Below are positions 1-64,000 of a DNA stretch of 64,000 nucleotides, one piece after another (positions within the stretch are counted from its first letter, which is position 1; every line of letters begins with the position of its first letter). Under the pieces are notes generated by a model. It was not told the DNA's origin, ran no database searches, and saw nothing but the letters and a program-made list of their open reading frames with translations. The DNA is from Heptranchias perlo (lineage: Eukaryota). The position numbers and the translations under genes are program-made. Location: assembly GCF_035084215.1 (NCBI RefSeq), contig NW_027139666.1, forward strand, positions 1,116,001 through 1,180,000, given 5' to 3'.

Positions 1-985
1 CAAACCAATCAAAATATATTACACGGTATTAGACTGAAAGGCACAGTACGAATTCCATTAGTACAGACCCAGCTACATATTGTATGCAGTCCAAAATTCG
101 TATATACATATTATCATATTGAAACATACAGTCTGAATCCTATTAGTGTAGACGAAGCTACACATTGCAAACGATTCCAATAATTACTTCAAACTCATGC
201 TGAAAGGTATGGCATCAATTCCATTATTGCGGACTGAGTTATTCCTGACATACCAGTCCAAATATAGCACAAAGTGTCAGCCTGAAAGATAAAGTATCAA
301 TTCCATTAGCGCAGACTGAGCTACACAATAAATACCAGATCAATAATTTCACGGTAAAATATCGAAATATACATTATCATTTGCAATAGTCTTTCAAGAG
401 ATTAAGATGTAATCCTACACCAAACCTCACACATTGTTTGATTGAAACAAAATACAGAAGTGTATCCATATTTAAAAAATAATGCTGGACAAAGGACCGT
501 GCAAACATTAATGAAGTAAAGATACAGTTTCAAGTAACATGCTGTATCCTGAAATAAGAATACAGAACGAATCCAGACTTGCACTTTGTCCCAGAGACTG
601 AGTTACAGAATGAATCCCACACTGAGATAAAATTCCAGAGACTTCCAGTCACAGAATGAATCCCACACAGTACCAGAGACTGACAGATACAGAATGAATC
701 CCACACTCACACACAGTACCAGAGACTGACAAATTCAGTATTAATCCCACACTCACACAAAGTACCAGAGACTGACAGGTTCAGAATGAATCCCACACTC
801 ACACAAAGTACCAGAGACTGACAGATACAGAATGAATCCCACACTCACACAAAGTACCAGAGACTGACAAATTCAGAATGAATCCCACACTCACATACAG
901 TACCAGAGAATGACAGGTAGAGAATTAATCTCACACTCACAGACAGTACTGGAGGCTGACAGATACAGAATGAATATACAGTCTG
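1..985 (+). repeat. Composite satellite block: ~82-bp repeats (1-380), AT-rich linker, 46-bp repeats (590-985)
   Basis: 46-bp unit AGAGACTGACAGATACAGAATGAATCCCACACTCACACACAGTACC recurs at 721 and 767. Degenerate ~82-bp unit CAGTATCAATTCCATTAGTGCAGACTGAGCTACAC... lies upstream. Confidence 0.9.
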
Positions 986-1361
986 ACATCGACTGGCCGT
1001 AAGCGAGAACTCTAACAGAGTGGAACAAATTCACATTTTCTGTCGTTACAGAAACAGGACAAAGTGCAATGTGAGGAAATAGTTTCTCTCTGTAACTTCT
1101 ACTCTGTTTTTAAAAAATATTTTGACAGTGAAAAATTAAGACAACTGACTCACAATAAAGTTTTTGTTTTGTTGATTCAAAAGTTGTGAATTTGCCCCAT
1201 TATATTTCACTCTACATTGCGCAATATTTCTGTCTGATTTCTCAGGACATGAATTAGATTAATTCAAATAAATCGAACTAAAACACAAATAAAAACTGAG
1301 CACAAAGCTGGAAGTTTTAATGGCGACCGTCAAAAGTGAAAGGGATGAAATAGAGAGAAAA

Positions 1362-1455
1362 AAAAAATGCTGGAAAGACTCAGCATGTCCGGCAGCATAT
1401 GTGGAGAAGGGGAGCTCGGGTTAACGGTTCAGGACTATGACCCTTCAAGAGATCA
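1362..1455 (-). mobile_element. Old short interspersed repeat, probably a decayed Penelope-type terminal repeat with a degenerate hammerhead core (copies ~28945-29035 and ~50485-50575)
   Basis: Minus strand reads CTCTTGA-AGGGTC-ATA-GTCCT-GAAC-CGTTAAC, a decayed CTGANGA/stem II/GAAAC layout. The family assignment rests on recollection of shark repeats. Confidence 0.4.
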
Positions 1456-1743
1456 GAAAGGTTAATCCGACATAATTTAAATAAGGGACGGGAATCAGCA
1501 GAGAGAAAAAACTTCAGAAAATCTATTAATTTCACTGAATCCGGGCAATTGTTTCCCGTATCCACTGTACAGATCAGTGTAAATAATAATACAAAGGGAA
1601 AGAGTTAAATTCAAAGTTATGGGGGAAAGAAATGACCTTTCAAAGTATTTTTTTAAATATAAATAAGACCCGTTTGTGTTTTCGAAACACTATCCCTCTG
1701 AACATCATCAAATTCGGTTCCAGTCTTGGTGATTCTGAATTCA

Positions 1744-1811
1744 GCGTGCTGGGATTCAAACCTGTTGGAATGAACTGTTTGGAAGGCAGCTCTGCTCACC
1801 ATTATAGCGCC
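1744..1811 (-). pseudogene. Degenerate tRNA-Gly(TCC) copy
   Basis: AACTGTTTGGAAGGCAGCTCTGCTCACCATTATA aligns to the intact tRNA at 40486-40557. Stems are broken; part of the 5' flank (1892-1925) is also shared. Confidence 0.7.
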
Positions 1812-1949
1812 TTATTTGACGAGGAGGGAAAAATCGAGTGTTTCTGTGGAGTTTGGGTTTGGGGTTTCTGGTACTTTAATCATAGACAATAAATAGTTTC
1901 CAAACATCAGCCCCTGAACAGACACAAAAAGCTCGTAGAATTTCTCATT

Positions 1950-3985
1950 CATAGATATTAAATAAGAGGATGGCAAAAGCGAATAGGAAGAGGTTAGGAA
2001 GAAGTCACAAAAACAATTAGGGAAGCAAACAGGAACTACGAAATCAAATTATCAAGGAATATAAAAAGAAATAGTAAATTATTCCACAGACACAAAAATA
2101 ACAAAAGGAAAACCAGAATAGTTTGAGTGCCACTAAGGGATGCACAAGATAAACTCACAGGTAATGTCAGCGAAATGGCAGAAATATTGAATTGTTACTT
2201 TGCCTCAGTATTTACCAGGGAGATTAACAGGGTAAATATGATATAGAGGAAGAGGTCAATAAAGATATCAAGACATTTAAGTTAGAAAGGGTGGTTAATC
2301 TGGTCCAGATGGATTGCATCCGCACATATTAAATGAAGCAAGGGAAGAGATAGCAGAGGCACTGTTACATATATAGAAAAAAAATCATCAAATGTCTGAC
2401 AAATTTGCTTGAGTTCTTCGAGGATATAACGTATAGGGTGGATAAAGGGGAACCAGTGGACGTAGTGTATTTAGACTTCCAGAAGGCATTCGACAAGGTG
2501 CCACATAAAAGATTATTACTTAAGATAAAAAATCACGGGATTGGGGGTAATATTCTGGCATGGGTGGAGGATTGGTTATCAAACAGGAAGCAGAGAGTTG
2601 GGATAAATGGTTCATTTTCGGACTGGCAACCAGTAACCAGTGGTGTTCCACAGGGGTCGGTGCTGGGTCCCCAACTCTTTACAATCTATATTAACGATTT
2701 GGAGGAGGGGACCGAGTGCAACATATCAAAATTTGCAGATGATACAAAGATGGGAGGGAAAGTAGAGAGTGAGGAGGACATAAAAAACCTGCAAGGGGAT
2801 ATAGACAGGCTGGGTGAGTGGGCGGAGATTTGGCAGATGCAATATAATATTGGAAAATGTGAGGTTATGCACTTTGGCAGGAAAAATCAGAGAGCAAGTT
2901 ATTTTCTTAATGGCGAGAGACTGGAAAGTACTGCAGTACAAAGGGATCTGGGGGTCCTAGTGCAAGAAAATCAAAAAGTTGGTATGCAGGTGCAGCAGGT
3001 GATCAAGAAAGCCAACGGAATGTTGGCTTTTATTGCTAGGGGGATAGAATATAAAAACAAGGAGGTATTGCTGCAGTTATATAAGGTATTGGTGAGACCG
3101 CACCTGGAATACTGCATACAGTTTTGGTCTCCATACTTAAGAAAAGACATACTTGCTCTCGAGGCAGTACAAAGAAGGTTCACTCGGTTAATCCCGGGGA
3201 TGAGGGGGCGGACATATGAGGAGAGGTTGAGTAGATTGGGACTCTACTCATTGGAGTTCAGAAGAATGAGAGGCGATCTTATTGAAACATATAATATTGT
3301 GAAGGGTCTTGATCGGGTGGATGCAGTAAGGATGTTCCCAAAGATGGGTGAAACTAGAACTAGGGGGCATAATCTTAGAATAAGGGGCTGCTCTTTCAAA
3401 ACTGAGATGAGGAGAAACTTCTTCACTCAGAGGGTGGTAGGACTGTGGAATTTGCTGCCCCAGGAAGCTGTGGAAGCTACATCATTAGATAAATTTAAAA
3501 CAGAAATAGACAGTTTCCTAGAAGTAAAGGGAATTAGGGGTTATGGGGAGCAGGCAGGAAATTGGACATGAAGCTGAGTTCGGATCGGTCAATGCCCTGT
3601 GGGTGGCGGAGAGGGCCCAGGGGCTATGTGGCCGGGTCCTGCTCCGACTTCTTGTGTTCTTTAGATTTGTGGTTGGGATCAGATCAGCCATGATCTTATT
3701 GAATGGCGGAGCAGGCTCGAGGGGCCGATTGGCCTACTCCTGCTCCAATTTCTTATGTTCTTATATGTCTAAAAACGAATAGTGCCAAAGGGCAGGATGA
3801 TAGTTAATGTGATTCATATATTTTGAAACAGGAGATAGAACAAGTCCAGGGAACTATAGGCCAGTTAACAAAAGGTCGGTGGTAGGAATGATCATGGAAT
3901 CTTTTACTCAATGAAGCAATCGAAAAACATCTAGAAACCGAAAATATAATAAAGAATAGTCAGCACGGATCTCAGAAAGGGAATG
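1950..3985 (+). mobile_element. Old degenerate CR1 LINE ORF2 fragment, interrupted by the younger CR1 at ~2388-3764; uninterrupted copies at ~29540-30200 and ~51070-51720
   Basis: Decayed CR1 motifs (MAEILNxYFASVFT, GPDGLHP, PGNYRPV, SQHGF) with stops and frameshifts. Confidence 0.8.
2388..3764 (+). mobile_element. Young 5'-truncated CR1-clade LINE: open RT C-terminal ORF 2405-3571 plus 3' UTR ending TCTTATGTTCTTAT
   Basis: YLDFQKAFDKVPH, GVPQGSVLGP, FADD and RPHLEYC motifs, no stops over 388 codons. Absent from the paralogous sites at ~29980 and ~51500. Confidence 0.95.
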
Positions 3986-4019
3986 TTTAACAGTTTGACA
4001 GAAGGTTTGAAAGTTTAAA

Positions 4020-4350
4020 TTACAGTTCAACATAACTTATCTGCTTTTCAATTCTATTCCTCCAGAAATAAACCCCAGTGCTGTGTTTGCTTTCTGTGGC
4101 CTCATCAACCTGTGTTGCTACTTTTAATGATTTGTCAATCTGTACCCCGAAATCCCTTCGCTCTTCTACCACATTTAGACTCTTATTTTCCAAGCAGTAT
4201 GAGGCCTCCTTATTCCCCCGAGCAAAATGCACCATCTCACACCTTTCTATATTGAAATTCAATGGCCATTTAAACCGCCTTTCATCAAGCTTATTAAAGT
4301 CTTCTTGTATTTTGTTGGATTCTTCGTCAGTATAGACTATACACCTAAAT
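4020..4350 (-). mobile_element. Degenerate CR1 fragment; copies at ~19135-19310, 24760-24930, 30240-30560, 46850-47030, 51760-52070
   Basis: FNIERCEMVHF...RDFGVQIDKSLK resembles the CR1 FNxxKCEVMHF...RDLGV segment. Confidence 0.8.
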
Positions 4351-4594
4351 TAATTACAAGAATTTAATACAGCATGCAACCAACATTTGGTCCAACCAAA
4401 TGTTTCCAATTTCCAGTTTTTCTAAATCCCACCCGTACAATATAATGTGAAGAATGAGTTTATCTTCTGTCCCTCTCTCACCTGCAAACTTCAATGTCCC
4501 GGGGTTTGGGGACATCTACAGGCCGGAAGCAGAACTGCAACAGTTCGGAACAAATTGCTCAAACCGGACAATGTGCAGTGTGAGCGTGTTTGTG

Positions 4595-4750
4595 ATTGGT
4601 GCCAGGTATTAAATCTGATTGGTTTCTTCAGATATCCAATCAGAGAGTGAATGGAAAAGGTGACGTTGTATCACTCCGAATGACCCAATCACAATCAATG
4701 CCTTCCTCCATCCCTCATTAGCATAGGGCTGTGGGGCTGCCTATTTAATC
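4595..4750 (+). promoter_or_regulatory. H2B promoter: CCAAT boxes, H2B-box/octamer variant CTCATTAGCATAG (4714-4726), TATTTAA (4742-4748)
   Basis: One mismatch to the vertebrate H2B box CTCATTTGCATA; correct position upstream of the ATG. Confidence 0.75.
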
Positions 4751-4801
4751 CGAGTTCGGAGCGGATTTGGGTCATTCCTGGGTCTGAAATTGAGTTTGAA
4801 A

Positions 4802-5176
4802 ATGCCTGAGGACAAGAAAGCAGCTCCCAAGAAGGGCGCCAAGAAAACCTTGAGTAAAGCACCAGCCAAGGGCGGCAAGAAGCGGAGAAAGTCGAGGAAG
4901 GAGAGTTACTCCATCTACATCTACAAAGTGATGAAGCAGGTTCACCCCGACACCGGCATCTCCTCCAAGGCCATGAGCATCATGAACTCCTTTGTGAACG
5001 ATATTTTCGAGCGCATCGCGGGTGAGGCTTCCCGCCTGGCCCATTACAACAAGCGGGCGACCATCAGCTCCCGGGAGATCCAGACCGCCGTGCGCCTGCT
5101 GCTGCCCGGGGAACTGGCCAAACACGCCGTATCGGAAGGGACGAAGGCGGTGACCAAGTACACCAGCTCCAAGTAA
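4802..5176 (+). CDS. H2B: Histone H2B, 124 aa, replication-dependent
   Basis: MPEDKK...[26 protein letters not shown]...AVTKYTSSK; intronless; 3' stem-loop follows. Confidence 0.98.
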
Positions 5177-5210
5177 AACTCCACAGTGCACTGAAAAAAA
5201 TGAACACAAA

Positions 5211-5250
5211 GGCTCTTTTAAGAGCCACCCACAGTCTCTCTGAAGACGCT
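5211..5250 (+). terminator. Histone 3' stem-loop GGCTCTTTTAAGAGCC-ACCCA plus purine-rich downstream element
   Basis: Canonical 16-nt SLBP hairpin at 5211-5226. Confidence 0.95.
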
Positions 5251-5959
5251 GTAACGACCCCTCTGTATGGAATCATTTTACTGTAGAATGTTTGATACTA
5301 ACTGTTTTTCTATAACTCTTGTGCTTTTCTAATTTCTCTTGAAATCTAGTAGATTCTCATCATCACTGCCGGTTATAATCTGTGTGTTGCTTTTTTATTT
5401 AGTCCCAATAAACAAAAACGTGTCACTGATCCTCTCGTTCTCGTTCATATTCCGACCCTTCCCCCGCTACTGCCCATTAAGAGCCGTTTTAAGGGGGTGG
5501 ATTAGACTTCAGTCATTTTTTTCTCCTTTTCACGTTTGTTTGTTCATTATTCGGGAATATCACTTTCAGAACCGCAATCCTTTGTAAAGCAACAGCCTTG
5601 AAAGGGACTTCACACCGAGTACAGAATAATCTAAAGGATCTGTTACTGTTCGACTCCTTACACCAGGAGTCCCGGCTCCGGTTTCGATCGCGATGCAGCT
5701 CCTGCGAACAGGGATCAATCCACAATCTGTCGTTTGTTCCTTTCACAAAGATTGAGCTGGAATCTGTCTCGTTACAAAATGGGTCTTTATTCCCGCCCGA
5801 TTGAAAATGAACGGTTAATGAAGCCGGATTTTAACTGGAATGTATAAGGTTCTGGAAGTTGTGACGGGAAATGTGGAACAACAGAGTAAAAGGAGAGAGA
5901 TATTTAAATTTTTGTCTTTCGCGACATTATTTACTAAATCCGATTCTTGTGTTACAGAA

Positions 5960-6592
<633 letters not shown>

Positions 6593-6622
6593 AGCGGCCA
6601 AGATTTAACCTGATAACCCAAA

Positions 6623-6665
6623 GGCTCTTTTCAGAGCCACCCACGGTATCTATGAAAGGGCTGGT
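6623..6665 (+). terminator. Histone 3' stem-loop GGCTCTTTTCAGAGCC-ACCCA plus HDE GAAAGGGCTG
   Basis: Hairpin at 6623-6638. Confidence 0.95.
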
Positions 6666-6859
6666 GACTGTCTGTGGGCTCAGGTATTAACTTCAAAAGG
6701 ACTTGATTCCGATTCGAGAAACTAACAATAACTTGTTATGCACAAATCATCCATATCGGTCTGTTGCAGTAATGATGTGGAGATGCCGGTGATGGACTGG
6801 GGTTGACAATTGTAAACAATTTTACAACACCAAGTTATAGTCCAGCAATTTTATTTTAA

Positions 6860-6900
6860 ATTCACAAGCTTTCGGAGATTTTCTCCTTCCTCAGGCAAAT
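6860..6900 (-). ncRNA. Minimal type I hammerhead ribozyme (PLE terminal repeat)
   Basis: Reverse complement of 8574-8614. Confidence 0.8.
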
Positions 6901-7519
6901 GTTTCAAGATCTCCTTGAAGCCTACGCATTTATACATATTGAACAATAATAAATGGTGTTTACAGACTGCCTCTGCAACTGCCCGTTGCCAAGGCAATCA
7001 CCGTGTTCAGACAGAGAGGTGTTACCTGCAGAACCTCCGAATACACATTCAATAAAAAAACAAACAGGGAAAAAAAAACAGAGAAAAAAAAACACAGAGA
7101 GAGGCAGAAACATCCGGAAGGCAGAGAGAGCCAGCAAATGACCCATTATATTAAAAACAGATAACATTTGTTCGCTGGTGGGGTAACGTGTAGCGTGACA
7201 TGAACCCAAGATCCCGGTTGAGGCCGTCCTCATGGGTGCGGAACTTGGCTATCAATTTCTGCTCGACGATTTTGCGTTGTCGTGTGTCTCGAAGGCCGCC
7301 TTGGAGTACGCTTACCCGAAGGTCGGTGGATGAATGTCCATGACTGCTGAAGTGTTCCCCGACTGGGAGGGAACCCTCCTGTTTGGCGATTGTTGCGCGG
7401 TGTCCGTTCATCCGTTGTCGCAGCGTCTGCATGGTCTCGCCAATGTACCATGCTCTGGGGCATCCTTTCCTGCAACGTATGAGGTAGACAACGTTGGCTG
7501 AGTCACAGGAGTATGAACC

Positions 7520-8323
7520 ATGCACCTGGTGGGTGGTGTCATCTCGTGTGATGGTGGTATCTGTGTCGATGATCTGGCATGTCTTGCAGAGGTTACCGTG
7601 GCAGGGTTGTGTGGCGTCGTGGACGCTGTTCTAACACGGGACGCAACCAACAGAGTACCCTTTGTCGTCCAGTACTTCCCCGGAGCGGAGAAACTACGCC
7701 ATGTTCTCCGCAGCCTTCAACATGTCATCAATGAGGACAAACACCTCGCTATGGCCATCCCCACACCTCCACTACTCGCCTTTAAACAGCCACCCAACCT
7801 CAAACAGACCATCGTTCGCAGCAAACTACCTAGCTTTCAAGAGAACAGCGTCCACGACGCCACACAACCCTGCCACGGTAACCTCTGCAAGACATGCCAG
7901 ATCATCGACACAGATACCACCATCACACGAGATGACACCACCCACCAGGTGCATGGTTCATACTCCTGTGACTCAGCCAACGTTGTCTACCTCATACGTT
8001 GCAGGAAAGGATGCCCCAGAGCATGGTACATTGGCGAGACCATGCAGACGCTGCGACAACGGATGAACGGACACCGCGCAACAATCGCCAAACAGGAGGG
8101 TTCCCTCCCAGTCGGGGAACACTTCAGCAGTCATGGACATTCATCCACCGACCTTCGGGTAAGCGTACTCCAAGGCGGCCTTCGAGACACACGACAACGC
8201 AAAATCGTCGAGCAGAAATTGATAGCCAAGTTCCGCACCCATGAGGACGGCCTCAACCGGGATCTTGGGTTCATGTCACGCTACACGTTACCCCACCAGC
8301 GAACAAATGTTATCTGTTTTTAA
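7520..8323 (+). CDS. Chimeric ORF: antisense-arm leader fused in frame to the PLE linker and GIY-YIG endonuclease; no RT; expression unknown
   Basis: Junction at ~7632 (DAVL|TRDATNRVPF). The remainder matches the PLE ORF at 37600-38415. Confidence 0.5.
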   Translation: MHLVGGVISCDGGICVDDLACLAEVTVAGLCGVVDAVLTRDATNRVPFVVQYFPGAEKLRHVLRSLQHVINEDKHLAMAIPTPPLLAFKQPPNLKQTIVRSKLPSFQENSVHDATQPCHGNLCKTCQIIDTDTTITRDDTTHQVHGSYSCDSANVVYLIRCRKGCPRAWYIGETMQTLRQRMNGHRATIAKQEGSLPVGEHFSSHGHSSTDLRVSVLQGGLRDTRQRKIVEQKLIAKFRTHEDGLNRDLGFMSRYTLPHQRTNVICF

Positions 8324-8573
8324 TATAATGGGTCATTTGCTGGCTCTCTCTGCCTTCCGGATGTTTCTGCCTCTCTCTGTGTTTTTTTTTCTCTGTTTTT
8401 TTTTCCCTGTTTGTTTTTTTATTGAATGTGTATTCGGAGGTTCTGCAGGTAACACCTCTCTGTCTGAACACGGTGATTGCCTTGGCAACGGGCAGTTGCA
8501 GAGGCAGTCTGTAAACACCATTTATTATTGTTCAATATGTATAAATGCGTAGGCTTCAAGGAGATCTTGAAAC

Positions 8574-8614
8574 ATTTGCCTGAGGAAGGAGAAAATCTCC
8601 GAAAGCTTGTGAAT
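8574..8614 (+). ncRNA. Minimal type I hammerhead ribozyme
   Basis: ATTTGC-CTGAGGA-A-GGAGA-AAA-TCTCC-GAAA-GC-TT-GTGAAT: conserved core, 5-bp stem II, palindromic AGCT stem III, stem I ATTTGC/GTGAAT with wobbles. Confidence 0.8.
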
Positions 8615-9069
8615 TTAAAATAAAATTGCTGGACTATAACTTGGTGTTGTAAAATTGTTTACAATTGTTGCAGTAATCGCTTCCGGACCGCAGATGTCGC
8701 CAACCTCCAATCGATTATAATTTGCAGTTTGTCTGGTGAATGAGACAAAATACCAGAACCGTTAGAATTGCCAACTGGGCGGGTGCGATACAGAAATACC
8801 AGGGACGCTTAATATTATTTACCGTCCCATCCTCGGACAACACTGGCTCAGTCTGTGTTATTTTACCCAGATTTGTACAACGGATGCTGACTGATGTGCT
8901 GTTATTGTATCAGCGATTACTGAATTAAGAATGTGAGTGAAATTTGTGTTTGGATGTGAGTGAGGTATTTATTCTGTCCCTGTCCGTCTGATATCTGCTC
9001 CCTCCCCTTTATACGTTTCCCATCTAAGCAAATTTCTCACGACCCTGCTATTTCAACCCAGGAGATCAC

Positions 9070-9109
9070 AGATCTTTCCATCGCCGATTTGTTGGCTCTG
9101 AAAAGAGCC
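9070..9109 (-). terminator. H3 3' stem-loop GGCTCTTTTCAGAGCC followed by AACAA and HDE GAAAGATC
   Basis: Hairpin at 9094-9109. Confidence 0.92.
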
Positions 9110-9142
9110 TTTGTTGCACTTGGTGCTGAAGCCGGGTCGGGT

Positions 9143-10045
<903 letters not shown>

Positions 10046-10389
10046 TCGGCCCGGTGAAGCGCTCCTCAAACAGAAACTTCACATCGAACTGATAATTGAA
10101 TGAGGGCAGGAAATAAAGACCGAGCAGAGAGGACACAGCGGGAGAGGGAGTGAGGAGGGATTTTACTCTGAGCGGAGAAGGTAATGTCTGGGGAAAGACT
10201 CTGTATCACCGCCTGTTCATTTATACCGTGAAACCGGGAATTCCGCTCCTTCTCTCGGGACGGCCGAGAACCCGGGCCGTTGTTTCTGATCTCCCTGCAC
10301 CGAGTGTTGGGGAATCTCCCCATACTAATTAAATATCGGAAACTGATTCCCCATCCTGAGATCTTTCCTCTCCCCGTTCCCAGGTCAGT

Positions 10390-10428
10390 GCTCTCTCTGT
10401 GAGGCGGTGGGTGGCGCTGAGAAGAGCC
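10390..10428 (-). terminator. H4 3' stem-loop with a stem mismatch (GGCTCTTCTCAGCGCC)
   Basis: 10413-10428; AGCGCC instead of AGAGCC. Confidence 0.85.
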
Positions 10429-10463
10429 TTTGTTTTGTGTCCGGTTAGAAAGGGTCGAGTCGT

Positions 10464-10784
<321 letters not shown>

Positions 10785-10880
10785 TCACTCAATTCGCTGC
10801 TGAATGAACAGCAAACTGATGTTGGTTCCCTTTTTCTGCAGCCTGCCCTGACCTGACTGAAACAGACACAGGGTGAGAGA

Positions 10881-10965
10881 GGGAGGGGAGGAGACAGAGA
10901 TAAATATTAAACAGGGAGGGGAGGAGACAGAGTGTGATATTAAACAGGGAGGGGAGGAGACAATC
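10881..10965. repeat. 33-bp tandem repeat x~2.5 in the H4 upstream region
   Basis: GGGAGGGGAGGAGACA at 10881, 10914 and 10947. Confidence 0.85.
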
Positions 10966-11594
10966 AGAGAGACGGACAGAGCGGAGAGCGGCCTCTGATC
11001 TTCCAGCTCCACCTCCAGCTTTCTCCACCCGCCAATTTCAAACCGTTTATCGATAATAGAACCGAAACACAGCGCTCCGCACAAACCCTTACAGACTCGG
11101 GCTTCATAGAATCCCGGAGCTTTTCAATAAGCCCCGTTACAATCAATAGTCAGTAATATTCCTGCCTAAATACAGTCCCTTCTATAACAAGTCAACCCGC
11201 CTCCTTCCATTTCAGTCCCAGACCCGATTCTATCTCCCCGCACATTCCCTCCCAGACGGGTTCAGCAGTTTATAAACACTTTATTCCAGCTGATTTGAAG
11301 AATCTCATGTGTTGGGGTTTGAATTGTGATAGCTGCAGATCAACGCCAGTTTTACCCTGTCACGGACTGTCGCCCTGAATCTGAGAAAAAATGAACTGGG
11401 ACTGGAGCCGAACACACGCCAGTTCCAGTGAGGCCCGGCCCGGACATCCCATTCTCTCTATTTTATTACAGACATTGGGGGTCGGGCGGTGATAGCGAAT
11501 GTCAGCGAGTCACCAGGACCCTGGGTTTATTTGAAATGATTTCTATCTGAAATCTGAGCCCGGTCCCGGGACAGGAATCATCTGATTCCGGGAT

Positions 11595-11635
11595 CAGCTC
11601 TTTTCTGAGAGACGTGGGTGGCTCTGAGAAGAGCC
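11595..11635 (-). terminator. H1 3' stem-loop GGCTCTTCTCAGAGCC-ACCCA plus HDE AAAAGAGCTG
   Basis: Hairpin at 11620-11635. Confidence 0.95.
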
Positions 11636-11671
11636 GTTGGGTTCAGATGGTCACAAGTTGCACTTGATTTT

Positions 11672-12286
11672 TTACTTCTTTTTGCCCGCTGCTTTCTTAG
11701 GCTTTGCTGACTTCGGCTTGGGCTTGGCCCTCGGTTTTTCCACCTTCTTCGCCTTCGCCTTCACTGTCTTGGGGGTCTTGGGCTTCTTCGCCGCCGCTTT
11801 CTTCTTAATTGGTGATTTCGCCGCCTTTTTCGTGGTCGATTTCTTGACCGCTGGTTTCTTGGCCGTTAATTTCTTGACGGCTGTTTTTTTGGCCGCTGGT
11901 TTCTTTCCGGGAGATTTCTTGGTCACTTGTTTCTTCACCTTCTTTCCCACTTTTGCCTGAGTTTCCTTCTTAGCGACTCTGAAGGAGCCCGAGGCGCCCG
12001 TGCCCTTGATCTGCACCAGGGAGCCTTTTTCCACATTTCTCTTGATACTTAATTTAATCTGGGACCGGTGCTTCTCCACATCCAGGCCTTTGGCAGCCAG
12101 AACCTTCTTTATCGCGGCCAGGGATATCCCCTTGCGATCCTTGCAATCCCCCACAATCTTGAGGATCTGTTCGCCCAACGGGGGACCTGTGGTCTTGGGT
12201 CGGGGAACCGCCTTCTTCTTCTTCGGAGCCTTGGGTGGAGCGGCGGCGGCAGGAGGAGCCGTTTCGGCGGCTGCAGTGTCTGTCAT
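11672..12286 (-). CDS. H1: Linker histone H1, 204 aa
   Basis: MTDTAAAETAPP N-tail, globular domain ending KGTGASGSF, K/A/P-rich tail with SPGK/SPIK/TPKT motifs; stem-loop follows. Confidence 0.97.
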   Translation of the reverse strand: MTDTAAAETAPPAAAAPPKAPKKKKAVPRPKTTGPPLGEQILKIVGDCKDRKGISLAAIKKVLAAKGLDVEKHRSQIKLSIKRNVEKGSLVQIKGTGASGSFRVAKKETQAKVGKKVKKQVTKKSPGKKPAAKKTAVKKLTAKKPAVKKSTTKKAAKSPIKKKAAAKKPKTPKTVKAKAKKVEKPRAKPKPKSAKPKKAAGKKK

Positions 12287-12359
12287 GTCCGGGACTCTGT
12301 CGAAAATCTCTCTGACAGTCAGAGCTGGGTCAGAAATGAAACGAGAGGCGGCGGCACAG

Positions 12360-12440
12360 AGCAACTTAAAGGCACAGAGCGGACGGGGCGGAGACATCCT
12401 GCTGTCAGCTCCCGGCCCCTCCAGCCTCTCTGTGTTTCTC
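12360..12440 (-). promoter_or_regulatory. H1 promoter: H1 box AAACACA (12431-12437), GC box, TTTAAG
   Basis: Established H1-specific AC box at the expected distance from the gene. Confidence 0.75.
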
Positions 12441-14469
12441 TCTCTTCTGAAACTCCCCGATTCCAATTCAAATCGGGCACTCCAGAGTCCCAGACTAGCC
12501 CCTTCCTATATCTCACACCGGTATGTTTGCTGTCGAAAAACTTTCACCGGAATTAAAAGCACCAGTTTCGATTTAAACCCGTTTCATTGCTGCACTGATC
12601 GCGCTCTCTCACCCGATCGCTGACATGATCTCCGTTTTTCACCTGAAATCTTGAATTGTTCTGAAACTTTACCTTAAATTTCCACTTCGGAGCTCGGCAG
12701 GGGAGGAGGGCGATCCTTTGACAGGGATTTTTAAAAATTTTACTCAAAAGGCACTCGGAAATCTGGCGATGAGTCCGGCCACACAAACACAGTGACATTA
12801 ATCTAACCCATCCGCCCCTTTAACACACTCTCTCTGACACAATGTTCACATCTTCACATTCACAGGACAAACTGTTCGCCAGATTGACAATTCCCGTGAC
12901 AGGCTTTCCTCACCGCTCGGCCTGTGCTGCAGATTCTCGGAGGTGAGTTGTCGTTTCCCAGCTCAGTAACTGTTAAACACTCCGAGGCCGGCGCTCCTCA
13001 GTGTCTGGTCCCCAGATTCAGGGGCAGCAGCCAATCACAGCTGTGGATGTGATTATCCATATCTGGTTTTACATGATTATATTATTCACACTCAGCAATA
13101 TGTTTGGTTGAGACGATAATACAAATTATCCGCTCTGGGCTCCTCCAGTCTCTCTGTCTTTCTCTCCCTCCTCCGAAACTGTCTGACAGACAATAGTAAC
13201 TGGTGTCCTATCCGTCCCATTCTCAACACCCAGAGACGGCCAGTTACTGAATAAATTCAACATTCATAGGCAGTCCTGTGTCAGGCCGTTACATGCTGTT
13301 TCTCCCCACCTTTCCTTATTGGACTGGAGACTGATAAATGCACCGTCAGACCGGCTCATACATAAGAGAAGGGACAGTGACCGTCTCACCAACAGCACCG
13401 GAGGTCTGTTCACAGAAACAGAATCAGTCTTTACCTTCCAACAGGCTGTTCATATTAGCTCAATAACACTATCCCGCTTTCATATACAGCGCTGGAGGTA
13501 GAGAAATACAGACGGACAGATAAAGAGACAGACAGAGACAGGCACACAGACAAAGTATCATTCTCACACTTCCTCTCAGTGTGTCCGTTTCACACTCAGC
13601 AAACGGTATCCCACCTTCGTGTACAGCGCCAGAGAGATACAGACAGGCAGAGTATCAGCCATACGCTTCCCATCAGTCTCTCTGTATCACGCTCAGCAGC
13701 AGTATTCCACCTTCATATGTTGTACATAAGAGAGAGAGAAACTGACCTGCAATGTCCCGTTTTCACCCAGTAACAAATTGGAAAATTCTCCATTCCAATT
13801 GCCATTCCAAGCTGGAGTGACGGAAGATGCAGTCTCATCTCTCACTGATATTATTTCAGAGACAGACACATCATTAATCCCACTCTCAGGGACAGTGTCA
13901 CGCATTTAACCCTCTCTTGCATGTTGTACCCTCTGCAATTTTGCAGCTCAGGGCCCTTCTGTATTTCTCTCAGTGACCGAGAGTTTCACTCCGATTGAAA
14001 TAAACTGGGACTGTAGCCGTCAAATATTAATCCTACACGGTCCCAGCAAATACACCGACTCCCACTTTCCTCCCATGTTTCTCCAGGATTGGTTCGAGGA
14101 ATCCGGCCTCCAGTTCCGGAGTCACAAGTTTCTTTATCAGTAAAGGGACCAAGAATGAATAGAACCAATTGGCTCATTTCACAGCCGCCCACGTTATCTC
14201 TGAAAGACACTTTTCCATCAAAAGATGCCGAGAGAAACAGCAGGGATGGAAACATCTAGTTTAATAGTAAGAGATTGTAAACTCAGTCTGGATTCCAGCG
14301 TGAGGCACTGGTGGAATCCAATTTGTTTTCCATTCTGGTGCCTGTTCCTGCACAGCCTGTGGACCCCATTCCCTCTGACCTTTCCCCCAGACCCACTTCC
14401 TTTGCTCAGACTCTGAAAAATTCGAATTGGGGAAAGTTTCCATCGATTTTTGTATTGAGAATTAAACCA

Positions 14470-14600
14470 GATTTCTGCGCATGCGTGACGCAGCCCCGCC
14501 CCCAGCGCTGGTTGTTGGTGAGCGGAAGAGCGCATGCGTGCTCCCTCCCCCAGCTCGGCCTGTGGGCGCCATTCACTCAGTGAGCGGAAAAAGATGGTTT
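14470..14600 (+). promoter_or_regulatory. CpG-rich non-histone promoter: two NRF1-type GCGCATGCG, GC box CCCCGCCCC, ETS-type GCGGAA; copies at ~43260-43385 (+) and ~63780-63900 (-)
   Basis: Clustered motifs in a CpG-rich patch within CpG-poor surroundings. Confidence 0.65.
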
Positions 14601-14613
14601 AAAACAGCCGGGA

Positions 14614-15508
14614 ATGGAGAGATCACGGCCCCCGGGGGAAGGGAGCAAAGAGCAGCCTCGTTACAGCAGCTCATCGCTTCGGGACCGTGTCCGCAGATGG
14701 GCTCAGAGATCGGCATTGAGTCCGGGGGAAGGTCAGGGGGAGTCCGGGGGCTGTTTGTAAGAGGCGGAGTGGATCAGGAACTGGTCCCGGAACATGGAGT
14801 GAGAGGGGGAAGGGAGAGGTCATTCTCGGGCTGTGTGTGTACAGGGTGTGTCCAGGGGAAGGGAGAGAGAATGGGAAGAACCTGCTATTTAAAACCATTG
14901 CTGCTTTCTCTCCCCAAACCAGTAGTGAATGTTCCTGGTTTAGTTCCAGTCTCACCCTGTTTATTGTTATTGGACAGTGAAGAGTGGAAACAGAGCCGGA
15001 CAGTAAGGATGTGGGGAGTGAGACAAAGAGCATCTATGGCAGGGATCAGGTGAGAAGTGTGAAGGGCACATTTTAAACAGCGGCTGTTTGATTTCGGTTG
15101 AACGGTTAGTCCCATGGGAGAGGGGATTAGAAACCTGACGTGTGCAAAGGTCCCCGCCCCATCGGGTCGTCCCATTCATGGATCAGTGCAGGGGTTGGGT
15201 TGTGTCTGGATGTCACTAAATCGTTGTAAAATTGCCCAACACACCTGGTGTGCAGAAGCTGAGTGCTGCAGTACTGCAGTGGAGTCAGACACTGACACTG
15301 TTTGTATCATTCTCATTTGTGGATATTCAAAATAATCATTGATATGGATATTAATTCGAACACTTTTGTATTTTCTGCCTCACTGGTTCTTGAGTTACAA
15401 GAGATAATTTTCTTCCTGCAGGCAAATCCTTGATGGATCCAGAATCAGTGTTATGTTTCCTCCACTTGAGGCACAAGGAACAGTGCAGCCAACTCCTTCT
15501 CCCACACA
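14614..15508 (+). other. Candidate exons 1-3 of an unknown spliced gene (14614-14731, 14950-15049, 15422-15508)
   Basis: GGAATGG start, donors GTCAGG/GTGAGA/GTAAGT, acceptors TTCCAG/CCTGCAG. The spliced frame is open: MERSRPPGEG...SPGE/VSPCLLLLDSEEWKQ...AGI/RQILDGSRISVMFPPLEAQGTVQPTPSPT. Manual prediction only. Confidence 0.45.
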
Positions 15509-15869
15509 GTAAGTACATTATCACACACAGCGCACAGAGCCAAGGAGAGGTCATCAGTTCCACAGTCTCAGACAGTAGAAGTCGTCATTCCCACACTGAT
15601 CCCAAGATCCAGAGACACATTTTCAATCCAACAGTCAAACAGAGCAGGTGAGGCAGACACTGTTCCATTTCCCCCGAGCTGAGTCCCGCTGACAGGTAGA
15701 TACAAAAATCCCAGTCCAAGATCACACTATCAGATGGAAAGGCACTGTATCAATCTCACAACAGGGCAACATTAGCTACGAATTAAATACCAGATCGAAA
15801 TCACACATGGTACCCGATTTAAAGGTGCAGAATGAATCCCAATAATGTACCCTGAGATTCCAATTGATT

Positions 15870-18865
15870 ACTCGCCCAGAACTCTCACACACATGTGAGT
15901 TTATACACTATGCGAATGGATATTGCATGTATCATGTGATACAAATTGCATACGAGTACAAAACTCATGTACAGTATCAGATTAAAAATGCTGTGAGAGT
16001 GTAATCTGAGAAACAAATTAGATATCAGTTTATAATGGACTCATATTGTGAGATGTAAAGATACAGTATCAATTCTATTAGTACAGACTGAGCTATACAT
16101 TATACGCCATTTGAAAAGTGTCACCATATCAATTTGAAAGATACATTATCTTTCACAATAGTACTCACAGAGATACAGATTTAATAGTAGTTCAAAAAGC
16201 ACACAAATTATCTGATTAAAACCTACAGTGTCAAATCCTAAAGTGTATCCACATTTACCAATTAAATAATGAGAAATATGATCGAAACATGAAGATATTA
16301 AAGCTAACATTTTTTATGCCATAATGCAATCTGAGAGAATAATTACATACAGATACAGAATGAATCTCACACTCAGATATAGTACCAGAGACTGACAGAT
16401 GCAGAAGGAATCCCAAACTCACATACAATAATAGAGACTGACAGACACAGAGCAAATCCTACACTCACATATGGTACCAGAGATGACAGATATCGAATGA
16501 ATCCCACACTGGCATACAGTACCAAGGGCTGATAGATATCTAGTTAATTACTCACTCTCATAAAGTACTAGAGACTGACAGAAAGATAATGACTCCCACA
16601 TTCACACAGTACCAGAGCCTGAGAGATACAGAATGAATCACATACTCACACACAGTACCAGAGACTGACAGATAGAGAATGCATCCCACACCAACATGCA
16701 GTCTGAGAGGCTGCATATACAGAAAGAATTCAACACCCGCATACAAGACTGGAGACTGAAAGACACAGAATAAATCCCACACTCACAGTATCAGAGACTG
16801 CATATATAGATTAAATCGCAAACTCACACACACTACTGACAAGATACAGAATGAATCCCACACTGACAAACTGTTCCAGATACTGAGAGATACAAAATGA
16901 ATCACACATTAGTGCAGGCTGAGTAACATTATTTACCATTCCAAGAAGTATCAGATTGAAAGATACAGTATCAATTCCATTAGTGCAGACTGATCTACAC
17001 ATTATATACCACTACAAAAACTGATGCAGATTCAGACTGAAATATACAGTATTCCATTCATGCAGACTGAGCTACACATCATATACAAGTTCAAAAATGT
17101 CACCATATCAGTTTGGAAGATAAACTAATTCACAATTGTGTTCCCATCGATACAGATTTAATAGTAGTCCAAAAAGTGCCCACATTCTCTGACTATATTC
17201 TAAAGCATTTCATTATCAACCAATTAAACACTGGGAAAAATATGCATTCATTGAGGTATTAAAGATAAAGTTTTGAACACCATACTGTAAACGGAGATAC
17301 AAATTACATACAGATAAGGAATGAATCTCACACTCAGATAGAGGGCCAGAGAGTGACACACAGAATGAAACCAGCACTCACACAATGTAACAGTGACTGA
17401 CAGATACCGAATGAATCCGACACTCACACACAGTACAAGGGACTTACAGATATAGAATGAATCACACACACCCACAGTACCAGAGCCTGACAGATACAGA
17501 ATGAATCCCACACGCACAGACAGTACTAGGGACTGACAGATACAGAATGAATCCCACACTCACAGACAGTACGAGGGACTGACAGATATAGAATGAATCC
17601 CACACTCACAGACAGTGCTAGGGACTGACAGATACAGAATGAATCTCACAGTCACACACATTAATGCAGTCTGAGTTACACATTACACATCAGTCCAAAA
17701 ATCTCATAGTGTCAGATTGAAAGATACAGTATCAATTCTATTAGTGCAGACTGATCTACATATTATAAAGCACTACAAAAAACTGATAAAGATTCAGACT
17801 GAAATATACAGTATACCTTTCAAGCAGACTGAGCTACACATCATATACAAGTTCAAAAATGTCACCATATCATTTTGGAAGATAAACTAATTCACAATTT
17901 TTTTCCCATCGATACAGATTTAATAGAAGTCCAAAAAGTGCCCACATTCTCTGATTATAACCGAAAACATTATATTTTAAAATGTATCATTATCTACCAA
18001 TTAAACACTGGGAAAAATTATTGATACATTGAGGTATTAATGAGAGAGTTTTGAACACCATACTGTAAACAGAGACACAAATTACATACAGATAAAGAAT
18101 GAATCTCACACTCAGATAGAGGGCCAGAGACTGACATGCAAATTGAAAACAGCACTCAAACAATGTAACAGTGACTGACAGATACAGAATGAATCCTACA
18201 CTCACACACATTACAAGGGACTGACAGATACAGAATGAATCCTGCACTCACACACATTACAAGGGACTGACAGATACAGAATGAATCCCACACTCACACA
18301 CATTACAAGGGACTGACAGACTTAGAATGAATCACACACTCCCACGGTACCAGAGACTGACAGATACAGAATGAATCCTAAACTCACACACTGTAGCACA
18401 GACTGACAGAGACAAAATTTATATCACTCACAAACAGTACCAGAAATTGATAGATGCAGAATGAAAGTCTCCCTCACATATAGCACCTGACACTGACGAA
18501 AACAGAATGAAACGCACATTCACACAAAATACCAGGGACTAACAGATATTGAATGAATCCCATACTCACACACAGTACCAGATACTGACAGATACAGAGT
18601 TAATTCCACACTTATACACAGTACCTGAGACTGGCAGATACAGAATTAATCCCACTCTCATATACAGTCCCACAGACTTGCAGATACAGAATGATCCCAA
18701 ACTCATATGTAGTGCCCGAGACTGAGAGATACAGAATTAACACCATGCTCACACTCAGTACCAGATACTGGCAGATACAGAATGAATCCCACACTCACAC
18801 AGTATCAGATATTGACAGATGCAGAGTAAACCCCGCTCTCACACACAGTACTGGAGACTGACTTC
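15870..18865 (+). repeat. Composite 82-bp/linker/46-bp satellite block
   Basis: Alternating arrays of the two monomers. Confidence 0.9.
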
Positions 18866-20439
18866 TGCTGGACGTAAGCGAGAACTGTAAAAGAACGGAA
18901 CAAATTCACATTTTATGTCGTGGTTGCAGAAATCGGACAATGTGCAACGTGAGGAAAGGTTCTGTCTGTAACTTCTACTCCCGTATTTTTGCTCGTTTTG
19001 TTATTGAAAAATGATGACAATTGTTTTATAATAAAGTTTTTGTTTCACTCATTCGATAGTTGTGAATTTGCCCCATTATATTTCACTGTACATTGCACAG
19101 TATTTCTCTCTGATTTCTCAGGACACGATTTGCATTGCTCCTTTACCCCATTTAGACACTTATTTTCCAAGCAGTATGTGGCCTCCTTATTTCTCCTGGC
19201 AAAATGCACCAGCTCACACCTTTCTATATTGAAATTCAATGGCCATTTACACGGCCGTTCTGCAAGCTTATTTTGTCGTAGTCTTCCTCAGTATTGACTA
19301 CACCCCCTAAATTAATTACAATCATTTAATACATCATTACAACCAATGTTTTATCGAAAAAATGTTCTCCATTCCCAGTTTTTCTAAATCCCACCCGTAC
19401 AATATAATGTGAAGAATGAGTTTATCTTCTGTCCCTCTCTCATCTGCAAACTTCATTGACCCGGGGTTTGAGGACATCTACTGGCCGGAAGCAGAACTGC
19501 AACAGTTCGGAACAAATTGCTGAAACCGGACAATGTGCAGTGTGAGCGTGTTTGTGATTGGTGGCAGGTATTAAATCTGATTTTTTAAAACCTGACGATT
19601 AACCTTTAGTGTTTGTTATTGAAGAGTAAACAGAGCCGGACAGTAAGGATGTGGGGAGTTATACAAAGAGTATCTATTGCAGGCATCAGGTGAGAAGTTT
19701 GAAGGACACATTTTAAACAGTGGCTGTTTTGTTTCGGTTGAACGGTTAGTCCCATGGAAGAGGGGATTAGAAATCTGATATGTGCAAAGCTCCCCGCCCC
19801 ATCGGGTAGTCCCATTCATGGATCAGTCCAGGGTTTGGGTTTTGTCTGAATGCCACTAAACTGTTGTAAAACAGCCCAACACACCTGGTATGCAGAAGCT
19901 GAGTGCTGCAGTACTGCAGTGGAGTCAGACACTGACACTGTTTGTATCGCTGATTTTCATTTGTGGATATTCAATATTATTATTAACAGATATTAATCTG
20001 ATCACTTCTGCATTTTCTACCTCACCTGTTCTTGATTTACAAGAGATACGTTTCTTTCTACAGGCAAATACTTGAAGGAGCCAGAATGACTGTGAAATTT
20101 CCTCCACCCGAGGCAAAGGAACAGTGCAGCCAGCTCCTTCTCACACACAGTAGGTATATTCTCACTCTCAGAGCACAGAGACACAGACAGGTCATCAGTT
20201 CCACAGTCCCACACAGCAGAAGTAGTCAGTCCCACACTGATCCCAAGTTCCAGAGTCACATTTTCAATCCAACAGTCAAACAGAGGAGGTGAGACAGACA
20301 CTGTTCCATTTCTCCCGAACTCAGTCCCGCTGACAGGTGGATTCAAAAATTCCAGCCCAAAATCACACTATCAGATTGTCAATTTCACAAAAGGGCAACA
20401 TTAGCCATGAAATAAATACCAGATATCCCGAGATTCAAA

Positions 20440-23400
20440 TTGAATACTAGCCCAGAACTCTCACACACACGTGAGTTTAATACATGCAGTATCCATTCGA
20501 ATAGTGTATCATTCAAATACAAAATGAAGGCCGAAACTCATGTACAATATCAGATTGAGAATTGCTGTGACAGTGTAACCAGAGAAACAAATTAGATACC
20601 AGTTTATAATATACCCACAGTATGAGATTTAAAAATACAGTATCAATTCTATTAGCACAGACTGAGATACACATTATTTACCAATTCAGAAATGTCACCA
20701 TATCAATTTGAAAGATAAATTACCATTCACAATATTACTCACAGATTTACAGATTTAATAGTAGTCCAAAAAGCACACAAATTATCTGATTAAAGCCTCC
20801 AGCTTCAAATACGAAAGTGTATCCATATTTACCAATTAAATAATGAGAAAAGCTATTCAAACATTAACATATTAAAGCTACAGTATTGAACATCATAATG
20901 TAATCTGAGAGAATAATTATGGACAGAAACAGAATGAATCTCACACTCCGATACAGTACAGAGACAGACATGCAGAAGGAATCCCAAACTCGCATACAGT
21001 ACTAGAGGTTGCCAGACACAGAGTGAATCCCATACTCAAGTATGGTACCAGAGATGACAGAAACAGAATGAATCCCACTCAGGCATACAGTACCAAGGAC
21101 AGACAAATATCGAGTTCATCCCACATTCTAATAAAGCACTAGAGACTGAGAGATAAGGTATGAATCGCAAACTCACACACAGCAGCAGAGACTGACAGAC
21201 ACAGAATGAATCCCACACTCACACACAGTACCAGAGAATGACAGATCCAGAATGAATCCCACACTCACTCACAGCACCTGAGACTGACAGATACAGAATG
21301 AATCCCACACTCACTCACAGCACCCGAGACTGACAGATACAAAATGAATCCCACACTCACACACAGTACCAGAGACTGAGAGATACAAGGTGAATCTCAC
21401 AGTCACCTACATTAGTGCAGGCTGAGTTATAAATTACGTTCCAGTCCAAAAATCTCAGTGTCAGATAGAAAGATACAGTATCAATTCCATTAGTGCAGAC
21501 TGAGCTGCACATTAGAAACCACGACAACAAAACTGATACAGATTCAGACTGAAATATACAGCATTCCATTCATGCAGACTGAGCTACACATTATATACAA
21601 GTTCAAAAATGTCACCATATCAATTGGAAGAAGCACAAATTCACAATTGTGTTCCCAATGTAGATTTAATAGAAGTCCAAAAATAGATGCCCATATTATC
21701 TTATTACATTTTTAAAAATGTCATTATCTACCAATTAAAACTGGGAAAAATTATTCAAACATTTAAGTATTAAAGATACAGATGTGAACGCCATCCTATA
21801 AATGAAGATATAAATTAGATACAGATAAAGAATGAATCTCTCACTCCGATAGAGTGCCAGAGACTGATATGTAGAATGAATCCCAAACTCATACAATGTA
21901 CCAGCGACTGACAGATTCAAAATGAATCCCACACTCACACACTGTAGCACAGACTGACAGATACAGAATTTATATCACTCACATACAGTTCAGAAATTGA
22001 TAGATACAGAATGAATGTCTCACTCACATATAGCACCAGAGACTGACAGGAACAGAACGAATCGCTCACACATACAAAATCAGAGACTGAGAGATATGGA
22101 ATGAATCCCAAATACACACACAGTACCAGAGACTGATAGATCCAGCATGAATACCACATTCACATAGAGTATCAGGAACTGACAATCACAGAATGAATCT
22201 CACAGTCACACTACTGCAGACTGAGTTACATTTTACATACCAGTTCAAAGATATCATAGTGTCAGATTGAAAGCGACGGTATGAATTCCATTAGTGCAGA
22301 CTGAGCTACATAGTAGAAATATTAGTGAATACTCATAGAGTAATATACTGAAATAAACAGTATCAATATCATTGGTTCAGACTGAGCTACACATTATATA
22401 CCAGTCCAAAAACCTCATAAATGATCAGACTGGAAGATACAGTATCAATTCTATTAGCACTGCCTGACCTGTACATTACATACCAGACTGAAAATCCCAT
22501 AAAATCTTCGACTGAAATAAACAGTATCAATTCCATGAGTGCAGACTGAGCCACACATTATATAGCAGTCCAAGAATCTCATACCCTATCAGACTCAAAG
22601 ATACAATAACAATTCCATTAGCACAGATGACGAGTCCAAAAATCTCATAGAATATCAGATTGAAAGATTCAGTATCACTTCCATTTGTGCAGAATGAGCT
22701 ACACATTACATTCCAGTCCAAAAATCTCATACAGTATCAGACTGATAGATACATTATCAATTCCTTTCGTGCAGGCTGAGCTACATATTACATACCAGTT
22801 CAAAAATCTCATACAATATTAGATTGAGATGCAGAATTAATCCCATTATTGCTGACTGAGCTATACATTACATACCAATCCAATAATTTCACCACGAACA
22901 GATTGAAAGGTACATTATCATTCACAATAGAGTTCAGAGATTAAGATGTAATCCCACTCCAAAGCTCACACACGTTGTTTGATTAAAGAAAATTGAAAAG
23001 TGTATCCATATTTACAAATTAAACACTGGACGAAGAACTGTATATAATTTAAAGTATTAAAGATACAGTTTCAAATACGATACTGTAAACTGAAATAAGA
23101 ATACAGAATGAATCCAGACTTGCACATTGTCTCAGAGACTGAATTACAGAATTAATCCCACACTGAGATAATGTAGCAGAGACTGACAGATACAGAATAA
23201 ATCCCACACTCACACACAGCACCAGAGACCTGCAGATACAGAATGAATCCCACACTCACATACAGTACCAGAGACTGACAGATACAGAATTAATCCCACA
23301 CTCACACACAGTACCAGAGACCGACAGATACAGAATGAATCTCCACACTCACAGACTGAACTGGAGACGACAGATATAGAATGAATGTCACAGTCACATT

Positions 23401-24495
23401 ACTGCAGACTGAGTTACACTTTACAGACCAGTCCAAATATCTCATAATGGCAGATTGAAAGATACATTCTAAATTCTATTGGTGCAGACTGAGCTACATA
23501 TTGGATATAGTGGTAAATACTCGTGTTTGCTGAAATAAACATTATCAATGCCATTGGTACAGACTGAGCTACACATTACGTACTCGTCCAAAAATCACAA
23601 ATGATCAGATTGGAAGATACAATTTAAATTCTATTCGCACTGCCTGAGCTGAACATTATATATCAGTCCAACAATCTCATACAATATTAGACTGAAAGAT
23701 AGAGAATCGATTCAATTAGTGAAAACTGAGCCACACATTATATAGCAATCCAAGAATCTCATACCGTATCAGACTCAAAGATACAATATCAATTCCATTA
23801 GCACAGACTGAGCTACACGTTACTCACCAGTCCAAAAATCTCATACTGAATCTTTCAATGTGACACTGTATCAATTCCATTCGTGCAGCCTGAGCTATAC
23901 ATTGCATTCAAGTCGAAAAATTTCATACAGTATAAGAATGATAGATACAGTATCAATTCCTTTAGTGCGGGATGAGCTACATATTACATACCAGTCCAAA
24001 AATCACATAAAGTGTTAGACTCAGATGCAGAATTAATCCCATTATTGCAGACTGAACTACACATTACACACCAGTCCAGTAATTTCAACGTGAACAGATT
24101 GAAAGGTATATTATCATTCACAATAGAGTTCAGAGATTAAGATGTAACATGACTCCAAAACTCTCACACGTTGTTTGATTAAAGAAAATCAAAAAGTGTA
24201 TCTGTGTAAACAAATTAAATGCTCGATGAAGACATGTATATACTTTAAAGTTTCAATACAATAGTGGAAACTGAAATAAGAGTATGGAATGCACATTGTC
24301 ACAGAGATTGAATTGCAGAATGAATCCCACACTGAGATAAAGTAGCAGAGAATGGCAGATACAGAATGTATCCCACACACAGACAGTACCAGCGACTGAT
24401 GGATGCAGAATATACCCCATGCTCACACCCAGTTACAGAGACTGACAGATACAGAATAAACCCCAGTCTCATATCCAGTACCAGAGACTGACCTC
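20440..24495 (+). repeat. Composite 82-bp/linker/46-bp satellite block
   Basis: Same monomers; long 82-bp runs at 22210-22925 and 23400-24125. Confidence 0.9.
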
Positions 24496-25797
24496 GACTG
24501 ACGGGAAGCGACAACTATAATAAGGCAACGAATTCACATTCTCTGTCGTGGTTCCAGAAACAGGACAATGTGCAATGTGAGGGAAGTTTCTGTCTGTAAC
24601 TTTTACTCTCGTATTTTTGCACTTTTTGACGGTGAAAAATGAAGACAATTGATTCATAATAAAGTTTTTGTTTTACTCGTTCCATAGTTGTGAATTTGCC
24701 CCATTATATATCACTGTACATTGCACAGTATTTCTCTCTGATATCTCAGGATGATTTACATTGCTCCTCTACCCCATTTAGACACTCATTTTCCATGCAG
24801 TATGTGGCCTCCTTATTCCCCTTGGCGAAATGCATCACCTCACACTTTTCTATATTGAAATTCAATGGCCATTTACAAGGCCGTTCTGCATGTTTATTTT
24901 GTCCCAGTCTTGATCAGTATTGACTATATCTCCGAAACAAATTACAAGAATTTAACACAGTATCACAACTAGTGTTTGCTCTAACAAAATGTACTTGCAG
25001 CTCGTCTCCATTCCCAGTTTTTCTAAATGCCACTCGTGCAATATAATGTGAAGAATGAGTTTATCTTCTGTCCCTCTCTCATCTGCAAACTTCAATGACC
25101 CGGGGATTGGGGACATCTACTGGCCGGAAGCAGAACTGCAACAGTTCGGAACAAATTGCTGAAACCGGACAATGTGCAGTGTGAGCGTGTTTGTGATTGG
25201 TGGCAGGTATTAAATCTGATTTTTTAAAACCTGCCCATTAACCTTAAGTGTTTGTTATGGAACAGTAAACAGAGCCGGAGAGTAAGGATATGGGGAGTTA
25301 TACAAAAAGCATCTATTGCAGGCATCAGGTGAGAAGTTTGAAGGACACATTTTAAACAGCGGCTGTTTAGTTTTGGTTGAACGGTTAGTCCCATGGGAGA
25401 GGGGATTAGAAATCTGATATGTGCAAAGGTCTCCGCCCCATCGGGTAGTCCCATTCATGGAACAGTGCAGGGGTTGGGCTGTGACTGGATGTCACTAAAT
25501 TGTTGTAAAACAGCCCAACACACCTGGTGTGCAGAAGCTGAGTGCTGCAGTACTGCAGTGGAGTCAGACACTGACACTGTTTGTATCACTGGTTTTCATT
25601 TGTGGATATTACAATGATTATTAACAGAGAGATTCAATTGATCACTTTTGTATTTTCTACCTCACCTGTTCTTGAGTTACAAGAGATAATTTTTCTTCCC
25701 ACAGGCAAATCCTTGAAGGGCCCAGAATTAGTGTGATGTTTCCTCCACCCGGGGCACACGGAACAGTGCAGCCAGCTCCTTCTCACACACAGTATGT

Positions 25798-26700
25798 ATA
25801 GAGTCATAGAGTCATACAGCATGGATAGAGGCCCTTCGGCCCATCGTGTCCGCGCCGGCCATCAGCCCTGTCTACTCTAATCCCATATTCCAGCATTTGG
25901 TCCGTAGCCTTGTATGCTATGGCATTTCAAGTGCTCATCCAAATGCTTCTTGAATGTTGTGAGGGTTCCTGCCTCCACAACCCTTTCAGACAGTGAGTTC
26001 CAGACTCCAACCACCCTCTGGGTGAAAAAGTTCTTTCTCAATTCCCCTCTAAACCTCCCGCCTTTTACCTTGAATCTATGTCCACTTGTTATAGAACCCT
26101 CAATGAAGGGAAAAATCTCCTTAGTATCCATCCTATCTGTGCCCCTCATAATTTTGTACACATCAATCATGTCCCCCCTCAGCCTCCTCTGCTCCAAGGA
26201 AAACAAACCCAATCTTCCCAGTCTCTCTTCATAGCTGAAGCGCTCCAGCCCTGGTAACATCCTGGTGAATCTCCTCTGCACCCTCTCCAAAGCGATCACA
26301 TCCTTCCTGTAGTGCGGCGACCAGAACTGCACACAGTACTCCAGCTGTGGCCTAACCAGTGTTTTATACAGCTCCATCATAACCTCCTTGCTCGTATATT
26401 CTATGCCTCGGCTAATAAAGGCAAGTATCCCATATGCCTTCTTTACCACCTTATCTACCTGTTCCGCCGCCTTCAGGGATCTGTGAACTTGCACACCAAG
26501 ATCCCTCTGCCCCTCTGTCTTGCCTAGGGTCCTCCCATTCATTGTGTATTCCCTTGCCTTGTTAGTCCCTCCAAAGTGCATCACCTCGCACTTTTCCGGG
26601 TTAAATTCCATTTGCCACTGTTCCGCCCATCTGACCAACCCATCTATATCGTCCTGCAGACTGAGGCTATCCTCCTCGCTATTTACCACCCTACCAATCT
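25798..26700 (-). mobile_element. Young 5'-truncated CR1 LINE (second subfamily) with (GACTCTAT)n tail
   Basis: Open ORF LQDDIDGLVRWAEQWQMEFNPEKCEVMHFG...[13 protein letters not shown]; absent from paralogous modules. Confidence 0.95.
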
Positions 26701-27125
26701 TTCTTAATATACTCTGTGAGTATATTATCACTCACAGAGCACAGAGACACAGACAGGTCATCAATCCCACAGTCTCACACAGCAGAAATAGTCAATCCCA
26801 AACTGATCCCAATCCAACAGTCAAACAGAGCAGGAGAGACTGACGGAATTTCTATTTCACAATGACTCAATACCGCTGACTGGCAGATAAATAATTCCCA
26901 GTCCAAAATCACACCCAGTATCAGATTGAAAGGCACTGTGTTAATCTCACATAAGATCAGAATTAGCTACAAATTAAATACCAGATAGAACTGACACATG
27001 GTACTGATTGATAGGTACAGAATTAATCACAATAGTGTAGATGTGGAGATGCCGGTGATGGACTGGGGTTGACAATTGTAAACAATTTTACAACACCAAG
27101 TTATAGTCCAGCAATTTTATTTTAA

Positions 27126-27166
27126 ATTCACAAGCTTTCGGAGACTTCCTCCTTCCTCAGGTAAAT
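27126..27166 (-). ncRNA. Minimal hammerhead ribozyme
   Basis: Mirror of 27167-27207. Confidence 0.75.
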
Positions 27167-27207
27167 GTTTACCTGAGGAAGGAGGAAGTCTCCGAAAGCT
27201 TGTGAAT
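27167..27207 (+). ncRNA. Minimal hammerhead ribozyme
   Basis: GTTTAC-CTGAGGA-A-GGAGG-AAG-TCTCC-GAAA-GC-TT-GTGAAT. Confidence 0.8.
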
Positions 27208-27264
27208 TTAAAATAAAATTGCTGGACTATAACTTGGTGTTGTAAAATTGTTCACAATAGTGTA

Positions 27265-28565
27265 CCCCGAGATTCAAATTAAATACCAGCCCACAACTCA
27301 CACCACATTATGAGTTTAAAGATGCAGTATTCATGCCAATATTATACACTGAGATACAAATTAGATACCAGTTCAGATGTTACCCATATTTGACTCACAA
27401 ATATGTCCAAAAACCTCATAGTGTCAGAATGAAATGTACAGTTTCAATCCTATTGTTGCAGATTGAGCTACACATTATATACCAGTCCAAAATTTGCATA
27501 AAGTATCATACAGGAAGATACAGTATCAATCCCATTAGACTGAGGTACACATTAGTTACCTGTCCAAAAATCATATTTATCAAACTGAAAGGCAGAGTAT
27601 CAATTCCCTTACTGCAAACGAAGGTTCACATTAGATCCCTGTCCAGAAATCACGTACAGTACCATACTGAAAGATATAGCATTGATTTAATTAGTGCAGA
27701 CTGACCTACACGTTAATTACCAGTACAAAAATCTCACACAGTTTCAGACTGGAAGATACAGTATCAATCCCATTAGTGCAGACTGAGGTGTACATTAGAT
27801 ACCAGTCCAAAAGTCACATTCAGTGTCAAAATGAAAGATACAGTATCAATTCCTTTAGTGCAGACTGAACTACACCTTACAAACCTGTCTAAATATATTA
27901 CACAGTATCAGACTGAAAGGTACAGTATGAATTCCATTAGTACAGACTGAACCACACATTACATACCAGTCCAAAAATCTCAGACAGTGTCAGACTGAAA
28001 GATACAATAATTATTCTATTAGCACAGACTGAGCTACAAAATAAATACCAGTCCAATAATTTCACAGTAAAAGATTGAAATACACATTATCTTCACGGAG
28101 ATTAAGATGTAATCATTCAACAAAACTCGCACACATTGTTTGATTGAAACAAAATCCAAAAGTGTATCAATATTTACAAATTAATGCAGCACGAAAGATT
28201 TGCATACATTAATGAATTAAACATACAGTTTCAAGTACCATACTCTAACCTGAAATAAGAATACAGAACGAATCCAGACTTGCACTTTGCCCAGAGACTG
28301 AGTTACAGAATGAATCCCACACTGAAATAGAATACCAGAGACTGACAGTCACAGAATGAATCCCACACTCACAGATAGCACCAGAGATTGAGAGATACAA
28401 AAAGAATCACACACTCACACACAGTACCAGAGACTGACAGATACAGAATGAATCCCACACTCACAGACTGTATTGGAGACTGACGGATACAGAATGAATA
28501 TCACACTCACATACAGTACCAGAGAATGACAGACATAGAATTAATGCCACACTCACATGCAGTCT
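27265..28565 (+). repeat. Composite 82-bp/linker/46-bp satellite block
   Basis: CAGTATCAAT at 27841 recurs as CAGTATGAAT at 27923 (period 82). Confidence 0.9.
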
Positions 28566-28635
28566 GACATCTACTGGCCATAAGTGAGAACTGTAACTGA
28601 GTGGAACAAATTCACATTATCTGTCGTTGTTCCAG

Positions 28636-28868
28636 ATTCAGGACAATGTGCAATGTGAGGAAATAGTTTCTCTCTGTAACTTCTACTCCCGTACTTTTTC
28701 TAATTTTGTCAGTTAAAAATTAGACAATTGATTTCGAATAAAGTTTTTGTTTTCCTCATTCGAAAGTTGCCCCATTATATTTCACTCTACATTGCGCAAT
28801 ATTTCTGTCTGAATTCTCAGGAGACGATTTATATTAATTCAAATAAACCGAACTGAAACACGAATAAA
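28636..28868 (+). other. Candidate exon 4 (28636-28654, 19 nt) and terminal exon 5 (28821-28856, ETIYINSNKPN-stop, AATAAA 28863-28868) of the unknown spliced gene
   Basis: TTCCAG|...|GTGAGG micro-exon in six copies; pyrimidine-rich TTCTCAG acceptor; stop codon followed by a polyA signal. Confidence 0.4.
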
Positions 28869-29321
28869 AACTGAGTGCAAATCTGCAAGTTTCAACGGCG
28901 ACCGTCAAAAGTGAAAGGGATAAAATATAGAAAAAAATCAAACCGAAAATGCTGGAAAGGCTCAGCAGGTCCGGCAGCATCTGTGGAGAAGGGAAGCTCG
29001 GGTTAACGGTTCAGGACAATGACCCTTCTATAGATCAGAAAGGTTAATCCGACATAATTTAAATAAGGAACGGGAATCAGCAGAGGGAAAAACTTCAGAA
29101 AATCAATTAATTTCACTGAATCCGAGCAATTGTGTCCCGTATCCACTGTACAGATCAGGGCAAATAATAATACAAAGGAACAGAGTTAAATTCAACGTTA
29201 TGGGGGAAGAAATGAATTTTAAAAATATTTTTAAATATAAATTAGACTCGTTTGTGTTTTGAAAACACTATCCCTCTGAACATCATCAAATTCGGTTCCA
29301 GTCTTGGTGTTTCTGAATTCA

Positions 29322-29389
29322 GCGTGCTGGGATTCAAACCTGTTGGAATTAATTGTTTGGAAGGGAGCGATACTCACCATCATAGCACC
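29322..29389 (-). pseudogene. Degenerate tRNA-Gly(TCC) copy
   Basis: Paralogue of 1744-1811. Confidence 0.6.
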
Positions 29390-30933
29390 TTAGTTCACTG
29401 GGAGGGAGAAATAGAGCGTTTCTGTGGAGTTTCGGACTGAATTGCTCCCTTTGGGTTACTGGCACTTTAATCAAAGACAATAAACAGTTCCCAAACATCA
29501 GCCCCTGAACAGACACAACAATCTGGCGGAATTTCTCATTCATAGATATTAAATAAGAGGATGACAAAAGCGAATAGGAAGAGGTTAGGAAGAAGTCACA
29601 AAAACAATTAGGGAAGCAAACAGGAATCACGAAATCAAATTATCAAGGAATATAAAAATAAATCGTAAATTATTGCACAGAGCCAGAAATAACAGAAGGA
29701 AAATCAGAATATCTTGAGGGCCACTAAGGGATTGACAAGATAAACTCACAGGTAACGTCAGCGAAATGGCAGAAATATTGAATTATTACTTTGCCTCAGT
29801 ATTTACCCGGGAGATTAACAGGGTGAACATGATATTGGAGGAAGAGGTCAATAAAGATATCAAGACATTTAAGTTTGAAAGGGTGGTAGAACTCCTGGTC
29901 CAGATGGATTGCATCCGCACATATTAAATGAAACAAGGGAAGAGATAGCAGAGGCACTGTTACATATATAGAAAAAATAATTACAGAAAGGAATAGTGCC
30001 AGAGGACTGGATGACAGTTGATGTGATTCTTATATTTTGAAACAGGAGATAGAACAAGTCCAGGGAACTGTGGACCAGTTAACTAAAGGTCGGTGGTAGG
30101 AATGATCATGGAATCTTTTACTCAATGAAGCAACAGAAAAACATCTGGAAACCGAAAATATAATAAAGAATAGTCAGCACGGATTTCAGAAAGGGAAGAT
30201 TTAATAGTTTGACAGAAGGTTTGACAGTTAAAATTACAGTTCAACATAACTTATCTGCTTTTCAAATATATTCCTCCAGAAATAAACCTCTGTGTTTGCA
30301 TGTCATGGCCTTATCAACCTGTGTTGCTACTTTTAAAGATTTGTCAATCTGTACCCCTAAATCCCATTGCTCTTCTACCCCATTTAGACTCTTATTTTCA
30401 AAGCAGTGTTTGGCCTCCTTATTCCCCCGAGCAAAATGCACCACCTCACACCTTTCTATATGGAAATTCAATGGCCATTTACACCGCCTTTCAGCAAGCT
30501 TATTAAAGTCTTCTTGTATTTTGTCGTAATCTTCCTCAGTATAGGCTATACCCCCAAAATTAATTACAAGCATTTAATACAGCATTACAACTCATGTTTT
30601 GTCGAACAAACTGTTTTCCATTCCCTGTTTTTCGAAATCCCACCCGTGCAATATAATGTGAAGAATGAGTTCATCTTCTGTCCCTCTCTCATCTGCAAAC
30701 TTCAATGACCCGGGGTTTGGGGACATCTACTGGCCGGAAGCAGAACTGCAACAGTTCGGAACAAATTGATGAAACCGGACAACAAGCAGTGTGAGCGTGT
30801 TTGTGATTGTGGCAGGTATTAAATCTGATTGGATATTTGAAGAAACCAATCAGAGAGTGACAGTTAATTATTGTGACCTCACTACGAATGACCCAATCAC
30901 AATCATTGCATTCCTCCATCCTTCATTACCATA

Positions 30934-31411
<478 letters not shown>

Positions 31412-32354
31412 AACTCCACAATGCACTGAAAAGAAAATAAACACAAAGGCTCTTTTCAGAGCCACCCACAGTCTCTCTAAAAAAACTGTACCAACACCTC
31501 TATGGAATCATTTTACTGTCGATAGTTTGATACTCACTGTCTCTCTAACTTGTGCTTTTGTAATTTCACTTGAAATCTGGAAGATTCTCATAATCACTGC
31601 CCGGTATAATCTCTGTCGTTGTTTTATTTAGTTTCAATAACCAATAACGTGTCGCTGATCCTCTCGTTCCCGGTCATATTCCGCCCCTTCCCCCGCATCT
31701 GCCCCTTCAGAGCCGTTTTAAGGTCATTTCTTTCTCCTTTTCACGTTTTTTTGTTCATTATTCGGGAATATCACTTTCAGAACCGCAATCCTATTTAAAG
31801 CAACAACCCTGAAAGGGACTTCACACCGAGTACAGAATAGTCGAAAGGCTCTGTCACTGTTCGACTTCTTACACCAGGAGTCTCGGCTCCGGTTTCGATC
31901 GCGCTGCAGCTCCTGTGAACAGGGATCAATCCACAATCTGTGGTTTGTTACTTTTACAAAGATTGAGCTGGGATCTGTCCCGTTACAAAATGGGACTTTA
32001 TTCCCGCCGGATTGAAAGCGAACGGTGAATGACGCAGGATTTTCACCGGATTGTAAAAGATTCTGGAAGTTGTGACGGGAAATGTGGAATAACAGAGTAA
32101 AAGGAGAGAGATTTTTAAATCTTTGTCTTAAGGCGACATTATTTACTTAATCCGCTTCTTGTGTTACAAATATATTGGCGGGCTTTTCAAATTTCAATAA
32201 AACGGTTCAGTTCAGTATTTTCCGCCTTTTTCTCATTCGGCTATTGATTGGTGAATAAAACAGCTCTCTAATTTCGCTGTTCGTTGAACCAATGAGATTG
32301 AGAACAGATGGACCAATCACAATTGCCCCCACTGTACTCCTCCAGAAGGTATAA

Positions 32355-32804
<450 letters not shown>

Positions 32805-32959
32805 AGCAGCTAAGATTTAATCTGATAACCCAAAGGCTCTTTTCAGAGCCACCCACTGTATCTATGAAAGGGCTGGTTACTGTCTGAAGAGACTGACCTA
32901 TTGATCACAGTTATCCCCGGTCTACGTTAATATATTACATCGCTATAGCGGTTAAACTT

Positions 32960-33300
32960 ATGGGAGGCAATGTGAGTTACCGAGCACATGGGTGACAGGT
33001 GAACGGGTCTTGGTGGGAGTTCGGATAGGGGAACGGAGTTTTGGAGGAGTTGAAGTTTGCAGAGGGCGTCAGATAGGAGGCTGACCAGGAGAGCATTGGA
33101 AGAGCCAAGTCTGGAGGTAACAAGGGCGTGGATGAGGGTTTCAGCACCAGATCAGCTGAGGCAGGGGAGGAGACGCGCGATGTTTCGGAGGTGGAAGTTG
33201 GCGGTCTTGGTGGTGGAGCGGAAATGGGGTCGGATGCTTATCTCAGGGTAAATTGGACGCTGAGGTTGCGAAGTTTTATGATTCCGCTTCACACAGTGGC
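32960..33300 (-). mobile_element. Degenerate L2-clade LINE fragment (copy at ~54460-54800)
   Basis: Minus strand reads ETLIHALVTSRLGSSNALLVSL, resembling the L2 ETLIHAFVTSRLDYxNALL motif. Confidence 0.75.
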
Positions 33301-33304
33301 CAAG

Positions 33305-34495
33305 GACAAGTCTCTGTCCATCTCAGTCCTTGAATCCAGTCCCCACACAGGAACTGTCTCTGTACATCCCAGTACCTGAATCTATCCAGTCCCCACACAG
33401 GACCAGTCTGCATCCATCCCAGTACCTGAATCTATCCAGTCCTCACACAGGACCAGTCTCCATCCATCCAGGTCCCTGAATCAATCCAGTCCCCACACAG
33501 GACCAGTCTGCATCCATCCCGGTGCCTGAATCTATCCAGTCCCCATACAGGACCAGTCTCCATCCATCCAGGTCCCTGAATCTATCCAGTCCCCACACAG
33601 GACCAGTCTCCATCCATCCCAGTGCCTGATTCTATCCAGTCCCCACACAGGACAAGTCTCCATCCATCCCAGTGCCTGATTCTATCCAGTCCCCACACAG
33701 GATCATTCTCCATCCATCCCAGTGCCTGATTCTATCCAGTCCCCTCACAGGATCATTCTCCATCCATCCCAGTGCCTGATTCTATCCAGTCCCCACACAG
33801 GATCATTCTCCATCCATCCCAGTACCTGAATCTATCCAGTCCCCACACAGGACCAGTCTCCATCCATCCCAGTACCTGAATCTATCCAGTCCCCACACAG
33901 GACCAGTCTCCATCCACCCCAGTGCCTGAATCTATCCAGTCCCCACACAGGACCAGTCTCCATCCATCCCAGTGCCTGAATCTATCCAGTCCCCACACAG
34001 GACCAGTCTCCATCCATCCCGGTGCCTGAATCTATCCAGTCCCCACACAGGACCAGTCTCCATCCATCCCGGTGCCTGAATCTATCCAGTCCCCACACAG
34101 GATCATTCTCCATCCATCCCAGGACCTGAATCTATCCAGTCCCCACACAGGACCAGTCTCCATCCATCCCAGTGCCTGATTCTATCCAGTCCCCACACAG
34201 GATCATTCTCCATCCATCCCAGGACCTGAATCTATCCAGTCCCCACACAGGACCAGTCTCCATCCATCCCAGTGCCTGATTCTATCCAGTCCCCACACAG
34301 GACCAGTCTCCATCCATCCCAGTGCCTGATTCTATCCAGTCCCCACACAGGACCAGTCTCCATCCATCCCAGTGCCTGATTCTATCCAGTCCCCACACAG
34401 GACCAGTCTCCATCCATCCCAGTGCCTGATTCTATCCAGTCCGCACACAGGACCAGTCTCCATCCATCCCATTGCCTGATTCTATCCAGTCCCAT
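33305..34495. repeat. Homogeneous 50-bp minisatellite, ~23-24 units
   Basis: AGTGCCTGAATCTATCCAGTCCCCACACAGGACCAGTCTCCATCCATCCC with period 50 (33371, 33421...). Confidence 0.97.
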
Positions 34496-34939
34496 ACTGA
34501 CCAAGCACGGAAAGGTACAGATTGCCTTCCACACCGATTTATGTTTATTGAACTATTGGGCGCCTCCTGTTAGCTACAAATCTGAAAACTAAAACTCCCT
34601 CTTCCAACGGTCCCGGAGCGGCACTGATTGATTCTGTTATGATAGTGATTGTATTGGAACTGTAGTGTGCCTCAATTATTGAATTTAAATTGTATTTTCC
34701 GCCTTTTTTTTCGAGCAAACCTTGAATATCAAGCCGGAGTCTGTAATGATTGTGTCCGAATTTATGTTCCGCATTTGATACTGGTGAAAATTTTATAAAG
34801 GACGGTAACTAATTCCTGGAGGCGGAGCTAAAAGTTGCACGTCCGCTTGTCCGTCATTCTGAGCCAGTCTCCTCCCCTCCCGCACTTCATGCTCTGTCTT
34901 TCATTCAAACACTCCTCCCCGGCCTCTCCGATAATGTGC

Positions 34940-34975
34940 CTTTCTCAATCAGGTCGGGGCGGGCTTTATAAATAC
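34940..34975 (+). promoter_or_regulatory. H4 promoter: site II-like TCAATCAGGTC, GC box GGGGCGGG, TATAAATA
   Basis: Resembles the vertebrate H4 element TCAATCTGGTCC directly upstream of TATA. Confidence 0.7.
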
Positions 34976-35018
34976 AGAAGAAAGGCGAGGGTTTTTCATT
35001 CAGCAGCGATCTGAGTGA

Positions 35019-35339
<321 letters not shown>

Positions 35340-36667
35340 ACGACTCGACCCTTTCTAACCGGACACAAAACAAAGGCTCTTCTAAGAGCCACCCACCGCC
35401 TCACAGAGAGAGCACTGACCTGGGAACTGGTGCGGGGTTATATGGGGATACGGAATAGTTTTTTTTATTATCAGGAGTTTTCTGGAACACACAGTAACGT
35501 AACGTGGTATCGGCGGCGAGCTGCACCGGTTACTGAGGAAAATTTCCCTCATTGAGTGCACTGAATTGTCCAGGGAACGTTACAAGTGAGTTTACCCCGA
35601 GCCGAATTCCCCACTCAGTGAATTGTTCCTTCACTCCATTCGCTCTGTTTTGGTTCTATTTATCAGTCAGATGTTGTGATGTGGGACCGGGGGTTTCCAT
35701 GGGAGAACAGGTTGAACTGTGCCGCTGTGATAAGGGCCCAGCTTGTGATATGGATTTTCCCTCTGACGGTTGTTTCTGACACTGATACTGAGAGGGTTTG
35801 TGAAATTGAACCGTTTGAGCTTAGTCATTGGGGACCTGGAATTACAACAGGCCCAACTGGCAAAGCCCGCTCTAAACTGAGGCTACCTCTCATTGGTTAC
35901 TTTGCTTGAAAACTAATTTCCTTAACCAATCGGAGAGACGACAATAAGAAAACGGAGCAAATTATTGGCCACAATTGACCGATTTTTTAAAATTTGAAAA
36001 AAGCCGCCAATTTCAGTGTATGAAATAAGTGAATTACTCGGCCATGTCGTTTTTAGACAAAGACTTAAAATCTCTTTGAAATAATATTATTCCGTATTAC
36101 ACGTCCCAAATTCCGAGCGCTGTATTACAAATATATTCTCCATAACTTGCGGAATAAAACCCCATTCACAGATTGCTGTTTTGGACAGATTTCACTTCAA
36201 CCTGCAAAAATAACAAATTCCAGGCTATCAATTGATTCCGTTGCAGGGATTGAACAGGAACCGTGTGTCCTGAAAACGGAATCATTGACGAAGCCTTAAA
36301 ATGAGCCGATTCTTTTCTCCAAGACTTTCATTCTGGATTGAGGCACTGCGGGGAACGTGCTGCTAATATGCGGGATATTAATATCAGTAATTAATTATTT
36401 AAGAGATTGGCTCCACAGTGAGATAGAGGAAGGAACTGAATACTGATTCTTAGACCTGAAAGTGGTGCTTAACAGGAAAACCGGGGGCGGTGTGAATCTG
36501 AATGAAAGGGAGAGCAAAGCAAAAGGGAATTGAACGGACCCCGGACCCGTGTTCAATTTATTGGGCAGTAAATTCGTCAGAGACAAACATTAAAATGGAG
36601 TAGTTTCACTGACTTTCTTTCAATTTCCCCATCAGATTCAAAGGATGATGACCGAGTAAAGCAGCAA

Positions 36668-37600
36668 TTCTGTATCTGTCAGTCTCTGGTCCCGCATGTG
36701 AGTGGGATTCATTCTGAATCTGTCAGTTTCTGGTACTGTATGTGAGTGTGGGATTCATTCTGTATCTGTCAGTCTCCGGTACTGTGTGCGTGCAGGGTCA
36801 TTAATCTGTACCTGTCAATCAGTGGTACCGCGTGTGGGTGTGGGCTTCATTCTGTATCTGTCAGTCTCTGGTACTGTGTGTGAATTTGTGATTTATTCTG
36901 TATCTGTCAGTCTCTGGTACTGTGTGTGAGCGTGAGATTCAATCTGTGTATGTCAGTCTCTGGTACTGTATGTGAGTGTGAGATTTATTCTGTATCTGTC
37001 AGTCTCTGGTACTGTGTGTGAGTGTGGGATTCATTCTGTATCTATCAGTCTCTGGTACTGTATGTGAGTGTGGTGTTCATTCTTTATGTGTCTATGTCTA
37101 GAACTGAACATGAGTGTGGGATTCATTCTGTGCCTATCAGTCTGTGGTACTCTGCGTGTGTGGGGTTTATTCAGTATTTGTCTGTCACGGGTACTGTATA
37201 CGAGTGTCAGTTTTATTCTGTTTCTGTCTTTCTCTGGTGCTCTATGTGAATGTGGGATTTATTCTGTATCTGACTGCTTCTGGTACTGTGTGTGAGTGTG
37301 GGATTCATTCTGTGTCTGACTGTCTCTGGTACTGTGTGTGTGGGGTTTATTCTGTATCTGTCTGTCTCTGATACTTTACATGAGTGTGGGGTTTATTTTT
37401 TATCTGTCAGTCTCTGTTTCTGTATATAAATGTGGGGTTTATTCGGTATCTCTCTGTCTATGATGCTGTATTCGAGTGTGGGGTTGATCCTGTATCATCT
37501 GTCTCTGACACTGTACATGAGTGTGGGGTGTATTCTGTATCTGTGAGTCTCTGGTGCTGTCTGTGAATCTGGGATTCATTCTGTATCTGTCATTCTCTGG
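36668..37600 (-). repeat. 46-bp satellite array in reverse orientation
   Basis: GTGTGAGTGTGGGATTCATTCTGTATCTGTCAGTCTCTGGTACT units. Confidence 0.93.
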
Positions 37601-38682
37601 AACGCGATGGACACCTACAGACGCTGAAAGACGCCCTGGTAAGAACGGGATATGACGCTCGACTCATCGATCGACAGTTCCGACGGGCCACAGCAAAAAA
37701 TCGCATAGACCTCCTCAGGAGACTAACACGGGACGCAACCAACAGAGTACCCTTTGTCGTCCAGTACTTCCCCGGAGCGGAGAAACTACGCCATGTTCTC
37801 CGCAGCCTTCAACATGTCATCAATGAGGACAAACACCTCGCTATGGCCATCCCCACACCTCCACTACTCGCCTTTAAACAGCCACCCAACCTCAAACAGA
37901 CCATCGTTCGCAGCAAACTACCTAGCTTTCAAGAGAACAGCGTCCACGACGCCACACAACCCTGCCACGGTAACCTCTGCAAGACATGCCAGATCATCGA
38001 CACAGATACCACCATCACACGAGAGGACACCACCCACCAGGTGCATGGTTCATACTCCTGTGACTCGGCCAACGTTGTCTACCTCATACGTTGCAGGAAA
38101 GGATGCCCCAGAGCATGGTACATTGGCGAGACCATGCAGACGCTGCGACAACGGATGAACGGACACCGCGCAACAATCGCCAAACAGGAGGGTTCCCTCC
38201 CAGTCGGGGAACACTTCAGCAGTCATGGACATTCATCCACCGACCTTCGGGTAAGCGTACTCCAAGGCGGCCTTCGAGACACACGACAACGCAAAATCGT
38301 CGAGCCGAAATTGATAGCCAAGTTCCGCACCCATGAGGACGGCCTCAACCGGGATCTTGGGTTCATGTCACGCTACACGTTACCCCACCAGCGAACAAAT
38401 GTTATCTGTTTTTAATATAATGGGTCATTTGCTGGCTCTCTCTGCCTTCCGGATGTTTCTGCCTCTCTCTGTTTTTTTTCTCTGTTTTTTTCCCCTGTTT
38501 GTTTTTTTGTTGAATGTGTATTCGGGGGTTCTGCAGGTGACACCTCTCTGTCTGAACACGGTGATTGCCTTGGCAACGGGCAGTTGCAGGGGCAGTCTGT
38601 AAACACCATGTATTGTTCTATATGTATAAATGCGTAGGCTTCAAGGAGCTCTTGAAACATTTGCCTGAGGAAGGAGGAAATC
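37600..38682 (+). mobile_element. Penelope-like element fragment: end of RT thumb, linker, GIY-YIG (open to 38415); 3' end broken inside the hammerhead
   Basis: ERDGHLQTLKDALVRTGYDARLIDRQFRRA...NVVYLIRCRKGCPRAWYIGET; ends at CCTGAGGAAGGAGGAAATC; no TSD seen. Confidence 0.93.
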
Positions 38683-39020
38683 ACATTTCAAAAAAGCCTC
38701 ACTATACTGCTTCATCCTCGATGTGGTTGGTGGTTCAGAGGTCGTTCAGACCCGGTCGATATGGCAGAAGAGCGTCCATCATTAATTGAACTTTCTGTTG
38801 CAGAAGAACTTCTTTCTCTTCTTACAAAACGATTAATTTTGGGGAAATAAAGTTTGATGATTAAGCCGCCCCCGACTCCTTTCCCCTTGATACTGGACTT
38901 ACACCAGCACCACACACCGTGGCTTGGAGGCGAGGAAGAGCGTGTCTTGGCAGTTGCTCGGAAAAAGTAAACATAACTGAAGGTGTTTTCCACCAGAAAA
39001 AGGCCATCGCTCCACAGAAT

Positions 39021-39139
39021 GAAATGACTGCCTGCCATCTGCCCAACGAAAATTACCTGTGAAATGACTGCCTGCCATCTGCCTAACCGGATATTACCTG
39101 TGAAATGATTGCCTGCTATTTGCCCAACGGAAATTACCT
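39021..39139. repeat. 40-41-bp tandem repeat x3
   Basis: GAAATGACTGCCTGCCATCTGCC at 39021, 39061 and 39102. Confidence 0.9.
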
Positions 39140-39679
39140 AATACAGATGTGAAAGTAAACTTCAGTCCAACATTCAACCAATCAATTTCACGCAATCACA
39201 AGTTTTGACGACAAGACTGCATGTGACATATCATCTACTTATGAAATAAATGTTTGCCCTTTTCTTATTTGATGTCCAGTTTTGATTCATTTTATTTTCC
39301 TGGGTTTGTATTGTGACCGTACCCATTTAATGGCAGTGAGCTGATATTGTCAATCGGGCTCAGCATTCTCTGGCGAGCAGCTACCGGCCTTATAAGCTCC
39401 GCTGATAACCTGATATCTGAAGAATTTCCTTTCCATGTTTCATTATATTTATACTTTTCTATTTAGGTTAAAACGAGGGTGCACAATGTTAAAAACAATG
39501 CAATTTGGCAACATACAGGTCTCCCCAGTAAACGCAAGAGCACGCAGAATGAATCTCAATGGAACAAACCTCTTCTCTTTCACTCCCACTGGAAAAAATC
39601 CGAAAAGACCAAACCCTTTCCTATTCCCTCTCATTGCATAGAATCCCAAAGAGAAAAAACTCCTTCTCTTTCCAAGCCA

Positions 39680-40290
39680 TTATAGAGAGTGCGGTGCCCA
39701 GAACTGAACACAATACTCTAAATGAGGACTAAACAGAGCTCTGTATAACTGTGATATAACTTCCACTCCTTTTTATTTCCATTCCCTTGAGATAAAGATC
39801 AAAATTTCATCTCCATTTTAACTTCTTTTTAGTGATTTAGTAATCACTGTTGTTGATTTCTATACTTGGATCCCCATATGCCTCGATTCCCCTGAAGTGC
39901 AAAAATCTATCGATCTCAGCTTTTAATATATTCAACGACTGAGAATCCACAGCCCTCTGGGGTTGAGAATTCCAAAGATTCACAACACTTTCAGTGAAGA
40001 AATTCTCCCTAATTTCGATCCTAAATGGCCGGCCCCTTATCTTGAGACTATGACCTCTAGTTCTTGATTCTCCAGCAGGGTAATCAGCCTCTCCTCACCT
40101 ACCCTGTCAAACCGCCTAAGAATTTTATACGTTTCAATGCGATCACCGACCATTCTTCTAAACTCCAGCGAATATAATCCAATATTACACAATATTTCAA
40201 CATAGTACAATTGCAGCAAGACCTCCTTACTCTTATATTCCAACACCCTTGCAATAAAGGCTGACATATCATTTGCCTTCCTCACTCTCA
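39680..40290 (-). mobile_element. Degenerate CR1 3' fragments
   Basis: KANDMSAFIARVLEYKSKEVLLQLY and GLYSLEFRRM segments with internal deletions. Confidence 0.8.
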
Positions 40291-40485
40291 TTAGACCCTT
40301 GTTAACTCACCATTCCCAGTATGTTTTTCCTCTGTTCCTTCTATAGGGAAAAGAAATGAACATTGAAAACATTTTAATATAATTACAGCGGTTTATATTT
40401 TGGAAACAATATCCAGCTGAACTGCATCAAATTCGATGACAAACTTCTAGTTTCAAAAGGAAGTGAATTAATAACAATAATTAAT

Positions 40486-40557
40486 TGCGATGGTCGGGAA
40501 TCGAACCCGGGTCAACTGCTTGGAAGGCAGCTATGCTCACCACTATACCACCATCGC
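40486..40557 (-). tRNA. tRNA-Gly-TCC: tRNA-Gly, anticodon TCC (72 nt)
   Basis: GCGATGGTGGTATAGTGGTGAGCATAGCTGCCTTCCAAGCAGTTGACCCGGGTTCGATTCCCGACCATCGCA. A and B boxes intact, acceptor stem fully paired, one C:A mismatch at the T-stem base, T4 about 30 nt downstream. Confidence 0.93.
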
Positions 40558-41145
40558 TGACAATCTGCCGCCATAAAATAGTTCCTAAACATTAGACCCT
40601 TAACAGACACTGCAGGCTTTTGGATTTTGTCCTTCATTTGAACTGGTTTCTGACGGATCCTTTCTCGCTCTGTTGCAGTTCCCGTTTCCGCCCAGTAGAT
40701 GCCGCCAACCCCCAATCAATGGAAATTACAGAACAGCCAGTAATTATTCACCTTTTCTCGGACTGAAGAGACAGTCGATCCCTGCAATATTTGACCAGTT
40801 GGAAATACATTTTGCCGCAGCTCACATCAGCCATTGAGTAAAGTTAAATACTTACATTAAATCATTACAGAGACCGGACGACCAGCTGGGCACGAGTGGC
40901 AGCTTAATATTCAAGCCTATAAGATCTTTTGAAAGGAGAGGGAAATAGGGAATGAAGGCAGAGTAGCAATATTACTAAAGGACAATATTACAGCAGTTGA
41001 AAGATACAATATCAGTGAGGGTGAGCGGGCAGTGTAAACACTCTGAGAGAGACCCATCACAAGTGGCCCCACTGTACTCCTCCAGAAGGTATAAGAAGGG
41101 CGAGTGGGGGAGGATTTCTTAAATCTTTGTGAAAGTATTGTGGAA

Positions 41146-41533
41146 ATGTCTGGAAGAGGAAAAACCGGCGGTAAAGCTCGGCTCCAAGGCCAAGTCTCGC
41201 TCATCCCGGGCCGGACTGCAGTTCCCTGTGGGCCGTGTTCACAGGCTCCTGCGAAAGGGGAACTACGCTGAACGTGTGGGTGCCGGAGCTCCGGTCTATC
41301 TGGCTGCTTTGTTCGAGCATCTGACGGCTGAAATCCTCGAGCTGGCCGGCAACGCGGCCCGGGACAACAAAAAGACCCGCATCAACCCCAGACAGCTGCA
41401 GATGGCCATCCGCAACGACGAGGAGCTCAACAAGCTGATGGGACTGGTGACCATCGATCAGGGCGGGGTGCTGCCTAATATCCAGGCCGTGCTGTTGCCG
41501 AAGAAAAGCGCTGTGAGCATCAAAAAGAAGTGA
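41146..41533 (+). pseudogene. H2A: H2A pseudogene: +1 frameshift near 41183, many substitutions, stem-loop lost
   Basis: GCTCGGCTCCAAGG vs GCTCGGGCCAAGG in intact copies; the 3' UTR is replaced by CR1 sequence at ~41559. Confidence 0.93.
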
Positions 41534-41558
41534 AGCGTCCAAAATTTAATCTAATAAC

Positions 41559-42100
41559 AGGACAAGGTCAGGACCAATCTTATTAAATCCTTTGACTAAT
41601 TAACAGTAAGAGTAAATAAGGGTAACCTGGTAGATGTAATACATTTGGATTTTCAGATAGCCTTATATAAGGTACCGCATTGTAGAATCATGGCAAAGTT
41701 CAGTGTACGTGGAGTCAGGTGACAGGTAGCGGAATGGATAGCAAGCTGGCGACAAAACAGAAAACAGAGAATAGGGGTTACGGTTAGCTGCTTGGAGTGG
41801 CAAAAAGTGGGAAGTGGTTTAACACAGGGATCAGTGCTGGGACCACTGCTGTTCACAATTAACATTAACGATTTGGATTCGGGAATCAGAAGTACAATTT
41901 CAAAATTTGACGATGATACCAAATTGGGGGGTACAGTTAATACAAGGGAAGAATGTGTCAAAATGCAAGAGGACATTAATAAACTTGCAGAATGAAGAAT
42001 AAGGTGCTCACATATTGTTTGGATAATAAGTCTAAACAGGATAGAGGAGCAATGGGATCGAGAGCTACAGATACACAAATTACTAAAAGTGGCAAATAAA
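41559..42100 (+). mobile_element. Degenerate CR1 RT fragment
   Basis: SGLTQGSVLGPLLFTININDLD...SKFDDDTKLGG. Confidence 0.85.
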
Positions 42101-42246
42101 AGTAGCTTCGCCAGCGTTACCGTCTGACAAAGACACTCGCTCTCAATCTGTGAAAAGATAATGACCATGAACTGGGACTGAAGCCGAACACATCCTCAGT
42201 TACAGTGCGGCCCGGCCCGGACATCTCCTTCTCCCTGTTTTATATC

Positions 42247-42345
42247 TGTAAACAATTTTACAACACCAAGTTATAGTCCAGCAATTTTATTTTAAATTCA
42301 CAAGCTTTCGGAGGCTTCCCCCTTCGTCAGGCTTCCCCCTTCGTC
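42247..42345 (-). mobile_element. PLE terminal fragment with hammerhead core, at a deletion junction
   Basis: Same sequence family as 30934-31016; minus strand CTGACGA-A-GGGGG-AAG-CCTCC-GAAAGCTTGTGAAT; stem I 5' strand missing. Confidence 0.88.
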
Positions 42346-44559
42346 CCACCTTCATGTCCAGCACTGGAGAGAGAGAAACAGTATCAGTCTTACACTCCTA
42401 TCAGTGTCTAAATCACGCACACTAGCAATATCCACCTTCATATTCAGCACCAGCGAGAGAGAGGGAGGCAGACACGGTGAGAGAGACAGAGAGCGGTGAG
42501 ACACAGTGACAGACAGACGTAAACCGTATTAGTTCCAGACTGACCGGTAAAGTTCCGTTTTATGCAGAAAGATCGCGTTGGAGAGACAGAAGATGCAATC
42601 TAATCTCTCACTGATATTATACAAGGGACAGACACACTATTAATCCCACACTCAGGGACAGTGCAGAGTGACAAAAACAATGGGCCACATTGAACCCTCT
42701 TTTGCCTGTTGTACCATCTGAAGTTTTGCAGCTCAAGGCTGTTCGATATTACTCTTAGTAACCGAGAATTTCACTCCGATTAAATTAATCTGGGTCTGTT
42801 GCTGTCAGATATTAATCCTACACGGTCCCAGCAAATACACCAACTCCCACTTTCCTCCCATGTTTCTCCAGGATTGGTTTGAGAAATCCTCCCTCCAGTT
42901 TCGGAGTCACACGTTTATTTATCAGCAGAGGGGCCAAAATTGAACTGGATCCTTTGGCTTATTACACAGCCGCCCACTTTATCTATGAAAGGCTCTTTAC
43001 CATCAAAAGATATTGACAGGAACAGCAAGGATGGAAACATCTCGTTTAATAGTTAGAGATTGTAAAGTCAGTCTGGATTCCAGCGTTAGGCACTGGTGGA
43101 ATCCCATCTTTTTCCCATTCTGGTGCCTGTTCCTGCACTGCCTGTGGACCCCATTCACTCTGACCTTTCCCCCAGCCCCACTTCCTTTGCTCAGACTCTG
43201 AAAAATTCCAATTGGGGAAAGTTTCCATCGATTTTTGTATTGGGAATTATACCAGATATCTGCGCATGCGTGATTCAGCCCAGCCCCCAGCGCTGGTTGT
43301 TGGTGAACAGAAGAGCGCATGCGCGCTCCCCTCCCCCAGCTCGGCCTGTGGGCGCCATTCCCTCAGTGAGCGGAAGAAGATGGTTTAAAACAGCGGGAAT
43401 GGAGAGATCACGGCCCCCGGGGGAAGGGAGCAAAGAGCAGCCTCGTTACAGCAGCTCATCGCTTCGGGACCGTGTCCGCAGATGGGCTCAGATCGGCATT
43501 GAGTCCGGGGGAAGGTCAGGGGGAGTCCGGGGGCTGTTTGTCAGAGGCAGAGTGGATCAGGAACTGGTCCAGGAACATCGAGTGAGCGGGGGAAGGGAGT
43601 GGTGATTCTCTGGCTGTTTGTGTACAGGGTGTGTCCAGGGTAAGGGAGAGAGAATGGGAAGAAACTGCTATTTGAAATCGTTGCCTCTTTCTCTCCCCAA
43701 ACCAGTGATGAATGTTCCTGGTTTATTTCCAGTCTCACCCCATTTATTGTTCCTGGACAGTGAAGAGTGGAAACAGAGCCGGACAGTAAGGATGTGGGGA
43801 GTTATTAAAAGAGCAGGCACCAGGTGAGAAGTTGAAGGACACATTTTAAACAACGGCTGTTTGCTTTCAGTTGAACGGTTAATCCCCGGGTGAGGGGCTT
43901 AGAAACCTGACCCGAACATCGGGTAGTCCCATTCATGGACCAGTGCAGGGGTTGGGTTGTGTCTGGATGTCTCCAAATTGTTATAAAACAGCCCAACACA
44001 CCTGCTCTGCAGAAGCTGAGTGCTGCAGTATTGCAGTGTAGTCAGATGCTGATACTGTTTGTATCGCTGGTTTTCAATTGTGGATATTCAAAATAATTAT
44101 TAACAGATTTTAAATTGATCACTTTTGTATTTTCCACCTCAACTGTTCTTGAGTTACAAGAGATACGTTTCTTTTTACAGGCAAACCCTTGAAGGAGCCA
44201 GATTCAATGTGAAATTTCGTCCACCCGAGGCAAAGGAACAGTGCTGCCAACTCCTTCTCACACACAGTATGTATATTATCACTCACAGAGCACGGAGACA
44301 CAGACAGCTCATCAGTTCCACAGTCTCAGACAGCAGAAGTAGTCAGTCCCACACTGATCCCAAAGTTCCAGAGACACATTTTCAATCCAACAGTCAAACA
44401 GAACAGGTGAGGCAGACTCTGTTCCATTTCTCCCGAACTCAGTCCCGCTGACAGGTAGATACAAAAATCCCAGTCCAAAGTCTCGCTTTCAGATTGTCAA
44501 TTTCACAAAAGGGCAACATTAGCCATGAATTAAATACCAGATACCCCGAGATTCCAATT

Positions 44560-46585
44560 GAATACTAGCCCAGAACTCACACACACACGTGAGTTTAATA
44601 CATGCAGTATCCATTCGAATAGTGTACCATTCGAATACAAATTACCTGTCCAAAACTCATGTATAGTATCAGATTGAGAAATGCTGTGACAGTATAACCT
44701 GAGAAACAAATTAGATACCAGTTTATACTACACTCATAGTATGAGATTTAAAGATACATTATCAATGCTATCAGCACAGACTGAGATACACACTACATAC
44801 CAGTCCAAAAATGTTACAAAATAAAATGTAATAATGCAGTATCAATTCATTTAGTGCAGACTGATCTACACATTATATAGCAATTCAAAAATGTCACCAT
44901 GTCAGTTTGAAAGATATATTATCATTCACAATATTACTCAAAGAGATACAGATATAATAGTAGTCCAAAAGCACACAAATTATCTGATTAAAACCTCCAG
45001 CAACAAATCCTGAAGTTTATCCAAATTTACCAATTAAATAATGAAAAATATTATTTAAACATTGAGTTATTAAAGCTACAGTATTGAATACCATAAAGTA
45101 ATCTGAGAAAATAATTACATCCAGATACAGAATGAATCTCACATTCACACACAGTACCAGAGATGGCAGATACAGAATGAACCTCACACTAACACACAGT
45201 ACCAGAAATTGACAGATACACAATGAATGTCACACTCACATTACTGCAGACTGAGTTACACATTGCATACCCGTTCAAAGATCTCATAATGTCAGATTGA
45301 AAGATACTGTATCAATTCCATTAGTTCAGACTGAGCTACATATTAGATATATTGGTAAATACTCATAGAGTATTTTACTGAAATAAACATTATCAATACC
45401 TTTGGTACAGATTGAGCTACACATTATATACTAGTCCAAAAACCTCATAAAAGATCAGACTGGAAGATACAGCTTCAATTCTATTAGCACTGCCTGAGCT
45501 GTACATTACATCCCAGACTGAAAATCCCATAAAATATTCGACTGAAACAGAGAGTATCGATTCCATGAGTGCAGACTGAGCCACACGTTATATAGCAGTC
45601 CAAGAATCTCATAATATATCAGACTCAAAGATACAACATCAAATTCATTAGCACAGACTGAACTATATGTTACTCAACAGTCCAAAAATCTCATAGAGTA
45701 ACAGATTGAATGATTCAATATCACTTCCATTATTGAAGACTGAGCTACACATCACATTCCAGTCCAAAAATCTCATACAATATCAGACTTAAAGATACAG
45801 TATCAATTCCTTTAGTGCAGGATGAGCTACATATTACATACCAGTCCTAAAATCTCATAGTGTTAGACTCAGATACAGACTTAATCCCATTATTGCAGAC
45901 TGAGCTACACATTACATACCAGTGCAGTAATTTCAACAGAAACAGACTGAAAAGTACATTATCATTCACAATAAAGTTCAGAGATTAAGATGTGGCATTA
46001 CTCCAAAACTCACACACGTTGTTTGATTAAAGAAAACCGGAAAGTGTATCCATATTAACAAATTAAATATTCGAAGAACTGTATATACTCTAAAGTATTA
46101 AAAATACAGTTTCAAATCCGATACTTTTATCTGAAATAAGAATACAGAATGAATCCAGACTTGCACATTGTCTCAGAGACTGAATTACAGAATGAATACC
46201 ACACTGAGATAAAATAGCAGAAAATGGCAGATATAGAATGTATCCAACACTCACAGACAGTACCAGAGACTGACAGGTACTAGAGATGGACAGATACAGA
46301 ATGAATCCAACACTCACAGACAGTACCAGAGACTGACAGGTACTAGAGATAGACAGATACAGAATGAATCCATCACTTATATGTAGTACCTTAGACTGAC
46401 AGATGCAGAATATACCCTACGCTCACACTCAGTAGTGGAGACTGATAGATACAGAATGAATCCCAAACTCACGCACAGTACCAGAGACAGACAGGTAGAG
46501 AATAAACCCCACTCTCACACACAGTCCCAGAGACAGACAGATACAGAATAAACCCCACTCTCATACACTGTACCAGAGACTGACC
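44560..46585 (+). repeat. Composite 82-bp/linker/46-bp satellite block
   Basis: Paralogous to 20440-24495. Confidence 0.9.
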
Positions 46586-48199
46586 TCTACTGGACGTAAG
46601 CGAGAACTGTAAAAGAACGGAACAAATTCACATCATCTGTCATGGTTGCAGAAACAGGACAATGCAATGTGAGGAATGTCTCTGTCTGTAACAATTACTC
46701 TCGTATTTTTGCACATTGTGATAGTGAAAAATGAAGACAATTGATTTATAATAAGGTTTTTGTTTTACTCATTCGATAGTTGTGAATTTACCCCTTTATA
46801 TTTCAGTGTACATTGCACAGTATTTCTCTCTGGTTTCTCAGGACACGATTTACATTGCTCCTCTACCCCGTTTAGACTCTTCTTTTCCAAGCAGTATATG
46901 GCCTCCTTATTCCCCCAAGTGAAACGCACCACCTCACACCTTTCTATATTGAAATTCAATGGGAATTTACACGGCCGTTCTGTATGCTTATTTTGTCACA
47001 GTCTTCCTCAGAATAGACAATACCCCCTAAATTAATTAGAAGAATTTAACACAGCATTACAAATATGTTTGGTCTAACAAAATGTACTTGCAGCACGTCT
47101 CCATTCCTCGTTTTTATAAATCCCACTCGTGCAATATAATGTGAAGAATGAGTTTATCTTCTGTCCCTCTCTCATCTGCAAACTTCAATGACCCGTGGTT
47201 TGGGGACATCTACTGGCCGGAAGCAGAACTGCAACAATTCGGAACAAATTGCTGAAACCGGATAATGTGCAGTGTGAGAGTGTTTGTGATTGGTGGCAGG
47301 AATTAAATCTGATTATTCATATCTGCCCATTAACCTTTAGTGTTTGTTATTGAACATTGAACAGAGCCGGACAGTAAGGATATGGGGAGTTAGAAAAAGA
47401 ACATCTATTGCAGGCATCAGGTGAGCTGTTTGAAGGACAAATTTTAAACAGTGGCTGTTTTGTTTCGGTTTAATGGTTAGTCCCATGGGAGAGGTGATTA
47501 GAAACCTGACCTGTACAAAGTTTCCCGCCCCATCGGGTAGTCCCATTCATGGATCAGGGCAGGGGTTGTGTTGTGTCTGGATGTCACTAATTTGTTGTAA
47601 AACAGCCCAACTCACCTGGTCTGCAGAAGCTGAGTGCTGCAGTACTGCAGTGGAGTCAGACACTGACACTGTTTGTATCGCTGGTTTTCATTTGTGGATA
47701 TTACAATGATTATTAACAAAGAGATTCAATTAATCACTTTTGTATTTTAGACTTCACCTGTTGTTAAGTTACAAGCGATATTTTTTCTTCCTGCAGGCAA
47801 ATCCTTGAAGGACCCACAATCAATGTGATGTTTACTCCACCCGAGGCACGTGGAGCAGTCAGTGCAGCCAGCTCCTTCCCACACACAGTAGGTACATTAA
47901 CACTCACAGAGCACAGAGACAAGGACAGGTCACCAGTCCCACAATCTCAGACAGCAGAAATAGCCAGTCCCATACTCATCCCAATCCAGCAGTCAAACAG
48001 AGCAGGAGGGACTGACGGAATTTCCAATTCACAACAACTCAGTACCGCTGACCGGCAGATAAATAATTCCCAGTCCAAAATCACACCCAGTATCAGATTG
48101 AAAGGCTCTGTGTCAATCTCACGTTAGTTCAGCCTTAGCTACAAATTAAATCCCAGCTAGAACTGACACATGGGACCGATTGATAGGTACAGAATGAAT

Positions 48200-50105
48200 C
48201 ACAATAATGTACCCCGAGATTCAAATTAAGTACCAGCCCACAACTCTCACACATTATGAGTTTAAAGATGCAGTATTTATGACCACATTGTACACTGAGA
48301 TACAAATTAGATACCAGTTCAGATGTTACCCAAATTTGACTTACATATTTGTCCAAAAACCTCATAGTGTCTGAATGCAATGTCCATTTCAATTCCTTTA
48401 CTGCAGACTGAGGTACACATTAGATACCAGTCCAAAATTCTCATGCAGTATGAGACTGAAAGATATAGTATCAATCCCATTAGTGCAGACTGAGCTACAC
48501 GTCACATACCAGTCCAAAATTCTCAGTGTCAGGTTGAAAGATACAGAATCAATTCCATCAGTGCAGATTGAGCTACACATTATATACCAGTCCAAAATTC
48601 ACATAGAGTCTCGTACTGGAAGATACAGTATCAATCCCATTAGTGCAGGCTAAGGTACACATTAGTTACCTGTCCAAAAATCACATTGTGTCAAACTGAA
48701 AGGCACAGTATCAATTCCTTTACTGCAGACAGAGGTTCACATTAGATACCTGTCCAAAAATCACGTACAGTATCATAATGAAATATACAGTATCGATTTG
48801 ATTAGTTCAGACTGATCTGCACGTAACATACCAGTGCAAAAATCTCACACGGTATCAGACTGGAAGATACAGTATCAATCCCATGAGTGCAGACTGAGGT
48901 ATACATTAGATACCAGTCCAAAAGTTACATTCAGTGTCAAACTGAAAGATACAGTATAAATTCCATTAATGCAGAGTGAACGACACCTTACAAACCAGCC
49001 TAAATATATTACACAGTAACAGACTGGAAGGTACAGTATGAATTCCATCAGTGCAGACTGAGCTACACATTATATACCGTGCAAAAATCTCATACATTAT
49101 CACACTAAAACAATCAATATGAATCCTATGAGTGTAGACAAAGCTACACATTACAAACCAGTCCAAAAATCTCTTGCAGTGTCTGACTGAAAGTTAGAGT
49201 GTCAATTCCATTTGTACAGACAGAACCACAGATTACATACCAGGTCAAAAATCTCATACAGTGTCAGCCTGAAAGAAACAATATCAATTCCATTAGCCCA
49301 GACTGAGCTACGCAATAAATACGAGTCCAAAAATTTCACAGCAAAAGATTGAAATGTACATTATCTTCAGAGTTTAAGATGTAATCCTACCACAAAACTC
49401 ACACACGTTGTTAGATGAAAACAAAATCCAATAGTTTATCCATATTGACAAATTAATTCTAGACAAAAGATTTGTATATATCAATGAATTAAACAAACAG
49501 TTTCAAGCACTCTACTGTAACCTGAAATAAGAACACAGAACGAATCCAGACTTGCACTTTGCCCGGAGACTGAGTTACAGGATGAATCCCCCACTGAGAT
49601 AAAATACCAGAGACTGACAGTCACAGAATGAATCCCAAACTCACAGATAGAACCAGAGATTGACAGATACAGAATGAATCCCACATTCACAGACAGTATC
49701 AGAGACTGACAGATACTGAATGAATCCCAAACTCACACACAGTACCAGAGACTGACAGATACAGAATGAATCCCACACTCACATTCAGTGCCAGAGACTG
49801 ACAGATACAGAATGAATCCCAAACTCACACACGGTAGCAGAGACTGACAGATACAGAATGAATCCCACACTCACAGATAGCACCAGAGACTGACAGATAC
49901 AGAATTAATCCCACACTTACATACAGTACAAGAGACTGACAGATACAGAATGAATCCCACACTCACAGACTGTACTGGAGACTGACAGATACAGAATGAA
50001 TCCCACACTCACAGACTGTACTGGAGACTGACGGATACAGAATGAATATCACACTAACATACTGACTGACAGACAGAGAATTAATCCCACGCTCTCATAC
50101 AGTCT
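48200..50105 (+). repeat. Composite 82-bp/linker/46-bp satellite block
   Basis: Paralogous to 27265-28565 with more monomers. Confidence 0.9.
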
Positions 50106-50850
50106 GACATCTACTGGACATTAGTGAGAACTGTAACAGAGCGGAATAGTTCACATCATCTGTCGTTGTTACAGATTCAGGACAATGTTCAATGTGAGGA
50201 AATAGTTTCTCCCTGTAACTTTTGCTCTCGTATTTTTTTCATATTTTGTCAGTGAAAAATTAGACAATTGATTCATAATAAAGTTTTTGTTTTGATCGTT
50301 CGAAAGTTGCCCCATTATATTTCACTCTACATTGCACAATATTTCTGTCTGATTTCTTATGACACGATTTATATTAATTCAAATAAACCGAACTGAAACA
50401 GAAATAAAAACTGAGCGCAAATCTGAAAGTTTCAACGGCGACCGTCAAAAGTGAAAGGGATAAAATATAGAAAAAATTAAAACCGAAAATGCTGGAAAGA
50501 CTCAGCAGGTCCGGCAGCATCTGTGGAGAAGGGAAGCTCGGGTTAACGGTTCAGGTCAATGACCCTTCTATAGATCAGAAAGGTTAATCCGACATAATGT
50601 AAATAAGGAACGGGAATCAGCAGAGGGAAAAACTTCAGAAAATCAATTAATTTCACAAATCCGGGCAATTGTGTCCTGTATCCATCGTACAGATCAGGGC
50701 AAATAATAATACAAAGGAACAGTTAAATTCAACGTTATGGGGGAAGAAATGAAATTTAAAAGTATTTTTTATATAAATTGGACAAGTTTGGAAACATTAT
50801 CGCTCTGAACATCATCAAATTCGGTTCCAGTCTTGGTGTTTCTGAATTCA

Positions 50851-50918
50851 GCGTGCTGGGATTCAAACCTGTTGGAATTAACTGCTTGGAAGGCTGCTAT
50901 ACTCACCATTATAGTGCC
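50851..50918 (-). pseudogene. Degenerate tRNA-Gly(TCC) copy
   Basis: AACTGCTTGGAAGGCTGCTATACTCACCATTATA aligns to 40514-40547. Confidence 0.7.
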
Positions 50919-52510
50919 TTATTTCACTGGGAGGGAGAAATCGAGTGTTTCTGTGGAATTTCGGACTGAATTGCTCCAATTGGTTTTCTGGCTCTTCAAT
51001 CACAGACAATAAATCGTTCCCAAACATCAGCCCCTGAACCGACACAACAAGCTGGTGGAATTTCTCATTCATAGATATTAAATAAGGGGATGGCAAAAGC
51101 GAATAGGAAGAGGTTAGGAAGAAGTCACAAAAACAATTAGGGAAGCAAACAGGAACCACGAAATCAAATTATCAAGGAATATAAAAAGTAAAAGTAAATT
51201 ATTCTACAGTCACAAAAATAATAAAATGAAAATCAGAATATCTTGAGGGCCACTAAGGGATTCACAAGATAAACTCACAGGTAACGTCAGCGAAATGCCA
51301 CAAATATTGAATTATTACTTTCCCTCAGTATTTACCCGGGAGATTAACAGGGTGAACATGATATTAGAGGAAGAGGTCAATAAAGATATCAAGGCATTTA
51401 AGTTGGAAAGGGTGGTAGAACTCCTGGTCCAGATGGATTGCATCCGCACATATTAAATGAAACAAGGGAAGAGATAGCACAGGCATATATAGGAAAAATC
51501 ATTGCAGAAAGGAATAGTGCCAGAGGACTGGATGACAGTTAATGTAATTCTTATATTTTGAGACAGGAGATAGATCAAATCCAGGGAACTAAAGACCAGT
51601 TAACTAAAGGTCGGTGGTAGGAATGATCACGGAATCTTTTACTCACTGATGCAATCGAAAAACATCTAGAAACCAAAAATATCATATCGAAGAGTCAGCA
51701 CGGATTTCAGAAAGGGAAGGTTTAATAGTTTGGCAGAAGGTTTGACAGTTTAAATTACAGTACAACATAACTTGTCTACTTTTCAATTCTATTCCTCTAG
51801 AATGTGCTGTGTTTGCTTTCTATGGCCTTATCAACCTGTGTTGCTACTTTTAATTATTTGTCAATCTGTACCCCTAAATCCCTTTGCTCTTCCACCCCTG
51901 TTATTTTCCAAGCAGTATGTGGCCTCCTTATTCCCCCGAGCAAAATGCACCACCTCACACCTTTCAATATGGAAATTCAATGCCCATTTACACGGCCTTT
52001 CAGCAAGCTTATTAAACTCTTTTTTTATTTTTGTATTTTTCCTCAGTATAGGCTATACCCCCTAAATTAATTACAAACATTTAATACAGCATTACAACTA
52101 CTGCTTTGTCCAATAAAATGTTTTCCATTCCCCGTTTTTCTGAATACCACTCGTGCAATATAATGTGAAGAAAGAGTTTATCTTCTGTCCCTCTCTCATC
52201 TGCAAACTTCAATGACCCGGGGATTGGGGACATCTACTGGCCGGAAGCAGAACTGCAACAGTTCGGAACAAATTGCTGAAACCGGACAACGTGAAGTTTG
52301 AGCGAGTTTGTGATTGGTGGCAAGTATTAAATCTGATTGGTTTCTTCTGATATCCAATCAAATCGATAAAGGAAAAATATTGTGTCATCAGTTCCAATCA
52401 CGATCATTGCCTTCCCTCATCCCTCATTAGCATAGGGCTGTGGGGCTGCCTCTTTAATCTGAGCTCGGAGCGGATTTGGTTCATTTCTGAGTCTGAAATT
52501 GATTTTCAAA

Positions 52511-52885
52511 ATGCCTGAGGACAAGAAAGCAGCTCTTAAGAAGGGCGCCAAGAAAAGCTTGAGTAAAGCACCAGCCAAGGGCGGCAAGAAGCGGAGAAAG
52601 GCGAGGAAGGAGAGTTACTCCATCTACGTCTACAAAGTGATGAAGCAGGTTCACCCCGACACCGGCATCTCCTCCAAGGCCATGAGCATCATGAACTCCT
52701 TTGTGAACGATATTTTCGAGCGCATCGCCGGTGAGGCTTCCCGCCTGGCCCATTATAATAAACGCCACACCATCAGCTCCCGGGAGATCCAGACCGCAGT
52801 GCGCCTTTTGCTGCCCGGAGAACTGGCCAAACACGCCGTGTCGGAAGGGACAAAGGCGGTGACCAAGTACACCAGCTCCAAGTAA
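52511..52885 (+). CDS. H2B: Histone H2B, 124 aa, several substitutions; TATA altered to TCTTTAA; stem-loop 52922-52937
   Basis: Full ORF; differs from the 4802 copy at five residues (P>L, T>S, S>A, I>V, A>H). Confidence 0.95.
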
Positions 52886-53851
52886 AACTCCACAATGTAC
52901 TGAAAAAAAAATAAACACAAAGGCTCTTTTAAGAGCCACCCACAGTCTCTCTGGAGAAGCTGTACCGACCCCTCTGTATGGAATCATTTTACTGTAGATA
53001 GTTTGATACCAACTGTCTCTCTATAACTCTTGTGCTTTTGTAATTTCTCTTGAAATCTGGAAGATTCTCATAATCACTGCCATGTATAATCTGTGTGTCG
53101 CTTTCTATTTAATCCCAATAACCAAAAACGTGTCCCTGATCCTCTCATTCCCGTTCATATTCCGTCCCTTCCTCCACATCTGCCCCTTCAGAGCCGTCTC
53201 AAGGCAATGGATTAGACTTCATTTCTTTCTCCTTTTCACGTTTGTTTGTTCATTATTCGGGAATATCACTTTGAGAACCGCAATCCTTTGAAATGCAGCA
53301 ACCCTGAAAGGGACGTCACACTGAGAACAGAAAAGTCGAAAGACTCTGTCACTGTTCGACTTCTGACACCAGGAGTCTCAGCTCCGGTTTCGATCGCGCT
53401 GCAGCTCCTGTGAACAGGGATCAATCCACAATCTGTGGTTTGTTACTTTTACAAAGATTGAGCTGGAATCTGTCCCGTTACAAAATGGGACTTTATTCCC
53501 GCCGGATTGAAAGCGAACGGTGAATGGAGCCGGATTTTAAACGGATTGTTAAAGATTCAGGAAGTTTTGACGGGAAATGTGGAATAACAGAGTATAAGCA
53601 GAGAGATTTTTAAATCTTTGTCTTAAGGCGACATTATTTACTAAATCCGCTTCTTGTGCTGCAAATATTTTGGCGGGCTTTTCAAATTTCAAAAAAACGG
53701 TTCAGTTCGGTATTTTCCGCCCTTTTCTCATTGCCGGCTATTGATTGGCGAATAAAACAGCTCTCTGATTGGGATGTTAGCTAAACCAATGAGATTGACA
53801 ACAGATTGACCAATTACAAGTGCCCTCACTTTACTCCTCCAGAAGGTATAA

Positions 53852-54301
<450 letters not shown>

Positions 54302-54799
54302 ATCGGCCAAGATTTAATCTGATAAACCCAAAGGCTCTTTTCAGAGCCACCCACTGTATCTGTGAAAGGGCTGGTTACTGTCTGAAGAGCCTGACCTATT
54401 GATCACAGTTATCCCCGGTCGAAGTTAATATATTACATCACTATCGCGGTTAAAGGAATGGGAGCAAATGTAAGTCACCGAACATATGGGTGACAGGTCA
54501 ACGGGAGTTGGAGGGAGTTAGAATAGGACAACCGCGATTTGGAGGAGTTCATGTTTACAGAGGAAGGAAGATAGGAAGCTGACCAGGAGAGCATTGGAAT
54601 AGCCAAGTCTGGAGGTATCAAGGGAATGGATGAGGGTTTCAGCACCAGATCAGCTGAGGCAGGGGCGGTGACGCGCGATGTTTCATAGGTGGAATTAGGT
54701 CTTGGTGATCGAGCGGATATGTGGTTGGATGCTCATCTCAGGGTCAGATAGGACACAAAGGTTACGAACGGTAATATTCCGGCTCACACAGTGGCCAGG

Positions 54800-55645
54800 G
54801 ACAAGTCTCTGTCCATCCCGGTCCCTGAATCTATCCAGTCCCCAAACAGGACCTGGGTCTGTCCATCCCGGCCCCTGAATCTATGCAGTCCCTCGACAGG
54901 ACCTGGGTCTGTCCATCCCGGTCCCTGAATCTATCCAGTCCCCACACAGGACCTGGGTCTGTCCATCCCGTTCCCTGAATCTATCCAATCAATCGACAGG
55001 ACCTGGGTCTGTCCATCCCGGCCCTTGAATCTATCCAATCCCTCGACAGGACCTGGGTCTGTCCATCCCGGTCCCTGAATCGATCCAGTCCCGAAACAGG
55101 ACCTGTGTCTGTCCATCCCGGTCCCTGAATCTATCCAATCCCTCGACAGGACCGGGGTCTGTCCATCCCGGTACCTGAATCGATCCAATTTCACACTGAC
55201 TCCAGCTCTAATTCAATTCATAATAGCCACAAATGACCAATCTCCATCCATCCATGTCCCTGAATCTATCCAGTCCCCAATGACCTCAGCTCTGATTAAA
55301 CACATTGTACCCACACAGGAACTGTCTCTGTCCATTCCGGTCCCTAAATCTATCCAGTCCCCACACAGGACTTGGGTCTGTCCATCCCGGCCCCTGAATC
55401 TATGCAGTCCCCTCACAGGACCTGGGTCTGTCCATCCAATACCTGAATCTATCCAGTCCCCACACAAGACCTGGGTCTGTCCATTCCGTTCCCTGATTCT
55501 GTCCAGTCCCAATGACTTCAGCTCCAATAAACACATTGTACCCACACAGGAACTGTCTCTGTCCATCCCAGGACCTGAATCTATCCAGTCCCCACACAGG
55601 ATCATTCTCCATCCATCCCAGTGCCTGATTCTATCCAGTCCCATA
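54800..55645. repeat. 50-bp minisatellite, divergent variant with interrupted units
   Basis: GGACCTGGGTCTGTCCATCCCGGTCCCTGAATCTATCCAGTCCCCACACA; same position as 33305-34495. Confidence 0.92.
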
Positions 55646-56176
55646 CTGACCGAAGTACGGAAATGTATAGAGTGCCTTCCACACCGATTTATGTTTATTG
55701 GACTATTGGGCGCCTCCTGTCAGCTACAAATCTGAAACTAAAACTGTCCCTCTTCCAACGGTTCCGTAGCGGCATTGATTGATTTTATTATGATAGTGAT
55801 TGTATTGGAACTGTAGTGTGCCTCATTTATTGAATTTAAATTATATATTCCGCCTTTTTTTCTGGAAATCCTTGAATATCAAGCCGGAGTCTGTAAGGAT
55901 TGTGTCTGAATTTGTATTTCCTATTTGAGGCTGGTGAAAATTTTATAAAGGACGGTAACTAAATGCTGGAGGCGGAGCTTGAAGTTTCACGTCCGCTTGT
56001 CCGTCATTCTAAGCCAGTCTCCTCCTCTCCCGCACTTCATGCTCTGTCTGTCATTCAAACACTCCTCCCCGCCCTCTCGGATATGTGCCTTTCTCAACCA
56101 GTTCGGGGCGGGCTTGATAAATACAGAAGAAAGGCGAGAGTCTTTCATTCAGCAGCGATCTGAGTGAAGAATCATC

Positions 56177-57722
<1,546 letters not shown>

Positions 57723-59047
57723 ACGACTCGACCCTTTCTAACCGGACACAAAACAAAGGCTCTTCTAAGAGCCACCCACCGCCTCACAGAGAGAGCACTG
57801 ACCTGGGAACTGGTGCGGGGTTATGTGGGGCTGGGGAATAGTTTTATAATTAAAGAGTTTTCTGTGACACACAGTACGGTGAAGTGGGATCGGCGGCGAG
57901 CGGCACCGGTTACTGAGAGGGAACTTTCCCTTATTGAGTGCACTGAATTGTCCAGGGAACGTTACAAGTGAGTTTACCCCGAGCCGAATTCCCCACTCAG
58001 TGAATTGTTCCTTCACTCCAGTCGCTCTGTTTTGGTTCTATTTATCAGTCAGATATTGTGATGTGGGACCGGGGGTTTCCATGGGAGAACAGGTTGAGCT
58101 GAGCCGCTGTGATAAGGGCCCAGCTTGTGATATGGATTTTCCCTCTGACGGTTGTTTCTGACTCTGATACTGAGAGGGTTTGTGAAATTGAACCGTTTGA
58201 GCTCAGTCATTGGGGACCTGGAATTACCACAGGCCCAACTGGCAAAGCCAGCTCTAAACTGGGGCTACTTCTCATTGGTTGCTTTGCTAGAAAAATAATT
58301 TCCATAACCAATCGGAGAGTCGACAATAAGAAAACGGACAAATTATTGGCCACAATTGACCGATTTTTAAAAATTTGAAAAAGGCCGCCAATTTCAGTGT
58401 ATGAAATAAGTGAATTACTCGGCCATGTCGTTTTTACACAAAGACTTAAAATCTCTTTGTAATAATGTTATTCCGTATTACACGTCCCAAATTCCGAGCG
58501 CTGTTTCAAAAACACATTGTCTATAACTTGCGGAATATAACCCCAATCATAGATTGCTGATATGGACAAATTTCACTTCTACCTGTAAAAATAACAAATT
58601 CCAGGTTATCAATTGATTCCGTTGCAGGGACTGAACAGGAACCATGTGTCCTGAAAACGGAATCATTGACGAAGCCTGAAAATGAGCTAATTCTTTTCTC
58701 CAATCGTTCTTTCTGGATTGTGACACTGCGGGGAACGTGCTGCTAATATGCGGGATATTAAGATCAGTAATTAATTACTTCAGAGATTGGCTCCACAGTG
58801 AGAAAGAGGAAGGAACTGAATTCTGATCCATAGCCCTGAAAGTGGTGATTCACGGGAAAACCAGGGGCGGTGTAAATCTGAATGAGAGCGATAGCAAAGC
58901 AAAAGGGAATTGAACGGACCCCGGATCCGAGTTCACTTTATTGGGCAGTAAATTCAACAGAGACAAACATTAAAATGGAGTAGTTTTACTGACTTTCTTT
59001 CAATTTATCTACCAGATTCAAAGGATGATGACAGAGTAAAGCAGCAA

Positions 59048-61950
59048 TTCTGTATCTGTCAGTCTCTGGTGCCGTATGTGAGTGGGATTCATTCTGAATC
59101 TGTCAGTCTCTGGTACTGTGTGTGACTGTGGGATTCATTCTGTATCTGTCAGTCTCAGGTACTGTGTGAGTGTGGGATTCATTCTGTATCTGTCAGTCTC
59201 TAGTACTGTGTGTGAGTGTGTGATTCATTCTGAATCTGTCAGTTTCTGGTACTGTGTGTGAGTGTGGGATTCATTCTGTGTCTGTAAGTCTCGGGTACTG
59301 TGTGTGAGTGTGGGATTCATTCTGTGTCTGCAAGTCTCGGGTACTGTGTGTGAGTGTGGGATTCATTCTGTGTCTGTCAGTCTCTGGTGCTGTGTGTGAG
59401 TGTGGCATTCATTCTGTATCGATCAGTCTCTGGAACTGTATTTGAATGTGGGATTCATTCTAAATCTCTCAGTCTCTTGTCCTGTGTGTGAATGTGGGAT
59501 TCCTTCTGGATCTGTCCGTCTCTGGTACTGTGTGTGAGTGTGGGATTCATTCTGTATCTGTCTGTCTCTGGTACTGTATTTGAATGTGGGATTCAATCTA
59601 AATCTGTCAGTCTCTTGTCCTGTGTGTGAGTGTGGGATTCATTCTGGATCTGTCAGTGTGTGGTACTGTGTGTGTGCGTGCGATTCATTCTGTATCTGTT
59701 AGTCTCTGGTACTCTCTGTGAGTGTGAGATTCATTCTGTATCTGTCAGTCTCTGGTACTGTATTTGAATGTGGGATTCAATCAAAATCTGTCAGTCTCTT
59801 GTCCTGTGTGTGAGTGTGGGGTGCATTCTGTATTTGTCAGTCTCTGGTACTGTGCGTGAGTGTGTGATTTATTCTGTATTTGTCAGTTTCTGGTCCTATG
59901 TGTGAATGTGTCGTACATTTTGAACCTGACAATGTCTGCTACTGTATGTGAGTGTGGGATTAATCATTTTTCTATCAGTTTCTTGTCCGGGATGTGAGTG
60001 TGGGATTCTTTCTATCTCGGCAATCGCTGGTTATGTATGAGTGTAGAATTCATTCTGTATCTGTCAATCTCTGGTAAAGTATGTGAGTGCTCGATTCATT
60101 CTATTTCTGACAGTTTCTGGTGATGTGCGTGAGTGTGGGATTCATTCTGTATCTGTCAGTCTCTCGGACTGTGTGTGAGTGTGGGATTCATTCTGTATCT
60201 GTCAGTCTCTGGTGCTGTGTGTGAGTGTGGGATTCATTCTGTATCTGTCAGTCTCTGGTGCTGTGTGTGAGTGTGGGATTCATTCTGTATCTCTCAGTCT
60301 CTGGTGCTGTGTGTGAGTGTGGGATTCATTCTGTATCTGTCAGTCTCTGGTGCTGTGTGTGAGTGTGGGATTCATTCTGTATCTGTCAGTCTCTGGTACT
60401 GTGTGAGAGTGTGGGGTTAATTCTGTAGTTGTCAGTCTCTGGTACTGTGTGTGAGTGAGGGATTTATTCTGTATCTGTCAGTCTCCTGTACTGTGTTCGA
60501 ATGTAGGATTCATTCTGGATCTGTCCGTCTCTAATACTGTGTCTGAGTGTGGGATTCATTCTGTATCTGTCAGTCTCTGGTCCTGTGTGTGAGTGTGGGA
60601 TTCATTCTGTATCTGTCAGTCTCAGGTACTGTGTGAGTGTGGGATTCATTCTGTATCTGTCTCTCTCTGGTGCTGTTTGTGAGCTTGGGATTCATTCTCT
60701 ATCTGTCTGTCTCTGGTACTGTATGTGAGTGTGAGATTCATTCTTAATCTGTCAGTCTCTGGTCCTGTGTGTCAGTGTGGGATACATTCTGTATCTGTCA
60801 GTCTCTGGTACTGTGTGTGAGTGTGCGATTCATTCTGTATCTGTTAGTCTCTGGTACTCTGTGTGAGTGTGAGATTCATTCTGTATCTGTCTGTCTCTGG
60901 TGCACTACATGAGCGAGGGAATCATCTGGTTACTGTCAGTCTCTGATACTGTGTGTGAGTGTGGGATTGATTCAAAGCCTGTCAGTCCCTGGTACTCTAT
61001 GTGTCAGTGTGATTCATTCTGAATCTTTCAGTCTCTGGTCCTGTGCGTGAGTGTGTGATTTATTCTGTATTTGTCAGTTTCTGGTCCTGTGTGTGAATGT
61101 GTGGTACATTTTGACCCTGACAGTGTCTGCTACTCTCTGTGAGTGTGGGATTAATCATTTTTCTATCAGTTTCTTGTCCGGGATGTGAGTGTGGGATTCT
61201 TTCTATATAGGCAATCTCTGGTTATGTATGAGTGTAGAATTCATTCTGTATCTGTCAATCTCTGGTAATGTATGTGAGTGCTCGATTCATTCTATTTCTG
61301 TCAATCTCTGTACTATAAGCGAGTGTGGGTTTAACTCAGCATCTGTCAGTCTCTGATACTGTGTGTGAGTGTGGGATTCATTCTGTATCCGTCAGTCTCT
61401 GGTACTGTGTGTGAGTGTCGGATTCATACTGTATCTGTAAGTCTCTGGTACTGTGTGCTGGTAAGATTCATTGTGTTTCTCTCAGCCTCTGGTAATGTGT
61501 GTGAGTGTGCGATTCATTCTGTATCTGTCAGTCTCTGGTACTGTATGTGAGTGTGGGATTCATTCTGCATCTGTCTGTCTCTGGTACTGTGTGTGGGTGT
61601 GAGATTCATTCTGTATCTGTCAGTCTCTCGGACTGTGTGTGAGTGTGGGATTCATTCTGTATCTGTCAGTCTCTCGGACTGTGTGTGAGTGTGAGATTCA
61701 TTCTGTATCTGTCAGTCTCTGGTGCTGTGTGTGAGTGTGTGATTGATTCAGTATATTTATGTCTGGTGCTGTGTGTTAGTGAGATTCATTCTGTCTCTCA
61801 ACCTCTGGTAATGTGTGTGAGTGAGATTGCTTCTGTTTCTGTCTGTCCCTGGTAATGTATGCGTGTGTGATTAATTCTGTATCTGTCAGTCTCTGGTACA
61901 GTGAGAATCTGGGATTCATTCAGGATCTGTCAGTCTCTGGTACAGTACAA
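59048..61950 (-). repeat. Long 46-bp satellite array (~60 units), reverse orientation
   Basis: Near-perfect units at 60130-60400; divergent monomer blocks are repeated. Confidence 0.96.
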
Positions 61951-64000
61951 AAGTCTGGATTAATTCCTTGTCTGTATTTTAATTGGAGATCAGTTGACAG
62001 TTTGGTGTTTGAAACTCTATCTTGTATATATAAACCTATAAATAGTTTTCCCCATAGTAGTTAATTTTGTAAATATCGTGCACGTTAGAATTTCTTGCTG
62101 CAGGTTTTAATGAGAAAAACTGTGTGCTTTTTGGACCGATATTAAACCTGTATCACAGCGAGCACGAATGGAATTAATACTGGATCTCAGTCTCAAACTG
62201 AGATTTTTGGATTGCTCTGTAAGGTGTAGCTCAATCTGCACTAATGCAATTGCTACTCTATCTTTCAGGTTGTCACTGTACGAGACTTTAGCACTTCTAT
62301 GTAATGTGTTGCTCTGGATCTAATCGAATTGAAATTGTAACTTTCAGTTTCATAAAATGAGTGAGTTCTGAACTGGTATCTGATTTTGTTTCTCAGGTTA
62401 TACTGTCTTTAAGAATCTCTCACTCTGATACTGTATGTGAGTTTTGGACTTGTATGTACTTTGTATCTCAGGTTACAGAATTGTGATGGATACTGCATCT
62501 TTTAATGTCATAATGAGTGTGAGTTCTACTCGTTATTTGAGATGAATCTTGGGTTACATTATTGGGGCTAATGCTGTATCTTTCAATTGGACACCGTGTG
62601 TCAGTTCTATCTGTTATTTAATTTCTAGCTTAGGCCACACTATTGGGAAATTGACACATTGCATTTCAATCTGATGGTGGGTGTGATATTGGACTGGGAT
62701 TTATGGATCGACCTGGCAGTTGTACTGAGTTGGGTTGAAATGGAAACAACATCTGCCTCTCCTCTGACTGTTGAATTGAAAGTGTGTCTGTGGTACTTGG
62801 GATCAGTGTGGGACTGACTACTTCTACTGTCTGAGACTGTGGAACTGATGACCTGCTGTGCCTCCGTGCAATGTGTGTGATAATGTACCTACTGTGTGTG
62901 AGAAGCTGGCTGCACTCTTCCTTGTGCCTCGAGTGGAGGAAACATCACATTTATTCTGGGTCCTTCAAAGATTTGCCTGGAGAAAGAAAAAGTATTTCTT
63001 GTAATTGAAGAAGACATGAGTTGGAAAATACAAAGTGATCAATTTAATCTCTGTTAAAAATCATTATGAAAACCAGCCATACAAACAGTGTCAGTGTCTG
63101 ATTCCACTGCAGTACTGCAGCACTCAGCTTCTGCACACCAGGTTTGCTAAAACAATTTAATGACATCCAGAAACAACCCAACGCCTCCACTGGTCAATGA
63201 AAGGGACTGCCCGATGGGGCAGGGACTTTTGTCCAGGTCAGGGTTCTCATCCCGTCTCCCATGGGATCAACCGTTCAACCGAAACCAAACAACCGCTGTT
63301 TAAAATGTGTCCTTCACACTTCTCACCTGGTGCCTGCAATAGATGCTCTTTGTATAACTCCCCACATCCTTACTGTCCGGCTCTGTTTCCACTCTTCACT
63401 GTCCAATAACAATAAACAGGGTGAGACTGGAACGAAACCAGGAACATTCACTACTGGTTTGGGGAGAGAAAGCAGCAATGATTTTAAATAGCAGGTTCTT
63501 CCCATTCTCTCTCCCTTCACCTGGACACACCCTGTACACAAACAGCCCGAGAATGACCTCTCCCTTCCCCCGCTCACTCAATGTTGCGGGACCAGTTCCT
63601 GAACCACTCCGCCTCTCACAAACAGCCCCCAAACTCTCCCTGCCGTTCCCGCGGACTCAATGCCGATCTCTGAGCCCATCTGCGGACACGGTCCTGAAGC
63701 GATGAGCTGCTGTAACGAGGCTGCTCTTTGCTCCCTTCCCCCGGGGGCCGTGATCTCTCCATTCCAGGCTGTTTTAAACCATCTTCTTCCGCTCACGAAG
63801 GGAATGGCGCCCACAGGCCGAGCTGGGGGAGTGGAGCGCATGCGCTCTTCTGCTCACCAACAATCAGCCCTGGGGGCGGAGCTGAGTCGCGCATGCGCAG
63901 ATATCAGGTTTACTTCCCAAGACAAAAATCGATGGAAACTTTGCCCAATTGTAATTTTTCAGAGTCTGAGCAAAGGAGGTGGGTCTGGGGGAAAGGTCAG
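61950..64000 (-). repeat. Inverted segmental copy of ~14375-16340 (CpG promoter, candidate exons 1-3, start of satellite)
   Basis: 63961-64000 is the near-exact reverse complement of 14375-14414; exon copies at 63327-63426 and 62893-62976. Confidence 0.92.

Follow-up and report, generated by a model that had tools for sequence, protein, structure and literature searches.

A multi-copy promoter-and-exon cassette in the H1–H2B spacer of Heptranchias perlo histone repeats: a probable non-coding passenger resembling a duplication core

Introduction

Multi-exon long non-coding RNAs (lncRNAs) that host small RNAs, such as those of the SNHG/GAS5 type, have short exons, many splice forms, early stops and a CpG promoter. 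Closer to the locus reported here, histone gene quintets are interspersed with rRNA genes in several animals, with 5S genes in Artemia and Mytilus, an rRNA cistron in the quintets of the boll weevil and both kinds of rRNA in Potamopyrgus (PMC13525598); sharks and lncRNAs are absent from the main text of that review, and sharks from its text supplements. Joint histone/tRNA clusters have been described on chromosome 28 of the red stingray, chromosome 6 of humans and chromosome 4 of zebrafish (bioRxiv 10.1101/2025.06.08.657570), in a main text where 'zinc finger', 'satellite' and 'lncRNA' do not occur. The primate core duplicons LCR16a/NPIP offer a further parallel, being a transcribed segment that is over-represented in varied duplication blocks and can give fusion transcripts with the genes beside it (PMC7419210). 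In the literature covered, outside subscription journals, we found no published description of a spliced cassette within histone repeats.

Results

Organization of the cassette unit

All coordinates are positions in a 64,000-nt stretch of Heptranchias perlo DNA (NW_027139666.1, forward strand), hereafter the window; E1 to E5 are five proposed exons, and the window copy is the one that starts with the promoter at 14470. The features of the unit and its neighbors are as follows.

11672..12340, - strand: H1 in the quintet that lies upstream of the cassette and divergent from it
14470..14613, + strand: CpG-rich promoter and 5' leader, with NRF1-type palindromes at 14477 and 14530 and a GC box at 14494
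14614..14731, + strand: exon 1, which runs from the originally predicted ATG up to the donor of the main family; its end has 677 matches in the genome
14726 and 14798: alternative ends of exon 1, at an older donor 5 nt upstream and at a further donor, respectively
14950..15049, + strand: exon 2 in its originally predicted long form; in RNA-type contigs inner acceptors 14978 and 14985 are used or the exon is skipped
15422..15508, + strand: exon 3; contigs from X1, X6 and X8 splice into its acceptor
16006..18862, + strand: alternating 82-bp and 46-bp satellite blocks in predicted intron 3, where rearranged copies break
18930..18948, + strand: 19-nt exon 4 candidate, first of three in the unit, in a region paralogous to the spacer upstream of H2B
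19122..19560, + strand: E5-type acceptor, followed by a piece of CR1 in antisense and by copied spacer from upstream of H2B; start of the first internal duplication
19620..20149, + strand: internal duplicate that has part of exon 2 and a copy of exon 3 (86 nt) but lacks a promoter of its own
24558..24576, + strand: second exon 4 copy
25267..25791, + strand: second internal duplicate, with partial exon 2 and an exon 3 copy
about 25800-26710: antisense CR1 insertion after the second internal duplicate
28636..28654, + strand: third exon 4 copy
28737: additional AATAAA, in intron 4
28821..28868, + strand: candidate for the terminal exon 5; AATAAA at both 28842 and 28863, stop at 28854-28856
29329..29389, - strand: decayed tRNA-Gly, with an intact paralog at 40486-40557
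30649..30809, + strand: spacer lying upstream of H2B, conserved at 95-98% among the copies in the window; paralog of the exon 4 region
31166..31411, + strand: H2B copy that has lost about 125 nt internally
32415..32804, + strand: H2A with stem-loop
43255..44266, + strand: second promoter-bearing copy, with E1 of 116 nt, E2 of 91 nt and E3 of 86 nt; frame broken
62893..63905, - strand: third promoter-bearing copy, its E1 donor GT lost, followed by satellite only

The original prediction, made from the letters of the window, was of a five-exon gene within the histone repeat, and as a description of the DNA it largely stands. A script check found all five segments bounded by AG and GT; their join is open for 119 codons up to the stop at 28854-28856, whichever of the three E4 copies is used, and all six E4 copies it had named were found. 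Its promoter motifs at 14477, 14494 and 14530 lie in a stretch of GC 0.62 and CpG o/e 0.77, in which we take the two palindromes to be of NRF1 type, about 2.2 kb from the H1 start in a head-to-head arrangement. The E3 acceptor AG and donor GT are retained in 6/6 window copies, the satellite blocks fall within predicted intron 3, and the cassette is followed by the tRNA-Gly relic, a CR1 piece, H2B and H2A in that order. The indels that had been described as frame-preserving are present (an E2 copy of 91 nt at 43733 and an E3 copy of 84 nt at 62893-62976), but the frame is lost at 43733, since the copy with the -9 indel in E2 also carries -2 in E1 and -1 in E3.

Between E3 and E5 the window copy contains two internal duplications comprising E4, the E5-type acceptor (19122), CR1, partial E2 and E3, so that the proposed join must skip two more E3 copies and a nearer acceptor. 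A simple order of the five exons is seen at loci L007, L062 and L068 elsewhere in the genome, but in no unit of the window.

Exon joints in RNA-type contigs

Contigs of runs X1, X6 and X8 were used as RNA-type data, the runs being RNA by guess, with none on record as RNA. In such contigs, which come from two organisms, exon 1 runs directly into exon 3 or into a short exon 2, and the E1>E3, E1>E2 and E2>E3 joints are all present. The deepest is a GT..AG joint, 14731>15422, at a depth of 2641 in one contig of run X1; 14731>14978 is also present, X6 and X8 join the older donor to both 14978 and 14985, and E2>E3 is seen in X6. Subfamilies differ by 5 nt in where the donor lies, and the contigs use either position, the older one occurring in C2/C3 copies and in organism B. 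One X1 contig has exon 1 spliced to the E3 variant of the zinc-finger lineage described below. Allowing one mismatch, the joined E1–E3 form had no match in genome DNA, so a spliced transcript with joints absent from the DNA, as expected of a spliced lncRNA, is found for the E1–E3 part only, in runs taken as RNA by guess.

The alleles of the window copy at 14575 and 14590 occur in none of the contigs listed, which leaves the evidence for transcription at the level of the family. Contig depth rises over the exons in X1, X6 and X8, whereas in X5 it stays flat; depth of this kind is unfit for ranking parts, and the case for splicing therefore rests on the joints.

Coding potential

The 119-codon join is present in the sequence; its reading as a protein is unsupported. 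In an alignment of 58 promoter-type copies the E1–E3 frame is intact in 27 and broken in 31, and dN/dS in the predicted frames is 0.79, 1.02 and 1.13, so the test by dN/dS that had been suggested gives no purifying selection. Inner branches stand at 1.17, with 6 stops against 3.7 expected, and tips at 0.83 (p 0.10), while E2 has 8 stops against 8.2 expected; change is neutral in every frame. The observed joints fall in all three phases, and 14731>15422 and 14731>14978 alike depart from the frame of the 119-codon join. A stop-free join arises by chance in 7/5000 base shuffles and in 39/3000 dinucleotide shuffles of the family consensus, yet among the 48 joins possible with the window copy's documented sites, 5 also reach at least 100 codons.

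Protein searches yielded no relative. Pfam had no match for five window peptides or two paralog peptides, word-index protein searches returned nothing above their thresholds, which for queries this short is weak evidence, and the Atlas gave no usable match. A profile scan of 1.84 billion representatives with exon 2 gave three matches, of which two, to repeat proteins, are likely chance, and the only full-length relative of E2 is one metagenome ORF, which covers E2 only. Among 153 pattern matches in metagenome DNA there was no cross-species relative, and 3/3 of the loci examined were chance matches. We discarded a weak resemblance between exon 2 and AP-3 beta in the PDB (E 0.5): in comparisons with the genome's own pair of AP-3-beta-like exons, 20 to 133 of 200 shuffles did equally well, and the exon borders differ.

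The alternative that survives best, possible though doubtful in our estimate, is a fossil orphan gene for a small protein of 84 or 108 residues, with the short exon 2 as an in-frame cassette, which lost its frame here when the donor of the main family shifted and the C3 family lost 1 nt, and which may still code in other cartilaginous fishes or in copies outside the sample. If exon 1 has its main length and ends at the older donor, the consensus joins are open from the ATG to the E5 stop, for 84 codons without exon 2 and for 108 with short exon 2, and the predicted long-E2 join restores this same frame; shuffles gave open frames in 275 and 67 of 3000 cases, 67/3000 being the count with both forms open. 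Isolated E2 paralogs are open in the old-donor frame in 12/12 cases, as is protein P0001, locus L155 is open except for its missing ATG, most exon 1 depth in X6 and X8 is without the 1-nt loss and the old donor is in use there, and one exon 3 piece of organism B is rich in silent changes (4 silent versus 3 replacement by hand count, p about 0.09). Against such a gene, however, 0/26 old-donor copies have both the ATG and an open frame, the inner branches carry no purifying signal, the out-of-frame acceptor 14985 is deeper than the in-frame 14978 in X6 and X8, the start codon was picked among three, and the metagenome ORF is the sole full-length E2 relative. A broader version seems to us rather unlikely: shark histone repeats would hold relics of the 84/108-residue gene, which would still code in some species, and the promoter cassette would be a duplication core that was passed to a new zinc-finger family of about 70 genes, whose expression it would couple to the histone locus, and that was also carried into tRNA arrays.

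That the 119-residue product is translated at present, as an orphan family with a terminal tyrosine motif, is very improbable. The join is open in the window copy and through E3 in 27/58 copies, against the chance level of 39/3000 given above, and the long acceptor is kept in 57/58; but the joint that it needs, 14731>14950, is absent among the 15 of 20 joints listed, the deepest joint shifts the frame, dN/dS is about 1, E2 has as many stops as expected, and E5 lies beyond both internal duplications in the window copy. The YxN motif does lie in candidate exon 5, as had been noted, but it varies between copies.

Conservation of signals and exons

Both promoter motifs are retained in 43/58 aligned copies and the ATG in 57/58. 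The well-kept long acceptor of exon 2 is also the edge of the isolated E2 paralog. Exon 3 keeps its AG in 58/58 and its donor GT in 57/58 copies, and the exon 4 candidate, which is built from duplicated H2B spacer DNA, its AG in 43/44 and GT in 42/44; the exon 5 candidate has 263 genome matches. The AATAAA of intron 4 is retained in 34/44 copies, rank 23 of 135 six-mers. Retention of at least 96% is nevertheless reached by 20/59 intronic GT and 24/66 intronic AG dinucleotides, so that splice-site retention is only modestly above background and does not demonstrate selection on the RNA. Across 19 loci chosen by an E3 pattern, exons are not consistently better preserved than introns. The fold of exon 1 (z 0.36) indicates no conserved RNA structure, and Rfam searches for a small-RNA host role gave no match at threshold.

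Copy number and genomic settings

Exon 1 is present in about 680 genome copies, a count that may take in both haplotypes, and loci were sampled by likeness to the window copy or by exact patterns, so the sampling is biased. The cassette sits between H1 and H2B of the histone quintet, in fixed order with it at L081, L082, L089, L095 and in the window; the prediction of a spliced unit co-amplified with histone genes is thus borne out, and its option of a spliced lncRNA family fits. Besides histone repeats, the cassette is found ahead of a zinc-finger exon and in tRNA arrays, two settings that had been missed originally.

The tRNA-array lineage comprises about 195 copies and has lost the promoter, the 98 bp bearing both motifs being missing from 9/9 aligned copies; a subfamily of this size without the promoter core indicates that copy number does not track function. 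In the zinc-finger lineage (C1456/C1562) the cassette stands in place of the promoter of a C2H2 zinc-finger gene at 72 junctions. Promoter, E1, E2 and E3 lie upstream on the same strand in 20/20 sampled copies, 14 of which have an open finger frame of at least 224 aa, and by its position the cassette would drive the gene in about 70 copies. This fusion is present in DNA, and the RNA-type contig noted above has exon 1 spliced to this lineage's variant of E3.

The reverse derivation, in which the exons are the ordinary 5' leader of a shark C2H2 zinc-finger family and the histone-linked copies lost the finger exon, is largely refuted and hardly credible: although the 20 sampled copies do lie upstream of a zinc-finger intron or exon, 0/11 ordinary zinc-finger loci have a cassette within about 9 kb upstream, profile searches of 13 such stretches found nothing better than E 0.85, several ordinary loci have a promoter of their own, and the fused copies form a single clade (support 100/98 and 100/99) with the histone quintet still upstream. 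A non-autonomous transposon or satellite-linked mobile element, which hundreds of copies across many contigs and internal satellites might suggest, is as implausible, as the copies retain introns, share kilobases of histone-unit flank and, among the matches listed (first 100 places), cluster on histone/tRNA contigs rather than being dispersed with ends of their own, and no processed form was found in the genome.

Discussion

We suggest that the cassette is probably a multi-copy promoter-and-exon unit of the H1–H2B spacer that makes a likely non-coding RNA, is a likely passenger and, in the one lineage fused to a zinc-finger gene, would serve as a donated promoter. Pol II would transcribe it from the CpG promoter, the transcript ending at candidate E4/E5 or at the intron 4 AATAAA, and most isoforms would decay because of early stops. 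The cassette would have multiplied as a passenger of the histone repeat and spread through duplications, both tandem and segmental, that broke within the satellites of intron 3; in the fused lineage E3 may be spliced to the zinc-finger exon, with E1–E3 as its 5' leader.

With such a cassette one can test whether a neighbor takes its timing from the histone locus. The zinc-finger fusion would be a clean example in which the capture of a promoter founded a gene family that was then amplified about 70-fold, and it bears on how sharks built large zinc-finger repertoires. Even if the cassette is a neutral hitchhiker, it explains a shark repeat class and warns against annotating the 119-codon join as a protein.

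Among known systems, the cassette shares with the SNHG/GAS5-type hosts its short exons, many splice forms, early stops and CpG promoter, but differs in having no snoRNA or miRNA above threshold in its introns and in its hundreds of copies. Like the rRNA-bearing quintets, it is a non-histone transcription unit repeated with the quintet; rRNA genes are the passengers named in the review of those quintets (PMC13525598), whereas the cassette is not an rRNA gene, contains introns, bears a promoter and has no Rfam match; relative to them, a passenger that is spliced, bears a promoter and occurs in hundreds of copies is new. The joint histone/tRNA clusters represent the same kind of neighborhood, and the cassette links histone units with tRNA arrays; what the report of those clusters describes is co-location, with no shared promoter-exon cassette (bioRxiv 10.1101/2025.06.08.657570). 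Core duplicons often keep an open, positively selected frame, as NPIP does, while the cassette has neither and is mostly in tandem with histones. It resembles LCR16a/NPIP (PMC7419210) in being a segment over-represented in varied blocks, common here to the histone, zinc-finger and tRNA settings, and transcribed at the family level in RNA-type contigs, and it is by this likeness that the cassette, a likely non-coding passenger, appears to behave like a duplication core.

The cassette in the histone repeat

The cassette, which consists of a CpG promoter and exons 1–3 (E1 14614-14731, long E2 14950-15049, E3 15422-15508) followed by candidate exons 4 and 5, is most likely a spliced non-coding unit hitchhiking on the amplification of the histone repeat. 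In the full unit it begins some 2.2 kb away from H1, in divergent orientation, and stops some 2.3 kb short of H2B, which is followed by H2A, H3, H4 and H1. Searches of the 3.25 Gb genome gave 677 matches to the end of exon 1, 263 to exon 5 and 414 to an H2B pattern, counts that may take in both haplotypes. Together with the E1–E3 joints seen in RNA-type contigs, this position and copy number bear out the original prediction of a spliced unit co-amplified with histone genes.

The region around exon 4 duplicates the spacer that precedes H2B, and the DNA beyond exon 5 contains a decayed tRNA-Gly, so the 3′ part of the cassette looks as though it was assembled from the repeat's own spacer DNA. A variant unit (window 40351-41531 and loci L083-L087) carries an intact tRNA-Gly followed by H2A, and is a paralog of this post-exon-5 stretch. 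Across the window as a whole there are stem-loop-bearing histone genes, a tRNA-Gly, retroelement pieces (CR1, Penelope-like and others) and satellites of 46, 50 and 82 bp, in a sequence style that reads as cartilaginous-fish DNA. Particular features within it are:

Window 6806-8668 and 37723-38682: Penelope-like GIY-YIG element, in inverted parts 97-100% identical, between H2A and H3.
Window 27021-27257 and about 30925-31080: palindromic insertion of MITE-like type, giving Rfam hairpin matches below threshold.
Window 10464-10775, 31166-31411 and 56177-57722: decaying H4, H2B and H4 copies; one H4 copy has two residues replaced relative to the copy at 35028, the H2B copy has an internal deletion, and another H4 copy is split by a retroelement.

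All five predicted segments of the window copy (promoter 14470 to E5 28868), their splice signals and the 119-codon join are present in the sequence, and the E3 AG and GT are retained in all six copies in the window. In the window copy two internal duplications in the E3-to-E5 interval add further copies of E3 and E4 and place an E5-type acceptor closer than E5 itself; simple five-exon units are found outside the window (L007, L062, L068). A stop-free join is rare by chance, arising in 7 of 5000 base shuffles and in 39 of 3000 shuffles of the family consensus, but 5 of the 48 joins that can be built from documented sites of the window copy reach at least 100 codons.

Splicing and expression of the family

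Four sequencing runs in contig form, taken as RNA by guess (X1, X5, X6 and X8), were mapped on window 14100-16300. Run X1 gave the joints 14731>15422 and 14731>14978, both with GT..AG ends, and a further joint from 14798 to an exon 3 start. Runs X6 and X8, from an organism other than that of X1, used 14726 as the exon end, joining it to 14978, to 14985 and to exon 3, and X6 also had exon 2 joined to exon 3; no joint was seen in X5 over the mapped interval. As no joined E1–E3 form was found in the genome DNA at one mismatch, the joints represent splicing, provided that X1 derives from this species or one close to it. Exon end 14726 corresponds to an older donor found in 26 copies on three contigs (C2, C3 and C1275); the main family has lost it and has a new GT 5 nt further on. 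The joints, in runs taken as RNA, show expression at the level of the family rather than of the window copy, since the latter's own alleles at 14575 and 14590 occur in none of the contigs listed.

Coding potential

Reading frames were compared in 58 promoter-type copies, left from 63 matches after removal of four with insertions before exon 3 and one duplicate. Tree-based counts gave dN/dS of 0.79 (p 0.29), 1.02 and 1.13 in the predicted frames, and exon 2 had 8 stops in frame, compared with 8.2 expected. With old-donor copies added, silent changes on inner branches numbered 18 (20.9 expected), replacements 61 (60.4 expected) and stops 6 (3.7 expected), and the tips gave a dN/dS of 0.83 (p 0.10). 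In a set of 19 loci selected with an exon 3 pattern, the average difference was 0.076 for E1, 0.045 for intron 1, 0.102 for short E2 (inner acceptors 14978/14985), 0.09-0.11 for intron 2, 0.066 for E3 and 0.101 for intron 3, so the exons are not clearly better conserved than the introns. Change in the tested frames is neutral. While the spliced, histone-amplified family stands, the 119-aa protein that the original prediction read from it is not supported: the joint 14731>14950 is absent among the joints listed (15 of 20), the E1–E3 frame is open in 27 of the 58 copies and broken in 31, dN/dS is about 1, and protein searches found no relative.

That the cassette is instead the fossil of a small-protein gene seems rather unlikely to us. 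If exon 1 has its main length and ends at the older donor, the consensus reads through from the ATG to the stop in exon 5, whether short exon 2 is skipped (84 codons) or included (108 codons); 275 and 67 of 3000 shuffles were open in these joins. The predicted long-E2 join is equivalent in frame, and locus L155 has this frame, minus its ATG. Yet not one of the 26 old-donor copies is intact, and exon 1 is 112 nt long in 21 of them. Also favouring a fossil gene is a stand-alone paralog of exon 2, with an open frame in all 12 copies compared, which occurs in at least 40 places in the genome (among them L101-L116, near 6000-6200) and in most loci examined follows a 7TM receptor frame at a distance of about 1.9 kb.

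L088:7950-8066, minus strand: isolated, diverged exon 2 paralog bounded by its own splice sites, with retroelement-like pieces on its flanks.
L088:6500-7500, minus strand: CpG-rich promoter-like stretch, short open first exon and minisatellite intron, repeated with receptor and zinc-finger blocks.

Rearranged forms of the cassette

The cassette also occurs in rearranged copies. A second, tRNA-array subfamily numbers 195 copies, of which 13 of 18 sampled lie near tRNA genes; all nine copies aligned are missing 98 bp from the promoter core. In an inverted-promoter subfamily (L040, L058, L059, L060) the promoter sits some 6 kb downstream on the far side of the satellites and faces exons 1–3.

On contigs C1456 and C1562 the cassette satellite is joined to the repeat in the first intron of a C2H2 zinc-finger gene, a junction found 72 times in the genome. 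In all 20 sampled fusion copies the promoter and exons 1–3 precede the junction in the same orientation, and in 14 the fingers lie in an open frame of 224-420 codons that has its own start (two of the remaining six run past the end of the sequence examined). The histone quintet is still upstream in both fused copies checked. The fused copies form one clade in the tree, the cassette is absent from 11 of 11 ordinary zinc-finger loci, and several of these have their own promoter directly before the first-intron repeat; we therefore suggest that the cassette replaced a native zinc-finger promoter once and was amplified afterwards. A fusion transcript, with E3 spliced to the zinc-finger acceptor (L039:8144), may be produced. 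In eight of the 11 ordinary loci (L043, L044, L046-L051) the frame is interrupted by a stop at one shared position, immediately ahead of the linker to the first full finger, and in five ordinary loci a degenerate finger is open in frame upstream of that stop.

Proposed mechanism and comparison with known systems

We propose that histone-repeat amplification would carry the spliced non-coding cassette along as a hitchhiker, that breaks in it would occur within the intron 3 satellites, and that its promoter could come to drive a newly adjacent gene. Exons 4 and 5, or a poly(A) signal in intron 4, would form its putative 3′ end, and any function of its RNA is conjectural. Histone-tRNA co-clustering is described in a ray (10.1101/2025.06.08.657570, section 6); literature searches found no published description of the cassette, and the supplements of PMC13525598 gave no match for sharks. 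The cassette works much as do the rRNA genes that ride in the histone quintets of invertebrates (PMC13525598), but is not rRNA. It also works like the primate core duplicons (PMC7419210), but unlike them keeps no selected frame.
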